A model generated the notes under the pieces. That model did no database searches. It saw only the letters and a list, made by a program, of their open reading frames with translations, and had not been told where the DNA came from. The position numbers and the translations under genes were made by a program. This document shows, piece by piece, positions 1-64,000 of a stretch of 64,000 nucleotides of DNA. Position 1 is the first letter of the stretch. Each line of letters starts with the position of its first letter. This DNA is from Planctomycetota bacterium. GTDB taxonomy: Bacteria > Planctomycetota > UBA8108 > SXIK01. The stretch spans positions 4,768,001 to 4,832,000 of the forward strand of contig OZ244999.1 in NCBI GenBank assembly GCA_965223265.1, written 5' to 3'.

Positions 1-22
1 TCAGGCCAAGGAGCATCGAGAA

Positions 23-985
23 ATGAAAGCGGCTCCCCAAACCACCCAGGCAGCGAAGTCTCCAGCGGTGCCAGCCGCTGAGACCTTTGGCGGCACCTGG
101 CCGTTCAAAGCTCGCTACACAGACGCTCCAGGATTCAAGATGCACTACGTGGACGAAGGAAGAAGAGGCGCAGAGACGCTTCTTCTTCTCCATGGCGAAC
201 CCACATGGGGCTATCTATTTCGGCAACAGATTCCAATCTGGTCAGAGCACGCGCGCGTTGTGGCTCCTGACCACATGGGATTCGGCAAAAGCGCCGCACC
301 GCAAGGTCGCACGTACTGGCTTCAAGACCACATCGACAACTTGGAAACGTTTGTTTCGACCCTGGACTTGCAGGACATCACGCTTGTCATGCATGATTTT
401 GGCGGTCCGACTGGCATGGGGCTGGCAGCGCGACGTCCCGAGCGAATCAAGCGGGTCGTATCGGTGAATGGTCCAACGCCGTTCGGCCAGGCGGATCTCG
501 TTGAGCGCGTCACTGCGAACGTCGGCGTATCGCCTTGGTTCCAGTGGATTCTGCGCGCCGAGGAGCGAGGCATACTTGAGGACGTGTTGGGACATCTCGA
601 CTACAACATCCTCTCGACACTCAAGTTGAACGGCTTCGAGCGGAACGAGATCATAAGCGACACGTGGCTCGAGGCCTACCGGGCCCCATTCCCGACTCGT
701 GCGTGCGCGACGGGTGCCATAAGCTGGGCAAAGGGCTATGCTACCGGTGCGCACGAATTTGAGACACCCGACCCGGCGACGAAAGCGGAGCTTTCTAGGA
801 GACCCGCGCTGGCAATCTGGGGTGAGGCCGACCGGACACTCAACGCGCAGCACTTTCTACCGCTCTTCCAGGAAGCGTTTCCAAACGGTCAGGTGCATCA
901 TCTGCCCGGCGTAGGTCACTATAGCCTCGAAGATGCACCTCAAAAGATCGCCCGGCTCGTGGCCGAGTTCGTAGGAACGAACTGA
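23..985 (+). CDS. Haloalkane dehalogenase-like alpha/beta hydrolase
   Basis: MHYVDEG, LLHGEPTWGYLFR, APDHMGFGKS, nucleophile motif MHDFGG and C-terminal GVGHYSLED (catalytic His). Confidence 0.85.
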   Translation: MKAAPQTTQAAKSPAVPAAETFGGTWPFKARYTDAPGFKMHYVDEGRRGAETLLLLHGEPTWGYLFRQQIPIWSEHARVVAPDHMGFGKSAAPQGRTYWLQDHIDNLETFVSTLDLQDITLVMHDFGGPTGMGLAARRPERIKRVVSVNGPTPFGQADLVERVTANVGVSPWFQWILRAEERGILEDVLGHLDYNILSTLKLNGFERNEIISDTWLEAYRAPFPTRACATGAISWAKGYATGAHEFETPDPATKAELSRRPALAIWGEADRTLNAQHFLPLFQEAFPNGQVHHLPGVGHYSLEDAPQKIARLVAEFVGTN

Positions 986-1039
986 TGGACTCATCCTCTG
1001 CTGTTCGAGCAAAGGCCACCTTCTGAGCATGAAAAGCCC

Positions 1040-2323
1040 ATGGTTCAATCAGGAACTACGCGAGTAGCTGTCGTTGCGGGAGCGAGGACGCCCTTTGTCA
1101 AGGCGGCAACAAGCTTCCGTGAGCACTCAGCTTTGGATCTCAGCGTCCACGCCGTGCGAGGTCTCTTAGAGAAGCACCGAGTGGACCAGGCGTTGATTGA
1201 CGAGCTGGTTTTCGGAATCGTCATCGTCGACCCTAGAGTACCCAACATAGCGCGCGAGATCGTCTTGTCGACCGAGCTAACGTCGAGCATTCCGGCCCAC
1301 ACCATCTCGAACAATTGCATCACCGGCGCTACGGCTGTAGCTTCGATCTACTATTCGATCGTCTCTGGACGGGCCGAGGCTGGGATCGCCGGTGGTGTCG
1401 AATCCATGTCGAATCCGCCCGTCCTCTTCGGCAAAAGTGCGAGTCGCATCTTTCTAGATTCCGCTTCTCGAAAATCCTTCAAAGCACGCCTTCCTCATCT
1501 ACTGAGGTTGCGGCCCTGGCACTTCAAGCCGTCAGCGGTTGCCTTCGCAGAGCCCTCGACTGGACTCACGATGGGAGAGCACACCGAAATGATGGTGAAA
1601 GAGTGGAAGATCTCACGGGAGGAGCAAGATGAGATCTCCTACCGCAGCCACACGAACGCGCACGAGGCGACCGGAGACGGCCGCTTGAAGGCGGAGATCC
1701 ATCCGCTTGACGGCGTCGACCACGACCTTCTGATCCGTCCAAACACCAGCATGGAGCGGCTCGCCAAGCTTCCGCCCGTCTTCGACCGTAGCGAAGCCGG
1801 CACCATCACCGCTGGAAACTCGAGCCCACTCACCGATGGTGCTGCAGCCGTACTTCTCATGTCAGAGGATCGCGCCAAGAGCGAAGGGCGGCAGCCATTG
1901 GCTTTCATAAAGGACTTCGAGTATGCCGCGGTGGATCCAGGTTACGGTCTCCTCATGGCTCCTGGAGTCGCCGTTCCCAGACTGCTTCGAAGGACAGGTA
2001 TCAAGCTCTCTGACATCGACATAGTCGAGATGCATGAAGCGTTCGGTGGGCAGGTGGCGTGTAACCTGAAGGCGTGGAAACAAGGGTGGAAGGAGGAGCC
2101 GATCGGCACAGTGGACGGTGAAAAGCTCAATCCACTCGGCAGCTCGATCGCGGTCGGTCACCCGTTCGCTGCTACTGGCGCGAGAATCGTCACCACGCTT
2201 GCGAACGAGATGAAAAGACGCGACGTCCGGCTCGGCTTGATCAGCATCTGTGGCGCAGGCGGAACGGCGATCGCAATGCTTCTCGAACGGGACGGATCAT
2301 CTAAGGAAGGAGACAACCAGTGA
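1040..2323 (+). CDS. fadI: Acetyl-CoA C-acyltransferase (FadI/TFE-beta-like thiolase)
   Basis: GARTPF, active-site NNCITG, GGVESMS, TAGNSSPLTDGAAA, HEAF, GHPFAATGAR and CGAGG. Confidence 0.85.
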   Translation: MVQSGTTRVAVVAGARTPFVKAATSFREHSALDLSVHAVRGLLEKHRVDQALIDELVFGIVIVDPRVPNIAREIVLSTELTSSIPAHTISNNCITGATAVASIYYSIVSGRAEAGIAGGVESMSNPPVLFGKSASRIFLDSASRKSFKARLPHLLRLRPWHFKPSAVAFAEPSTGLTMGEHTEMMVKEWKISREEQDEISYRSHTNAHEATGDGRLKAEIHPLDGVDHDLLIRPNTSMERLAKLPPVFDRSEAGTITAGNSSPLTDGAAAVLLMSEDRAKSEGRQPLAFIKDFEYAAVDPGYGLLMAPGVAVPRLLRRTGIKLSDIDIVEMHEAFGGQVACNLKAWKQGWKEEPIGTVDGEKLNPLGSSIAVGHPFAATGARIVTTLANEMKRRDVRLGLISICGAGGTAIAMLLERDGSSKEGDNQ

Positions 2324-2748
2324 CGCTCCAGGAACGAATAGATCTGTTTCTTGCAGGAACGCCTCATGCTGTCGTAGGCGCTTCACGCGAACGCAGCAAG
2401 TACGGTAACAAGGTCCTTCGGGCGTATCTTCAGAACGAACGTGACGTCTATCCAGTGAATCCGAACGCGAAGGAGGTAGAAGGGCTCGAGGCTTTTCCCG
2501 ACCTCGCCTCGGTGCCGCAACCTGTTCACGGGATCTCCGTGATTACCCAGCCCAACGTCACGGAGAGGATCGTAGAAGAAGCCGCCGAGTTAGGGGTTAA
2601 GAACATTTGGATGCAGCCGGGCGCCGAGAGCGAGACGGCCGTGAAGCGGGCAGAGGAGCTAGGGATGAACGTCATCGCCGGCGGCCCGTGCGCTCTGGTC
2701 ACGCTGCGGTATCGCGAGGACGGACGAACGAGTAGTGAAATCGGGTGA
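2320..2748 (+). CDS. CoA-binding domain protein (YccU-like)
   Basis: AVVGAS..RSKYG, YPVNP, IWMQPGAES and GPC motifs. The GTG start overlaps the thiolase stop and follows an AGGAG SD. Confidence 0.85.
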   Translation: MTLQERIDLFLAGTPHAVVGASRERSKYGNKVLRAYLQNERDVYPVNPNAKEVEGLEAFPDLASVPQPVHGISVITQPNVTERIVEEAAELGVKNIWMQPGAESETAVKRAEELGMNVIAGGPCALVTLRYREDGRTSSEIG

Positions 2749-3578
2749 CTGAAAGGAGTTCTGCCGTGGCACAAGACCTCAACGCCATCGTCCTTCAGCA
2801 CATCGAAGTCTCTCCGGGCCTCGGGATCCTGCGAGTCGTTCCAGACGGCTGGGAGTTGCCCGATTTCACCGCCGGTCAGTTCGCAGTTCTGGGTCTTCCA
2901 GGTAGTGCCCCTCGCTGCAGCGTTTGCGATCCCGAGGAGGAGCCCCGCGATCCTCACAAGCTCATCAAGCGAGCGTATTCGATCGCCTCGTCGTCGGTCG
3001 CGAAGGAGTTCCTGGAGCTCTACATCGTGCTTTTGCCCTCAGGAGCGCTGACGCCGCGGCTCTTTAGCCTCAGAGCAGGAGACCGGATCTGGCTGTCGCC
3101 GAAGTTCAGCGGCCTCTTCACGCTCGACGACGCTCCGGAGGACAAGCACATCGTGCTCGTCTCGACAGGCACGGGGCTGGCTCCGTACATGAGCATGCTT
3201 CGAACGCAGCTCGTCTGCGGAAGTCAGCGTCGATTCGCCGTCTTGCATGGCGCTCGTCATTCCTGGGATCTGGGCTACCGGAGTGAACTGATGACCTTGC
3301 GGAGATTGTGCTCGAACTTCACTTACGTGCCCAGCATCAGTCGTCCAAAGGAGGAGGTCGCCACGTGGAGTGGAGAGACAGGCTACATCCAAGACCTCTG
3401 GAAACGGATGCCGTTGAAACAGAGCTGGGGATTTCGCCCCTCACCTGACGACACGCATGTCTTCGTCTGCGGCAATCCCGGGATGATCGAAGACATGGTG
3501 AGGATCCTTCAAGACGAGGGTTTCACGGAACACAAGAAAAACGCGCCGGGAGAGATCCACGTGGAGAGGTACTGGTAA
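2745..3578 (+). CDS. fpr: Ferredoxin--NADP+ reductase (bacterial class)
   Basis: FTAGQF, RAYSIAS, GALTPRL, TGTGLAPY, VCGNPGM and C-terminal ERYW. Confidence 0.9.
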   Translation: MTERSSAVAQDLNAIVLQHIEVSPGLGILRVVPDGWELPDFTAGQFAVLGLPGSAPRCSVCDPEEEPRDPHKLIKRAYSIASSSVAKEFLELYIVLLPSGALTPRLFSLRAGDRIWLSPKFSGLFTLDDAPEDKHIVLVSTGTGLAPYMSMLRTQLVCGSQRRFAVLHGARHSWDLGYRSELMTLRRLCSNFTYVPSISRPKEEVATWSGETGYIQDLWKRMPLKQSWGFRPSPDDTHVFVCGNPGMIEDMVRILQDEGFTEHKKNAPGEIHVERYW

Positions 3579-3716
3579 AGAACGCGCTGTCTCGGAGAGA
3601 GCGATCGCGCTTGCTCGAGGGTGCACCTCTACCGGTGGGCGTCGGCTGCATTCGTGTGGAGTTTCCCGATGTCAGCCAGTCTCCCTGAATGCGCCGACGC
3701 AGGCAGCGCTGGCTAG

Positions 3717-3970
3717 CCTCGAGTTTGGCCATTTCGCGTCGAGCCTGGGAACGCCAGGAGCGTCGAGGCCAAGGAGCGACGACAACGCGATCCCGCTGCG
3801 ATCGTGGCGGAGGAGCGACGCAGGCATCGGCGCTCCTGGCGTTCCCCGAAGGGCCGGACAGGAGTTTTTGAACATGCACAAGGGTTCTCAGGGTACTAAA
3901 AAGTCGAAAGGGCCTTTGAATTCCCGCGAAACTCGTCCGGCCAGGCCGGCGCGAAATGGCCAAACTCGAG
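3717..3970. mobile_element. MITE-like element A (21-bp terminal inverted repeats, internal hairpin)
   Basis: CTCGAGTTTGGCCATTTCGCG at 3718-3738 has its exact reverse complement at 3950-3970. CTAG lies at 3713-3716 and 3971-3974. An internal inverted pair GGGAACGCCAGGAGCG...CGCTCCTGGCGTTCCC is present. No credible ORF. Confidence 0.6.
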
Positions 3971-3974
3971 CTAG

Positions 3975-4133
3975 CAGCCCGTTGAAAAAGTCATTCGGCT
4001 GAGAAACCGGCCTCTTCACGCCCAGATCAGCCGCGGCGAGCCTCGAAAATCTCGGAGATTACCTGCGTTCGCCGCGGCCGATCTGGACGCGAAGCGACCA
4101 GTTTTCAGCTCGAAGCACTTTTTCAACGGGCTG
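3975..4133. mobile_element. MITE-like element B, copy 1
   Basis: Inverted ends CAGCCCGTTGAAAAAGT / ACTTTTTCAACGGGCTG, flanked by CTAG / CCAG, with an internally palindromic body. A second copy lies at 6006-6165. Confidence 0.75.
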
Positions 4134-4417
4134 CCAGGCTGGAACGGAGCAGTGTCCATGCGAGAAAGTCAAGTTACCGAGCTCTCCCAAATGGTTCCAC
4201 TCTCTTGCTCTGCACGTCGCCCCATGTTGAACCCCAGATCCAAGAATAGATCGACGCCGATCAAACTGGCCGTGCGTGAGTTGATCTCCGCTGAGCGAAT
4301 TCCGCCCTGCGATGTCAGACGCCTCGAAGACATCGAGGCCAACCCGCGAGCGCTGATCGGGGCATCGGCGAAAACCTTCGAGGAGCCGCACGGCCATGAA
4401 GGGTCGAGGCTTCGAGA

Positions 4418-4954
4418 TCACCGCCGCACTCGGCCGGGCGACGCACTGCGCACCGAGCTAAACGCCTCAAAGGCATCTTGCATGGTGCGATCGTTCCCCG
4501 CGGCCACAAACATCAAGGCGCAAATGCTCGCTGCTCCACTCGCCCTTTCGTTCATGACCCATACCACCATCACCACTGAATCTCCGGAACTGAACTCTAC
4601 GACGAATCTGCGAACGGTGGCTGAGGAACACGCCCGCCTGGAGCCCATCCAAAAGACTCCAACGAAATCTTTCCGCGAGCGCTCGGTTTCCTCCGGAGCT
4701 TCTTCTCGAACGCTCGCCCGGCCGAACTGGTCTCGGAGCGTCTGAAGCAACTGATGGCCACTCGGACGCCGCTCCGGTGAGGCTGCGACCATCGCAATCG
4801 CTTCCTCATCGCGTCCAGCGTTCCACAAGTCCACAAATCGGCGCACGACCTCTGCCGGGTCTCTCGACGACCGTGCGTACAGAAAGAGACAGGCAGCGAC
4901 CACAGCGGCCGCGCCAAGGGATAAAGCCACCACGATAGAGAACTTTCTGGACAC
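4418..4954 (-). CDS. Hypothetical membrane-anchored protein
   Basis: Part of ORF 4418..5101. Likely GTG start just before the hydrophobic segment FSIVVALSLGAAAVVAACLFLY. Start is uncertain. Confidence 0.45.
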   Translation of the reverse strand: MSRKFSIVVALSLGAAAVVAACLFLYARSSRDPAEVVRRFVDLWNAGRDEEAIAMVAASPERRPSGHQLLQTLRDQFGRASVREEAPEETERSRKDFVGVFWMGSRRACSSATVRRFVVEFSSGDSVVMVVWVMNERASGAASICALMFVAAGNDRTMQDAFEAFSSVRSASPGRVRR

Positions 4955-5006
4955 GGTCGAGTTCACCAAAACGAGGAGCGCGAAGATTCCCCTCCGTCGC
5001 GCACGC

Positions 5007-5291
5007 TCAGCGGCTGTTCCAGTAGAGCGCCTCAACTCCCCTGAGGGGCGTGAAGACCCAAAACGCCACGGGCGCGATGGCGTTCTTGAACGCGCCCACA
5101 CCGTGGCGGCGAATGTCCGTCCCGGCGATCACTCTGGAAATCAACGGCCGCTGTTTGATTCCTCGCGAGTAAATCTCAGCTCGGACGAGAACGCGATGCC
5201 AACGAAGTGCGGGGTACGTCACGAGATAGCACAGAACGATCAGCGTGACGATAACGCTCGGTCGGCAAAAGAAAGGACGATTCATATTCAT
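5007..5291 (-). CDS. Small hypothetical membrane protein
   Basis: 94 aa with an N-terminal TM segment (VIVTLIVLCYLVTYP), C-terminal F.PLR.VE...W and an upstream GAGGAGG SD. Confidence 0.55.
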   Translation of the reverse strand: MNMNRPFFCRPSVIVTLIVLCYLVTYPALRWHRVLVRAEIYSRGIKQRPLISRVIAGTDIRRHGVGAFKNAIAPVAFWVFTPLRGVEALYWNSR

Positions 5292-6005
5292 GGCGCCTCC
5301 TCACTCTCACGTCCGTCGAGCCGCAGCGCGGGGCGTGACGTGGAAAGGCAGCGCCACGAGCCTCCGTCCGCGCCCCTCGGGTCTAACGTCGGTATACGTC
5401 GTGCAATCTGATGCCGCAAGGGCAAACGCATCGAGTCGATCGACTCGCTCTGTGGAGCGACGCCGCGCGCTCTTGCATGCCACCTGCGGTAGTCGACAAT
5501 GGATGGCCGATCGGCAGCACCCGAAACGATCCGGAATGCATTGGCCTCCTCGGGGTGGTCCGCAGATACTGATTCTACGGCTTGCCGTTGTGAGTCGTCG
5601 ACTGGCTCGGCTCGTGTCGAGCATCAAAGTCATCTCACCCGGGGAAAGAGAGAGCCATGCGAGCAGTGCGATCCTTGGGCGGAGATTAAGATCTCGCGCT
5701 GCGACGGCTGCATAGTCTCCGATCGAACCGCGGCGCAGCTGCTTACCAGCAGTTAGTCGGTCGTGAATGTCGCCGCGCTATCTGCTGGGGCGTCCGGGAC
5801 GAACGGAGGCTCGTCGCGCGGAGCGTGAGACGATCTCTCTTGCGACAGTCTGCTCGGAACTCACGTCGCAGTTCGTCTTCTCGACATGCAAAGAGCCCTT
5901 GATGTTCGCGAGTTCGACGGGTCGTCCCGGGATCGCATTGAGGTCTCTTTGCCTGTGACCTGCCTCCCGAGGCTGTCGTGCTGCCCATTCGAATCCGTAT
6001 ATAAC

Positions 6006-6165
6006 CAGCCCGCCTGAAAAAGTCATTCGGCCGAGAAACTGCCCTCTTCACGCCCCGCTCGACCGCGTCAATACTCAATAATCTCGGAGATTACCTGCGT
6101 TTGCCGCAGCCGATCTGGACGCGAAGAGACCAGTTTTCGGCTCGAAGCACTTTTTCAACGGGCTG
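6006..6165. mobile_element. MITE-like element B, copy 2
   Basis: Collinear, diverged copy of 3975-4133 in the same orientation. ATAA lies near both flanks. Confidence 0.75.
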
Positions 6166-6204
6166 ATAATCCACTGCTCGCCCGCGAAACCCACGGAGAT
6201 AAGA

Positions 6205-8016
6205 ATGAACCACCGCACTGCCTGGCCGACGCTCGGCCTCATCGCCCTGGTTGTGATTGCACCTAGTGTCGACGCCGCGCCCGTTGAGATCAGAACGGAA
6301 ATGGCACCGCCCTACTGGGCGCTGCTGGAGCGCCAGCTCATCGCTGCCAATGAACGCGCCGGCAAAGAGTTTTTTGAGAAGTACTTCGATGAACGCGGCT
6401 TTCTGCTTTGCATCGAGCGCTGGGGCGGTGACGACGGCCCCGACGATGCCATCGAGACGCTCATCTACTGGCCCATTCTGCACGTCGCCGGGGCCTCCGA
6501 TTCAATCCTTCACATGTACAAAAAGGCCTGGGAGGGTCACCTGCGGCAGTACACGCTCGCCAAGACCGTGAACGTGCCCTTTGCGAGGGACGGCATGTAC
6601 TACAAGGAGTTCCCCGTCATGATGGACTGGCTCCACAACGGCGAGGGACTTGTCGTTTTCGGGCTGCAAGGGCTTTCGGATCCTTATGACATCGACTTTC
6701 AGAAGCGGGCGCGACGTTACGCTGGCTTCTATCTGAATGAAGACCCTCAAGCGCCCAACTACGATCCCAAGCACAAAATCATCCGCAGCCTGTTCAGCGG
6801 CAGTCGCGGGCCGCTTCTGCGCAAGGCCACCGGACTCGATTGGGCGGGCGATCCGATCGAGGTGGTCGGACGCTTCAAGCTCGGCCATGGTGAAGAGAAC
6901 TACGCGCAGATGATCGAACACTTCAAGGACTACAACGATATCGTCGGCGACCATCCGTCCAACTTGCTGGCGACGGCGCTGGCCTTCAACGCCTACACCA
7001 TCAGCCATGAGCAGAAGTACAAGGACTGGGTGCTGGAGTACGTCGGCGCCTGGCGCGATCGCATGATCGAGAACGGTGATCTCATCCCATCCAACATCGG
7101 CCTCGACGGCACCATCGGCGGTGAGACGGACGGCAAGTGGTATGGCGGGGTGTACGGCTGGGGATTCACCGTCGCCGTGCCGCAGACGGGTGAGCTTGAC
7201 GATCGACAGACATTCGATCGAGGCATTCACGGCTTCACGAACGCCGTCCTACTCACTGGCGATCTGAGTTGGCTCGACCCCTGGCGCCGGCAGCTCGACA
7301 AGGTCAACTCGAACAAAAAGGTCGTCGACGGCAAGACGCTCTATCCGTACAAGTACGGCGACGACGGCTGGTACTCCTACAAGCCGGAGCCCTACCGCGC
7401 CGGCGCCGGAGACATGTACTACATGACGATGCGCGAGGACGATCGCCGTCGCGCCGGCAGCAGCCCCTGGTTCGACTACCTGGAAGGCAAGAACCCGGGC
7501 TATCCCGAGCAGATCCTCAAGGCCGATTTCGCCTTCGTCCGCAGCCGCGTCGCCAAAGTACGCGCCGACGAGACGACTCCGGACACGCGCCTGTCGGACG
7601 ATCCACTGCAGAACGCCACGGCGGCGGCGCGCTCGCTCACCGAGCTCATGATGGGCGGCCTCTACCCGGGCCGGACGGGGATGGTGCTGCACTGCCGCCT
7701 GCGCTACTTCGACCCCATCAAACGGCGTGCTGGAGTGCCGCAGGACGTCGCCGCCTTGGTCGACAAGATGACCGCGGACGACGTGGCGGTGACTTTGGTG
7801 AATCTCAACCAGAGCGATGCCCGCACGCTCGTCGTGCAAGCTGGTGCCTACGCGGAGCACGAATTCGTAGAGCTCACCGACGGCTCTGGCAGGAGGCGCA
7901 TCGACGCGCCACACTTCACCGTCAAGCTGGAGCCCGGTGCCGGTGGTCGACTGCAGATCAAAATGCGCCGCTATGTCCATCAACCGACGATCACCTTTCC
8001 TTGGGATCGACACTAG
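6205..8016 (+). CDS. Secreted hypothetical protein, possibly an (alpha/alpha)-barrel enzyme
   Basis: 603 aa with strong GC3 codon bias, a signal peptide (..APSVDA-AP), and acidic/aromatic motifs GGDDGPDDAIE, DWLHNGEG and WYGGVYGWG. Confidence 0.8.
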   Translation: MNHRTAWPTLGLIALVVIAPSVDAAPVEIRTEMAPPYWALLERQLIAANERAGKEFFEKYFDERGFLLCIERWGGDDGPDDAIETLIYWPILHVAGASDSILHMYKKAWEGHLRQYTLAKTVNVPFARDGMYYKEFPVMMDWLHNGEGLVVFGLQGLSDPYDIDFQKRARRYAGFYLNEDPQAPNYDPKHKIIRSLFSGSRGPLLRKATGLDWAGDPIEVVGRFKLGHGEENYAQMIEHFKDYNDIVGDHPSNLLATALAFNAYTISHEQKYKDWVLEYVGAWRDRMIENGDLIPSNIGLDGTIGGETDGKWYGGVYGWGFTVAVPQTGELDDRQTFDRGIHGFTNAVLLTGDLSWLDPWRRQLDKVNSNKKVVDGKTLYPYKYGDDGWYSYKPEPYRAGAGDMYYMTMREDDRRRAGSSPWFDYLEGKNPGYPEQILKADFAFVRSRVAKVRADETTPDTRLSDDPLQNATAAARSLTELMMGGLYPGRTGMVLHCRLRYFDPIKRRAGVPQDVAALVDKMTADDVAVTLVNLNQSDARTLVVQAGAYAEHEFVELTDGSGRRRIDAPHFTVKLEPGAGGRLQIKMRRYVHQPTITFPWDRH

Positions 8017-8293
8017 AAGCGAGATGCGGCGATCGTGTCGGAGGGCGGCACAGCCTTTTGTCGGTCACGAGGATTTCGAATCGAACAACGACTCATTCGT
8101 CCCAACGACGAAGATTTGCGATGTCGAGTGTCCCTGCGGAGTGGCGTGCCGCATTTCGGTTCAAGAGATGGGTCACAACATGTTCCAGAAAAGAGCCCCA
8201 CCTTCCCGTCACTCGCGGCGCGGGACTTCTCGCCGAAGTGCCCCTCAGAGGCTTCCCAAGAATCTCCGCGCCGCGCGCGCTGGTCAGCTGCAG

Positions 8294-9427
8294 TCACAAA
8301 CCCTCCGCCCGCGCCCACAGCGCCGAGATCGCACGGTTGACCTCGTTCGCCGCATCCATCTGAATCAAGTGTCCCTTGCCGTCGATGATCTGCGTCTCGA
8401 CGTGATCTGGCAGATCGCTGGCGTGTGCAGCCGGGACGATCGCGTCCTGCTCGCCCCAGACCACCAAGGTCGGGACGGCGAGTTGCTCGAGCACTTCGCG
8501 CAGTAAGTTCGTCTGCTTGCCGTCAGCGCTGAACGCACTCGCGATCTTTCGTAGGGCCGCCTCGACGCCATCGAGCCGCTTGTACTTCAGGAGATCCTCA
8601 ACGAGCTGACGCGGGACCTTCGCTGTGTCCGCGAAGAGCTTCTGCACTTGTCGCTTCATCTCCTTGCGGCGACTGGCACTCGCGAACCCATCGATGTAGT
8701 CACTGTCGATCTCGGCGCCGAGGCCCGCACTGGCGAGGAGCGCCAGCGACCGGACGCGGTTGTCGGACCTCCGAGCCAGCTCCATTGCGACCGCTCCGCC
8801 GAGGGAATGGCCGACGAGGTGAACCGGTCCGAGCTCGAGCGCTGCCATGAATCTTTCGACGACGTCTGCGAACTCAGCCACCGTTCCGGTGTCAACGGTC
8901 TTGGAGGAGCCGCCGTGGCCAGGCAAGTCGATCGCATAAACCGCGCGATCACTCGCCAGCACTTCGTGATTGAAGAGCCAGTTGTTGAGGTCGCCACCGA
9001 AACCGTGGATGAGGATCGCGTTCGCGTCTCCGCCGCCGCGCCGCAAGTAGCGGATCGTCTGCCCTGCTACGTCGACCTGCTCGGGAGATGCAGCCGCGTC
9101 GGCGCCTGCCTCGGCTGCCGGCACGAAGTGAGCTTTGAAATCCGTGACGAGCGCGTCAATCTCGTCGTCGCTCACTTCGGCCGCCGCAATGATTCCAAGC
9201 AGACCGCCGACGGGGAGAACGTCACCGGCAGCGGCGATGCAGCGCCTCAGAACTCCACCATCGCTCGCCTCCACCGCACTGGTGATCTTGTCGGTCTCCA
9301 CCTCCATCAGCTGGTCGCCCGGCTGCACGGTCGCGCCGGCTTCGACGAGCCACTCTACCACCTTTCCCTCCTTCATGGAGAGTCCCCACTTCGGCATCGT
9401 GACGCTACGAATGGTGGAATCGGTCAT
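8294..9427 (-). CDS. acoC: Acetoin dehydrogenase E2-like subunit (lipoyl domain plus alpha/beta hydrolase)
   Basis: MPKWGLSMKEG, lipoyl-Lys motif VETDKI, IHGFGGDLNNW and GHSLGG. Last gene of the acoXABC cluster. Confidence 0.9.
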   Translation of the reverse strand: MTDSTIRSVTMPKWGLSMKEGKVVEWLVEAGATVQPGDQLMEVETDKITSAVEASDGGVLRRCIAAAGDVLPVGGLLGIIAAAEVSDDEIDALVTDFKAHFVPAAEAGADAAASPEQVDVAGQTIRYLRRGGGDANAILIHGFGGDLNNWLFNHEVLASDRAVYAIDLPGHGGSSKTVDTGTVAEFADVVERFMAALELGPVHLVGHSLGGAVAMELARRSDNRVRSLALLASAGLGAEIDSDYIDGFASASRRKEMKRQVQKLFADTAKVPRQLVEDLLKYKRLDGVEAALRKIASAFSADGKQTNLLREVLEQLAVPTLVVWGEQDAIVPAAHASDLPDHVETQIIDGKGHLIQMDAANEVNRAISALWARAEGL

Positions 9428-10437
9428 CGCGAATACCCCACCACCTCGCGGGCGGCGGCGGCGATGCGTTCGGCATTCGGGATGTAGAGATCCTCCAGGT
9501 CATCGCTGAAGGGAACTGGCGTGTGCGGTGGAGTGACCTTACGGATCGGCGCCCGGAGATTAGCAAAGGCTTTCTCGGCAACGAGCGACGAGATGTCGGC
9601 TGCCATGTTGCAGCGCGGTGACGCTTCGTCGACGACGACCAGGCGGCCCGTGTTTTCCACGCTCTCAAGCACCGTCTCCTCGTCGAGCGGCGCCGTCGTT
9701 CGTAGGTCGATGACCTCGCAGTCGATGCCTTCCTCGGCGAGCGTGTCAGCCGCTGCAGCAGCCATGTGGACCATGCGCCCGAGCGTGACGATGGTGAGGT
9801 CGCCGCCCTCGCGGACGATCTCCGCCTCACCGAACGGCACGGTGTAGCTCTCCTCGGGCACTTCGCCTTCGAGACTGTAGAGCAGCTTGTGTTCGAAGAA
9901 GATGACCGGATCGTTGTCGCGGATCGCTTCGATGAGGAGTCCTTTGGCGTCGTACGGCGTGGCCGGGATGACACACTTGAGGCCCGGGATGTGGGTGAAC
10001 ACCGGGTAGAGGCATTGGGAGTGTTGAGCGGCAGCACGGAACCCCGCCCCAATCATGGTGCGGATCACGACGGGCGTTTCAGCGCGGCCGCCAAACATGT
10101 AACGGAACTTCGCCGCCTGATTAAAAATCTGGTCGAAGCAGACGCCCATGAAGTCGACAAACATGAGCTCGGCCACGGGCCGAAGGCCGCAGGTCGCCGC
10201 GCCGACCGCCGCACCGATGAATGCCGACTCACTGATCGGCGTGTCCATGACGCGGTCGCCAAACTTGCCGTAGAGGCCTTTGGTCACTCCGAGCACACCG
10301 CCCCAGGCGTCCATCTCCCCTTCAGCGCCGTGGCCACCGGCGACGTCCTCTCCCATGACGACAACCGTGTCGTCATTCGCCATCTCCTGCGCCAGAGCTT
10401 CATTGATCGCTTGTTGAAACGTGATGGTTCGTGCCAT
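9424..10437 (-). CDS. acoB: Acetoin dehydrogenase E1 beta subunit
   Basis: Start MARTITFQQAINEAL at 10437. Motifs DTPISE, DQIFNQAAKFRYMFGG and AAAQHSQ. Confidence 0.92.
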   Translation of the reverse strand: MARTITFQQAINEALAQEMANDDTVVVMGEDVAGGHGAEGEMDAWGGVLGVTKGLYGKFGDRVMDTPISESAFIGAAVGAATCGLRPVAELMFVDFMGVCFDQIFNQAAKFRYMFGGRAETPVVIRTMIGAGFRAAAQHSQCLYPVFTHIPGLKCVIPATPYDAKGLLIEAIRDNDPVIFFEHKLLYSLEGEVPEESYTVPFGEAEIVREGGDLTIVTLGRMVHMAAAAADTLAEEGIDCEVIDLRTTAPLDEETVLESVENTGRLVVVDEASPRCNMAADISSLVAEKAFANLRAPIRKVTPPHTPVPFSDDLEDLYIPNAERIAAAAREVVGYSR

Positions 10438-10451
10438 CGGTTTCCCCCTTC

Positions 10452-11420
10452 TCAGTAGGAGACGTAGACGTCGGTGAGGAGATCGGCCGCGGTCGGCTTC
10501 GGGTCTGCCTTCGCTTTCTCTACGGCAGCATCGATCTGCGTTCTGACTTCGCCGTCGATCTTGTCCAGCTGCGCGGCGTCCACGAGCCCGGCGTCGGCGA
10601 CTTGCCGCGCGAAGTTGGTGATGCAGTCGCGAGTCTCTCGCAGCTTCTCGACTTCCTGCGGACCGCGGTAGGTCTGCGCGTCGCCTTCGAAGTGTCCGTA
10701 GTAGCGATTCACCTTGCACTCGATCAGCGTCGGCCCGCCGCCGTCGCGCGCCCTCGCGATGGCTTCCCCCGCGGTCTCGTAAACAGCGAAGAAGTCATGC
10801 CCGTCGATGGTCACTCCCGGCATGTTGAAGCCGCTGGCGCGATCGGAGACGTCGTCGCAGGCGACCGAATACTTGCAGGACGTCGCCTCAGCGTAACCGT
10901 TGTTCTCAACAACGAAGATGCACGGAAGATTCCATACCGCAGCGAGGTTGAGGCTCTCGAAGGTTGTGCCCTGATTGGAGCCACCGTCGCCGACGAATCC
11001 TACGGCTACGCCGTTGGTGCCCAGCTGTTTCGCCGCCAGCCCGGCGCCGCAGACCAGCGGCGGTCCGCCGCCGACGATCCCGTTCGCTCCCATCATCCCC
11101 TTGTCGAGGTCGGCGATGTGCATCGAGCCGCCCTTTCCGGCGCAGAGACCTGTCGATCGACCATAGATCTCCGCCATCATGAGGTCGACATCACATCCTT
11201 TGGCGATGCAGTGACCGTGGCCACGGTGCGTGCTGGCGATTCTGTCGCGGTCGCCCAAGTGAAGACAGACTCCCGTCGCGATCGCTTCTTCGCCGGCGTA
11301 GAGATGGACGAATCCAGGGATTTCGCCGGTCGCGAATTCGACGTGGAGTCGCTCTTCGAACTCACGGATCGTCCTCATGGTACGGTACGCCGTGAGTAAC
11401 TCATCTCGACTGAGTTCCAT
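10452..11420 (-). CDS. acoA: Acetoin dehydrogenase E1 alpha subunit (TPP-dependent)
   Basis: PGFVHLYAGEEA, STHRGHGH, GKGGSMH, GDGGSNQG and YYGHFEGD. ATG at 11420 lies right after the acoX stop. Confidence 0.92.
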   Translation of the reverse strand: MELSRDELLTAYRTMRTIREFEERLHVEFATGEIPGFVHLYAGEEAIATGVCLHLGDRDRIASTHRGHGHCIAKGCDVDLMMAEIYGRSTGLCAGKGGSMHIADLDKGMMGANGIVGGGPPLVCGAGLAAKQLGTNGVAVGFVGDGGSNQGTTFESLNLAAVWNLPCIFVVENNGYAEATSCKYSVACDDVSDRASGFNMPGVTIDGHDFFAVYETAGEAIARARDGGGPTLIECKVNRYYGHFEGDAQTYRGPQEVEKLRETRDCITNFARQVADAGLVDAAQLDKIDGEVRTQIDAAVEKAKADPKPTAADLLTDVYVSY

Positions 11421-11421
11421 G

Positions 11422-12495
11422 CTAAGCCCTTTCGGTTCGTGCTTTTGGTTGGCGGCCGTCTCGCTGCTCGCTAACTGCCAGGAGACCATCCTTTGCGGCG
11501 ATCATCATCACCTGCGCGACATCGATCGTGAGAGGTCCGTCGCGCGTCACCCGAATCGATACTTGATCGTTCTCGGTGAATTCTATCTCCCTCTCGCCGT
11601 CAAGCGCAATCACACCGCGAGTGGCTTCAACTCGTCGGGGCTCGTCGAGCGCGAGCTGATCGACCCGTCCAACGCCGAACGTCCGGACGAGTCCGGGGGC
11701 GAGCGGCGCGTGAATGATCCGGGTCGCTTCGGCGGGAGAGAGGAGCTGAACGTACACTCCACCCGGGGTGGCACGCGAGAGCGGACGGAGAAGCCCCGCG
11801 ATCGACGAGAGCCCTACCGCGTCCGGCTCGGCGAAGGCGGCGAAGATCTCTCGGATACTCTCCGCGCGCCACAGTGCACGCGACCCGGTCCAGAGTTCGT
11901 CGGAGATCGCAACGTCGACAAGCGCCAGATCACTCGGTGCGCCGTTGACGTCGATGCGAAGCACCTTGCTGCGATGCGTCGCGTCACTCGTCGGCACTCG
12001 TCCAGTCGCAACCAGCCCGGTCGCCAGCCCGGCGACCGTGGCTTCTCGCATTGCCGGAAACACGTTGTTGGTGCCCGTGGAAAGAGCCATGAGTGGGATC
12101 TCCCCGCACGCTTTCGCCACCAGTCGATGGGTGCCGTCGCCACCGAGGACGACGATCGCTTGAACCTCCGCCGCCACCATCGCAGTCGTCGCGCGTACGG
12201 TGTCCATGGGCCCAGACTCGATTTCCATATCAATGAGTTCGACTCGCGGCCATGCAGGATCGTCCGACCGGCGGGAACTGAGCGCCCGGTCGACGCGAGC
12301 GGTGAGGCCGTCGGCGTCCGGCATGATGAGGACTCGCTCGACGCCGGTGATCGCCAGCGCCGAGAGTAGCCGGCCGATCATGCTGCACTTCTCGGCGATC
12401 GGAAAGACCGATGCCCGCGCGACCAATCGACGGATGTCGCGACCGGAAGCCGGGTTCGCCACAATGCCGACGGTGACTGGCGCACCCCGTTTCAT
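11422..12495 (-). CDS. acoX: Acetoin catabolism protein X (NAD kinase-like)
   Basis: ANPASGRDIRRL, LGGDGTHR, STGTNNVFP and ALDGERE. First gene of the aco cluster. Confidence 0.88.
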   Translation of the reverse strand: MKRGAPVTVGIVANPASGRDIRRLVARASVFPIAEKCSMIGRLLSALAITGVERVLIMPDADGLTARVDRALSSRRSDDPAWPRVELIDMEIESGPMDTVRATTAMVAAEVQAIVVLGGDGTHRLVAKACGEIPLMALSTGTNNVFPAMREATVAGLATGLVATGRVPTSDATHRSKVLRIDVNGAPSDLALVDVAISDELWTGSRALWRAESIREIFAAFAEPDAVGLSSIAGLLRPLSRATPGGVYVQLLSPAEATRIIHAPLAPGLVRTFGVGRVDQLALDEPRRVEATRGVIALDGEREIEFTENDQVSIRVTRDGPLTIDVAQVMMIAAKDGLLAVSEQRDGRQPKARTERA

Positions 12496-12785
12496 GGCGC
12501 GACTCGCGCCTCATGAGGCGTCATGACGATGTATCGATGCGGATTCATGGCTTGAAGTGTAAGCTCAAGGTTCCTTTAGGTCGACGCTTCGGCCTCAGTA
12601 TCCTGAGCGCTCGGGGTCCGGGAAGAAAACGCAGAAGAGTCGGTTTTCGCCTGCAATGAAGCCACAGGAATCTACTGTCACGGGCGACTTGTTGACCTCA
12701 TGACGTCAACCTTGATCGCCAGCTCTTCTGTCCGAGATTTCATCTAACAAACTCGCTGCTCGCACGTCATCTTGGCAGTAGTAGG

Positions 12786-14003
12786 ATGACATCGACCATG
12801 CCTCACAGCACGATCTCCGCGACTTTTCACCTCACTCACAACTGTAACTTGCGGTGCGCGTACTGCTACACGGGGGAAAAGTTCGGCGCTGGCATGTCGG
12901 GTGAGACCGCCGGACACGCCGTCGACTTCTCGCTCGCCGAGGCGAGGCGGCAGTCAGCTGACCACCTGGAGGTCGTCTTCTTCGGGGGGGAGCCTCTCCT
13001 GCGGCGCGATCTCCTGTATTGGGTCGTCGACCAAGTTCGCGCACGAGCGGGTGACGATCTCGATGTGTCGTTCAAGATGAGCACGAACGGCATCCTCCTG
13101 AACGAACGCACCGTTAGCGAGTTGGCACGACGCGAGGTCTACGTTTCGATCAGCCTCGACGGCGACCCGGCAGCGCACGACGCACAGCGACCCGACGCGA
13201 ACGGGAACGGCACGGCCGCGCGACTGACCGAGGTCATCCCACGGCTCCTGGCGTGGAACCCGTGCGCCGCTGTGAACTGCGTCGTTACGCCGCATTCGGC
13301 CGCACACCTCGACCGATCTGTTGCCTGGCTGTTCGAGCACGGCTTTCGCTACGTCTCGACTGCTATCGACTACTCCGGCAAGTGGACCCGCCGCTCCTTT
13401 CGCGCGCTCAGAAAAGCATATCGTCGCCTCGGGGACTGGTACATCGACCGGACGCTCGCGGGCCATAAGTTCTACCTCAGCTGTTTCGATGAGCGCATCC
13501 GTACGCGCACCCGCGGCCCACTCGAGCGCTCAGAGCGCTGCTCGATCGGCTTGCGCCAGTTCTCGATCGCCCCCTCAGGCCGCATCTACCCCTGCGTTCA
13601 ATTCGTTCGAGAGGACGACGACGACGAGTTCGTCATCGGCGATGTCGTGAACGGATTCAGCGAGCGTCGCCGACACGCGGTCAACAGGTCTTCCGAAGGC
13701 GAGCGCGCCGAATGCAGTGGCTGCGTCCTCATCGAGCGTTGCTCGAGCTGGTGCGCCTGCGTCAACTGGCAGTCGACCGGGAGCCTCGATCGCGCCAGTC
13801 CAATGGTCTGCGAGCACGACCGCATGCTGATGCCGATCGCCGACCGCGTCGCCAACTCGCTCTGGAAACGACGCAGCTCCCTCTTCATTCACAAACAGTA
13901 CAACCCAGCGTTCCCTGTTCTCGATTTCCTCGAAGACGTCGTCGTCCGAGAGCTCGACACCGCCGAGGTCGACGCCAGCGACAACATCTCGGAAAACTTC
14001 TAG
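12786..14003 (+). CDS. Radical SAM/SPASM domain protein (anSME-like maturase)
   Basis: CNLRCAYC, FFGGEPLL, STNG and ISLDG, plus SPASM cysteines CSIG..G.IYPC and CSGC.....CSSWCAC...CEH. Confidence 0.92.
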   Translation: MTSTMPHSTISATFHLTHNCNLRCAYCYTGEKFGAGMSGETAGHAVDFSLAEARRQSADHLEVVFFGGEPLLRRDLLYWVVDQVRARAGDDLDVSFKMSTNGILLNERTVSELARREVYVSISLDGDPAAHDAQRPDANGNGTAARLTEVIPRLLAWNPCAAVNCVVTPHSAAHLDRSVAWLFEHGFRYVSTAIDYSGKWTRRSFRALRKAYRRLGDWYIDRTLAGHKFYLSCFDERIRTRTRGPLERSERCSIGLRQFSIAPSGRIYPCVQFVREDDDDEFVIGDVVNGFSERRRHAVNRSSEGERAECSGCVLIERCSSWCACVNWQSTGSLDRASPMVCEHDRMLMPIADRVANSLWKRRSSLFIHKQYNPAFPVLDFLEDVVVRELDTAEVDASDNISENF

Positions 14004-14014
14004 GAGAACCCGCG

Positions 14015-14953
14015 ATGAGAGATCGCCCTTTCGAAGTCAAACCCGTCCGGAGCTACGGGGTGGCCAAGTACCCCTCGGACGAGGATCCGGATCCGTGCTC
14101 GTACCCGGCCCCCGTGCCTTTCCCCTTCAGTCGTGCTTTCATCTCCGCACTCACCGGGTTCGGTATCGCCGCGGGCGGCGCTGTGCTGGCCGCTGAGGAT
14201 TCCAAGGACGCCACCGCGTCAAAGAGCCCTGAATCGCCGAACCCGTTCGCTGTAAAATACAGCGGCCTCCCGCATCGCACCTCGCCCTACGGCACTGGGC
14301 AGCCGTGCTATGTCCAGGAAGACCTCGCTCGCAAGGTCATCGAACGGGTCTTCCGTGAAGAAGGCATTCGGTTGGTGAAGAATCAGCGTCTGCGCGACGA
14401 GGAAGTCGAATTCGTAACCGACGGGTACGACTCCCTGACCGGCATCGGGTACGTCTTCGCGGACGCCTCTAACCTCGACGACGACGCCTACATTTCGTGG
14501 ATGGCGAGGTCCCCCACGGAACAGAGCGCGAAGGCCCTCCGCACGGCGCTTCGATTAGAAAAGCACCGGGCGGAGAAACATCTCGCCAAGGAGATCGACG
14601 CGGCGCTGGCCCTTGAGGACGACGCCGCGTTCCTCACAGCCTGCAAGCGGGTCCGTCACCTCCTCAAGCGCAGCAAGCTATCCCTGTCGGAGGCGAAGAA
14701 ACTGGAAGAGCGCGCCGAGGAAGGCGAACAGTTCGTCGCGGTCATCAGTCGTTTCGACAGACGCTACGCGACGTCGTGCCTCCCCAGCGCCCTTCAGCGT
14801 CAAAAGCTGAAGGCGATCGTTGAGATTTCGGACGAGAAAGAGCGTGCCGCGGCGCTGAACAAGTTTCGTGAGGCGGCGGCGAGAGACTCGCTCGAGCGAC
14901 TGGAGCGTCACGTCAAGGAGTACATCCGTTGGGCGCGCTCGCAGGGGATGTGA
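14015..14953 (+). CDS. Radical SAM-associated exported hypothetical protein (putative modification substrate)
   Basis: The AGGAGA SD overlaps the rSAM stop, with ATG at 14015. N-terminal KPVRSYGVAKYP is followed by hydrophobic FISALTGFGIAAGGAVLA-AED. Confidence 0.75.
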   Translation: MRDRPFEVKPVRSYGVAKYPSDEDPDPCSYPAPVPFPFSRAFISALTGFGIAAGGAVLAAEDSKDATASKSPESPNPFAVKYSGLPHRTSPYGTGQPCYVQEDLARKVIERVFREEGIRLVKNQRLRDEEVEFVTDGYDSLTGIGYVFADASNLDDDAYISWMARSPTEQSAKALRTALRLEKHRAEKHLAKEIDAALALEDDAAFLTACKRVRHLLKRSKLSLSEAKKLEERAEEGEQFVAVISRFDRRYATSCLPSALQRQKLKAIVEISDEKERAAALNKFREAAARDSLERLERHVKEYIRWARSQGM

Positions 14954-15187
14954 GCGCAGCCGATCGGCCTGGTGACACTCCGGGGTAGAAATCCGCGCCT
15001 CGCTCAACCAAGAGCTTGACCAAATCGATTGACCGCCGAGAGTTCTACAATCGACTCTTCGGGACGACTGATTCGCCGTGATCCGCGCGGATACGGCACG
15101 TACTCCTCGGCATGCTGCATGAGCTCTGCACTCCGGATTGCGTTTGGTACCAACGTTCTTACCGTTACGCAGCAGCACGAGCGAGCC

Positions 15188-16354
15188 TCAGGAGAACACC
15201 CAACCGCGGTCGCGCCTTAGTTTTTCGACTTCTTCATTCGAGAGAAAGAGGACGTAGCGGCTGTGGAACGCGCCTTCCTCTCCCGGGCTTCCGCGAGTGT
15301 CGACCAACACAAACTGGCTGTCGCTTCTTGCTCCAAAGCTCTCGTTGATCGCCGGCAGACATTCGAGCACGACGTCGTCGTCCTGCACCAACTGCAGTGG
15401 CTCGCAGCGCTTATCCGCCACGACGAACGAGAACACCCCTCCCGTGCCTTCCGGTTCTTCACGCAATTCTCTTGGATCAAAGGCGCCTCTCGAAACCTTC
15501 GCCAGCGTCCTCAAAAACAGCTCGGCACGCTCTTGAGGCGAGCCCTCCTGCCACTCCTCGTCATCGCCGACACAGAGGCGATACTCCCACCAAACGCGAT
15601 GCGGACTCAAGATCGACAACAATGTCAAGTCGACCATCTCTGAAGCTTGCGGCAGAAGATCGAGCACCTCCATGCTGAAGACATCCTCCAGCTCGTCGTA
15701 GTCATCGACAACGACCAGAACACCCTGGAAGGCCTCAAAGAGATCCTCGTCGTACTCAAGAGTCATTGCCGTCAGCTTCGCGTCGGTGACACCCACCGCC
15801 GCTTCGAGCAAGCCGAACGCTCGAAAGTACTGCACAAATTCGGCAACGAGGGTGTGTAACCGTTCACGTTGACCCTGCCGCTCCTTCGCCAACTGCGCGG
15901 GCGACGGACGGTTGACGTAGTTCCACTTCTGATAGAAACGGTCGTGCACGCACATCGTCAGTAGATTCGGGTCAATACGTTTCAACTTTCGATCAAAAGT
16001 GAGCGCGGCGAAGTGCGCCATCAACTCGCTGACCGCCGCTCCGGCGAAACGCTCTGTCCTTCCCGCCTCCTCCCACTCCACCTCGGCAACACAATTGCTC
16101 ACGACGATTTCTTTGCCTTTGAGAACTCCCCCGGAGATCTCGCACCATACGGCGCACCTCGCGCTCTCAAAGATCACCGCGAACAACTCGTGATCCTTGT
16201 GCAAGAACCCCTGTCCTTGGATTCCCAAAGACGGTAATGAAAAGCACTCGGTCGTTGCCTCGAAGTCGATCTCTCTCAGGTGCCGCGTCACAGTCGCAAC
16301 CGCCCCGGAATCTGACCACGAAAGGCTGCCTGCAGGGTCGACTGGATTCTTCAT
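15188..16354 (-). CDS. Hypothetical acidic protein
   Basis: 388-aa ORF with globular, Glu-rich composition. No family motif recognised. Confidence 0.65.
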   Translation of the reverse strand: MKNPVDPAGSLSWSDSGAVATVTRHLREIDFEATTECFSLPSLGIQGQGFLHKDHELFAVIFESARCAVWCEISGGVLKGKEIVVSNCVAEVEWEEAGRTERFAGAAVSELMAHFAALTFDRKLKRIDPNLLTMCVHDRFYQKWNYVNRPSPAQLAKERQGQRERLHTLVAEFVQYFRAFGLLEAAVGVTDAKLTAMTLEYDEDLFEAFQGVLVVVDDYDELEDVFSMEVLDLLPQASEMVDLTLLSILSPHRVWWEYRLCVGDDEEWQEGSPQERAELFLRTLAKVSRGAFDPRELREEPEGTGGVFSFVVADKRCEPLQLVQDDDVVLECLPAINESFGARSDSQFVLVDTRGSPGEEGAFHSRYVLFLSNEEVEKLRRDRGWVFS

Positions 16355-16779
16355 GCTTTGTGCACCATGCGCCGCTAGCGATGAACTCGTTCGATGTCTT
16401 GATCGACAGCGAACACACTCCGCCGGCTACGTTTACCGACTCTCGACTCGCGCAGACGGTCATCGGCCGCAGGCCGCCGAACGCGGTGACGGTGGACGGC
16501 CACAACGTGAACGCCGTCGAAACTTGCGCGAAATCTCCCGGGTGCGCAGCACTCACCTGCGCAGGAGTCTTCGTCGACTGACCGGCGAGGTGCGCCAACC
16601 GATTCAAAAACCCACCGCGCTTGAATGGAAACCAGGTGAAACTCTGAGGCTGACTGTAATGCGCTGTTTGCCAGTAGTTGACGCTGCGTTCTTGCGCTAC
16701 TACCATCATTCCGTGGTCTATCACTCCCGCGAGGCCGCGAGGACTCCACGGCGATCTTGACTTTCTGATCGGGCGCAGA

Positions 16780-17730
16780 ATGGAAGACTCCAAATTCGTA
16801 CTCGCCGCTGTCTGCTCCTCGCTCGAAGAGGCTACCGCTGCGGGAATCACTCTCGAAGAGGCTCGGATCCCCGTTTTGGTAGATCCCAACGACGCGTCAG
16901 GAGCCTTCCCCAATCTTCAAGAGGTCAAAGGTATCCATCTACTGGTTCCTGAAGACCAGCTTGGCGCCGCTCGTGAGCTTCTTGATGAACGAGTACCTCT
17001 CGACGAGCTCGTTGAAGAGGACGCTGATGAGCTCTCAAGAGCAGAGGCCACAGTCTTTGGCTCGGAGAAACCCTCTCGCAGTTTCCTCCCGAGAGTGTGC
17101 GACGTGCTCCTCCTCGTCACGATCGGATTCTTGCTTGGCTTTCTCTGCACGCACTATGGACTCCTCGAAGGATTTTCCTCTTGGCTCCCGACCGACAGTC
17201 GCTCTCGCTTGGCTCAAGACGCTAACGGGGACGGAAAAGCGGACAATTGGTTAACCTTCGCGCCGAATGGGGACATGCTACGATTCGAATCCGATCAGAA
17301 CTTCGATGGATCACCAGATGCATGGTACGTCTACAAGTCGGGGATTCCGGTTCGTTCGCGACTGGATAGAGACTTTGACGGGGTACCAGATGCGTGGTAC
17401 GTCTACGAGTCAGGGATTCCGATTCGCTCAAAGCTCGACAGAGACTTCGACGGGTCAGAGGATACGTGGGAAATCTACGAGTCCGGAATTCTGATGCTCT
17501 CGAAGATCGACATCGACGGCGACGAAACGCCTGACGTCTACGAACACTATGAGCACGGCGTGGTTTCCGAGGTGGAATGGAGACCCACGGGCAACGAACC
17601 TGTCAGACGCGAAGTCTATTCCAACGGCGTGCTCCAGGAAGTCTATGTGCGCACCCCTTCGGGTATGAAGCTCTCCGAAAGACTCGATCGATCTGGTGCG
17701 CCCTTGCCGCTCACCGACCTGGGACAATGA
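16780..17730 (+). CDS. Membrane protein with 22-aa D-x-D-F-D-G-x-x-D-x-W repeats
   Basis: N-terminal DUF2007-like segment (L.VPE......ARELL), one TM helix and about 5 acidic repeats. ATG at 16780 is the preferred start. Confidence 0.75.
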   Translation: MEDSKFVLAAVCSSLEEATAAGITLEEARIPVLVDPNDASGAFPNLQEVKGIHLLVPEDQLGAARELLDERVPLDELVEEDADELSRAEATVFGSEKPSRSFLPRVCDVLLLVTIGFLLGFLCTHYGLLEGFSSWLPTDSRSRLAQDANGDGKADNWLTFAPNGDMLRFESDQNFDGSPDAWYVYKSGIPVRSRLDRDFDGVPDAWYVYESGIPIRSKLDRDFDGSEDTWEIYESGILMLSKIDIDGDETPDVYEHYEHGVVSEVEWRPTGNEPVRREVYSNGVLQEVYVRTPSGMKLSERLDRSGAPLPLTDLGQ

Positions 17731-17960
17731 AGGGAAAGTGCAACGGACGTGCGAGTTTCACTCTTCGCCGTTCTCGCTCGCGACCCTTTTCTCTGCGACA
17801 CGTCGGAATTAGACTGTCTTAGGGACGCGGCGCCGCCCAGGGAGCCTCAAAGTAGATTCACCGCGGGCGCCGGTCCAGTGGACGAGCCCCGTTTGGCCCC
17901 GAGACGGCGGACAGGTCGGTGATTCAGGCGCCAAGCACACCACCCGAGCGGAGCCCTGGA

Positions 17961-18371
17961 ATGCACATAGACGTGGCGAAGTTGTCTGCAGTGATTGCTG
18001 GTTTCGCGGTCGCAGTGACGTCGCTCGTAGTTGCTGCTCTCGTCACGCGAATCATCTATCGATTTTGCCTCAACCGGGAACATCGGGGCGCTTACGGTCC
18101 GGAGTATCTCGTCGCGTGCACGATTTTCGTGCTGCCGGGTGTGACCACGATGCTGCGCCCCGGGAGTCTTCTTTATTCCATCTTTTACTTTGTCGATGCT
18201 GTTCCAGGCATTCAGTCCGGTGTTGACGGCTTCACCGGTACGCTCGCTGTGATCATGGGCCACATGGTGTGGGGATCTCTCACCGGCTGGATCATCGTCG
18301 CATGCATCGAGCTGGTACGGCGACAGCGTCGGCAAATGGCGCCAAGATCATCGACACCCACCGACACGTAG
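17961..18371 (+). CDS. Hypothetical multi-pass membrane protein
   Basis: Three to four hydrophobic segments including GHMVWGSLTG. Start is uncertain. Confidence 0.55.
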   Translation: MHIDVAKLSAVIAGFAVAVTSLVVAALVTRIIYRFCLNREHRGAYGPEYLVACTIFVLPGVTTMLRPGSLLYSIFYFVDAVPGIQSGVDGFTGTLAVIMGHMVWGSLTGWIIVACIELVRRQRRQMAPRSSTPTDT

Positions 18372-18394
18372 AACGATCAAGTTTTTTCACCCTT

Positions 18395-20829
18395 ATGCGC
18401 ATCTTCTCCATCTTCGTACTCCTCCAGACAGCCTCGGCCTGCAGCGTGACCCCGGATCTCAAGAGCGAAACCGCGCCCTGGTCGATCGATCGATCACACC
18501 GGCTACTGATCCGCGTTGACCCGGTGGAGATCACGCGCGATGCCGACGAGCTGGTCGCCCGAGCAGAGATCGACTTTGATCGCGTCTTGCGGTCTGCCCG
18601 CTGCGATCTGTCGACTATCACTATTCAGGAATATGACGCGGCAACGGGTCAGGTGATCTCTTTCATGGGCAGCGGCGAACGCCCGGTTCGTGTCTACGAC
18701 CTGAGCATTCCCTGGAAGTTTCCGGAGCGTCAGGGCTATGCGCATGGAAGCGATGGCACGGGATTGCCGGCGACTTTCGTTGAGGGCGGCGGTCGATTCG
18801 TTCCGGCAGTTGGCGAGGGGCGCAAGGCGTCTGTTGCGTGGTCCCACCTCCAGCGAGCGCAGCAGTCGTCGCACTATGCGATCTACTTCGATCTCTTACC
18901 GGCCGGCGCCGCACCTTCGCTCTCGGTTCCCGGATTCGTCGGTGATGGATCGAACCGCTGTGCAGCAGATGCCGACAGCTTCTTCCCGCTCTACCACAGC
19001 CGCGTCGACACCGCTGATCTCGACGGCGACGGACGATTCGACCTGGTCGTCGGCAACCTGAACGGCACTCTCCTCTGGTATCCCAACGTCGGTCGCCCTG
19101 GGGCACCACGCTTCGAGCTGGCGCGATGGATCGTCGCGGACGCAGGCGACCCGCTCGACGTTGGCTACAGCTCCGCCCCGCGCGCGGCCGACTGGGACGG
19201 CGACGGCGATCTCGATTGATCGTCGGGGCGGAGAAGGAGTCGCTCGTGTTCTTTCGCAATGAGGGAACCGTCACGAACCCGAAGTTTTACCTGCAAGGGC
19301 TCCTCAGCGCTGACGGCAACCCGATCCGCGTCCCCAAGTCGCCCTGTGAAGAGGATCCAGACGGCAGGGTTTTTCCGTACGACTACTATCCCATACCGGA
19401 GATCGTCGATTGGGACGGCGACGGCGACCTCGACCTGCTCGCTGGAGGTTATATCACTGGACGCATCTGGTTTTATGAGAACGTCGCTGGCGCAGCGCGC
19501 GATGAGCCTGAGCTCACGTTTCGCGGCGCCCTGCAGGCGGACGGTCGTGACCTCGATGTGACGTGGATGGCTTCCCCGTGCGCGGCGGATTTCGACAGCG
19601 ACGGTGACCTCGACCTGATCAGCGGCGCCATGCAGATCACCGCGGGACTGGGTGATCTATCCGACCCTGAGAAGTTTCTCTGGTACTACGAGAACGTCGG
19701 AAGCCGAAGCGCGCCACAACTGACGCTGCGGCCCTTTCCTGCGAAAGGAAAGTTCCGCCACGGTTCACTGGGAACTCCACGGGCGATCGACTTCAATCGC
19801 GATGGTTTGCTCGACCTCGTCGTCAGCGCGTCGCGCGATCTGCTCCTCTTAGCCAATGTCGGCTCGTCAAACAATCCTGTCTTCGATGCGTCGACTGAAC
19901 CACTGCGGGCACCGTGGGGAAGTGCGCCGCTCAGATTCCAGCAACTGCTCGACTACAATGGTGACGGCTGGCCCGATCTCTTTGGCGGCGCCGAGGTGCA
20001 GGACAACATGCCTTTCTTCGCCGGGGCGGCAGTAACGCTCTGTGATGGGCAGAATGGGAACCGTTATACAGGCAAGAACGTGATCCCGCTTCTCGAATCA
20101 GGGCAGCGCATCCATCATCCGACACCGCGCGGCGATGCGTGGGACTATCGTGCACTTGCCGATCTCGACGGCGATGACCTGCTGGATGTTCTCTCGGGCG
20201 TTCATGAAGGCCACATCTGGTTTCATCGAAATCGGGGCACGCGTGAGCAAGGGAGAGTCGATGCAGCAGGCGTCCGTCTGAAACTTATCGATGGCGAGCT
20301 GCTCCGCGTCGGCCTCCCCCCAACGCCAGAAGATGAAAATGCCTTCGATGAACTGCAAGGTGCGCGAACAACCGTGGCGAGCGCGGACTTCAACCGCGAC
20401 GGACGACCGGATCTACTGGTCTGCGATACGTATGGCGTCGTGCGAATCTTCCTGCAGGCGCCCGGAGACTTGCTGCGTTTCGAACCCGCTGTCGTGATCG
20501 CACGCGAAGGCAAAGTTCGGCTGACCGCGCAGCCAATCGATTGGAACGGCGATGGCTGGGATGACGTGATCGCCATGTACGCCAGCGAAGAGAGCTACTT
20601 GATCTTGAACCGAGCCGTGCCAGGGAAAGCGGCGTTCGATGCCCCGAAACCGTTGAAACTACCGAGATATCCCATGTCCTGGCCGCTTCTGCACGTCGCC
20701 GACTGGAACAACGACGGCGACGAGGACCTGCTACTTCACTACGGCACCATGCTCCGCTACATCGAGCGCTCGTTTGTCGACCACGGCTATGTGCCGGCGA
20801 CGATCATTGCGCACGAAGCGCAGCGGTAG
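18395..20829 (+). CDS. FG-GAP/VCBS repeat lipoprotein, frameshifted at about 19215
   Basis: Lipobox-like TASAC and many D(W/F)DGDGDLDL repeats. ORFs 18269..19219 and 19126..20829 join into DGDGDLD-LIVGA if one T is restored in GATTGATC. Confidence 0.8.
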
Positions 20830-20864
20830 CTTCGCGTGCGCGGTTGGCGCTGCGCTGCCCAAAC

Positions 20865-23243
20865 CTAACGATTTTTTTCTCCGGCGCCGATGCCGGCCTC
20901 GGGGCGTGGGCTCCACAGAAACGACCGTCGATGCATCCCGCCGCGCGGAAAACGCGCCGGCGGATCGGTGTGCACTAGGACGGCGACCGCGTTCGTCCGG
21001 CCAGCGCGGACGTCGCCGGTGACATCGACGTGAATCGGTTTGAGCGCGTTGAGTCCTCCCATCGGATGGAGCCGACACCTCTCCGGCGTCATCAGGCGAC
21101 CGTTCACCCATACCCAGACACCTTCATCGTAGTCTTCCTGGTAGTAGACGCCGCCGAGAGTCAACGTGAGCGGCTTCCCCGCGGCGTCGGCTGGCACTTC
21201 GAATTGGCAGCGATACCACGCTTTGCCGAAATAGCCCCACCCCGTCGCGTCGATATGGCCCTGGGCCTGCCAGTAGAGCGTCGTGTCGATCGGCTCCCAG
21301 CCATCGCGATGCCCGGGAAGATACCACTGATAGATCGTACCCATGTCCTTGGGATCCTTCTTGAACTGCCACGTTCTCGGGAGAGTCGCCACAAGCTCAC
21401 CCTGCTCGCCGCCCGCCTTTGCAGCGAGATCCGCGTACAGCGTCCGGTGCCACTCAATGGTGCTACGAAAATCGCGCGCGAACTCGGCCGTGTGCGGCAA
21501 AAGACCAGAGCGAATCGCGCCCATCATATCGCGCAATTCCAGCATGCGGTTCGTCCACGCAACTGCCTCAGTGAACTTCGCCTCTGCGAGAGCTTTCTCC
21601 ATCGCAACGTACGCGCGCATGTGATCGTGCGTGATCCGGAGAATGCGGACACGGAGCGCGAAAGATGTGTTCTGCGCTTTCGATTCCGCCTCGCGGATCA
21701 GGCGATCCAAGTCGCCGGACACCGGGGAGAGGATGACCGTCCATGGAATCACGTCCCCCCAGGCCGTATGAACGTGCGTCTCCTCGAGCGCGCGCTCGTA
21801 TGTCCAAAGATATTCTTCCACTGCCGTGGCCGCCGGGCCGTAGAAGAGACGGCAATACTCGTGGACAAGCGCGTCGACGTCCGCCTTCGTATCCCACATG
21901 AGCTTCGCACGAACGTAGTAGTTCAGGTGCGTGACCATCCAGGAGTTGGCGGCGTGCGTCCAGAATCCCCAGAGGCCACGACGCTTAAAGTAGGGCATAT
22001 CGTGCTTCAGGTTGTGTAAGGCGGGAAACGGAAGGTTGTCCACAGCAGTACCCGGGTCGTAGTCGTAGACAATCACGCACTTCACCGCACTCGTCCAGCG
22101 ATCGACCAAGCGCTCGTACACTTGCCGCGCCCAGCAGCGCGGATCACCGATGCGATGGAGACTACAAATGTGAATTGTCGCCAGCTGGATCCCGAGATTC
22201 GGACTCAACTTCGGAAGACTCTCGGGCAACCGCACGCGATTCGCATACCCATTGGTCAACACCCACCGCTCCGGAAACTCCTTGTGAACCTCGGTGGCGA
22301 CGGAGTTCGCAAAGCGAAACCAAACGTCGCTGTAGCTCGGCTCACCGATGCCCTTGCCGCCGAGTCCAGGCACGAGCCGCCGACAATCCTCGCAGTGGCA
22401 CCGCGGCGAATAGCCGTCGCTTGGAGCAAATCCGAACGAGTGCACCTCCGGATGCTCGCGAAAGTACTTCTTGATCACTGCTGCGCCCATAGCTCGCACT
22501 TCTTTGTTCGTCGTGCAGAACATGCCCTCCCATCGGTTGCCTCGCCGATCGATCGAGTAGAGGTGAGGATGCGACTCGACGGTTACGCTCTCTCCCAAGC
22601 GCTTGACGCTGCCGTCACCCGGCATGCTGATGGCAAGACCGTTGAGCTTGTGGCGGTCGTACCAGGGTCGAAACGCTTTCGCGTCCTCGGCGCTGATCGG
22701 CATCCAACCGGCGTATCCAATGCGCCGGATGCGAAAATCGGGTCGCTCGACTCGATCCATCTCCGGCACCGTGATCGTGTCCATCGACGGCAGCACCTCG
22801 CCAAACTCGCCGGGGAAGTACCACCGACAGCCGAGCTGCTCGAGTAACTCGTAGACCGCGTAAGCCGTCCCTCGGTAAGCCCGCTCCTCATTGCCTGCGA
22901 GCACGAGGTCACCGTCGACAGTCTTGATCACGAAACCCTCTTCGTTGAGCTGGGTCGTGAACCCTGACGGAATATCGACTCCGAGCCGAGCGACTGCGCT
23001 ACTGCGGCCGACGAGGACGCGAGGGCCGCGGACGGCGTCACGTTCGCTAGCGATCGGAAGCGTTGCCCCACTGATCCGCTCGACGTATGTCTGCAACTCT
23101 TTGGCGACCTCGCGCGCCTGATCGCTCGCCTCGGCGCCGATCACAATCGTCGCCCTGGGCTGCCCCTTCTCCACGAGAGTGACTTCCGCGCCTGAGCTGG
23201 CAGCGGCCAAAACGAACACGATCGTCATCGGTGCGGTGCGCAT
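20865..23243 (-). CDS. DUF4838 domain secreted protein with C-terminal sugar-binding (GH2-like) domain
   Basis: Signal peptide, GT.YAVYELLEQLGCRWYFPG, CHCEDC, A.LMWD, and C-terminal GKAWYR..F.VP and VWVNG. Confidence 0.8.
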   Translation of the reverse strand: MRTAPMTIVFVLAAASSGAEVTLVEKGQPRATIVIGAEASDQAREVAKELQTYVERISGATLPIASERDAVRGPRVLVGRSSAVARLGVDIPSGFTTQLNEEGFVIKTVDGDLVLAGNEERAYRGTAYAVYELLEQLGCRWYFPGEFGEVLPSMDTITVPEMDRVERPDFRIRRIGYAGWMPISAEDAKAFRPWYDRHKLNGLAISMPGDGSVKRLGESVTVESHPHLYSIDRRGNRWEGMFCTTNKEVRAMGAAVIKKYFREHPEVHSFGFAPSDGYSPRCHCEDCRRLVPGLGGKGIGEPSYSDVWFRFANSVATEVHKEFPERWVLTNGYANRVRLPESLPKLSPNLGIQLATIHICSLHRIGDPRCWARQVYERLVDRWTSAVKCVIVYDYDPGTAVDNLPFPALHNLKHDMPYFKRRGLWGFWTHAANSWMVTHLNYYVRAKLMWDTKADVDALVHEYCRLFYGPAATAVEEYLWTYERALEETHVHTAWGDVIPWTVILSPVSGDLDRLIREAESKAQNTSFALRVRILRITHDHMRAYVAMEKALAEAKFTEAVAWTNRMLELRDMMGAIRSGLLPHTAEFARDFRSTIEWHRTLYADLAAKAGGEQGELVATLPRTWQFKKDPKDMGTIYQWYLPGHRDGWEPIDTTLYWQAQGHIDATGWGYFGKAWYRCQFEVPADAAGKPLTLTLGGVYYQEDYDEGVWVWVNGRLMTPERCRLHPMGGLNALKPIHVDVTGDVRAGRTNAVAVLVHTDPPARFPRGGMHRRSFLWSPRPEAGIGAGEKNR

Positions 23244-23469
23244 ATGAGTTGCTCCTTCGAGTTATGCGATCGCCGTCGACAGGCGCCGTGGGTGAACCCT
23301 CTTCGCTGTCGACGCAGATTCCATCCTACTCGGTGGACCTCGTCGAAACACAGAGGCTAGATGCTCCCCCGCTGCCCCACTTTTGGGAACTCAGGGAATG
23401 CGGGAAACCTCTGGAGAAGAGGGGAGCTCTTATCCGAAGAGAAAGACAAGGCTCAGACAGAGGATTCTC

Positions 23470-23763
23470 ATGCCGCAGCGCCAGCCTCCGCAACGACCCG
23501 CGTCTTCTTCGAGCAAATCACAAGCGCAGTGGCGCCTCATCGAAGGCGGTCGCGAGCGCGTGCTCAAGGCCATCGATCAGCTTCTTGAGGGCACGGGCGA
23601 CAATCACTTCGAGATAGAGTTTCGCATCCATGAAAGTCGCCGTGTCGCAGCGCGGACTCCCAAGCGCAAGGTGCGATCGGCGAAGACCAAAAAGTCTGGT
23701 AAGAGCAAGAGATCTGGGGTGTTCGCGACGGTGTTCGGCCGCCGCACGAAAAAGGCCCGGTGA
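23470..23763 (+). CDS. Small basic hypothetical protein
   Basis: AGAGGA SD before ATG 23470, a short globular core (FEIEFRI) and a Lys/Arg-rich tail. Confidence 0.5.
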   Translation: MPQRQPPQRPASSSSKSQAQWRLIEGGRERVLKAIDQLLEGTGDNHFEIEFRIHESRRVAARTPKRKVRSAKTKKSGKSKRSGVFATVFGRRTKKAR

Positions 23764-23875
23764 ATCCTGCGGCTCGCCCGCCTGGGCGATCCGAACAGCT
23801 CTCTCACTCAAAGCCTTCCACGCGACCGCGCCAGACGCGTGGTAGCGCTCGTGGCGCACATCGGTCTGCTCTCTC

Positions 23876-24742
23876 TCACCTCTCTGAGTTCGCCGCTTCC
23901 TGCAGCTGCGCAGAGCGTGCATTGATCACCGCCCAGGGATCCGTGGGCTTCTTGTCGGGGTCGACGTAGTCGTCCAGATCGCGCAGCGCGATCACTTTGT
24001 AGCCTCCCTCGTGGAGGAACTTCATGTACTTTTCGAACATCGCCTGCGGTGTGTGCACCCACGGGTGCTCTCCCTCGGGCACGCCGTGAAACTGCAGCAC
24101 CGCGATGCGACCATCCTTCGCCTGCTCGACGCCGCGGATGAAGTCTTCGAGCTTCCAGTCGGGTCGGGCATCGGCTGCTGACGGAATGAGCAGCGGGTGG
24201 TCGCGCCCCGGTTCGTACGCAACCCCTCGGCCACGGTCGTACGGATACTCGGGTGCGCCGCCGCGCCGCGCGTAGCGGATGCCGTGACGTTCGAGCACCG
24301 GTAAGGCCTTCGCGGTGATCGAGTTTCCCGGCCACGCGAACGTCACCGGCTTTGGGATGCCATGCTCGGCGCACTTTCGATCGATTTCCTCCAGTTGCTC
24401 CACGAGTTGATCGACGTTGTCGTCGTTCACCCCCATGTGGTCGCGCGTGTGGTTGCCGATCTCGAAGCCATCTTTGTGGAGCTGGCGGATCTCGTCCCAG
24501 GTCATGTAGTTCGTTTTGTCCGTCTCGAAGTTGAACCCTTCGGTGATATAGAACGACGCTCCGAAGCCGTATTTCTTGAGGAGTGGCCGCGCGACGGTGT
24601 AGTGCGACTTCACGGAATCGTCAAACGTGAGGACAACGATCTTGGGCGGTATCGACTCAGCTTGATGCTGACAGGCAGTCAGAGAGAAGAGCAAGAGAAG
24701 ATAAAGCCGCTGGCAGCAAGCTATAGTGGGGAATCGAGCCAC
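23876..24742 (-). CDS. Polysaccharide deacetylase (NodB/CE4) lipoprotein
   Basis: VLTFDD, EIGNHTRDH, FAWPG and LQFHG. Lipobox LTAC, with a GGAGG SD before GTG 24742. Confidence 0.85.
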   Translation of the reverse strand: MARFPTIACCQRLYLLLLFSLTACQHQAESIPPKIVVLTFDDSVKSHYTVARPLLKKYGFGASFYITEGFNFETDKTNYMTWDEIRQLHKDGFEIGNHTRDHMGVNDDNVDQLVEQLEEIDRKCAEHGIPKPVTFAWPGNSITAKALPVLERHGIRYARRGGAPEYPYDRGRGVAYEPGRDHPLLIPSAADARPDWKLEDFIRGVEQAKDGRIAVLQFHGVPEGEHPWVHTPQAMFEKYMKFLHEGGYKVIALRDLDDYVDPDKKPTDPWAVINARSAQLQEAANSER

Positions 24743-25116
24743 GAAGATCCTCCGTGCGAGTCCGTTCAGTTTTCGCGCCGCGGACAGCAGGCCATGGTCG
24801 GCTATAGCTGCCAATGCTTGACGTCTGAAAGAGTGTTTCCGAAAGTTAAACAACCCCTCCGCCCCCGTCAATCCGTTTCGCCTCGGAACACTCGTTGCAA
24901 CGGGAATACCACAAGACGCCGGCCTGTCATCAAATGACTTAGTCATCCGCTAGAGCATAACCTGCGGGAACGACACCTGGACACCTATAGTTCAGGTCAT
25001 GAGATTCGAAGGCGTCATCGTCATGTGGTTGTGCTCAAACGATCACCCGGGTACGATGCCGACTCGGTGATGATGATACTGACAAAGGGTGCCGTCTACG
25101 TGGGCTGGGGTACACT

Positions 25117-25668
25117 ATGCGTTCGGAACAGGACTTCGCGTCGCCAGTTCATTCTGGGCCGTCCGCGAAGCAATCCCTTTCTCGCTGCGCGGAAGATCGT
25201 CTCGAAAGGATGCTTCGGTCGGTAGCGCGCCAGCACATGAAACGCGAACGCCAGAGCGCTTTGCTGCAGACCACTGCGCTGGCCAATGAGTGCTTTCTTA
25301 GACTCCGCGGGGTCCAGATCGATGACAGCGGACACTTTCGTGCGCTGGCCCACAACGCCGCTCGCCGCACCCTCATCGATCACGCAAACAGCGAAGCGAC
25401 GAAAAAACGGGGCGGGAGACGCCAGCGCATCCCGCTCGCGCAAATCTCGCCGACCATAGAGCAAGAGTTGGAGCTGGAACTGGACCTCGCGCAGCTCTTG
25501 ACCCGCCTGCACAAGGAGTTTCCGAAACTCCATTTCGTCATTCACAACCGGTTTTTCGCCGGACATAGTTTCCGCCAAGTCGCAGCCATGCTGGGCTGCT
25601 CGGAGGCTACCGTGCGCAACCGCGAGCGGGCCGGACTCATGACGCTCTTGAGCTGGTTCGAGGACTGA
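25117..25668 (+). CDS. ECF-type RNA polymerase sigma factor (planctomycete TIGR02999-like)
   Basis: LQTTALANECFLRL, RRTLIDHA...KRGG and RFFAG.S..QVA.MLG.SE.TV. Confidence 0.85.
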   Translation: MRSEQDFASPVHSGPSAKQSLSRCAEDRLERMLRSVARQHMKRERQSALLQTTALANECFLRLRGVQIDDSGHFRALAHNAARRTLIDHANSEATKKRGGRRQRIPLAQISPTIEQELELELDLAQLLTRLHKEFPKLHFVIHNRFFAGHSFRQVAAMLGCSEATVRNRERAGLMTLLSWFED

Positions 25669-25675
25669 CGCTGCA

Positions 25676-28600
25676 GTGAGCAAAAAAGTGCGTCCGGGAC
25701 GCGAGACGATCATTCTGCGGGTGATCGAGGCTGAGCCTGCCGACCGCGAACGCCTCTTGGCCGAGCTCTGTGGAGACGACTCAGTGCTCCGCGGAGACAT
25801 TGCACGCCTCTTAACATTTTGCGACTCTGCCGCAGAGATCTCAAAGCGCCTCGAAAACCTCGCGGAATCGGTGGAATCGACAAACCTGCGCAATGCGCCA
25901 TGCATCGACGGCCTCACGATCCTCGGAGAGCTCGGCCGCGGCGGCATGGGCACAGTTTATCTAGCGAAGCAGAGCGAACCCCTCGACCGACTCGTTGCTG
26001 TCAAAGTTTTGCACGCCACGCGGAATACTGCGGAGCACACGGCCCGCTTTCAAGGGGAGGCGCAAGCCCTCGCGCGCATGCACCACGAAGGCATTGCTGC
26101 GATCTTCGATGCCGGAATAACAGAACTGAACGAGCCGTACTTCATCATGGAGTATGTCGACGGTCGCCGACTGACGGACTACTGCGACGAACAAACGCTC
26201 GACACAGTCCAACGGCTCCGACTCTTCTGCCAAATCTGCGACGCAGTACAGCACGCGCACGAAAGTGGAATCGTTCATCGTGACCTCAAACCGTCCAATG
26301 TCCTTGTGAAGTCCTCGGGGGACGACTCCAAATCAAGGTCATCGACTTCGGAATCGCCAAAGCGCTGCGTGGGCGCCTCCACGACGCCACGAGTACTAGG
26401 GGTGCAGGTCCGCTAGGTACGATAGAATACATGAGCCCGGAGCAATTGTTCGACGACGGAGTTATCTCCGAGCGTTCCGATGTGTACGCTCTAGGCATCA
26501 TCCTCTACGAACTGCTCGCTCGACAAACTCCCTACAGCGAGAAAGGTGATGAAGATCTCATCACGCGCCTGATCGCCGGTCCACGTCCGCTTAGTGAAGT
26601 GTCACCAGTTCATTCTTTGGCGCTCGAAGCCATCGTCGATCGATCGTTGGCTCGCTCTCCGAAGGATCGCTATCCAAGCGTCGCTGCACTTTCTGACGAA
26701 GTGCGGCGTTACCTGGACGGCGAAACAGTCCGCGCTGTCGGTCACGCCCGGCGGCATGCGTTGCGTCGATGGGTTCGGCATCGCCCTCCATCTTCGGTAC
26801 TCTCGAAAGTCGGAGGGCTCGGGGCCATCGTGGTCCTCATGGGCTTCCTCGCATGGCATGGACTGCGGATCCTCGAGGACAAGGGCCATGAGAGCGACCA
26901 GCCGCAGACGGAGCGAACTCGCTTCGAAGACTCGACGCGGGTCGTGGCGCGGGCGCGTCAAGCTCTGGAAGCCGGAGCGATCGAGCAGACACACTCGCTC
27001 GTTAGCCAGTACTTGAATCAAATGGGAGGCAAGGACGAGCACGAACGCTCGAGTTTTGACATCGAGTACCTGCGAAGAAAAAGCGAGCTCTCCTCCGAGC
27101 CCCTTGAGCTGGTCCAAGGCGGGCTCGACCGCATGGTGTTTTTGCGCGACGGACGAAGCATTGCTGTCCTCGGATCGCGCTCCGAACGGGAGCAAGGCAT
27201 CGTTACCCGATGGTCGATCGACCGAATAGAGTCTCCGATCCAACGGTGGCGCATAGAGCTCGAGTTTCCGGTGAGCGACATGGTCCTGGAGCCGGGCGGT
27301 GAATTCTTGACCCTCCAGGCCCAGGGTGAAGCGCTCTTAGCGACAGTCGACGTCGAAGATGGCGCAGTGCGCCGTTACGGTGGTCTGATCACCTCGGGAC
27401 ACCTGGCGTACTCGCCCATCGGCCATGTTTTGGTTGCCGCCGCCACCACGGTTGTCCTCCACACGTCGCCGCCCACCCGTTACTTTCAGGTCGGCAACTT
27501 CAAACCCAAAGAGACTTACACCGGCCTCGGGTTCTCAGACGATGGTCGGTGGCTCGTGGTCGGTGGATTCGACAATCTTCGACTCATTTCTATTCCGGAG
27601 AGCATCCCCTATGGGACGTCAAGCAGCCGCCAACCCGTGACCCAAGTTCTGAAGTTCCCGGTAGCCCGCCCCATCGACAATCTCTGCATGGTTAACGACG
27701 TCGTCGTCGCCGCGCACCGCGAAGCCGGCCTCGTGAAGTACGACGTGCGGCAACTGAGAGAAATCCGTCGGTCGGCTCCTCTCTCAACCGACGTTGAGGT
27801 CCTCGCGGCTTCGCCGGATGGCCGCTGGTTAGCAACAGGTTCACGTGAGGGTGATCTGACAATCTGGGATCAGGACACCCTCGTCGCGCTATGGAGCGTC
27901 CGAGCCCACGGCCGACGTATAGACGATCTCCAATTCTCTTCCGATAGTAGGTTGCTCGCTTCGGTCGGTGATCGAGGCGCTCTACGTTTCTGGTCAACGG
28001 AACGTTGGTCTCGCCTAACGTCGCACGCAATCACAAAGCAGCGACTCTGGGACGTGGCCTTTCGCGATGACGGACGTTTGGTCACGGAGTCGGAACATCC
28101 CCGCTTCTCGCTCTGGGATCTCGATCGAGAACGGCCACCGGGAGGGTATCACTCAGAGTCCAGCGTCGAGGTGGAGCCTTGGTCGGCGGGGGGAATCGAA
28201 CACGAAGTGTGCGCGTTAGCACCCGGAGGGCGTGAAGTTGCCGTTTCGACCTCCAACTACACGGTTCAGCTCGTCGCGACGAACGATCGAGTGCAGGAAA
28301 TCGTCGAGCTGGGCAAGTTTTCGGCGCCCGTCTACGGGATGGGATTCTCACGGGACGGCTCTCTCTTCGCCGCGTGCTCACTTAGACACGTTCGCCCACT
28401 CGTCGAGAGTCAGCTCATGGTCTGGCGGCGCGGCAAACACCGAGAGAATCGGCCACTGGACTCTGTGCGAGCCAGTCCCCACAACCTCATCCTCGACGTC
28501 AAGACGGACGTCACAAGCCGTCGACTCGCGGTCTTCCCACGACGCGGCTTGATCGCGATCGGCGGTCGGGAAGCCACACCGATCGAGGTACGCGCCATCG

Positions 28601-29079
28601 CCGATGGAGCGCGGATCGGCAGATTTCAAGCTCAGAGCTTCGTCGTGGGCATCGTACCGACTCCCGACGAGCGGTTTCTCGCAACTCTCGGAGAGGACGG
28701 CACCGTTGAGGTCTGGCAGATTCCCGACAGATCGGCCGAGCTCGCTCCTCCGACCCGAGAGCTCACCGTTCGCTGCCACCGGGGACGAATCAACGCACTG
28801 AAATTCTTCCCGGATGGCCAACGATTCGTCACGGGCCCCGCCGAAGGTTCGGTGAAACTTTGGCGCTGGTTCGAGGAAGCTGGAGAGTTGAGCGTGGTCG
28901 AGCTTTTGGAGCTCAACCCGCCTCCCGGACAAGTGATGGGACTCGACGTAAGAGCCGACGGTCAAGCTGTAGTTGCTGCAGGCGGTTCGCCGGATGGAGC
29001 TGCCGGTTGGGTGAAAATGTGGTGGGGCGCCACGACGATCCGGCACAACAACCCTGTTTCGCCCTCCCCTGCCAGATAA
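25676..29079 (+). CDS. Ser/Thr protein kinase with TM and WD40 repeats, frameshifted at about 26320-26332
   Basis: The first ORF has LGRGGMGTVY, VAVK and HRDLKPSN. The next frame continues IKVIDFGIAK...GTIEYMSPEQ and SDVYALG, then WD40 repeats. Confidence 0.85.
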
Positions 29080-29249
29080 CGATATCGGGCACCACATCGG
29101 TCGCTGGGGAAGCCGACGCGAGCAGAAAAACGTGCATTCCTTTTGCGCATTCGCTCCCGAATCCCGCTTACCACTATGGCGATTCGAACCACGTCGAGTT
29201 CGACGCGGAAGTGAGCGACGCCTTCTGTACTTTCCCCACGGGAGTCACT

Positions 29250-30833
29250 ATGCCTAAGTCGAATTTACTTTCATTCTTGGTCTGTCTGATCGGAATCTCC
29301 TCGGCCCTGAAAGCTGACCCGTTCAGTGTCTTTCAGGTCATTCCCAATCCCGATCCGGACGCGGACCAGGACGACCAGTTCGGGTCGCTAGTGACGCTCG
29401 ACGGGAATCTTGTTCTTGTGGGTGCACGAAGGGACGATGCAAGTGGTCCACCTGACTCCGGAGCGGCATACCTCTTCGATCTGAGTACGGCAACGCTTGT
29501 TCACACCTTCCTCGATCCGACTCCGATGCCTGGCGATCACCTGGGAGAGGGAGGGGCGATCGTCTCGGGAATGGTTTTTCTCGGCGACCATGGGGACGAC
29601 GCCGGAGCGTCGGACACCGGCACCGTTCGACGCTACGACGCTTCGACAGGAAGCTTAGTTCTGGAAATCTTCAACCCTTCGCCGCTCCAAGGCGAGCTCT
29701 TCGGGTGGCGGCTCTTCGCCGACGATGCAGGCCTGATCGTCACTCAGTCCGACCTGGGTCTTGGGGGCATTGGTCCAGGCTTCGTGTATCTCTACGATTT
29801 CGCCGGGAACCTCGTTCAAACATATCTCAATCCGACGCCGGTGAATGGCGACAGACATGGTTGGGCCGCCGTTGCGACCGCAACTCATGTCGTTGCAAGC
29901 ACGCTTCACGCTGGAACACCATCTCTCATCGGTGAAGTTCAAATCTACGATCGCTCCACCGGGACACTTCTTCACACGCTTACCAATCCCATTTTGGAGC
30001 CGAACGCGAATTTCGGCATCAGTGTGGCTGTCGTCGGCGACACGGTATTCGTAGGGGCGTCAGCAAGCGCCGCACCCACGAACGCCGAAGGTAGGGTCTA
30101 CGCCTTCGACATAGCGACCGGAGCTCTGCTCGGAATTCTGGAAAACCCAACACCTGACCCCGTTGATCTTTTCGGCGGTGCGCTGGCAGCTCACGGAGAC
30201 CTCCTCGTGGTGGGATCACGATTCGACGACGCCGCGGCCGACAACGGTGGCGCGGTCCATGTCTTTACTTCAGATACATTCACAATCGTCGACACCATTC
30301 TAAGTCCTACGCCGGCCGACGGGGCACGATTCGGTTCGGAACTTGCAGCCGATGACGAGCACATCGTCGTCGCTGCCGATTCCGACCTCGTGGACGGTGC
30401 CCCAGTTGGAAAGGTTTACGTGTTCCACGCCGACAGCGACGAAGACGGTGTGGGGAATGCGATTGACCTGTGCCCAGGCACGCCTCAAGGGGAGATAGTG
30501 GATTCCAGCGGCTGTTCCGATTCTCAAGTCGACGAGGACCTCGATGGTTTGTGTAATCCGGACGCAGCGACCAACGGACCTTCGGGATGTACGGGATCCG
30601 ATAGTTGTCCTAACTCGGATCTTCAACCCACGATCGTGATCGACGGAGTGGACACGGGCGTAGAAAACGATCTTCTTTCCGACGGCTGTACGGTATCTGA
30701 TCTCATCACCGACCTTCTCGGGACAGACCCAGTCTTTGCCGAAGTCGTTCAATTGCTCGTTTCGCTCAAAGGCGACGGTGTGATCACTGGTGAGCAGCTG
30801 GGCGAAATCTTGAAGACCCTCAAAGGCTCTTAA
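29250..30833 (+). CDS. Secreted FG-GAP (integrin-like) repeat protein with thrombospondin-3-like C-terminal repeats
   Basis: Signal peptide after a GGAG SD, repeated NP.P...D.FG..V...G....VGA units, and DSDEDGVG...D.CP motifs. Confidence 0.8.
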   Translation: MPKSNLLSFLVCLIGISSALKADPFSVFQVIPNPDPDADQDDQFGSLVTLDGNLVLVGARRDDASGPPDSGAAYLFDLSTATLVHTFLDPTPMPGDHLGEGGAIVSGMVFLGDHGDDAGASDTGTVRRYDASTGSLVLEIFNPSPLQGELFGWRLFADDAGLIVTQSDLGLGGIGPGFVYLYDFAGNLVQTYLNPTPVNGDRHGWAAVATATHVVASTLHAGTPSLIGEVQIYDRSTGTLLHTLTNPILEPNANFGISVAVVGDTVFVGASASAAPTNAEGRVYAFDIATGALLGILENPTPDPVDLFGGALAAHGDLLVVGSRFDDAAADNGGAVHVFTSDTFTIVDTILSPTPADGARFGSELAADDEHIVVAADSDLVDGAPVGKVYVFHADSDEDGVGNAIDLCPGTPQGEIVDSSGCSDSQVDEDLDGLCNPDAATNGPSGCTGSDSCPNSDLQPTIVIDGVDTGVENDLLSDGCTVSDLITDLLGTDPVFAEVVQLLVSLKGDGVITGEQLGEILKTLKGS

Positions 30834-30951
30834 CGTGGTGCAAGAAGTGCCGACTGACGGGTGGGAGGCCAAGAACTTAATCGTCTTCGTCTTGTCCTTC
30901 TCTTTCGTCACTTCGATCCTTAGGTCGCTCGCGACACCTCATCCCAAGCGC

Positions 30952-32229
30952 TCACGGATGGGATTCAAGCAACCAAGGCGTTCCCTTCCCATCCACCCGC
31001 CGCACCTCGAGGCCCTCCCCCACCAAGGCGAACTCGAAATCCTCCGGCGCCAGCTCCTTCAGCTCCGGCGCACCGGCTGCGACCAGTTCTTTGAACGATT
31101 GCGGCCACGCTCCGGTTTCGCGCCGAAAATGCAAAACCTCCGCGACGACGAACGTCTGCGCAGCCCTGGCGACGGCGATCGCCTCGCGCGTGACTAAGTT
31201 GTTGATGCGAAAGAACAGCGCTTGCGCGAACACTCCGCCGCGCTCCTTGAGGTCGCGCTCAGCGCGGTCCAGAGCCAAGAGTGCTTCATCGTACGGCTGC
31301 TGAAGCGCCTCGAGAACTTGCCTTCTGAAGTCGACGATGAGTGCCTTCTCGCCCGAGATGTATGGCTCGGTCAGCCACCGCAAGCGGGCGATCCAATAGA
31401 ACGTCTCAAGACCCTCCTCAAACCTCAAATGCTCTGAAGGCTCGTAGCCCATGAGGCCGGCGTCTACGATAGCCGCCTCCATGGTGCGCGCAGCGTCCGC
31501 ACGCGCGCCGAAAAAGACTGCACCGGAAACATCGTCAAGTTCGACCCGCGCCAGCGCGGCGCGCGGATTCTGACATCGCGGCAGCACGATCCGCAGCGCA
31601 TCGATGCCGAGCCCAGTAACGGCGATCCGCTGGATCTGAGTCATCAACTCAGGATCGGTGCGCAACAATCGCGAAAGGTGAAACACTGCGTGCAGGTCTT
31701 CGAGCGCCGCGGTTTCGTCTCCGGACTCCATTTGGTGAATGGCACCGGCACAGAACATCCGGACGAGTTGGATCAGGCCAGAGAGGTATAGCGACTCTCC
31801 GTCAAACGGAAACTGATAGTCGCGCGCGAAGACGCAGTGAGAGTGTTCGGCAGCGCGCCGGAGCAGCTCAAAGGCCGGCGAGGCAGCGGCAAACAGCGCT
31901 TCAGCATTCGCTTTCGACTCGGAGTTTGAAGCCGAATCTGCGTGCGTCAGAAACTCCTCGAAGTCAAACCCTCGCGGCAGTTCCTGCGCCAGCGCCGAAG
32001 CCTCTATATAGAGCGCCGCCGCGTTGTCATCTGGATGGAGATTCTCCGGCCGCAGGTCCACGGCTCGCAGCGGGAAACCGGCACTGCGGTACAGCTCCAC
32101 CGCCGCCACGAATCTGCTCCGTGCGCTGCGGTCCCAGACCTTCCACGCTCCGTACGCCCCGGCGATGACGCAAACCAGCGGAAGAACGATCAGCCAGAGC
32201 TTGCGACGTGCCTTCACGACACCCTCCAC
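30952..32229 (-). CDS. Hypothetical membrane-anchored helical protein
   Basis: N-terminal TM, DNAA.LY motif and C-terminal .FRRETG.WP.S..EL. Confidence 0.7.
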   Translation of the reverse strand: MEGVVKARRKLWLIVLPLVCVIAGAYGAWKVWDRSARSRFVAAVELYRSAGFPLRAVDLRPENLHPDDNAAALYIEASALAQELPRGFDFEEFLTHADSASNSESKANAEALFAAASPAFELLRRAAEHSHCVFARDYQFPFDGESLYLSGLIQLVRMFCAGAIHQMESGDETAALEDLHAVFHLSRLLRTDPELMTQIQRIAVTGLGIDALRIVLPRCQNPRAALARVELDDVSGAVFFGARADAARTMEAAIVDAGLMGYEPSEHLRFEEGLETFYWIARLRWLTEPYISGEKALIVDFRRQVLEALQQPYDEALLALDRAERDLKERGGVFAQALFFRINNLVTREAIAVARAAQTFVVAEVLHFRRETGAWPQSFKELVAAGAPELKELAPEDFEFALVGEGLEVRRVDGKGTPWLLESHP

Positions 32230-32287
32230 CGCTCAACTCCACGACCGCCCCCCATCCGACGTCGCCGCGTGGCGGCAAATCTTGAGA

Positions 32288-34183
32288 TCAAAACTCACTC
32301 TCCTCGGCGCGCAAGAACTGGCGCAGCACCGGCAGCGCCTCCTCGATGGACCAATTCTCAGACCAGCGCGTGACGCCATGGCGACGACACAGCTCAAGGA
32401 GCCGCCGCAGGTAAGGCCGCGCTCGTTCTGCGTCTTCGACGCTGAGAACGGAATCGATTTCAAGTCCGCCGCGATTCCAGCGGGCGCGATGGCCGCCCGA
32501 GAGCCGCATCGGCAGGTCCCCCACCGCGGCGCGATAGGCCCAGATCGACGCGCGCTCGACGCGCGCACGGATGTCATCGTCTTCGGCGAGCTCGAACGCG
32601 CGCCGACACGCCTCGAGGCCCCGAGCCGCCGTCTCCCGGTCGATCCCATAGTCTGCCGGATGAGCAAAGCAGCTCTTCTCGAAACCTCCTGCGAGCGCGT
32701 TTTCGTGCATCAAAGCGATGAACTGGCGGATCGCTGGTGCAGCCTTGCCGTAATAGAGTCGCACGAACTCATCGAGGAGCTCGTCGCCGCGAAGATTCGG
32801 GTTCCAGAGTAAACGCGATGCCATGTAGTTACGGACGCCAGAAAACTCCGCCCCGACTGCGTTCCCGGCCCCTTGCATGAAGACGCCGCGGGCGCTATTG
32901 GCGACGAAAAAGCGAATGTTCGGCTCGATCGTGTGTAGGTTCGGGCACGGCAACAAATAGTTGTGAAAGTTCGTCATGTACGACCAGATGCAGATGTCGT
33001 CGCTGATGCGCCCCCAGCCGCGCAGGTCATCGCGAAACGCTGCGTTCAGCTTCGAGTCTGGATGGTCGATCGGCTGCAGCTGACTGCACTCGATCGACGC
33101 GAGCTGGATCTGGACGTTGTCAGCCGGTCTCAGGTCGAGCGGTGGCTTCCGCGTGTACCAATAAGCCAAGGTGCCGACCTTGATGCCCGGATGGTCGCGT
33201 TTCACTGCCGCCGCGACCGCATTGACGAAAGTCAGCAGTGACCCCATCGGCGAGCCCTCTCGCGCGTCGATCGCAGCACACGGCGCGCAGCGGCAGTATT
33301 CGTCGTTGTCGTTCTGGCTTACCGAAATGTTACTCCACTCGGGCTCGCGTTCGATCTGCTGCAGAACTGCCGCCGTAACGATTTCAAGGACCTTCGGGTT
33401 CGTCAGACACGGCTCGTTGTCGCGAGAGTCGTTGTGCACCTGCGCTAGGCGCTTGCCATCCACGAGGCTGTAATACTCGGGATGCTCCTTGCCATAGCGA
33501 CGCGATGGAATCTGGCTGGCGAACGAATGGTTGATCAATCGGCGCGACGTGACACCGCCGAAGCGGGCGTGACGCGGCACGGTATTGATGCGCAGGCGCG
33601 CCGCGAACGCCTCGTTGCCGTTGACCTCGCCGTAGTAGCTGTAACGAAAGGCGAGAGGTGGACGATAGATGCGATCGACCGGATCGATCTTCCGCCACTC
33701 ACCCAGCGCCGGCACGTGCGTGCAGTCGGGCGTGAGAAAGCGCACGCCAAGATAGTCTTCGAGAAAGGTGTACACTCCGTAGAGCGTGCCGCGCGGCCGT
33801 CCGCCGGCGATGGCGATCGAATCATCGCGGACGACGATGCGGAGATCCTCCGGCCCCAGCCCGACGGTCGAGAATCCGGCGCGGCTCTGCCGCATCAGCG
33901 CGCTGTCGCCAATATAAACGTGTCGATCACTTCGCTGCGCCGCGGTCACGATCCGCAGTCGCGCCCCCGAAGCCTCGGCAAAAAAGTCACGAAACTCCTC
34001 GGCGGCGTAGCGCTCACTGGGGATCGCGTCGGCAGCGACGTAGATCGTCCAGTCGCGGACGTCCGCCAAATTGACACTACGTGCCGGATCAGCCGCTAAC
34101 ACGTCCACCGCAACCACGAAACTCGCCACTGCAACCATCGTTGCACGCGCAGACGTTCGTAAGTTCCTTTTCTTAGTGCGCAC
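32288..34183 (-). CDS. DUF4838 domain secreted protein
   Basis: GGRPRGTLYGVYTFLEDYLGVRF, HPEYYSL, PCLTNP, SVSQND...CRCAPC and LLWNP. GAGGA SD before GTG 34183. Confidence 0.85.
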   Translation of the reverse strand: MRTKKRNLRTSARATMVAVASFVVAVDVLAADPARSVNLADVRDWTIYVAADAIPSERYAAEEFRDFFAEASGARLRIVTAAQRSDRHVYIGDSALMRQSRAGFSTVGLGPEDLRIVVRDDSIAIAGGRPRGTLYGVYTFLEDYLGVRFLTPDCTHVPALGEWRKIDPVDRIYRPPLAFRYSYYGEVNGNEAFAARLRINTVPRHARFGGVTSRRLINHSFASQIPSRRYGKEHPEYYSLVDGKRLAQVHNDSRDNEPCLTNPKVLEIVTAAVLQQIEREPEWSNISVSQNDNDEYCRCAPCAAIDAREGSPMGSLLTFVNAVAAAVKRDHPGIKVGTLAYWYTRKPPLDLRPADNVQIQLASIECSQLQPIDHPDSKLNAAFRDDLRGWGRISDDICIWSYMTNFHNYLLPCPNLHTIEPNIRFFVANSARGVFMQGAGNAVGAEFSGVRNYMASRLLWNPNLRGDELLDEFVRLYYGKAAPAIRQFIALMHENALAGGFEKSCFAHPADYGIDRETAARGLEACRRAFELAEDDDIRARVERASIWAYRAAVGDLPMRLSGGHRARWNRGGLEIDSVLSVEDAERARPYLRRLLELCRRHGVTRWSENWSIEEALPVLRQFLRAEESEF

Positions 34184-34373
34184 AGGTCTTCCTCGCTCAT
34201 GTCGGTCGCTTGTAGACTCAGTGTACACGAACCCGCGCAAGCCCGAAACCTCACCGCGCCGCAACGTGTCTTCCTCCACTTCGGAAACGCTGGTATCCGG
34301 TTATACTACGAAAGTCACGCGCGGCATGATCGCTCGCGGTTCACAGCTCCACCCAAACTTGGAGAGAAACTCC

Positions 34374-35705
34374 ATGTCATTCACTCCCAGTGCACCAACC
34401 ATCGCCCTTTTTCCGCGCCTGCCGTGGATCCTGCCGACACTCCTCCTTCTGTGCACGCTCTCCAGCGCCGCCCTCGGCGCGGAGATGAAGGTCGGCGCGG
34501 CATTTCGCGTCATCACCCCCGACCCACTCCTTCCCATCTCGGGAGGTGTCGGTACACCGAGCCCCGTGAAAGAGAAAAGGGGCGACCTCTTCGCACGCGC
34601 CATGGTTTTTGAGCAAGCAGGCACGCGCGTCGCCATCGTCGGCGTCGATTACCTCGGTTTTCCGGCTGTCCTCTGCGATCAAGTACGCTCTCGCGTCCGC
34701 GACATCCCCGCGGAAAACATTCTGATCGGCTCGACCCACAACCACAGCGGCCCCGACATGTACGGCTTCCCGGATGGCAAAGGCGGACGCAGTGGTGATC
34801 CGAAGTACACGCAGTGGGCCATCGGCAAGATCGCCGAAGCGATCAATGACGCCGCGGAGCACCTGCGTCCCGCAGCGCTGAAGATCGCAGTCGGCGACGC
34901 CAAAGGTAAGATCGCCTACAACTACTACGCTCCGCAGCTCTACGATCCGCGCTGCGGAGTCATCCAGGCCGTCGAGACTTCGGGCCCAAACCAAGGCAAG
35001 GTGATCGCCACGCTCGTCAACTACGCCAGCCACCCCGAAGTGCTCGGTCCGAAAAGCGGCATCTTGAGCCCAGACTTTTGCGGCCCGCTCTATGATCGCA
35101 TCGAGGAAGTTGCTGGCGGTGTCGCGCTCTACATGAACGGCGCCCAAGGCGGCATGGTCACCGCAGACTGCCGTGGCCCAGATGGCAAAGACATTCAAAC
35201 TTGGGACGAGTGCGTTCGCATCGGACGCTTGCTCGCCGACGAAGCGCTGCGCATCGTCGGCGATACGCAGCTGCAGAAAGATCCCGGCCTCTACGTCACC
35301 AGCCGCAACTTGGAGCTTCCGGTCACCTCACCTCTCATGCAGCAGTTGATCGCACTCATGGATCTGGGCGGGCCAGGCTCGCGCGGCGCGAAGAGCGCCG
35401 CAAGCGTCACCACACGTCTCAACCTGGTGAACATCGGCACGGCCCAGCTGCTGACGATCCCCGGTGAAGCACTGCCCAACATCGGCTACTACCTCAAACG
35501 CAACATGCCGGGCGAGCATGACTTTCTGCTCGGACTGACCAATGATGCGTTCGGTTACATCCTGGCGCGCGTCGATTTCGATAGCTTCAAGCGCTACGAG
35601 TATATCTCGCGCACGAGTTTGGGGGAGATGACCGGGGAGATCTACATGGAGCGCGCGCTCAAGCTCGTCGCCGAGTCACCGCGCCCGGACGGCGCGGGAG
35701 AATGA
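34374..35705 (+). CDS. Neutral/alkaline ceramidase N-terminal domain-like secreted protein
   Basis: L.ARAMV, STHNHSGPD, NYASHPE, NGAQGG, IPGEALP and GL.ND..GYI. Signal peptide and GGAG SD. Confidence 0.75.
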   Translation: MSFTPSAPTIALFPRLPWILPTLLLLCTLSSAALGAEMKVGAAFRVITPDPLLPISGGVGTPSPVKEKRGDLFARAMVFEQAGTRVAIVGVDYLGFPAVLCDQVRSRVRDIPAENILIGSTHNHSGPDMYGFPDGKGGRSGDPKYTQWAIGKIAEAINDAAEHLRPAALKIAVGDAKGKIAYNYYAPQLYDPRCGVIQAVETSGPNQGKVIATLVNYASHPEVLGPKSGILSPDFCGPLYDRIEEVAGGVALYMNGAQGGMVTADCRGPDGKDIQTWDECVRIGRLLADEALRIVGDTQLQKDPGLYVTSRNLELPVTSPLMQQLIALMDLGGPGSRGAKSAASVTTRLNLVNIGTAQLLTIPGEALPNIGYYLKRNMPGEHDFLLGLTNDAFGYILARVDFDSFKRYEYISRTSLGEMTGEIYMERALKLVAESPRPDGAGE

Positions 35706-35947
35706 CGGTCGTCGGGTGCGACAAAGTGGTCGGCACACGTCTCATTGGCTCGATCTGCGCCCCCATCGAGCGTCTATCTCGCGAATCTCTTTTCTTTGTG
35801 CCAAGAACGCAACCTTGCAGCGGAAAGCGAGACGTCCTCGAGCGCCTGAGCTTCTTTGTCTGATCTTCGTTTGCTTCGTTCGCTTCTGTTCAAAAGATCA
35901 GAAAAAGAGTCGAACACAAGGAAACTAAGTCAACGAAAAGCGCTGTC

Positions 35948-36002
35948 CAAAGTAGCAAGCAAGGCCGTGTGCTGTCCGGAGGTGACAATGACTGCTACTT
36001 TG
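35948..36002. repeat. Degenerate GTAG-type REP element
   Basis: CAAAGTAGCA...CCGTGTGCTGT...TGCTACTTTG, related to the copies at 45110, 56521 and 63618. Confidence 0.5.
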
Positions 36003-36020
36003 CCCATGGTAAGTGCTAAG

Positions 36021-36064
36021 AAAAAGGCCCACGCAGTGCGCCTCCACGGCGTGGGCCCTTTTTT
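36021..36064. terminator. Bidirectional intrinsic terminator
   Basis: AAAAA-GGCCCACGC loop GCGTGGGCC-C-TTTTTT between convergent genes. Confidence 0.75.
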
Positions 36065-36106
36065 CTATACCTTGACCGAGAGTGTCGAGTGAAAGCAGCT
36101 GCCAGC

Positions 36107-38026
36107 CTACTGACAGCTATCCTCACACTCACTTTCGGGCAGCGTGATGCAGCTTGTTCCGAGTGCGTGCGGCGGATTGGCTCCGCCGACAAACTGAAAA
36201 TTGAGCGACGCGACGGGGTCTGAAATATCGTGACCACCATCACCGTTAAAGTCGGCTACGAGCAGGCCGGCAGCGTTCAGTCCGTCGCCGGCAAGCAAGC
36301 AGGCTGCGGCCAACGGGATACCTGCGAACTGGAAATTCAGGTCCGCAACCGGATCAGAAATATCTATGCCACCGTCACCATTGACATCTCCCGGCAGCCA
36401 GGAGGCCCCGCAGCCACTGCTGTCAAACACGACCGCAGCCGAAAACACGCTCGTCTCCGCACCGTCCAAAAGCACGGGTTCCCCGGGAACTGTCGCCGTA
36501 ACAACGATCGACTGACCCGCGAGCTGGTCCGCGACCGCCGAGACGTCGAATAAGAATGCCCCCTCATTCGGAGCACCGTCGTCGGGACCACCTTCCTCGA
36601 ACGACGCGACCCACTGCAGCCCCTGCGGGTTTGTGCCTACGGTGCCCGGATCAGCAACGTAGAGATCGACAGTCGCGAAGGTAAAATCCACCGCCTCAAC
36701 GACGAGCGGAATCTGCCCTTGAATCGTGCAGCCGCTGGTGTCGCTGATCACCGGTGCGATGTTGTCTACACGAGCCAGAATCTGCGCGTGGATCGTGCGA
36801 TCCACACTTTCGTAGAGAGCTCCCGTGTTGTTGAATAGCGAGTTGCCACGGAAGGTCACGGCTGAATCCGACGGAAAGTTCAACAACGTGCCCGTATGGT
36901 TGGCAATGATGTTTCCTTCAAGCTCATCGCTCGTTCCATCAAAATCGCTGCCGATGAGGAAGCCCGGCATCGGATCGCCGCGGAAAAACTCATTGTTCGC
37001 GATGGAAGTGGTGCCGTCGACGCCGACACCGACATAGTTGCCCGAGAAACGCACGTTCGGGTTCGGCGAGCTGAAAACCTGGAACACTTCGTCCTTCATG
37101 CCGCCGATGACGTTTCTCTCGTCGGCATCGGCGACGCCATCGCCGTCTGTGCCAATCACGAGGCTAGCGAATCCACCGCCTTCAATGGCGTCACCTTCGC
37201 CGACTGCGCCGCCGTCATCCGCCACCGTCACGCCGTCCGGCAGAATACCGATGTAGTTGCCGGCGATCTTGACGTTCGCCGCACCTTCAACGATCGTGTT
37301 GACGTTGAAACCGGCGATGACGTTGAACTCGGCGCGATCGTCGACGCCGTCGCCGTTGGTGCCGAACGCATGACCACCTGCTGTGCTGCAGGCGCCAAGA
37401 CCGATCTCACCGCCGGCCACCGTGCCAGCGTCCGGGCTCAGGCCGATCCAGCAGCCGCCGACCTGGCCGCCTGCCGCGCCGTCGCGAAAATTGATGCCGT
37501 AGTTCAAACCACCTGCGGCGGTTTCGTAGGTACTGAGGAACGAAATGCCGCGGATCACGATGTTGTCGCCGAAAAGCGTCATGATGTCGCCTTCGTTGCC
37601 ACCATCCTGAAACGTGTGGTTGCCATTCGTTGCATCGATCACGATTTGCAGAACTGCGTTGTTGCCACCGAGGATGTCGTTCGTGTTGGGGCTCGCGCCC
37701 GGCTGCGTGTAGCCGTCGATCGTGACGTCACTGGCGCTGACCGTGAAACCGTTGAACGGCTCGGCGATGGTGTGCGGCCCGTCGCCCGCGATATTGAAGT
37801 GAATGGCGTCGTCAGTGCCCAGCGTCCCCGTGACCTGATCGCTCTCGCTCGGGTCAAGTGGGCGACCGAGTTCGCCGTTGACGGCCAGGATGGCCTCCGT
37901 CAAGGTCAATACCCCGTCCGCCTCGTTCGTGGTGTTCGTCGTGTTGACGGTGAGAGTCGCCGCTGAGAGGGACAGGCTCACCGAAAAACCCGCTGCAATC
38001 AAAACGGTTAAAGGCATGCGTAACAT
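36107..38026 (-). CDS. Secreted beta-helix-like (CSLREA-type) protein with C-terminal dockerin-like module
   Basis: GGAGGT SD, signal peptide, VNTT...LTLTEAI, IDGYTQPGA and repeated GNYIG/IG.DGDG..D..E.N.I. Ends in GDVNGDGGIDISD..DFNGDGGHDISD. Confidence 0.8.
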   Translation of the reverse strand: MLRMPLTVLIAAGFSVSLSLSAATLTVNTTNTTNEADGVLTLTEAILAVNGELGRPLDPSESDQVTGTLGTDDAIHFNIAGDGPHTIAEPFNGFTVSASDVTIDGYTQPGASPNTNDILGGNNAVLQIVIDATNGNHTFQDGGNEGDIMTLFGDNIVIRGISFLSTYETAAGGLNYGINFRDGAAGGQVGGCWIGLSPDAGTVAGGEIGLGACSTAGGHAFGTNGDGVDDRAEFNVIAGFNVNTIVEGAANVKIAGNYIGILPDGVTVADDGGAVGEGDAIEGGGFASLVIGTDGDGVADADERNVIGGMKDEVFQVFSSPNPNVRFSGNYVGVGVDGTTSIANNEFFRGDPMPGFLIGSDFDGTSDELEGNIIANHTGTLLNFPSDSAVTFRGNSLFNNTGALYESVDRTIHAQILARVDNIAPVISDTSGCTIQGQIPLVVEAVDFTFATVDLYVADPGTVGTNPQGLQWVASFEEGGPDDGAPNEGAFLFDVSAVADQLAGQSIVVTATVPGEPVLLDGAETSVFSAAVVFDSSGCGASWLPGDVNGDGGIDISDPVADLNFQFAGIPLAAACLLAGDGLNAAGLLVADFNGDGGHDISDPVASLNFQFVGGANPPHALGTSCITLPESECEDSCQ

Positions 38027-38123
38027 CGCTACCTCCGGTTCCCAAACGCCTGAAAAACACACCCAGGCGACCCAACTCATCCCGGGCAAAGAGCCTTGAA
38101 TTATCTTCCCGACTCGTCCGAAG

Positions 38124-40346
38124 TCAACGCGATTTCACCGCTCCCTCCAGCTCGGCGCGCAGTACGGGAACCCGCCTTTCAACGAACTCGCGAATCTGAT
38201 CGTAAAACTCGCGGATCTCGCTGCGTCGGTCGTCGCGAGTGACACCGAGGTGAGCCTCGATCAGGGTCAGGTCGTCGAGGAGAAGGGTCTCCAGCGCCGC
38301 CGCAGCGTCAAGGATTCTCGGCGCGACGTTACGGCCCTGGGGATCGAGAAAGTCGCGCAGTGTCTCGAGGTACGCGGCATCGAACTCTGGCACCAGATGA
38401 AAACCGCGCGACACGATGCCCTGGCGCGGTGTCGTCACCGGCAACTGGTCCTGCCAGGGCTGGAACGTCTGGTCGAGGTCCCAGGGGAACACTCGCCAGC
38501 GATCGGGCGGCGCTGGCACGTACAAAAAAAAGTTATTCCGGAAGCCGTCCCAGTTGGAGATGAACACGCTCACAGCGCTGTAGAGCCCAAAGCTCTGAGC
38601 ATCAAGGCTTTCGAACACCGCGGGCTCCCTGATGGTGCGGCTCAGCGATCGAAGCTCGGCGAGTCGTGCATCGAAAGCTTCACGCCCAGTGTGCAGATTC
38701 GTCTTCTTAGTGAAGACGTCCTTCTCGAGCTTGTAGAGGTCGGCGCAGTCGTCGAGGCCGCTCAAACGCAGGAAGGCTTCGTTGATCTGCTGAAGTGCGA
38801 GTCGTTGTGAATGAACGGGAGCTCCGTCACCCGCCTCGACGGCGCGGAACCAGTCAACGCGCGGCGCGGTGAGGCCAAGGTCACGGCAAAGCTGCGAGGA
38901 GAAGTGCTCGATGATCGGCGCGATGCTCGTGCGCTCGACTCCCGTTTCGGGGTGCAGGTTGAGCGTGCGGTCACCCCGATACTCCTCGCCCTTGAGGAAT
39001 CGCAGCTTGTGTCCGGTGTCCGACGGTATGACGCGCGCTCCATCGAAGTTCAAAGCTGCCGCTGCGCCCAGCTCGAGGAGGACGAACCCGCTCTGTTCGT
39101 CGGCGGTGAACGGAGTCGGAGCAGCGGGAAAGAGCCAAATGAGAGGCAGCTTGGACGCAATTTCAGAGTCATAGACAAATGTGCTAAAGAACGGTCGCGG
39201 CTCGCCGGAGTGCGGCAGCGAAAGCGAGATGTCGCCCTCGAGCTCGACACGAAGGCGGTAACGCACGAGCGTCTGCGACGGCTGCGGTGGCAACGTCGCG
39301 GCGAACAACACCGAACTTGCGGTTTCATCTTCGAGCACCATGTCGACACTCGAAGGCGCTTCAGGCGGAGAGGTCTTAGTCGCCATCGTCAAGGCGTACC
39401 ACTCGAGAGTGGCGCTGGCGATCTCCGCAGCTGCAAAGTCGAGCCTGGCGCGAACAGTGATTTCGTCGCTCGAGCGCGGCTGGGCAGGTGTCACGGTGAG
39501 CGTCTCGATGGCGGGAAACGCCGGCACCCCGGCCGCTGCGTTGGCAGCCCCGGGCGTGGGCTGCGGCAGACCGTCCTCGGTGCGTGCGGTCGACGCGCGC
39601 CAACTGTGAAAATCCTCAGCGGGCAAGCGAACATCGATGCGCTCGAGAGAGGCCCCGTAGCCGTCAGCGCCAGTCGGCCACGGCGCGCGGTCGTCGTAGC
39701 GGAGCGATTCCACGACACATTCGCCACTCTCTAAGGTCAAGCGCTCGCCGCCATCGGCAAGCCATCCCTCGTAGGGACCGAACACGCGTTCGAGGCTCTG
39801 CTCCCAACGCCCCGGGTTCTTGGCCAGTACAGCGAAGTCGCCGGGCTCGATCGTCGAGCCTTGCGGAAACGTGAAATCGATTCCATTCGTGAAGCGGTAG
39901 CTACTCAAGTCAACGCTGACGCTGCTCAGATTTTGCAGCTCAACGAATTCCTCGTCGGCGAGTTCCGCCGGGTCGTAGTGGATCTCGGAGATGATGACGG
40001 CGCTGGTAGTGTCGCCGGCCCCGTCGCAGTCCAGTGCATCGCACGTTGGATCAGGACCCGCGACCAGCGGCCCCGGCGCGGGAGGCGGTGAACCATTGCG
40101 AAAGAGATAACGAAGAAGCGACATGGCATCGTCGAAGACGACGGCACCATCATCGTCGACGTCAGCAGCATCAGCACAGCCGAGCGGTACGCCAGCAAAC
40201 AGCGACAGAATGATCGCCACGGGATCGCCGACGTTGAGGGTGCCGTCGCTGTTGGCATCGCCACGGCGAAAGTCGGCGACAAGCGGCGACGAGAGTGCCA
40301 CTAGAGTCAACGCGACGACAGCGAGGCAACGGAATCTCACGCGCAT
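38124..40346 (-). CDS. Secreted dockerin-like plus lamin-tail domain plus CotH-family kinase
   Basis: FRRGDANSDG after the signal peptide, IISEIHYDP..EFVEL.N (LTD), and NWDG..NN..PWDLD (CotH). Confidence 0.8.
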   Translation of the reverse strand: MRVRFRCLAVVALTLVALSSPLVADFRRGDANSDGTLNVGDPVAIILSLFAGVPLGCADAADVDDDGAVVFDDAMSLLRYLFRNGSPPPAPGPLVAGPDPTCDALDCDGAGDTTSAVIISEIHYDPAELADEEFVELQNLSSVSVDLSSYRFTNGIDFTFPQGSTIEPGDFAVLAKNPGRWEQSLERVFGPYEGWLADGGERLTLESGECVVESLRYDDRAPWPTGADGYGASLERIDVRLPAEDFHSWRASTARTEDGLPQPTPGAANAAAGVPAFPAIETLTVTPAQPRSSDEITVRARLDFAAAEIASATLEWYALTMATKTSPPEAPSSVDMVLEDETASSVLFAATLPPQPSQTLVRYRLRVELEGDISLSLPHSGEPRPFFSTFVYDSEIASKLPLIWLFPAAPTPFTADEQSGFVLLELGAAAALNFDGARVIPSDTGHKLRFLKGEEYRGDRTLNLHPETGVERTSIAPIIEHFSSQLCRDLGLTAPRVDWFRAVEAGDGAPVHSQRLALQQINEAFLRLSGLDDCADLYKLEKDVFTKKTNLHTGREAFDARLAELRSLSRTIREPAVFESLDAQSFGLYSAVSVFISNWDGFRNNFFLYVPAPPDRWRVFPWDLDQTFQPWQDQLPVTTPRQGIVSRGFHLVPEFDAAYLETLRDFLDPQGRNVAPRILDAAAALETLLLDDLTLIEAHLGVTRDDRRSEIREFYDQIREFVERRVPVLRAELEGAVKSR

Positions 40347-40577
40347 AGTCTCAGACGTTGTTCGTAGACGGGGCGGACGAAGCTCGCGATGCGAGATGGC
40401 AGCAGACCGAGGCCGCGGCGAGGATCCAACCAACCTTGCGGCGAACATCGACATCGAACACGCCAACATGTCGCGATGCACCGATGTTAATGGAGAGCCC
40501 GATCACCGCAAGGGCGGAAACGCGAGCCGAAGCGCGCGATCGAGGCGGAGGAGGCTCGTGAGTCGACTTCGTCGACG

Positions 40578-42218
40578 TCAACTTTCGGGGCTTGAAGTGT
40601 GCCGAACGTCCTGCCAAGCCAGCCCGAAGCGTGCCAGGTATTTACGCAATCGATCTGCGTCGTTGGGCCTCGCCTTGCGCGCCCGCGACTTCGCGAAGAG
40701 CACGCGTCCCGCCTCGGAGAGGGTTCGACTTTGTCGGCACACCTCGAGCACGTCCGCGAGTTGCACGCGCTCGAAGCGGTCGAGCTCGGCTGCACGGTCC
40801 GCGCCGAGAACATGCACGACGACTGCGTCGCCACTCTGACGGTTAGATCGCGCGTCGCTCCAACTGGCCGACAGCCGATCGATCTCAGCCGCTACCGTGT
40901 CAACCCGGATGCGGCCGTCGGGCGCCAGCGTCGACATGCGGGTGACCGCAGAGCCAAGATCACGAAAGTTCGCGCTCCAGCGCGCCGCCGGCGACGTCGC
41001 GAAGGAGAGGAACGCCTCGCGCGCCTCGCGATTGAACGTGACGTTCTTGCCACTCGATGCGGCAACGCGCCGAAGCTCGTAGTCAAGGTTCGGCTCGAGG
41101 TCTTCGATGCGCTGAGCCAAACCGGGCAGCACAAACGTCCACAAATTGATGCGCGCGAGTAGATCGTCACGAAACTCCCCTGCAGCGACTTGGCGCCTGA
41201 GATCTCGATTGGTGCCAGCGATGAGTTGAAACTCGCTGTCGCTCTCGGCGTCGGAGCCGAGCGGGAGGAACCTCTTTTCTTCGATGGCGCGCAGGAGCAT
41301 CGTCTGCTCGTCGATGCCGAGCTCACCGATCTCGTCGAGAAAGAGGATGCCGCCGCTCGCCGCCTTGAGGAGACCTGGACGATCGGTGGTCGCTCCCGTG
41401 AAGGAGCCTTTGACATGCCCGAAGAGGGTCGACATGGCCGCGTCGCCGCGCAGTGTCGCGCAGTTGACTTCGACGAAGCGCCCTTCCACCTGCCTGCGGT
41501 TTTGCTTGAGCTCGAAGATCCGCCGCGCCAGCTGCGACTTTCCCGCGCCGGTCGGCCCCATGAGCAGGATGGGTTCCTTCGAGTGAATCGCGACGCGTTC
41601 GATCTCATCGATCAAACGATTGAACGCAGCGTTACGGGTTTCAATGCCCGACTTTAGGAACGACTGCGCTTCCTGCTGCTCGGCGGCGAAGCGGGTCGCG
41701 ATGCGGTCGTAGCGCGACAGGTCGAGATCGATGATGCTCAGCGATCCGGCGCTGGAGTCCTTGCGGCGCTTCGGCGGCGAAGCCTGTAGCAGCTTGGCAG
41801 GAAAATGACGCGACTCTGTTAACAGGAAGAGGCAGATCTGCGCAACGTGCGTTCCCGTTGTGATGTGGACGAAGTAGTCCTCGCTCTCGGGATCGAACGT
41901 GTAGTCGCCAGCGAAATCGTGCAGAGCCCCGTAGACCTCCTCGAAGTCCCACGGGTTGCCGAATTCTATGTTGTGGTGACGGACGGTCGTCTCCGGCGAG
42001 ACCGACCGCACGTCCTCATCGACCACTCGCCCCACAGGCGCATGCTTCTCTTGGTAGAGCAGTTCCAGCCGATCGACGAGAAAGTCATCGTGCTGGCAAA
42101 GAGCGACGCTCGGACGCCACGACTCCCACCTGCCGGGACCGGAGCCGGCGTCGAGGTTTGGCCCGAGGAGTCCAAGGACGACGGTTTGGTTGGGTCTGTG
42201 AGGGCTCAAGGTTCTCAA
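40578..42218 (-). CDS. rtcR: RNA repair transcriptional activator RtcR (CARF plus sigma54 AAA+)
   Basis: RW..WRPSVALCQ, NPWDFEEVY, HITTGTHVAQI, GPTGAGKS, GHVKGSFTGA, FLDEIGE and NDADRLRKYLARFGL. The true start is probably a TTG near 42209-42218 rather than 42323. Confidence 0.95.
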   Translation of the reverse strand: MRTLSPHRPNQTVVLGLLGPNLDAGSGPGRWESWRPSVALCQHDDFLVDRLELLYQEKHAPVGRVVDEDVRSVSPETTVRHHNIEFGNPWDFEEVYGALHDFAGDYTFDPESEDYFVHITTGTHVAQICLFLLTESRHFPAKLLQASPPKRRKDSSAGSLSIIDLDLSRYDRIATRFAAEQQEAQSFLKSGIETRNAAFNRLIDEIERVAIHSKEPILLMGPTGAGKSQLARRIFELKQNRRQVEGRFVEVNCATLRGDAAMSTLFGHVKGSFTGATTDRPGLLKAASGGILFLDEIGELGIDEQTMLLRAIEEKRFLPLGSDAESDSEFQLIAGTNRDLRRQVAAGEFRDDLLARINLWTFVLPGLAQRIEDLEPNLDYELRRVAASSGKNVTFNREAREAFLSFATSPAARWSANFRDLGSAVTRMSTLAPDGRIRVDTVAAEIDRLSASWSDARSNRQSGDAVVVHVLGADRAAELDRFERVQLADVLEVCRQSRTLSEAGRVLFAKSRARKARPNDADRLRKYLARFGLAWQDVRHTSSPES

Positions 42219-42274
42219 CCTGCGGCGCAGAGCAAGTGACAAGCGAGGGGCGAAATCTCTTGCGACTCCGAAGA

Positions 42275-42311
42275 AGTATATCCTACAGGATAGAGTATAT
42301 CCTTTAGGATA
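42275..42311. promoter_or_regulatory. Tandem palindromic sites, probable RtcR upstream activation sequences
   Basis: AGTATATCCTACAGGATA (42275-42292) and AGTATATCCTTTAGGATA (42294-42311) each contain TATCCT-NN-AGGATA and lie about 100-140 bp upstream of the sigma54-like site. Confidence 0.7.
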
Positions 42312-42412
42312 TGAATGACTCACTCCGCCTCGGACGCACCAGCCCGGCGAGAAACACCCTAAAGGTCTTCAACGAAAACATTTACAATTGCAAGGAAAGT
42401 TTCTCAGGAGTG

Positions 42413-42428
42413 CGGCACGCGATGTGAT
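42413..42428 (+). promoter_or_regulatory. Sigma54 (-24/-12)-like promoter for rtcAB
   Basis: CGGCACG-CGAT-GTGAT versus consensus TGGCACG-N4-TTGCW. The -24 box is good, but the -12 box is GA instead of GC. Confidence 0.6.
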
Positions 42429-42442
42429 ATAGAGTCCTCACG

Positions 42443-42545
42443 TCTGGCCCGGCGCCGCTCCATGTGGCGCCGGGCCCGGGGCCAGAGAGGGTCAGAAACT
42501 GACCCAGGTTCACTTCGGCGGCAGCCGGAGGCGGGACCGACGCCG
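42443..42545 (+). ncRNA. Candidate structured leader RNA upstream of rtcA
   Basis: Three consecutive stems: GGCCCGGCGCCGC/GTGGCGCCGGGCC, GGGTCAG-AAA-CTGACCC and CGGCG...CGCCG. The family is not identified. Confidence 0.4.
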
Positions 42546-42584
42546 TTTCCCAAGACACCGCAACCTTGAATCGGAGCCTTCCCC

Positions 42585-43619
42585 ATGACGAATGACTGGA
42601 TCGAGATCGACGGCGCCGCAGGCGAAGGCGGCGGACAGATCCTCCGCTCGTCGCTCGCCCTCTCGCTCGTGAGCCAGCGCCCGCTGCGTCTCGACCGCAT
42701 TCGCGCTGGCCGCAAGAAGCCAGGGCTTCTCCGTCAGCACCTCACCGCGGTGCGGGCCGCGGCCGAAGTTGGCGATGCAACGGTCGAGGGAGCCGACCTC
42801 GGCTCTCGGCACCTGACCTTTCGCCCACGAACGGTCTCTGCGGGTGAGTTTCACTTCGCCGTCGGCACGGCCGGCAGCGCCACTCTCGTGCTCCAGACAG
42901 TCCTGCCCGCGCTCCTCACCGCGCCGGGGCCCTCGCATCTCACGCTCGAAGGGGGCACGCACAATCCGTTCGCCCCACCGTTCAACTTTCTTGATCGTGC
43001 ATTCTTGCCGCTCGTTCGTCGGCTCGGCCCTCGCGTCGATGCGGTCCTGGAACGCCCAGGGTTCTATCCAGCTGGTGGTGGACGCTTCCAGGTCACGATC
43101 GAGCCGGTCAAGCAACTGGGTGGCTTCGAACTCCTTGAGCGCGGCGCCGACGGCCGTCGTGTGGCGCGCGCGATATTCTCGAACCTGCCCCAGAGCATCG
43201 CTCAGCGCGAGCTAAAGGTTGTGAGCGACCGGCTCGGGTGGACAGGTGACGCTCTGCGGCGTGAAGAAATCACCAACGCGGAAGGCGTAGGCAACGTCCT
43301 GACCCTCGAAATCGAATCGGAGCACATCACGGAAGTTTTCACCGGCTTTGGCCAGCGCTCCGTGCCGGCGGAAGGTGTGGCCAGGCAGGCGATCTCGGAA
43401 GCACAGAACTACCTCAAGAGCCCTGCGCCTGTCGGCCCCTACCTTGCCGACCAGCTGCTCCTGCCACTGGCGCTGGCTCAGGGTGGAACGTTCCGAACGC
43501 AAGCGGTGACGCAGCACACGAAAACCAACGCGCAGGTCATCGAACGAGTGCTCCCGGTGGCGATCGAAATCACACGCGCCGCCCGCGACGATCACGTGGT
43601 TTCGATTCGGCCGCTGTAG
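42585..43619 (+). CDS. rtcA: RNA 3'-terminal phosphate cyclase
   Basis: IDGAAGEGGGQILR, IRAGRKKPGLLRQH, GGTHNP.APP, GFYPAGGG, YLADQL and catalytic H in QHTKTN. Confidence 0.96.
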   Translation: MTNDWIEIDGAAGEGGGQILRSSLALSLVSQRPLRLDRIRAGRKKPGLLRQHLTAVRAAAEVGDATVEGADLGSRHLTFRPRTVSAGEFHFAVGTAGSATLVLQTVLPALLTAPGPSHLTLEGGTHNPFAPPFNFLDRAFLPLVRRLGPRVDAVLERPGFYPAGGGRFQVTIEPVKQLGGFELLERGADGRRVARAIFSNLPQSIAQRELKVVSDRLGWTGDALRREEITNAEGVGNVLTLEIESEHITEVFTGFGQRSVPAEGVARQAISEAQNYLKSPAPVGPYLADQLLLPLALAQGGTFRTQAVTQHTKTNAQVIERVLPVAIEITRAARDDHVVSIRPL

Positions 43620-43704
43620 CGCAAGAGCTCACTTGGGTCCAACGCGCGAGATCAAACGTCCAACAGAACAGACAGAAAAGCGTTCAAATAGAAAGAGTGG
43701 AAAC

Positions 43705-45102
43705 ATGAAGAAGCGAGAACTGGTCAACCTGGGAATCCCGAAGGGTGAGTCGACCCGACTCGCCGGGCTGGCGGTGCAGGCAGCGCTGGAGAGCGGCATG
43801 AACAACGACGCGATCCGCAGTCAGCTGCAGTCACTGGTGGAGGATTCCGCATCCTTTCTCCAGCACGAGATCTTCGGCGATCTTGCCGCGGCACTAACTG
43901 AACATCGTCGCCTGCAGGACCTCTATGTGCCGCGCGAAGAGCCGGCCCCGTATCGCCAGTGGGGTACGGATCTTGAAGAGCAGTCGGTGCGCCAGATGGA
44001 AAACGCCTGCAAGCTTCCGGTCTCGGTGCGCGGTGCGCTCATGCCCGATGCCCACCTTGGCTACGGCCTGCCGATCGGCGGAGTCCTGGCGACACGCGGC
44101 GCGGTGATCCCGTACGCGGTGGGCGTTGACATCGCTTGCCGTATGAAGATGACCGTGCTCGACCTGCCAACCGACGCACTCGAGAAGCAGCATGAGCGGC
44201 TCCGTAGCGCACTGACGCGCGAGACCCAGTTCGGCATCGGCGCCAAGTTCAAACGGCGACGCCAGCACGAAGTGCTCGACGAAGACTGGGGCGTTACGGA
44301 CGTGACACGGCAGCTCAAGGACAGGGCTTGGTCGCAGCTCGGAACGAGCGGCAGCGGCAACCACTTTGTTGAGTTCGGAACGCTCGAGGTGCACAACGAG
44401 GCTTGCGGCATCGAGGCCGGCGTTTACCTGGCGCTCTTGAGTCACAGCGGTAGCCGAGGCGCCGGCGCGACGGTCGCGGGCCACTACAGCCGCATCGCGA
44501 TGGACCTCCACCCGGAGCTGCCGCGCGAACTAGGCCATCTGTCGTGGCTCGATCTCGACTCCGAGGCGGGCCAGGAGTACTGGCACGCCATGGAGCTCAT
44601 GGGCAAGTACGCGGCAGCCAACCACGCCTGCATCCACGAAGCCATCGCCGACCATCTGGGCGTCGACGTCCACCTCGACATCGAGAACCACCACAACTTC
44701 GCGTGGAAGGAAGAGCACGATGGCGAAGAGGTCATCGTCCATCGCAAGGGAGCGACTCCCGCGGGCGACGGCGTGCTGGGAATCATTCCAGGCTCGATGG
44801 CATCGCCAGCCTATGTCGTGCGCGGCAAAGGCAACCCGGCATCACTCAACTCGGCATCCCACGGCGCCGGACGTGTCATGAGTCGAACGGAGGCGAAAAA
44901 AACGCTCAAGTGGAAAGACGCGCAGCGGTTGCTCGCCGAGCGCCGCGTTTCGCTCCTGTCGGCTGGGCTCGACGAGGTACCGATGGTCTACAAAAACATC
45001 GATGAGGTCATGGCAGCGCAGGACGACTTGGTCGAACCGCTGGCGCAGTTCCAGCCACGCCTCGTGCGCATGGCGCCAGCGGGCGAACGGCCGGAGGATT
45101 GA
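43705..45102 (+). CDS. rtcB: RNA ligase RtcB (with N-terminal helical extension)
   Basis: MPDAHLGYGLPIGGV, GVDIAC, QLGTSGSGNHF, HSGSRG, HHN, HRKGAT, PGSM and SHGAGR. Confidence 0.96.
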   Translation: MKKRELVNLGIPKGESTRLAGLAVQAALESGMNNDAIRSQLQSLVEDSASFLQHEIFGDLAAALTEHRRLQDLYVPREEPAPYRQWGTDLEEQSVRQMENACKLPVSVRGALMPDAHLGYGLPIGGVLATRGAVIPYAVGVDIACRMKMTVLDLPTDALEKQHERLRSALTRETQFGIGAKFKRRRQHEVLDEDWGVTDVTRQLKDRAWSQLGTSGSGNHFVEFGTLEVHNEACGIEAGVYLALLSHSGSRGAGATVAGHYSRIAMDLHPELPRELGHLSWLDLDSEAGQEYWHAMELMGKYAAANHACIHEAIADHLGVDVHLDIENHHNFAWKEEHDGEEVIVHRKGATPAGDGVLGIIPGSMASPAYVVRGKGNPASLNSASHGAGRVMSRTEAKKTLKWKDAQRLLAERRVSLLSAGLDEVPMVYKNIDEVMAAQDDLVEPLAQFQPRLVRMAPAGERPED

Positions 45103-45109
45103 CGGGCGT

Positions 45110-45177
45110 CAGGCACACTCCCGTGGCCGTCCGGTCTTTACTCAGTCTACCTCACGCGGAGTATGCCTGCTACTTTG
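45110..45177. repeat. GTAG-type REP pair
   Basis: CAGGCACACTCCCGTG...CACGCGGAGTATGCCTGCTACTTTG immediately after rtcB. Confidence 0.65.
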
Positions 45178-45303
45178 CTCGAACCGGCGACGCATCGATC
45201 GTTCGTCGCGACCGGCGCGCCAAATTGCCCTTGGTGTCGACAAGCACAATTTGCTATAGGTTCGGAGAAATACCCCTCCGATGGCGACAGGAATGGTGAA
45301 GAG

Positions 45304-48003
45304 ATGCGATCCACTATACGAAAAGAAGAAGAGCTGAAGCTTTACGACCGACTCTCCCGATTGACGTATCGCCAAGCCTGCGCACTCTGCGGCGAGAATG
45401 GCGATCGTCTGATCGCGGCCGGCGGTAAATACCACATCGATCTCGACGAACAAGTCTACCTGCGTGGCGACCTTTTTCGAGTCAACGTCTCCGATGCGAT
45501 CGTCACGGTGACCACGATGGCGAGCCAGCGCCATCGCCTAAAGTGGAACTGTTCGACATGCGATCGAGCCTGTGAGCACCTCGGAGCGGCGCTCTCGCTG
45601 ATCCTTGAAGAAAAAACAACTCTCGGACTCGCCGCACCGCCGGAGGAGTCTATCCCGACGGAACTATTGAGCGCACAGGAGCTCATCGACACCGAGTTGA
45701 AGGCACGAGACGAACGCTCACGAAGAGAGCGGATGCGAGTGAAGTCGACGCAACCGCGCGTTCTTTGGACTGATTATCTTGTGACCAACCCCGCTTCCGG
45801 CAAGACTTACCGCGTAGCTCTCCGCGGCTGGGAGCCTGGAGAGTCTTTCTGCTCGTGCCCTGACTTCCGTGTGAACACTCTTGGCACTTGCAAACACATC
45901 ATGAGAGTGATGCGAACCGCGCGGCGCAAATTCTCGCCCGCGACATGCCGCAGGGCGTACGCTCAAAGGGAACTGGCAGTTCACCTGCGATACGCTGAGG
46001 ATCTCGAACTGCGCCTTCTCGTCCCGGACGACCTCGGCGCCGCGCCTCAAAGGATCGTCCGGCCATTCGCCGATCGGGCGATTTCGAACGTGCGCAAGTT
46101 AACGTCTTGCATACGTCAACTGGCAGCCCTCGGCGTCGATGTGACCGTGTATCCCGATGCCGAAGAGTGGATCCAGTTTCGATTGATGCAGGAGCGCATT
46201 GGATCAAAGGTGAAGGAGATCCGTCAGGACCCGAAGCGACACCCACTGCGCCATGAACTGCTCAAAGTCGAGCTTCTCCCGTACCAGCTCGACGGCATCG
46301 CGTTCGCCGCTGGGGCTGGGCGAGCCATCTTAGCCGACGACATGGGGCTCGGAAAGACCATTCAAGGCGTCGGTGTCGCCGAGTTTCTCGCGCGCGAAGT
46401 GAGGATCGCGAAGGTCCTCGTCATCTGCCCAGCATCGCTGAAAGCACAGTGGCAAGGCGAGATCGGACGTTTTTCGGATCGAGACTGTCAAGTCGTCCTC
46501 GGCAGCGTAGCGGCGCGCGCCAGGCAATACGAAAACGATCGATTCTTCACCGTCTGCAACTACGAGCAAGTTCTTCGAGACGTTCTTGCGATCGAGCGAG
46601 TCAAGTGGGATCTGATCATTCTTGACGAAGGTCAGAGGATCAAGAACTGGGAAGCCAAGACGAGCCGCGTTGTCAAAGGACTCAAGGCACCTTTCGCGCT
46701 CGTTCTCTCTGGGACGCCGCTCGAGAACCGGCTTGACGACCTCTATTCGATTGTGCAGTTCGTCGATGATCGAAGCCTCGGACCAGCCTTTCGTTTCTTC
46801 CACCGCCATCGAGTCGTCAATGAGACTGGGCGTGTCCTTGGCTACCGCAACCTGCGTGAAGTGCGTGAACGCCTGCAGCCAGTATTCCTCCGCCGTACAC
46901 GCGACGAAGTGATGAAGGACTTGCCACCGAGGATGACGGAGATCATCCGCATCACTCCCACCGCCGAGCAGCAAGACCTCCACGACGCACAGGCTCGCAT
47001 CATCAGCAGCATCGTCAACAAGTCGTACATCAGCGAGATGGACCTACTGCGCTTACAGAAGGCGCTGCTGATCTGTCGTATGGCTGCCGACAGCACCTTC
47101 TTGGTTGACAAAGACGCGCCAGGCTTCTCGTCAAAGCTCGACGAGCTCGACGAGCTATTTGGACGCTTGGGGCAGGACCCTAAGCGGAAGGCCGTGCTCT
47201 TTTCTGAATGGACGACCATGCTCGACCTCATCGAGCCGCTCGCCGAAAAGCATGGCCTCGACTTCGTTCGCCTCGACGGCTCAGTGCCGCAGAGGAAGCG
47301 CCAACAACTGGTGCACAGATTCAGCAAGGATGCGGCGTGCCGCTTGTTCCTGACGACGAATGCAGGGTCCACTGGACTCAATCTGCAAGCGGCAGACACG
47401 GTGATCAACGTCGACCTACCGTGGAACCCCGCAGTGCTGGAACAGCGGATCGGCCGTGCTCACCGTATGGGGCAAAAGCAACCCGTTCAGGTCTTCATCT
47501 TGGTCACCGTCGAGACCATCGAAGAGAACATGCTCGCGACTCTGTCGGCGAAGCACTCACTGGCGCTCGCCGCTCTCGACGTCGACTCGGAGGTGGACGA
47601 GATCGATCTCATCAGTGGCGTCGAGGAACTCAAGCGGCGGCTGGAAGTCTTGCTCGGCGCGCGACCTGAAGCCCCTCCGGAAGTGAGATCAAAGACGTCA
47701 TCGACAGCCGAGGCGGATCGACTCGCCCGTCAGGAAAAGGTGGCAGCCGCGGGCGGCGAACTACTCAGCGCGGCGTTCTCGTTTCTCAGCGAGCTGATTC
47801 CATCCTCAAAGAAAGACGCGACGACGACTCAAGACCAGGAGACGCGCCACCTCGCTGCGGCGGTCAAAGCCAGCCTGTCCGACGCTGTTGAGAAAGACGA
47901 CCAGGGACGCCTTCATCTCAAGGTCACCTTGGCGGACTCAGGCGCGCTGGACTCGCTCGCGGAGTCACTGGCGCGGCTGATGGCGCAACGCGGGGAAAAG
48001 TAA
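45304..48003 (+). CDS. SNF2-family helicase/ATPase with two SWIM zinc fingers
   Basis: CSTC...CEH and CSCPDF......TCKH fingers, DDMGLGKT, LDEGQRIKN, SGTPLEN, GLNLQAA and QRIGRAHRMGQ. Confidence 0.9.
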   Translation: MRSTIRKEEELKLYDRLSRLTYRQACALCGENGDRLIAAGGKYHIDLDEQVYLRGDLFRVNVSDAIVTVTTMASQRHRLKWNCSTCDRACEHLGAALSLILEEKTTLGLAAPPEESIPTELLSAQELIDTELKARDERSRRERMRVKSTQPRVLWTDYLVTNPASGKTYRVALRGWEPGESFCSCPDFRVNTLGTCKHIMRVMRTARRKFSPATCRRAYAQRELAVHLRYAEDLELRLLVPDDLGAAPQRIVRPFADRAISNVRKLTSCIRQLAALGVDVTVYPDAEEWIQFRLMQERIGSKVKEIRQDPKRHPLRHELLKVELLPYQLDGIAFAAGAGRAILADDMGLGKTIQGVGVAEFLAREVRIAKVLVICPASLKAQWQGEIGRFSDRDCQVVLGSVAARARQYENDRFFTVCNYEQVLRDVLAIERVKWDLIILDEGQRIKNWEAKTSRVVKGLKAPFALVLSGTPLENRLDDLYSIVQFVDDRSLGPAFRFFHRHRVVNETGRVLGYRNLREVRERLQPVFLRRTRDEVMKDLPPRMTEIIRITPTAEQQDLHDAQARIISSIVNKSYISEMDLLRLQKALLICRMAADSTFLVDKDAPGFSSKLDELDELFGRLGQDPKRKAVLFSEWTTMLDLIEPLAEKHGLDFVRLDGSVPQRKRQQLVHRFSKDAACRLFLTTNAGSTGLNLQAADTVINVDLPWNPAVLEQRIGRAHRMGQKQPVQVFILVTVETIEENMLATLSAKHSLALAALDVDSEVDEIDLISGVEELKRRLEVLLGARPEAPPEVRSKTSSTAEADRLARQEKVAAAGGELLSAAFSFLSELIPSSKKDATTTQDQETRHLAAAVKASLSDAVEKDDQGRLHLKVTLADSGALDSLAESLARLMAQRGEK

Positions 48004-48427
48004 ACCGCGGCGAAGCCGGGCCGCCAAATGCCTTCACTTTGGGCACCAGCACAGAGGACCGCGTCCAGCCAAGTTCAGGGCCAGCGGTCTCCAACGAGAG
48101 TGAACCACGCGCGATGTCGTTTGCCCATCGAACTGGACGTGAGCTGCGTGATTCTACCGGCATGTCACGGCATATGCCTCCCAGTAGCAGCTCTGGTGGC
48201 CTTGTCGAAACGCGCGGCAAGGCCTGCGTCTATTCGCAGTCCAACTTTTGGACGCGAGCGACGGAGAGATTGATGGTCACATCAGACTCATACACGTCAG
48301 CGATGATAGACTTCTATGGCCACGACTGCCAATGACGCGGCCGGCTGCGGCATCGACTTGCGCAGTGACGTGAGAGCCGTTAGAGAGTGCCGCTAACGTA
48401 CCGTCGCCCCCCTGACAGGAGTCACCG

Positions 48428-49081
48428 ATGCGCCACCCCTACTCAATCTCATTGATCTCTATGTTCGTCCTCGTTTTCGCCGGCGACGGAGTCGCCGCGG
48501 ACGGAAAGACGATTCCACGGAAGCTCATCGACAAGAACGAAGTCGACGAGGTGAGGGCGGCCATTCGCAGGGGAGCGGACGTGAACGCTGCTTACGATGA
48601 CAACGGTCTCAACGCGCTTCACATAGCAACCGCGATGCGAGCCCACGATGTCCTCGAGGTGCTCCTCAAGCACAAGGCGAATCCGAATGCCGCCAGCACA
48701 GTCGGCTGGACGCCGCTCATGAACACCGCGCTGAGCAACAGTCCCCGCATGGCGGCGACGCTCATCAAGCACGGCGCCAAAGTCAACCAACAGGACAAAA
48801 GCGGCAGTACGGCACTGTCGTACGCGGCGCACCTCAACTTCACAAAGGTAGCGCAGCTCCTCCTATCGCAGCGCGCCAAGGTCAACGTCGCCGACAAAAA
48901 TGGCGAGACCCCGCTCTGGAAGGCTGCGGCGCGCGGCAACGTCGAAGTGCTCCAGGTGCTTGTGAAGCACCGAGCCAACGTCAACGTCAAGGACAAGAAC
49001 GGCCGCTCCGCGCTCGCCGTCGCGAAAGAGAAAAAGCACGACAAGGCGATCGCGTTCTTGAAACGACACGGCGCGCGTTGA
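48428..49081 (+). CDS. Secreted ankyrin-repeat protein
   Basis: Signal peptide and repeated G.T(P/A)L..AA......L...GA.VN units. Confidence 0.92.
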   Translation: MRHPYSISLISMFVLVFAGDGVAADGKTIPRKLIDKNEVDEVRAAIRRGADVNAAYDDNGLNALHIATAMRAHDVLEVLLKHKANPNAASTVGWTPLMNTALSNSPRMAATLIKHGAKVNQQDKSGSTALSYAAHLNFTKVAQLLLSQRAKVNVADKNGETPLWKAAARGNVEVLQVLVKHRANVNVKDKNGRSALAVAKEKKHDKAIAFLKRHGAR

Positions 49082-49358
49082 GACGAACCCATACCTGGCC
49101 TGCAGTGCCGTAAGGACTACGAAGCCCGCGGGCGAGCGGAGTTCAATCGCGCGACTCCTTCTCCAGCCGACGGCGCGGCTGCTCGACTGCCCGCTTCTTG
49201 TCGAGGATGCCGCGAATCTTGAAGGCGTTGACGTAGAACTTGGCGCGAGACTTCGCAGTCCGACCCAGCCGCTCGCGTCGGCGCGTTCCTCCGTCGTCCA
49301 CTCGACCTCGCCCCTGGAGCGAACGGCACTTCGACCAAGAAGTCAACTCCGGCCCTGA

Positions 49359-49802
49359 TCACGGTGCCCGCAGGCGCGTCGCGAGCTCACGAGCACTGAG
49401 GTGCGTATAGTCCTTGTCGATGCTGCGCTGAACCAGGCGGGCGACGGGATCAGAGATCTTCTTTCTGAGGAGCCCCAGAAAGTGAGGTGCCGCAGCAACG
49501 ACAAGCTCGCCAAAATCGCCGCGAGTGCGCCCCTTCGAGAGTAACTCTGCGATTTCCTGCGCGAACCGCATCGCCTCGACCTCCTTGGGGTCGGTAGGGC
49601 TTTCCATCCCCGGTTTCAGAGACGTGTTGCCGCTCTGCTGGACGCGGCCGACGCCATCGGTCACGAGGTCGCTCGTCTTGGCACGCGCCTCGGGTCGATC
49701 CAGCTCGTGTGCAAGCTTCCATGGCTTGTCCCAATCCGTGAGCGAAAAGATCCGGGCTCGACTCGCGTCGCAAACCAGTATCCAAGTCTCTGTTGCTTTC
49801 AT
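49359..49802 (-). CDS. Host-attachment family protein (AtsE-like, release-factor-related fold)
   Basis: TWILVCDASRARIF, L..D..GR, FA..IA..L, LVVAAAPHFLG.LR and KDYT. Confidence 0.85.
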   Translation of the reverse strand: MKATETWILVCDASRARIFSLTDWDKPWKLAHELDRPEARAKTSDLVTDGVGRVQQSGNTSLKPGMESPTDPKEVEAMRFAQEIAELLSKGRTRGDFGELVVAAAPHFLGLLRKKISDPVARLVQRSIDKDYTHLSARELATRLRAP

Positions 49803-50408
49803 TCTTCTCTTTCTGCGACGGAGGTGTTCGTCGTCAGCAACTGGATCAACACTCGATCTCCTCGCGGCAAACGGACCGCAGAGCGTTTCGACGCGGTCCG
49901 CGAAGTCGGTGCTCATTCGGCATGCGATCCATTCTCAATCCGTCGTCACTTCGGGCGCGTCATGGGACTCAGGATGCCCCTCCGGGGGATGTGGTCGTGT
50001 GCCCGCATGCCGCTCCTCATGCTCGACAGGTTCGCCGCGCGGCGGTTCATGTCCCCGCGGGCGTTTCTTCTTTCTACGTTGCTTCGACTCGCCGCTCGGG
50101 CCCGAGCGGCTTCGGTTGGAATGGAGCATGACGCTGGACCACACGCCTTGGTTTTTCGACGCAAGCTTCTCGCTTTCCGCCTCGAGGACCCATCATTAGG
50201 TCCAAGCGAACCAACTTAGTAGCAAATACCACGCCGTCGAAACGGACGAACACGCACAGGAGAATCTCTCGAAGGCGGTGCACGGAACGTGAATTTTGCC
50301 CACTGGTGGGGAATTTCCAGCTCGCGGCCTGGGAGTCTCGCACTTGATGCGAGCGCTTCGCCGACCGAGGATAGCCGCTAAGATCCTTGGTCGAGGAGTC
50401 TTCTAACG

Positions 50409-51176
50409 ATGCACGACATTTCGAAGTTGTCCTCCGACAGCCCCATTACCTGGTTCGCCGCATCCGTCGCACTGCTGTCGCTTCTCAGTGGATGCGCTTT
50501 ATTCAAGCCAAACGTCACCTCTCTGTTCAGCGGTACCGATCTCTCCGGCTGGCGCGCGCTCGACGCCAAGAACGGCTCCACCGACGCATGGCTCACGGCG
50601 GGCAGCGTCACTCTCGATGAAAGCGCCGAGCGCAAACGCTTCGTCATCGAGCCCGGCGCCGGCCTGCTCGTCAACGGCCGCAGCGGCCGCACCGCGAATC
50701 TCGTCACCGAGCGCGAGTTCGGCGACCTGGAGGCACACATCGAATTCTGCTGCCCAAGCGATGCGAACTCCGGCATCTACGTCATGGGCATGTATGAGAT
50801 TCAGATCCGCGAGCGCTCGCACAAAGACGTACCCAAGCTCCAGATGCGTGACTGCGGCGGCATCTTCGGACGCTGGGTGGATGAAAAGTACGTTGACGGC
50901 CATCCGCCACTCGTCAAGGCAATGCGCGGACCTGGAGAGTGGCAAAGCTTCGACATCAAGTTCCGGGCGCCGCGCTTCGATGCGAACGGCACCAAGATCG
51001 AAAACGCGCGATTCGTCGAAGTACGTCTCAACGGTCAAGTCGTGCAGAAGGACGTTGAGCTCAAGGGTCCAACGCGCGGACACTTGCCAGGGGAGGAACG
51101 CGCCACCGGGCCGCTGTTGCTCCAAGGGGATCACGGCGCCATCGCGTTTCGCAATCTGTGGGTGCGCGAACTCTGA
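50409..51176 (+). CDS. DUF1080 (3-keto-disaccharide hydrolase family) lipoprotein
   Basis: Lipobox LSGC, LFSGTDLSGW, NSGIY....YEIQI, GEWQSFDI and LLQGDHG.IAFRN. Confidence 0.9.
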   Translation: MHDISKLSSDSPITWFAASVALLSLLSGCALFKPNVTSLFSGTDLSGWRALDAKNGSTDAWLTAGSVTLDESAERKRFVIEPGAGLLVNGRSGRTANLVTEREFGDLEAHIEFCCPSDANSGIYVMGMYEIQIRERSHKDVPKLQMRDCGGIFGRWVDEKYVDGHPPLVKAMRGPGEWQSFDIKFRAPRFDANGTKIENARFVEVRLNGQVVQKDVELKGPTRGHLPGEERATGPLLLQGDHGAIAFRNLWVREL

Positions 51177-51609
51177 CGAGTCTGTCCCAGAGACGACAGC
51201 ACGGGCTTTTGGCGCCGGCGCCGATGTCGCGATGGCCGGCCTTCAAGGCTCTCGAACGCAGGAAGAATCGGCTCCACTCCTCGCACGGCCGCTGCTCGGC
51301 GCTTGAGTCCTCTGACTCGCTTTCCGCATCTGCCCCCCGTTCGCCACCACATTGTCCTTGCCAACGAACAGGACACTCAACATCATATGCGCGCACGAGG
51401 AAGTAAGGAACCGAGCTTCGAGAGGCGTGGGCTAACCTAACAGCCCGAGATCGCTTCGAGGAGCTCTCATTCGCACGGCCTGACGAGTCGGCTTCAGTTC
51501 CCAGCGCAACTCGACCGCAAGCGCGCGCTCGCACGCCGTTCGGTTCTACGCGGGTAGCTGGTTGCCTCTGGATGGCCAGACGTTCAGCGCTTCGAGGCGG
51601 AGGAAAAGC

Positions 51610-54600
51610 ATGTACGGATGGCGCTCGCGCAGTTCATGGAGTCTTTTGGCAGTTGTGTTGACCGGAGTGATCGCTGGCGGGCTCGATTTCGCCCACGCCG
51701 ACGTCGAGCTAAATGTCGTGGCCAACCCCGACCCCGCCGCGCCAGGCGAGCAGATCCGCGTTCAGATCACCGTCGCCAACAACGGCGCGAGCTCCGAAAG
51801 CGATCTAATAGTCAGTATGGATTACCCAGCGGGCATGAACTTCGTCGCCGAGAGCCTGATCACCGGTCCGTTCACGTTCAACTGCACCAGTGCCTCGTGT
51901 ACGTCTGGGGAAACCATGGTTTGGGACGTGGGAATTCTCGCTCCAGGTCAGTCGCTGACCTTCTCCTTCCCTGCGGTCGTGGCGAACGCGACACTCGCAG
52001 GCACGGAGATTAATTGGCTGGCCGCGGTGTCGAATGCAGGCGGCGAGCTCGCAACCAGCTTGTCGGTCATCACCGTAGATCCTGAGCCAGCACTTTCGGT
52101 CTCGATCGATGAGCGCGACGACCCTGTCGTCGCCGACGGCGATCTCAGCTTCACGATCCGCTACGGCAATCGATCCGCCGCCAGCGTCACGTCGACGCAG
52201 CTGCGCTTTCCGATGCCGGCGCAGACGATGTTCGTCTCCGCGAGTCAAAGAGGCATACTCGCGGACGGTGAAGTCAGCTGGGATTTGGGGACATTGGCTG
52301 CGGGAGCGGTCGGCGAACGGACGGTTGTCGTGCAGGTAGACGGTCCCCCGTCCAGTGGCAGTCTCATCGCCTCCGAGGCCATCATCGAAGCGATCAGCAG
52401 CGCCCTGCCCACCCGACGTCGGTCGAGCGAAGTGACACGGGTGGCGCCGAACACCCCGCTTGCGCTCAGCTTATCCGTTTTCCCTCAGTCAGCGCAGCCG
52501 GGGGAGACGACGATCGTAGAGATGACCGTGACCAACACCGACGACGCACAGGTGTTCGGTGGTCGCATCGATCTGTCGTATCCAGCGGGCATGAACTTCG
52601 TAGCCGAGAGCCTGATCAACGGCCCATTCACATTCGGCTGCTCCAGCGCTTCGTGCATCGCAGGAGAAGTCGTCGTCTGGGAATTAGAAACGATGAACCC
52701 GGGTCAGTCCCTGACCTTTTGGTTTCCAGCCGCGGTAGCTAATGCGACGCCGAGTGGCAGCGCGATACCGTGGCGCGCGAAGATCTCAGATGATAGCGGC
52801 GCCGAGTCAGAAGAGTCGACAACGACAACGGTCAGAGAGGATCCGGCGCTCACGCTCGCCCTCTGCGAAGACGCGGATCCGATCGCCGCCGGCGACGACC
52901 TGACCGTCACCATGCGCTACGGAAACAGCGCGGCAAGCAGTGTGTCGTCCGTGGCGCTTTCTTTCCCGGTTCCGTCTGGGACCACGTTCGTCTCTGCCAC
53001 CGGGGACGCGTCGGTTTCCGACGGCGTCGTGAGCTGGTCATTAGGGACGCTCGATGCGGGCGGCGTCGGTGAGCAGCGCGTCGTGCTCTCAGTCAACGAG
53101 AACCTGACACCCGGCACGCTCGTCGAGTCCGAAGCCGCGATCGGAGGCACGAGGAACGCTCTGCCGACGGAACGACGCGCGACGACGGCAACGGTCGTCG
53201 CACCGACGCGTGGTCTCGAAGTCAGCCTCAATGTGACACCACAGCCGGCGCAGCCAGGTGAGCAACTGGACGTCGAGATCACCGTGGCCAACAGCGCCGC
53301 ATCGCCGGTATTCGGCGCCCGGGTCGAGCTGCGCTATCCGCCCGGGCAAAACTTCGTGGCGGAAAACCTCGTCACCGGCCCATTCACGTTCAACTGCAGC
53401 AGTGCTTCGTGCGTTTCGGGAGAGAACGCAGTCTGGGACCTAGGCACCCTAAGTGCAGGGCAATCGATGACGTTCTCAATGCCATCAGTTGTTGCCCAAG
53501 CGACACCGGCCGGCAGCGTGATTCCATGGCAGGTGCTTGCCCTAGACGACAGCGGCGCAGTCACCGCGGAGTCGAAAGTCACCACCGTCGACGCTACTCC
53601 GGAGCTGTCGATAACGATTGACGAAAGCCGTGATCCCGTTCCAGCTGGAGAGGAGCTCACGTATAGCGTCATCTATGGCAACGCTTCGGACATCAGCGTC
53701 ACCGGCGCGGTTTTGTCGTTCGCTCTTCCAACCGAGAGCACGTTCACCTCTGCGTCTGGCGATGGTGAATTCGCCGACGGGAGCGTTCGCTGGTCGCTCG
53801 GCACGCTCGGTGCTGGAACGGTAGGTGAGGAGAGTGTCGTCGTCTCGGTGGCTGGGGGACTCCCGAACGGTACGCTGTTGGACTCGGAAGCTGCCATCGA
53901 AGGGACCGCCGGATCGCTGCCGACTCAGCGGCGGGCGACTGCTGCCACGTACGTTGCGCCCGACACGCCGTTAGGGCTCACGCTCGATGTCGTTCCATCA
54001 TCCCTTCTGCCCGGCGAGTCCGTCGACGTCCGGCTGGCGGTGACGAACACCTCCGCGGCGCAAGTCTTCGGCGCTCGGGTTGACATGAGACATCCAACAG
54101 GGCTGAACTTCGTCAACGAGGCTGCGATCACCGGACCATTCACGAACAACTGCACGAGCGCATCGTGCATCTCCGGTGAGAACATGATCTGGGATCTCGG
54201 CGTTCTCGATCCGGGCGCCACCGTACTGCTCGGTGTTCCATCGACTGTTGCGAACTTGACGCCTAGGGGCAGTGTCATTTCATGGAAAGCGATGGCAAGC
54301 GAAGATTCGGGCTCCGTCGTTCACCGATCAACAAGCGGTGGAATCACCGAGACCGATGTGAGTGTTTTCCTTCGTGGTGACTGTAATGATGACGGCTCCG
54401 TCGATATTTCCGATGGCATCTTCAACCTCAATGCGCTCTTCGTCCAAGGAAGCGAACAATCGAACTGCCTCGAGGCTTGCAACGCCAACAACGACGATTC
54501 GAACGACATTTCGGATGCAATCTTCCTCTTCAACTTCTTGTTCGTTGACGGAGAACCCATCGAGCCGCCGTACCCGGGATGCGGAGAAGACCCGCAGCCG

Positions 54601-54645
54601 GACGACAGCATCGGCTGCGATCGGACAGCTTGTCTCGACGTCTGA
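51610..54645 (+). CDS. Secreted DUF11 (Ig-like) repeat protein with C-terminal dockerin-like module
   Basis: Seven Ig-like units with P..PG......V.N and W.LG.L..G motifs, ending in FLRGDCNDDGSVDISD. Confidence 0.82.
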   Translation: MYGWRSRSSWSLLAVVLTGVIAGGLDFAHADVELNVVANPDPAAPGEQIRVQITVANNGASSESDLIVSMDYPAGMNFVAESLITGPFTFNCTSASCTSGETMVWDVGILAPGQSLTFSFPAVVANATLAGTEINWLAAVSNAGGELATSLSVITVDPEPALSVSIDERDDPVVADGDLSFTIRYGNRSAASVTSTQLRFPMPAQTMFVSASQRGILADGEVSWDLGTLAAGAVGERTVVVQVDGPPSSGSLIASEAIIEAISSALPTRRRSSEVTRVAPNTPLALSLSVFPQSAQPGETTIVEMTVTNTDDAQVFGGRIDLSYPAGMNFVAESLINGPFTFGCSSASCIAGEVVVWELETMNPGQSLTFWFPAAVANATPSGSAIPWRAKISDDSGAESEESTTTTVREDPALTLALCEDADPIAAGDDLTVTMRYGNSAASSVSSVALSFPVPSGTTFVSATGDASVSDGVVSWSLGTLDAGGVGEQRVVLSVNENLTPGTLVESEAAIGGTRNALPTERRATTATVVAPTRGLEVSLNVTPQPAQPGEQLDVEITVANSAASPVFGARVELRYPPGQNFVAENLVTGPFTFNCSSASCVSGENAVWDLGTLSAGQSMTFSMPSVVAQATPAGSVIPWQVLALDDSGAVTAESKVTTVDATPELSITIDESRDPVPAGEELTYSVIYGNASDISVTGAVLSFALPTESTFTSASGDGEFADGSVRWSLGTLGAGTVGEESVVVSVAGGLPNGTLLDSEAAIEGTAGSLPTQRRATAATYVAPDTPLGLTLDVVPSSLLPGESVDVRLAVTNTSAAQVFGARVDMRHPTGLNFVNEAAITGPFTNNCTSASCISGENMIWDLGVLDPGATVLLGVPSTVANLTPRGSVISWKAMASEDSGSVVHRSTSGGITETDVSVFLRGDCNDDGSVDISDGIFNLNALFVQGSEQSNCLEACNANNDDSNDISDAIFLFNFLFVDGEPIEPPYPGCGEDPQPDDSIGCDRTACLDV

Positions 54646-54911
54646 CGGTTACCGCCAGCACGACGCCCCTACGTGGTGCCACACACACGCTGCCCCAAAC
54701 CTACGACTCGGGCAGTGCCGACAACAGCTCTGCCCGAGATCCAGATCCTTGACGCGGCCGGCGCACCGGTCGCTGTGATGGGACGATGCCAATCCCCAAA
54801 GACGCGAAAACCGCTCTGCAGTTTCGACGCTCCAAGTTACGCTATTGGGAGAATCTTTCGGAAATAGGTCTCTGTCCCCGGGCGGGGTCACAATGAATCG
54901 GGAGGGAACCT

Positions 54912-56282
54912 ATGCGTCACATACTGCTGATCGTCTGTCTCTGTCTGTTCGCTGTGTGTTTTTCTGCTGTCGTCAGCGCCCAGCCGAGCGAGCCTGACGT
55001 TCGAGCTTACTCAGCCACCAAGACGGTGGTCCCACCGGTCATCGACGGTGTGGTGAGCCCAGGCGAGTGGGAAGCCGCGGATGCGGCCGCCGGTGACTTC
55101 CGCCTTCTGCGCACGCCTGCGCCGGGCGCGCTCGCCGAAGAGAACGCTCGCTTCCGGATCGTCTGGGACGACGAATACTTATTTGTTCTGCTGGAATCCG
55201 ATCGCCCTGAGTGGGCGCCGCCAGGTGATCGCCCCATCAGCTTCACCACGAATGATTTCAACACGAACTGGTACTTCGACCCTGACCTCGATGGCAATGG
55301 CAACGTCAACCCGCCGACCGGCTATCAAATCGCCTACTCGCAGCGCGCCGGTGAGTCGTCGATTTGCGATGGCGAGCGTTCCAATCTCGGTGTCTTCTTT
55401 GAAGCTCACGTAAACGATCGTTTCGGCAATCAGGGCAACTGGTTTCCTGCCGGACAGGGCCTCAAAGTCATGCAGCGCCTCGACGATTTTGGAGGCGTTA
55501 CAGAGATGAAGATTCCGTGGACGATCTGGAACGCTGCGGGTCCGAACCCGGAAACTAGTGGACTCTTCCATCCGTTTGCCCCGGAGGATGGCGACGTGTG
55601 GTTTTTCAACCTAGGACTCCTTCGAGCCGGCGTCTCTGGGATCCAGTCCCTGCCCATCTGGAATTACAACGCTTCTCAGTTCTTCGTCGACCGGCCTGAC
55701 GGGACGCTCTCGTTCCACGTCCCCGAGGCTGCCGAGCAAATCCAGCAGCTTGCAAATTTCGTCGCGCACTTGGATCTACCTGAAGGTACGGCCACGAGCC
55801 TTCATGCCATGCTCGCCGCAGCACGCGGCCCGCTGACTGACTCAAGCCCTACGAACGACGTCGTCGGCATCAACGTTTTGGCGGCGCTTGCTCACGCCGT
55901 CCGAGGACAAGAGATGGGAAGCCGCATTCCAGCCGCAGATGCCGCAGTGCTCCAGAGCAGTCTGGAGAAAACCATCCACGCGTGGGCGAGCACCGACGGC
56001 CGAGGCCTCGGAGGGCGCAGGAGACCTTTCCTGCGCGGCGATGCCAACTCCGACGATGCACTCGACATCGCGGACGCAGTGTTCGCGTTGAGTTACCTGT
56101 TCATCGGCGACCGAGAAAGTTTGTGTGACGACGCAACCGACGCGAACGACGACGGCGAGATTGACATTTCGGACTCTCTGTATGTCCTACGTCACCTCTT
56201 TGTGGACACCTCGCCGTTGCCGATTCCTTACCCGTTTCTGGGCTTCGACCCCACAGTGGATGCGCTCGGCTGCGAGTCGTAG
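54912..56282 (+). CDS. Secreted CBM9-like sugar-binding protein with C-terminal dockerin-like module
   Basis: PP.IDG....EW, WDDEYLFV and EMKIPW, then a helical linker and FLRGDANSDDALDIAD. Confidence 0.75.
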   Translation: MRHILLIVCLCLFAVCFSAVVSAQPSEPDVRAYSATKTVVPPVIDGVVSPGEWEAADAAAGDFRLLRTPAPGALAEENARFRIVWDDEYLFVLLESDRPEWAPPGDRPISFTTNDFNTNWYFDPDLDGNGNVNPPTGYQIAYSQRAGESSICDGERSNLGVFFEAHVNDRFGNQGNWFPAGQGLKVMQRLDDFGGVTEMKIPWTIWNAAGPNPETSGLFHPFAPEDGDVWFFNLGLLRAGVSGIQSLPIWNYNASQFFVDRPDGTLSFHVPEAAEQIQQLANFVAHLDLPEGTATSLHAMLAAARGPLTDSSPTNDVVGINVLAALAHAVRGQEMGSRIPAADAAVLQSSLEKTIHAWASTDGRGLGGRRRPFLRGDANSDDALDIADAVFALSYLFIGDRESLCDDATDANDDGEIDISDSLYVLRHLFVDTSPLPIPYPFLGFDPTVDALGCES

Positions 56283-56520
56283 TCACCACGCGGCACCACA
56301 CCTCTCGTTGACCTGCGCTTCTCACAAGTCATCTCGAAGACACCGACAAGGTGGCAGCATGACGACCTCTCGCTGTGGTCTGCCCGCCGAGTTTTCCAGC
56401 GCCTGAAGCCCGCCAACGGCGGTATGATTGCGCACGTACGATGGGCCGAAGCTCGTCGAGCGCACTCAGAGGCTGTGAGGTTTTTGAAACTTGCCGTCGC
56501 AACTCACGGAACCCTCCGGA

Positions 56521-56601
56521 ACAGCACACGGCGTGTGCCTGCTACTTTGAAGAGCGCGTTGGCGACGTCTCTATAGTAGCAGGCACACTCCCGTGTGCCG
56601 T
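56521..56601. repeat. GTAG-type REP pair (tail-to-tail)
   Basis: CACACGGCGTGTGCCTGCTAC followed by GTAGCAGGCACACTCCCGTGTGCCGT. Confidence 0.7.
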
Positions 56602-56689
56602 TCCGAACGTGAGCGCGAGTTCTGACGGCACGTTTCAAGAACTTCACAGCCCTCAAGTGTGCGGGAAACTTCCGGCGAAAGGTTGGGCG

Positions 56690-58147
56690 TTGAATCGAAG
56701 CCACCTCCCCTTGGCGACACCACAGTTGGCATCACAGCCGAAAACGGCACCGATCGCGCGGCGCTACTTCCTCGGTGAGTGTGGCGTTGGCCTTGGGTCG
56801 ATGGCGCTCGCATCTCTCCTCGCTGACCGTGATGCGTTCGGCGCCGCATCGCGATCCACGGCAGCGCAGCAGCCGCATTTTCAGGCGCGTGCCAAGCACG
56901 TCATCTTTCTCTTCATGGCCGGCGGCCCTAGTCAGCTCGAGCTGTTCGACAACAAACCTCAGCTGCGTCGATTCGACGGTCAGCAAGTCCCCGCCGAGGT
57001 GATCGAGGGATTCGACCTGCCGTTCATCGAGCGCGATGCCGCGCTCATGTCGTCGCCGCTTAAGTTCTCGCGCTATGGGGAGAGCGGCGCTGAACTGTCG
57101 GAAACGCTCCCCCACCTCGCCGAAATCGCCGACGATATCGCGATCGTCAAGTCAATCCACACTGACGCTTTCAACCACGCGCCGGCGCAGCTTTTCCTCC
57201 ACACCGGGCACCTGCAGCTCGGCAAGCCGAGCATGGGCTCGTGGACCACGTACGGACTTGGGAATGACACTGCCGACCTGCCGGCGTTCGTCGTACTCGG
57301 GACGACCGCCATCAGCGGCGGCGCGGCGTGTTTTGACTCTGGGTTTTTGCCCACCGTTTACCAAGGCGTGCCGTTTCGCTCGCGCGGCGCACCGGTGCTC
57401 TTCGTTGACAACCCCGTCGGCGTCGACGCGCGCTTGCAGCGCGACACATTGGATACGCTTGCGGCACTCAACCGCCAACGCCTCAGCGTTGTTGGCGATC
57501 CAGAAATCGCCGCACGCATCAGCGCGTACGAGCTTTCGTTTCGCCTGCAGGCAAGTGCTCCCGAGCTCATGGACATCACCCGAGAGCCGGCGACAACGCT
57601 CGAGATGTACGGCGCCGAACCGGGCAAACCGTCGTTTGCCAACCAATGCCTGCTCGCGCGGCGGCTGGTCGAACGCGGTGTTCGCTTCGTCGAAGTCGCC
57701 TTGAGCGGCTGGGACCATCACTCGAACGTTGGCAATGGTGTACAGCGGATGTGCCAGAAGACCGATCAAGCGTCGGCCGCCCTGGTGAAAGACCTGAAAC
57801 AGCGAGGCCTTCTCGACGACACCGTGGTGATTTGGGGCGGCGAGTTTGGACGCACTCCGATGGCAGAAAACAATCCGGCGCTTGGCCGCAGTCGCGGGCG
57901 TGACCATCACCCCAACGCCTACGCCATGTGGTTCGCCGGTGGCGGCGTGCAGTCTGGCCAGACGATCGGAGAGACGGACGACATGGGATACCACGTCGTC
58001 GAAGATCCGGTGCACATCCACGACGTGCAGGCGACCGTTCTCCACCTCTTAGGAATGAACCACACGAAGCTGACCTTCCGCCATCAAGGGCGAGACGTGC
58101 GCCTGACCGATGTCGGCGGTCACGTGATCAAGCGGTTGATTTCATGA
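56690..58147 (+). CDS. DUF1501 domain protein (Tat-exported)
   Basis: RRYFL Tat-like signal, AKHVIFLFMAGGPSQLE, CLLARRLVERGVRF, GEFGRTP and GRDHHP. Start is uncertain (TTG 56690). Confidence 0.92.
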   Translation: MNRSHLPLATPQLASQPKTAPIARRYFLGECGVGLGSMALASLLADRDAFGAASRSTAAQQPHFQARAKHVIFLFMAGGPSQLELFDNKPQLRRFDGQQVPAEVIEGFDLPFIERDAALMSSPLKFSRYGESGAELSETLPHLAEIADDIAIVKSIHTDAFNHAPAQLFLHTGHLQLGKPSMGSWTTYGLGNDTADLPAFVVLGTTAISGGAACFDSGFLPTVYQGVPFRSRGAPVLFVDNPVGVDARLQRDTLDTLAALNRQRLSVVGDPEIAARISAYELSFRLQASAPELMDITREPATTLEMYGAEPGKPSFANQCLLARRLVERGVRFVEVALSGWDHHSNVGNGVQRMCQKTDQASAALVKDLKQRGLLDDTVVIWGGEFGRTPMAENNPALGRSRGRDHHPNAYAMWFAGGGVQSGQTIGETDDMGYHVVEDPVHIHDVQATVLHLLGMNHTKLTFRHQGRDVRLTDVGGHVIKRLIS

Positions 58148-61095
58148 TGACGCGCGCAAGGCGAGGCTCAAATCGACGCCGACGCGAGTCGACGATGTCT
58201 GGGGCCGCGGTTGCGGGCTTGTCATCTCGAGTCACGGCTGTGGCGCTGCGAGCCTGCTTGGCCCTCGCCTTCTTCACAGTCGCGTCTCGGTCAGGAAAGG
58301 ACTATGGAGCAACCACGCTCAGCGCCGCAGAGCCCACATCAAGGCAGGATGAAAGCGTCGCAGACAGAGAGAGAGCTGCCGCCTCCGATCACTGGGCGTT
58401 TCACTCGCCCGTTCGCCGCGCGCTGCCGCGGGTGCGGCGCCAGGATTGGCCGCGTCGCGCTTTCGATCGATTCGTCCTCGCGCGTCTCGAAGCCGAAGGA
58501 CTCGAGCCCTCAGCGACCCCCGACCGCGCCCGCCTCATCCGCCGACTCAGCATCGACCTGATCGGACTGCCGCCATCGATCGAGGAAGTCGACGCGTTCG
58601 TGAATGACCCCGAGCCACGCGCCTACGAAAAAGTGGTCGATCGGCTCTTGGCATCGCCTCACTTCGGTGAACGCTGGACGCTCTGGTGGCTCGATCTTGC
58701 ACGCTACGCCGACAGTAACGGCTATGAGTCCGACCGCACACGCTCCATCTGGCCATATCGCGACTGGGTGATCGAGCAACTAGCGGCCGATCTGCCATTC
58801 GATCGCTTCGCGATAGAGCAGATGGCCGGCGACATGCTTCCGGACGCCTCGGCGTCGCAGCTCATCGCAACGGGTTTCCATCGCAACACGTTCATCAACG
58901 AAGAAGGTGGCCACGACTGGGAGCAGTTTCGGTGGGAGTCCGTCGTCGATCGCGTCCACACTACCGCCACGGTGTTCTTGGGACTCACCGTCGCCTGCGC
59001 GCAGTGCCACGACCACAAGTACGACCCGATTTCGCAGCGCGAGTACTGGGAGCTGTTCGCATTTCTCAACAACACGGACGAGCCCGAGATCGAAGTATTG
59101 GACGCGAGTGTCGAACAACGTCAAAAAGAGATCGATGCGGAGATTGAGCGACGCATCGCTGCACGCGCCAACAACTTTCCATATCCGCCTGAGCTGAACG
59201 ATGCTGCGGCGCGCAATCAACACCTCGAAAGCAAGCTGCGCGCGTGGTGCGACAGCGAGTCGAAACGTGCCATCGAATGGCAAATCCTCGACCCGCTGAA
59301 AGCTTCCTCACTTGGAAACGCGACCTTCACCGAGCTCGACGATCGTTCCCTGCTCGTGACAGGAGATCGCCCGGAAGTGGACACGTACGAGCTCCTCTAC
59401 GAGGTGCCGACCCAGCGCATCACTGGTTTTCGTCTCGAAGCCATCCCTGACAGTCGACTCCCGCACCACGGACCCGGGCGCGGCAGCTTCATGGACGACG
59501 GCACGTTCGTCGTCACCGAATTCAACGTCGAGTCCGTTCCATCTCGACGCCAAATCGTGGCTGTGGCGCCTCCGAAACGACGCTCAGGGGTCGCATTCGA
59601 GTTCTCGAAAGCGCACGCCACTTTTCAGCATAGCGGCCGCACCGTCGACAAGGCGATCGATGGCGACCGACTGACGAGCTGGCACATCAAGGACGGTGGC
59701 GGCAAGCGTCACGTCGCCGTATTCGAGACTACGCACGCTTACGATATCGAGCCCGGCTCGCGCCTCAAGGTCACGATCGTGCAAAACTTCGTGCACCAGC
59801 AGACGCTCGGTCGATTCCGCCTCTACGTCACGGACGCCGCCGCGCCTCTTCACGCCAACATCCGATCGACAGCGATCGACGCGGCGCTGCGGAGAAATTC
59901 TGCGGCGCGGACTGAAGCGGAGTGGCAACAGCTGAAAGCACACTATCTTTCCGTCACACCTGAATTGACTGAGTGGAATAAGGGCATCGACGAACTACAG
60001 GCGACGAGGCCGCGGCTGCCAACCACGATGGTGTTCACGGAGCGACACGAGCTGCGGCCAACCCACGTGCACGAACGCGGCGAGCACTTGCGGCCGACCA
60101 CTCGCGTCTCTCCAGGTGTACCCCAGGTGCTGCACGGACTCCTTAACAACGCGGCGCCGAACCGACTCACGTTCGCGCGCTGGCTCGTCGACCGCCGCAA
60201 TCCACTCGTCGGACGCGTCATCGTCAACCAGCTCTGGCAGGCTTACTTCGGGCGCGGCATCGTCAGCACACCTGAAGACTTCGGCACGCGTGGTGCACCG
60301 CCGTCACATCCCAGAGTCCTCGACTGGCTCGCTCTCGATTTCGCCGACGCAGGGTGGAGCCTGAAGGCGATTCACCGTGAGATCGTCCTTTCGGCAACGT
60401 ACCGCCAAGACTCGCACCTCTCCGCGGCACTGGCCGAACGCGACCCCGACAACGTCCTCCTCGCACGCGGCCCACGCCTTCGCGTCGACGCGGAGGTGCT
60501 TCGGGACACGGCGCTCGCGACCAGCGGCCTGCTCGTGCGCAAAATCGGCGGTCCCAGCGTGTTCCCGCCGCAGCCGGCCGAGGCAGGCGTCTCCTTCGGG
60601 CCGTTTCGCTGGAAGGATAGCGTCGGGGACGATCGCTACCGCAGAGGACTCTATACCTTTCGCAAGCGCGGCGCGCCGTATGCCGCGTTTGCGACCTTCG
60701 ACGCTCCGGCACCGAACACGTGCGCGGCAGCAAGACGCAGATCGAACACACCGCTCCAGGCGCTTGCTCTTCTGAACGACGTCGTGTTGATCGAAGCGGC
60801 GCAGGCAATGGCGATGCGAACCCTCAGCGAGGCGCCAAGCACAGACGCGGCAAGTCGAGCCCGCTACGCTTTTCGGCTTTGCGTCGCGCGGCAGCCGACT
60901 GAAAGTGAGCTCGCGGCGATCGTCGCATTCTTCGAGCGTCAGCAGGCGCGTTTCGTATCAGGCTCGCTCGACGCCGCGGCGATCACGGGCAGCGCTGGAG
61001 AGGGCGCGCCCCAGGCGGAGCTGAATGCCCTCGCTGCGTGGACGACGGTAGCACGCATGCTCCTCAACCTCGACGAGACGATCTCCAAGGGATAA
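58144..61095 (+). CDS. DUF1549/DUF1553 (PSCyt2/PSD1) planctomycete protein
   Basis: HWAF, RRLS.DL.GLPP, WLDLARYADSNG, CAQCHDHKYDP, NPL..RV.VN, NTPLQAL and LNLDE. ATGA overlap with the DUF1501 stop. Confidence 0.92.
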   Translation: MMTRARRGSNRRRRESTMSGAAVAGLSSRVTAVALRACLALAFFTVASRSGKDYGATTLSAAEPTSRQDESVADRERAAASDHWAFHSPVRRALPRVRRQDWPRRAFDRFVLARLEAEGLEPSATPDRARLIRRLSIDLIGLPPSIEEVDAFVNDPEPRAYEKVVDRLLASPHFGERWTLWWLDLARYADSNGYESDRTRSIWPYRDWVIEQLAADLPFDRFAIEQMAGDMLPDASASQLIATGFHRNTFINEEGGHDWEQFRWESVVDRVHTTATVFLGLTVACAQCHDHKYDPISQREYWELFAFLNNTDEPEIEVLDASVEQRQKEIDAEIERRIAARANNFPYPPELNDAAARNQHLESKLRAWCDSESKRAIEWQILDPLKASSLGNATFTELDDRSLLVTGDRPEVDTYELLYEVPTQRITGFRLEAIPDSRLPHHGPGRGSFMDDGTFVVTEFNVESVPSRRQIVAVAPPKRRSGVAFEFSKAHATFQHSGRTVDKAIDGDRLTSWHIKDGGGKRHVAVFETTHAYDIEPGSRLKVTIVQNFVHQQTLGRFRLYVTDAAAPLHANIRSTAIDAALRRNSAARTEAEWQQLKAHYLSVTPELTEWNKGIDELQATRPRLPTTMVFTERHELRPTHVHERGEHLRPTTRVSPGVPQVLHGLLNNAAPNRLTFARWLVDRRNPLVGRVIVNQLWQAYFGRGIVSTPEDFGTRGAPPSHPRVLDWLALDFADAGWSLKAIHREIVLSATYRQDSHLSAALAERDPDNVLLARGPRLRVDAEVLRDTALATSGLLVRKIGGPSVFPPQPAEAGVSFGPFRWKDSVGDDRYRRGLYTFRKRGAPYAAFATFDAPAPNTCAAARRRSNTPLQALALLNDVVLIEAAQAMAMRTLSEAPSTDAASRARYAFRLCVARQPTESELAAIVAFFERQQARFVSGSLDAAAITGSAGEGAPQAELNALAAWTTVARMLLNLDETISKG

Positions 61096-61305
61096 CCTCG
61101 TCGCAGCGCCGCTGCGCAGCACCATCGCGAGCGACGCTCTTGATTGTCCTCAAGAGATCTTGCACACGCCGCGCGGAGGCTACATGCTTCAAGAGCCGCT
61201 TCAACACGCGTTGGAAAAGCACATCCTCAGGGAGGACCCCGCATGGCGGTGTGTACGCAGCGTCGGGAGTGTCCGCAGAGCGTCGCTGACTCGAGGCGAA
61301 GAATC

Positions 61306-62475
61306 ATGAACGTGCTTGTTCGTCTCACGATCGTCGCAACCGTATGGGTGTTTGTTTCGTTCCCAAGTTCAGCGAGCGCACGCGACCCCAAAGCATTTCG
61401 CCGCGGCACGGTCCATCACAAGGTCGCCTGCCGCGACGCACCGAGTTTGCACTACAATGTCTACGTTCCTCGCTCGCTCCGAAAGGACACCGCGTCGCCG
61501 CTTCTAATCGTCTACTCTTCGGAAGGCAACGCACCCGTCGAATGCTTTCGCGACGCCGCTGAGAAAGTCGGCTGGATCGTGTGCGGCTCGGTCGAGAGCT
61601 CAAACGGGAGGAGCCCGCCGGCGGCGCGAATTTACCAAGCGCTGCGCGATGATCTGCAGCTGCGTTACTCGATCCATCGGCGGAGGATCTATTTGGCAGG
61701 ACTCTCCGGCGGCTCCGACAAAGCGTTCTCTCTCGTCAGGTCCTTTCCCGAAGAGATCGCCGGCGTGATCGGCATCGGAGGCGTGCCTCGCAATCTCCCA
61801 AAGATCTCAGAGTCCCACGCCTCCTTCGTCGGCATCGCCGGGACGCGAGATCCCGCGTACTGCTCGACGCTCTTACTGATGGAACAAGCCGTGAAGCAGA
61901 AGGTTCCCTATCGATTTCTCGAGTGGAATGGCGCGCACTGGTGGCCCGGCCCTGAGGTCCTGCGCAGCGCCTGCGTCTGGCTCGATGGACAGTATCTGCT
62001 CGGCGCGACGAAGCTCACAGAGGCGGAGAAGGACGCGAGACCGAAACGACTCGAACGGCGCCTGAAAAGAATCCGACGTTTGGCCCGCGGCAATCAAGCT
62101 CTCCGACTTGACGCCCTCGAACGCTACGAATCACTGCTCGCCGGAGTGCACCGCGATCGCTCGGCTCGAGCTGAAATCGATGCCGCGATCGAGGAAACTC
62201 TCCTCAAGTTGAAACCCGAAATCGCAGCACGCGACGCGTTCCGCTTGGCGTGCGTTGAGTATACTCGCAGCAGTGAACCTTTCGACCGCAAGACACTGAC
62301 AGCGCTCAAAGCGCGCATGGACAACGTCGCCGCCGAACACCGACAGCGCGTCTATGGCCGCCGCGCCGCGACGGTAGCGCAAACGGTTCAGGACGGACTC
62401 ATCGACGGCAAACCGTCGGTCGTCCGGCCGGGCGAAGGATGTATTCAAGCGTTCCCGAAGATTCGACGCAAATGA
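61306..62475 (+). CDS. Secreted alpha/beta hydrolase (esterase-like) with helical C-terminus
   Basis: Signal peptide, Y.VYVP, nucleophile elbow YLAGLSGG, G..D and G.HWWP. Confidence 0.75.
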   Translation: MNVLVRLTIVATVWVFVSFPSSASARDPKAFRRGTVHHKVACRDAPSLHYNVYVPRSLRKDTASPLLIVYSSEGNAPVECFRDAAEKVGWIVCGSVESSNGRSPPAARIYQALRDDLQLRYSIHRRRIYLAGLSGGSDKAFSLVRSFPEEIAGVIGIGGVPRNLPKISESHASFVGIAGTRDPAYCSTLLLMEQAVKQKVPYRFLEWNGAHWWPGPEVLRSACVWLDGQYLLGATKLTEAEKDARPKRLERRLKRIRRLARGNQALRLDALERYESLLAGVHRDRSARAEIDAAIEETLLKLKPEIAARDAFRLACVEYTRSSEPFDRKTLTALKARMDNVAAEHRQRVYGRRAATVAQTVQDGLIDGKPSVVRPGEGCIQAFPKIRRK

Positions 62476-62485
62476 TGGAAGCACT

Positions 62486-63565
62486 GTGAGCGCAAACGCC
62501 TCTGCGAACGACCGCGAGTTCGAACTCTTCTCAACCCCCTGCCCAGAAGTCGAGCCAGAGGTCGCCGAGCGGATCGCGGCCGACGCCTTTGGAATCGTTG
62601 GACGCGCCCAGGAGCTCACCAGCGAGCGCGATCGCAATTTTCACATCACACAGGTCACAACAGCGCCGCAGCAAGAATACGTCCTCAAAATCGCCAATCC
62701 ACTCGAGAGCTGCGAAGTAACAGACTTCCAGACGCGAGCACTCCTTCACTTAGAGTCACACCTGACAGCGCTCGCCGTACCGCGGGTGGTGTCGACTCCA
62801 TCTGGTGAGACTTTCGCGCGCATCGAGATCGCGCCGCGGCAGACGTCGACGGTACGACTCCTCACATATGTTCGCGGTCAGCCGTGCGCCGCGGCGCCGT
62901 CAACGCCAGCGCTGCGCAGAAACCTTGGCGCCGCCCTCGCCCACCTCGGTCGAGCGCTGCGTGATCTCCCGCCGGAAGGCGCGGATGAAGAGCTGATATG
63001 GGATCTAAAGAACGCTTGGCGTTTGCGCTTTCTTCTCGAGAAGATACGCGATGCCAACAAGAGGCACGCGTGCGGCCGCCATCTCGACGCATTCGATGCT
63101 CGGATCGCGCGGCTCCTCCGCAGTTGCCGCTCGCAGTCGATCTACAACGATCTCAACCCCAGCAATGCACTCGTCCACGCTGACGATCCCGAGCGCGTCA
63201 CCGGCATCATCGACTTAGGCGACATGGCCCACGCGCCGCTCGTGGTCGACGTCGCGGTAGCCGCCACGTATCAACTACGCCACACGGACGACCCCATCGA
63301 CGCGGCCGCCGAGCTCATTGCCGGCTACCACGACGTCACACCCCTCAGGTGTGAGGAGGTCGACTTACTCTTTGATCTGATCGCGACACGGCTCGTGATG
63401 TCCGTCCTCGTCTCCAACTGGAGAGCGGAACTCTTTCCCGAAAACAAGGACTACATCCTACGCCACGCGAGATTCAACTGGACGATGCTCGAGCGCTTCG
63501 ACATGCTGTCACGCGAACATGTGAGTCGCCGTCTGCGCAGCGCTTGCGGTGTCGAGGACGCCTGA
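62486..63565 (+). CDS. APH-family phosphotransferase, hydroxylysine kinase-like
   Basis: SERDRNF, YVLKIAN, WDL, YNDLNPSN and GIIDLGD. Confidence 0.85.
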   Translation: MSANASANDREFELFSTPCPEVEPEVAERIAADAFGIVGRAQELTSERDRNFHITQVTTAPQQEYVLKIANPLESCEVTDFQTRALLHLESHLTALAVPRVVSTPSGETFARIEIAPRQTSTVRLLTYVRGQPCAAAPSTPALRRNLGAALAHLGRALRDLPPEGADEELIWDLKNAWRLRFLLEKIRDANKRHACGRHLDAFDARIARLLRSCRSQSIYNDLNPSNALVHADDPERVTGIIDLGDMAHAPLVVDVAVAATYQLRHTDDPIDAAAELIAGYHDVTPLRCEEVDLLFDLIATRLVMSVLVSNWRAELFPENKDYILRHARFNWTMLERFDMLSREHVSRRLRSACGVEDA

Positions 63566-63617
63566 GCGCTGTAGCACCGCCTCAATTCTTTTGCACTTCT
63601 TGCGCCTCTGAGAAAAC

Positions 63618-63684
63618 TAGCAGGCGCACTCCGTGTGCCGTCCGTTCTCTTCTCGACCCACGGCACACGGAGTGTGCCTGCCAC
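63618..63684. repeat. GTAG-type REP pair
   Basis: TAGCAGGCGCACTCCGTGTGCCGT...ACGGCACACGGAGTGTGCCTGCCAC, a near-perfect inverted pair. Confidence 0.75.
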
Positions 63685-63748
63685 CTTAGCGACGGCTCAA
63701 CCGCAGCCAAACCATCCCACTACAACCACGTCCCATGGAATCGCTACC

Positions 63749-64000
63749 GTGCAGCGACTGATTGAACGACGCCGCCAACTCCTCGGACCGGCCTATCGAC
63801 TCTTCTACGATCGTCCCCTCCACATCGTTCGCGGCGAGGGCGTCTGGCTGTACGACGCCGACGGTAAGCCGTATTTGGATGCGTACAATAACGTTCCGCA
63901 CGTCGGCCACTGCCACCCCACCGTAGTCGACGCTCTGGTGCGCCAAGCCAAGACCCTCAACACGCACACGCGCTATCTTCATGAAGCGGTTCTCGACTAT
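63749..64000 (+). CDS. Class III aminotransferase / phospho-lyase (AGXT2L-like), truncated by the window end
   Basis: Manual translation gives VQRLIERRRQLLGPAYRLFYDRPLHIVRGEGVWLYDADGKPYLDAYNNVPHVGHCHP..LNTHTRYLHE. This ORF is not in the supplied track. Confidence 0.88.
   Translation, partial: MQRLIERRRQLLGPAYRLFYDRPLHIVRGEGVWLYDADGKPYLDAYNNVPHVGHCHPTVVDALVRQAKTLNTHTRYLHEAVLDY

Follow-up and report, generated by a model that had tools for sequence, protein, structure and literature searches.

Among the radical SAM enzymes with a SPASM domain, anSME has no RRE and acts before export, oxidising a single residue of its exported substrate. The ranthipeptide maturases CteB and PapB (5wgg; TIGR03974; NF047865) are radical SAM/SPASM enzymes encoded next to a leader-bearing substrate. 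Thioether cross-links on proteins are formed by QhpD on QhpC and by CrpC on CrpA, two SPASM systems that follow a RiPP-like leader logic (PMC13692751). The spliceases, such as PlpX and the binary RhaX-type enzymes (PMC11414181, PMC9811515, PMC11002830), include RRE-less two-gene systems and form keto-amides at XYG sites (PMC11414181, PMC9811515).

The locus described here lies in a window of 64,000 nucleotides (the whole stretch of DNA that was analysed), and its features are collected in Table 1. As the earlier note had claimed, two ORFs form a unit in which the Shine-Dalgarno sequence of the partner gene (AGGAG, 14002-14006) overlaps the TAG stop of the enzyme gene (14001-14003), with the partner ATG 8 nt further. 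The enzyme probably starts at the second ATG, at 12798, which fits the 401 aa of its protein database entry. The partner segments quoted in that note (KPVRSYGVAKYP, YPAPVPFPF, GGAVLA-AED and SGLPHRTSPYGTGQPCY) were all found in the partner sequence. A public contig, which may itself be the source of this DNA, matches 12500-15200 without a difference. The unit is indeed isolated, being flanked upstream by a divergent aco-like operon and downstream by a convergent hypothetical gene, and sulfatase, PqqD and transporter families were not found nearby when 41 of the 42 ORFs predicted in the window were searched with Pfam; the sole PqqD match of the genome is about 1 Mb away. A scan for promoters and terminators detected no signal above chance, and the sequencing runs listed as holding the sequence included none of RNA. 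The GC3 values, 0.80 for the enzyme gene and 0.78 for the partner gene, fall near the top of the range seen in the window and do not mark either gene as foreign.

Table 1. Features of the two-gene locus. Positions are those of the window.
Feature	Position	Strand	Basis
Radical SAM/SPASM gene	12786..14003	+	ORF, 405 aa
CxxxCxxC SAM-cluster motif, Cys20/24/27	12843..12866	+	88/89 locus enzymes
SPASM domain, eight conserved Cys (252, 270, 310, 313, 319, 323, 325, 342)	13539..13811	+	Sequence comparison
C-terminal helical extension, residues 337-390	13794..13955	+	Interface residues in complex model
Enzyme stop and partner Shine-Dalgarno overlap	14001..14014	+	Sequence; AGGAG, 8-nt spacer
Partner gene	14015..14953	+	ORF, 312 aa
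Partner overall: predicted leader, hydrophobic export helix, candidate target loop, Vsr/DUF559-like domain	14015..14953	+	Sequence and structure model
Predicted leader, residues 1-38	14015..14128	+	Conservation; docking model
Hydrophobic helix, residues 40-60	14132..14194	+	Helix 40-54 in model
Conserved loop G84-L-P-x4-S/x-x-Y92-G93-T94-G95-x-P97	14264..14305	+	Homologue conservation
Putative modification site Tyr92-Gly93	14288-14293	+	Conservation and Cys replacement
Predicted Vsr/DUF559-like PD-(D/E)XK-type fold with helical insert	14315..14947	+	VIA-align

Except for the generic Radical_SAM and Fer4_12 domains, neither the enzyme nor the partner passes any curated cut-off. Pfam gave 52.5 bits for Radical_SAM and 17.7 bits, under the cut-off, for SPASM. 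The best NCBIfam model for the enzyme was that of PapB (NF047865, 201.7 with a cut-off of 340), and scores below the cut-offs were also obtained with the models of QhpD-type enzymes (TIGR03906, 130.7 < 453), SCIFF (TIGR03974, 127.7 < 425), anSME (TIGR03942, 77.6 < 349.45) and the cyclophane synthases YhhB (91.4 < 445), FxsB (67.3 < 370) and AmcB (67.2 < 425). The nearest PDB sequence is 5wgg (E 4e-52), and 4k37, of anSME, is the second closest. With TIGR04133 the score was 36.8 bits for a cut-off of 425, and TIGR04103 was absent from the best 25 NCBIfam matches, the lowest of which had 60.5 bits; the enzymes of these two families are presumably spliceases, and the enzyme falls outside their clade.

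Compared with CteB and PapB, the enzyme lacks an N-terminal RRE, its CxxxCxxC motif beginning at residue 20, and it has eight SPASM cysteines instead of seven. Seven of these were found in 89/89 locus enzymes and Cys270 in 88/89. Since QhpD and CteB have seven, according to PMC10352776, the presence of eight suggests that no iron is open for a substrate thiol. The C-terminal extension is similarly conserved in the 89 locus enzymes (D353 in 88, F367 and Y372 in all), and from the complex model it is predicted to take the place of the RRE in leader binding.

The linkage proposed between enzyme and partner held up, in such a way that the partner adjoins the enzyme in 78 of 80 GTDB enzyme loci from many phyla. 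The same was found in 15 of the 16 enzyme-bearing genomes among 401 from Saprospiraceae. The enzyme family reaches 377 matching stretches in GTDB sampled at one genome per species, and it was detected in 0/40 related genomes at E <= 1e-30, so its distribution is patchy.

The segment that precedes the hydrophobic helix had been interpreted as a leader recognised by the maturase, and both its conservation and the complex model support this interpretation. Its core reads V8-x-P10-V-x-x-Y14-x-x-(P/A)17-x-Y19-P20 and is followed by DP.P and (F/Y)P(F). When the leader-bearing class was defined by Y19-P20, 160 homologues were divided into 127 leader-bearing and 33 leaderless proteins, and among the former V8, P27 and P37 are each conserved in 95% and P10 in 87%. 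Leader and loop motifs exceed chance and are kept across homologues. In the model of the complex, the partner binds through its residues 3-45 to the enzyme, at the SPASM domain and the C-terminal extension, with a score of 0.82 (best of three controls, 0.00), at least 49% of the contacts being common to the runs and the partner pLDDT being at least 55; the mark used was reached by 116/157 solved and 2/215 mismatched pairs, counts that are only a rough guide for this case. The confident contacts do not include the loop (residues 84-98). Further leader-bearing proteins in the genome, a possibility raised before, were not found: the leader profile matched the partner gene with 55.6 bits and the runner-up with 13.3, the leader profiles run over 137,111 six-frame segments gave no second protein, and tblastn, pattern and group C profile searches detected neither paralogues nor other leader-bearing proteins.

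A hydrophobic 12-mer is found at the position of the helix in 121/127 leader-bearing homologues and a cysteine in the cleavage region in 60/127, and from these data and the structure model we infer that the helix is either a Sec signal or a membrane anchor. Twin-arginine export was discarded, RR being found in only 8/127. The earlier note had seen here RiPP logic applied to a full-size protein; its leader and linkage are supported, and the idea itself is not new, as QhpD and CrpC exemplify (PMC13692751). The substrates of those systems are modified at cysteine and QhpD has an RRE, whereas here there is neither a Cys donor nor an RRE and the leader is placed before an export helix. The substrates of CteB and PapB also differ from this partner, a folded and exported protein of 312 aa without conserved cysteines, whose leader is predicted to bind the C-terminal extension. 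Compared with anSME, no sulfatase accompanies the enzyme among the ORFs scanned, the leader is a dedicated one, and the putative site is an aromatic-Gly pair instead of a Cys/Ser sulfatase motif.

The partner matches no Pfam or NCBIfam family. With VIA-align, the top structural matches of two partner models belong to the Vsr/DUF559/I-Bth0305I fold, with a Z of 7.4 for this partner (3r3p, rmsd 3.6, 96 aligned) and of 8.7 for a group C partner (rmsd 3.6, 94 aligned), values near 8 counting as middling. Other matches of this partner were 3hrl (6.4), Bax1 (6.3) and Vsr (1cw0, 6.0), and all but one of the top 14 for the group C model are nuclease-like or RAP-type by title. Foldseek gave no match at E <= 0.001 for either model. 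Structure neighbours in the ESM Atlas include DUF559 clusters; the cluster name 'Metalloprotease' was not adopted, all feature matches there being below 0.9. Positions 136 and 147, which we take to be the catalytic ones from the PD-(D/E)XK motif rather than from a superposition, are Asp in 68/127 and Val in 86/127 leader-bearing homologues, respectively, and the equivalent of 147 is Glu in groups B and C. The partner is modelled with a Vsr/DUF559-like fold in which, unlike in the nucleases, the presumed acidic positions appear not to be conserved within its own group, and which belongs to proteins that appear to be exported or lipid-anchored.

The loop ahead of this domain had been proposed as the target, either for a cross-link or for splicing. 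It is still the best candidate by its SPYGTG part, with G93 in 126/127, T94 in 124/127 and G95 in 126/127 leader-bearing homologues. By contrast, its Cys98 is kept in just 2/160 homologues, so a Cys cross-link fails as the chemistry of the family; across the mature region, no position has Cys in more than 11/127 leader-bearing homologues, and Tyr99 is Tyr in 25% of them. Residue 92 is Phe in 76, Tyr in 50 and Cys in 1 of the 127. With Tyr in the minority, where XYG sites have it invariant, and the TIGR04133 score so far below its cut-off, tyramine splicing in its strict form is unlikely.

A new observation is the enrichment of Cys at position 92 in leaderless homologues, where it was found in 18/33. 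Cys makes up 19 of the 22 non-aromatic residues in this column and 3/60 in seven other aromatic columns; Leu, His, Ser and Asp, also reached in a single step, are nearly absent at 92 and common at the other columns. On the tree, the aromatic/Cys switch implies no fewer than 10 changes, and in a phylogenetically independent paired test with 6 supported pairs a mean of 4.6 went the expected way and 0.0 the opposite (median p 0.0625). No enzyme was found in the DNA examined for seven of the leaderless Cys loci (L082-L086, L106, L136), some of which lie on short contigs. The 18 leaderless Cys forms are relaxed at T94 (kept in 13) and G95 (kept in 8), and no second Cys for a disulfide is conserved in them. 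There are exceptions, namely a leader-bearing protein with Cys92 (P0044) and a leaderless Cys paralogue beside an enzyme (L040). A metagenome scan for Cys forms returned four loci, one of which was such a form. The loop is missing from leaderless scaffolds in 3/8 loci examined and from 8/9 distant lipoproteins, and thus the fold can persist without a reactive centre. By conservation and by this replacement, Tyr92/Phe92 is probably the spot modified by the enzyme.

Partner groups share around 40% identity, and residue 92 is strictly aromatic within the present one. Examples from distant groups show T, V, M, A, S, C or I before the Gly, a variability that suggests backbone chemistry. In group B partners a Cys is conserved two positions past the aromatic (X-G-C), group C partners mostly lack an aromatic residue at the loop, and another group carries (Y/F)-G-N. 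In one genome, two paralogues of the same fold have a doubled xYG at the loop and adjoin a TIGR04133-like enzyme, a likeness to the spliceases; the site studied here differs from theirs in being Phe-Gly more often than Tyr-Gly. When 251 genomes of one further phylum and 201 of another were searched, the loci returned showed no additional xYG case. The support that xYG lends to a keto-amide comes from that single genome.

The best overall explanation, which we hold tentatively and at somewhat less than even chances, is a two-gene protein-maturation system with a leader-directed oxidation at Tyr92-Gly93 that yields a reactive group replaceable by Cys. The SPASM domain and the family-specific C-terminal extension would recognise the partner leader without an RRE, a step that we regard as very likely from the observed linkage and the modelled binding. 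A cytoplasmic 5'-deoxyadenosyl radical would then attack the loop ahead of the folded domain, for which Tyr92-Gly93 is the likely site, judging from its conservation and the Cys replacement. The partner would be exported after modification and, provided that the helix is a cleaved signal, the cut by signal peptidase would also remove the leader, so that neither a dedicated protease nor a transporter would be needed. The weakest step is the chemistry and its function. A two-electron oxidation at Calpha/Cbeta of residue 92 may give a dehydro residue or, by hydrolysis or a splice-like rearrangement, an alpha-keto-acyl-Gly amide; the product would be a thiol-reactive electrophile, shown outside the cell on an inactive Vsr-like scaffold, that might covalently capture or inhibit a target, for example a Cys/Ser protease. 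Lineages losing leader and enzyme would retain the reactive centre through the change of residue 92 to Cys. In support, a Cys can become a pyruvoyl group in PrdA; processing there depends on helper proteins (PMC11229817), and hence there is no direct precedent for Cys forms that process themselves. A counterpoint to the chemistry proposed is that the nearest enzymes of known function are makers of C-S bonds.

Such a bond is the basis of an alternative that we consider unlikely, in which the enzyme would join sulfide or a small thiol to Tyr/Phe92 at its benzylic Cbeta and so produce a beta-substituted analogue of cysteine, the nearby Cys donating the sulfur in the X-G-C group. Thioethers are the products of the nearest characterised relatives (PapB, SCIFF/CteB, QhpD models; 5wgg), the conserved Cys of group B is suitably close to the aromatic, and the inserted sulfur would occupy the same place as that of Cys92 in the leaderless forms. 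However, a conserved Cys donor is lacking in this partner group, and why an enzyme should be kept for a product that a codon can supply would be left unexplained. We know of no SPASM precedent for the insertion of free sulfur. In CteB-type enzymes a SPASM site binds the substrate thiol, and here the eighth Cys may occupy it. A three-residue cyclophane, with a C-C link from the ring of Tyr/Phe92 to Thr94 (-2 Da) that would rigidify the loop, seems rather unlikely. It would fit the aromatic-X-X arrangement, with F/Y-G-T in nearly all leader-bearing homologues, the relaxation of T94 and G95 in the leaderless Cys forms and the (Y/F)-G-N of another group; the low YhhB, FxsB and AmcB scores and the mostly non-aromatic loops of group C argue against it, as does the fact that a ring has no substitute in a lone Cys.

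The loop might also be left unmodified, the partner being a membrane anchor, a regulator or an accessory protein of the enzyme, or being modified elsewhere, with Cys appearing by drift after decay. This would agree with the model, which does not put the loop into the active site, with visibly decayed loci (frameshifts in L091 and L134) and with the single base change that separates the Cys codons from those of Tyr and Phe. We find it improbable, given the near absence of the other single-step substitutions at 92, the 18/80 loci in which one enzyme is accompanied by two or three paralogous partners, as expected of substrates, and the position of the loop behind the export helix, by which it would be parted from the cytoplasmic enzyme after export. 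It is very improbable that the enzyme turns residue 92 (or 94) into its D epimer, a change that would be silent in mass and have a structural role. Radical SAM epimerases use Cys hydrogen donors, a part that the additional invariant Cys325 could play, and independence of the side chain would suit the varied residues in distant groups. Nevertheless, a related enzyme without this partner (L129) keeps the equivalent Cys, and the specific, repeated switch to Cys would be unexplained, Gly being the expected substitute.

Returning to the leader-directed oxidation, its extension to the whole family is possible and rather doubtful: via a pre-signal leader, the enzymes would install a side-chain-independent reactive carbonyl (a keto-amide or dehydro precursor) at exported X-Gly sites, and the same scaffold loop would have been armed with a covalent warhead three times independently: through this enzyme, through a splicease-like enzyme acting at xYG, and through a bare Cys where the enzyme was lost. 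A reading in which the residue before Gly is free presumes a single chemistry across groups of such low identity. Neither enzyme, leader nor partner is described in titles or abstract openings of the literature searched, which included few subscription papers, and the type of modification at the loop is probably one not yet described. The enzyme family is widespread and passes no curated cut-off, and its two-gene arrangement offers an obvious substrate, which makes it testable with one co-expression, and the switch from aromatic to Cys in leaderless homologues singles out residue 92 and narrows the possible products. A keto-amide or dehydro residue at Phe-Gly or at any X-Gly would be new radical SAM chemistry. 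If the proposal is true, the system would combine leader recognition independent of an RRE with the use of the normal export apparatus to remove the leader, and it would provide a portable tag to place an electrophile in secreted proteins.

The two reading frames that the earlier note had assigned to the enzyme and its partner are correct on checking the sequence, the partner starting at the ATG at 14015, with an AGGAG 8 nt ahead that overlaps the enzyme stop. The pair lies between a divergent aco-like operon on its 5' side and a convergent hypothetical gene on its 3' side, and no sulfatase, PqqD or transporter was found close by, as first stated, by Pfam analysis of 41 of the 42 predicted ORFs of the window. 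Neither a paralogue of enzyme or partner nor a second leader-carrying protein was found in the genome (9.18 Mb, single contig), in such a way that the proposed search for further leader-bearing proteins returned the partner alone. No enzyme was detected at E <= 1e-30 in related genomes (0/40), and positions 12500-15200 are identical to a public contig, which may be the source sample.

Coordinates of features in the window and in fetched loci (L, locus; G:C, genome:contig; P, homologous protein row)
Location	Strand	Feature
Window 6205-8016	+	Long ORF, no Pfam family at thresholds used
Window 8294-12495	-	Acetoin-dehydrogenase-like (aco) operon: NAD-kinase-like gene, E1 alpha, E1 beta, lipoyl-domain/alpha-beta-hydrolase fusion
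Window 12786-14003	+	Enzyme, radical SAM/SPASM
Window 14015-14953	+	Partner, 312 aa
Window 15188-16354	-	Long ORF, as first row
Window 18269-20829	+	FG-GAP repeat gene broken across two overlapping/adjacent frames; frameshift or assembly error
Window 25676-29076	+	Ser/Thr kinase-WD40 gene after ECF sigma factor, broken across two overlapping/adjacent frames; frameshift or assembly error
Window 34071-35702	+	Long ORF, as first row
Window 36110-38089	-	Long ORF, as first row
Window 40581-45099		rtcA and rtcB (RNA repair operon), rtcR divergent; then SNF2 helicase
Window 54912-56279	+	Long ORF, as first row
L005:6001-8034 / L108 (P0185, 682 aa)		Single open frame that encodes the enzyme together with a leader-bearing partner
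L064:5591-5989		Lipoprotein of 132 aa that bears the leader and the segments L-A-G and V-P-G, 5' of enzyme
L091 (G350:C22)		Decayed; enzyme over two frames, partner's leader also in another frame
L129:5477-7176 (G324)		PapB-like rSAM relative without the predicted C-terminal leader-binding motif, adjoining a 139-aa protein whose N-terminal part includes an R-Y-G-M-P-P segment; may be a further undescribed pair
L130:6222-9830 (G458:C152)		rSAM, then two xYG lipoproteins, interleaved with divergent Pro-rich lipoprotein genes
L131:3560-6763 (G536:C596)		Tandem array of four leader-bearing partners, each loop of the form x-G-(D/R/E/G)-(V/L), near contig end
L134:3907-5098 (G811:C32)		Decayed; enzyme over two frames, continuing into a partner's C-terminal half

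The CxxxCxxC motif of the enzyme already occupies residues 20-27, leaving no space for an N-terminal RRE, the leader-recognition domain typical of ranthipeptide-type maturases. Pfam matches were Radical_SAM and Fer4_12, and none of the best 25 NCBIfam models reached its cut-off (top, PapB, 201.7 vs 340 bits). The nearest solved sequences were 5wgg (CteB; E 4e-52) and anSME, and scoring of 8,000 candidates gave 538 close homologues (44-70% identity) at E <= 1e-40. Eight SPASM cysteines are kept across the 89 enzymes of the fetched loci, Cys325, two residues past Cys323, being present in 89/89, and R318, D353, F367 and Y372 are likewise conserved; by contrast, QhpD and CteB have seven SPASM cysteines according to an excerpt of PMC10352776.

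A scan of GTDB species genomes gave 377 stretches with an enzyme relative. The best 80, which were retrieved, belong to Planctomycetota, Bacteroidota (many Saprospiraceae), Verrucomicrobiota, Bacillota, Armatimonadota, Myxococcales, Zixibacteria, Cloacimonadota and further lineages. Profile searching placed a same-strand partner next to the enzyme in 78 of these best 80 of 377 loci, which bears out the co-occurrence that the earlier note had proposed to check. The 78 include L064, whose partner is a short lipoprotein that has the leader but not the folded domain; of the two partnerless loci, one enzyme begins at a contig end and the other, L030, is a true orphan. Two or three partners were present in 18 of the 80. 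Among 401 Saprospiraceae genomes, the partner was found in 23 and the enzyme in 16, side by side in 15, the 16th enzyme (G324) having a far lower score and no C-terminal motif. The single-frame protein P0185, apparently from one genome only, is a natural fusion or has lost a stop.

The leader, defined by Tyr/Phe-Pro at positions 19-20, was present in 127 of 160 partner proteins (the query and 159 homologues, one search contributing the best 150 of 195), with a consensus over all groups of (K/R/E)-V-(K/R)-P-V-(R/K)-(R/K)-Y-x-x-(P/A)-(K/R)-Y-P. A hydrophobic stretch follows it in 121/127; since this ends in Cys in 60/127 and twin Arg occurs in only 8/127, the partner probably leaves by the Sec route, often as a lipoprotein. 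A complex predicted from the enzyme and partner residues 1-110 scored 0.82 (best control, 0.00), with at least 49% of contacts common to runs and partner pLDDT of at least 55; the score mark was reached by 116/157 solved and 2/215 mismatched pairs, counts that apply only roughly here, where our own alignments were used. In this model, leader residues 3-45 touch enzyme residues ~238-244, 309-316 and 337-390, and Tyr19 packs on residues 353, 356, 357 and 360, within a strongly conserved C-terminal stretch, supporting that this stretch may be the leader-binding site in place of an RRE. Loop residues 84-98 are absent from the confident contacts.

The AlphaFold model of the partner was confident (mean pLDDT 89.5). 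Foldseek returned no significant match to it, and the top VIA-align match was the I-Bth0305I catalytic domain (Z 7.4, rmsd 3.6, 96 aligned), followed with close scores by NGO0050, Bax1 and Vsr. For a 178-aa partner from a distant group, whose group profile recovers the window's partner (E 7e-8), the top match was the same (Z 8.7), with VRR-NUC, Bax1, Vsr and AbaSI lower. The Z values are middling, yet the same fold family is represented repeatedly, by several of its members, pointing to a Vsr-like nuclease-type fold. Because its acidic positions are poorly kept in the group of the window's partner, we read this protein as an inactive scaffold. Short fold homologues (~125-140 aa) without signal or loop (L110, L115, L116, L118 and P0318) and a leaderless lipoprotein family of the same fold (L158-L172, no rSAM within the DNA fetched) were also recovered.

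The compact loop motif described from the sequence held in part: G-L-P-x4-5-(Y/F)92-G93-T94-G95-x-P97 is conserved, but Cys98, given as part of it, occurs in only 2/160 proteins. Among the 127 leader-bearing proteins, position 92 carries Phe (76), Tyr (50) or Cys (1); the 33 leaderless ones have Cys (18), Tyr/Phe (8), a gap (4) or another residue (3) there. In four of those eight leaderless aromatic proteins, under 45 residues precede the site, and in another of the eight, P0142, the leader sits in a frameshifted neighbouring frame. On a tree of 147 rows, built with leader and loop excluded, the 136 rows with at least 45 residues upstream comprised 118 leader with aromatic, 1 leader with Cys, 13 leaderless with Cys, 3 leaderless with aromatic and 1 other (11 rows dropped: Cys 5, aromatic 4, other 2). 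At least 10 changes for Cys and 12 for the leader were required, and over six supported independent pairs a mean of 4.6 went as expected and 0.0 in the opposite direction (median p 0.0625, short of significance). Cys accounts for 19/22 non-aromatic residues at column 92 vs 3/60 at seven other aromatic columns, with the caveat that a Cys codon is one base away from both Tyr and Phe codons.

No second conserved Cys was found in the Cys forms. Eight leaderless Saprospiraceae loci have no enzyme in the fetched DNA, five with Cys and three with the loop lost, and L106 and L136 hold additional Cys forms with no enzyme nearby. In L040 a Cys paralogue adjoins the enzyme, alongside a leader-bearing Phe-Gly paralogue, and P0056 starts with residues that resemble a leftover of the enzyme's C-terminus. 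Among distant leaderless lipoproteins of the fold, 8/9 are without Cys in the loop, which counts against a universal need.

In all enzyme-linked partners inspected by eye, a Gly is kept ~8-12 residues ahead of the first helix of the domain. The loop reads G-x-G-R-G-S-(F/Y)-G-C in group B (Bacillota, Armatimonadota), mostly T-G-P-P-P in group C, with V, I, M, A, S or C replacing T, and (Y/F)-G-N-S-Y or x-G-(D/R/E)-V in the remaining groups; T94-G95 could alternatively be in register with the T-G of group C. Genome G458, which additionally has a leader-type system on C128, encodes two lipoproteins of the fold that have no leader and whose loop carries doubled xYG motifs; they adjoin a different rSAM enzyme (357 vs 425 bits on TIGR04133, second match TIGR04103, presumably both splicease families).

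Gene linkage, sequence conservation and the Cys replacement are observations, and leader binding and the fold are models. The enzyme would act at Tyr92-Gly93 before export, and signal peptidase would remove the leader. The product would be something that a lone Cys can replace, and an enzyme that has eight SPASM cysteines would form it with no Cys supplied by the substrate. We tentatively favour an oxidation at residue 92, giving a dehydro residue or an alpha-keto-acyl-Gly amide. Passages of PMC11414181, PMC11626197 and PMC9811515 give X-CO-CO-NH-Gly as the splicease product at XYG and describe such keto-amides as inhibitors of Ser/Cys proteases; target thiols react with a keto-amide and with a thiol alike. 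In PrdA, Cys is converted to pyruvoyl only with helper proteins, according to a part of PMC11229817. Sulfur attachment at the benzylic carbon suits the ancestry of the enzyme, and we consider it rather unlikely; closure of an F/Y-G-T cyclophane is unlikely, a loop left unmodified quite improbable, and epimerisation very doubtful.

The kind of system is already known, because radical SAM/SPASM enzymes act on proteins, as excerpts of PMC13692751 report for QhpD and CrpC; spliceotide proteins are named in a reference title within PMC11002830. In the membership features tested, the pair is set apart from ranthipeptide maturases, spliceases, anSME and cyclophane synthases, although it does have the aromatic-X-X motif expected of substrates of the last, and a literature search covering few subscription papers found no description of it. 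The enzyme and its partner are thus a real, widespread and undescribed variant of rSAM protein maturation, one that offers a named, testable candidate site.
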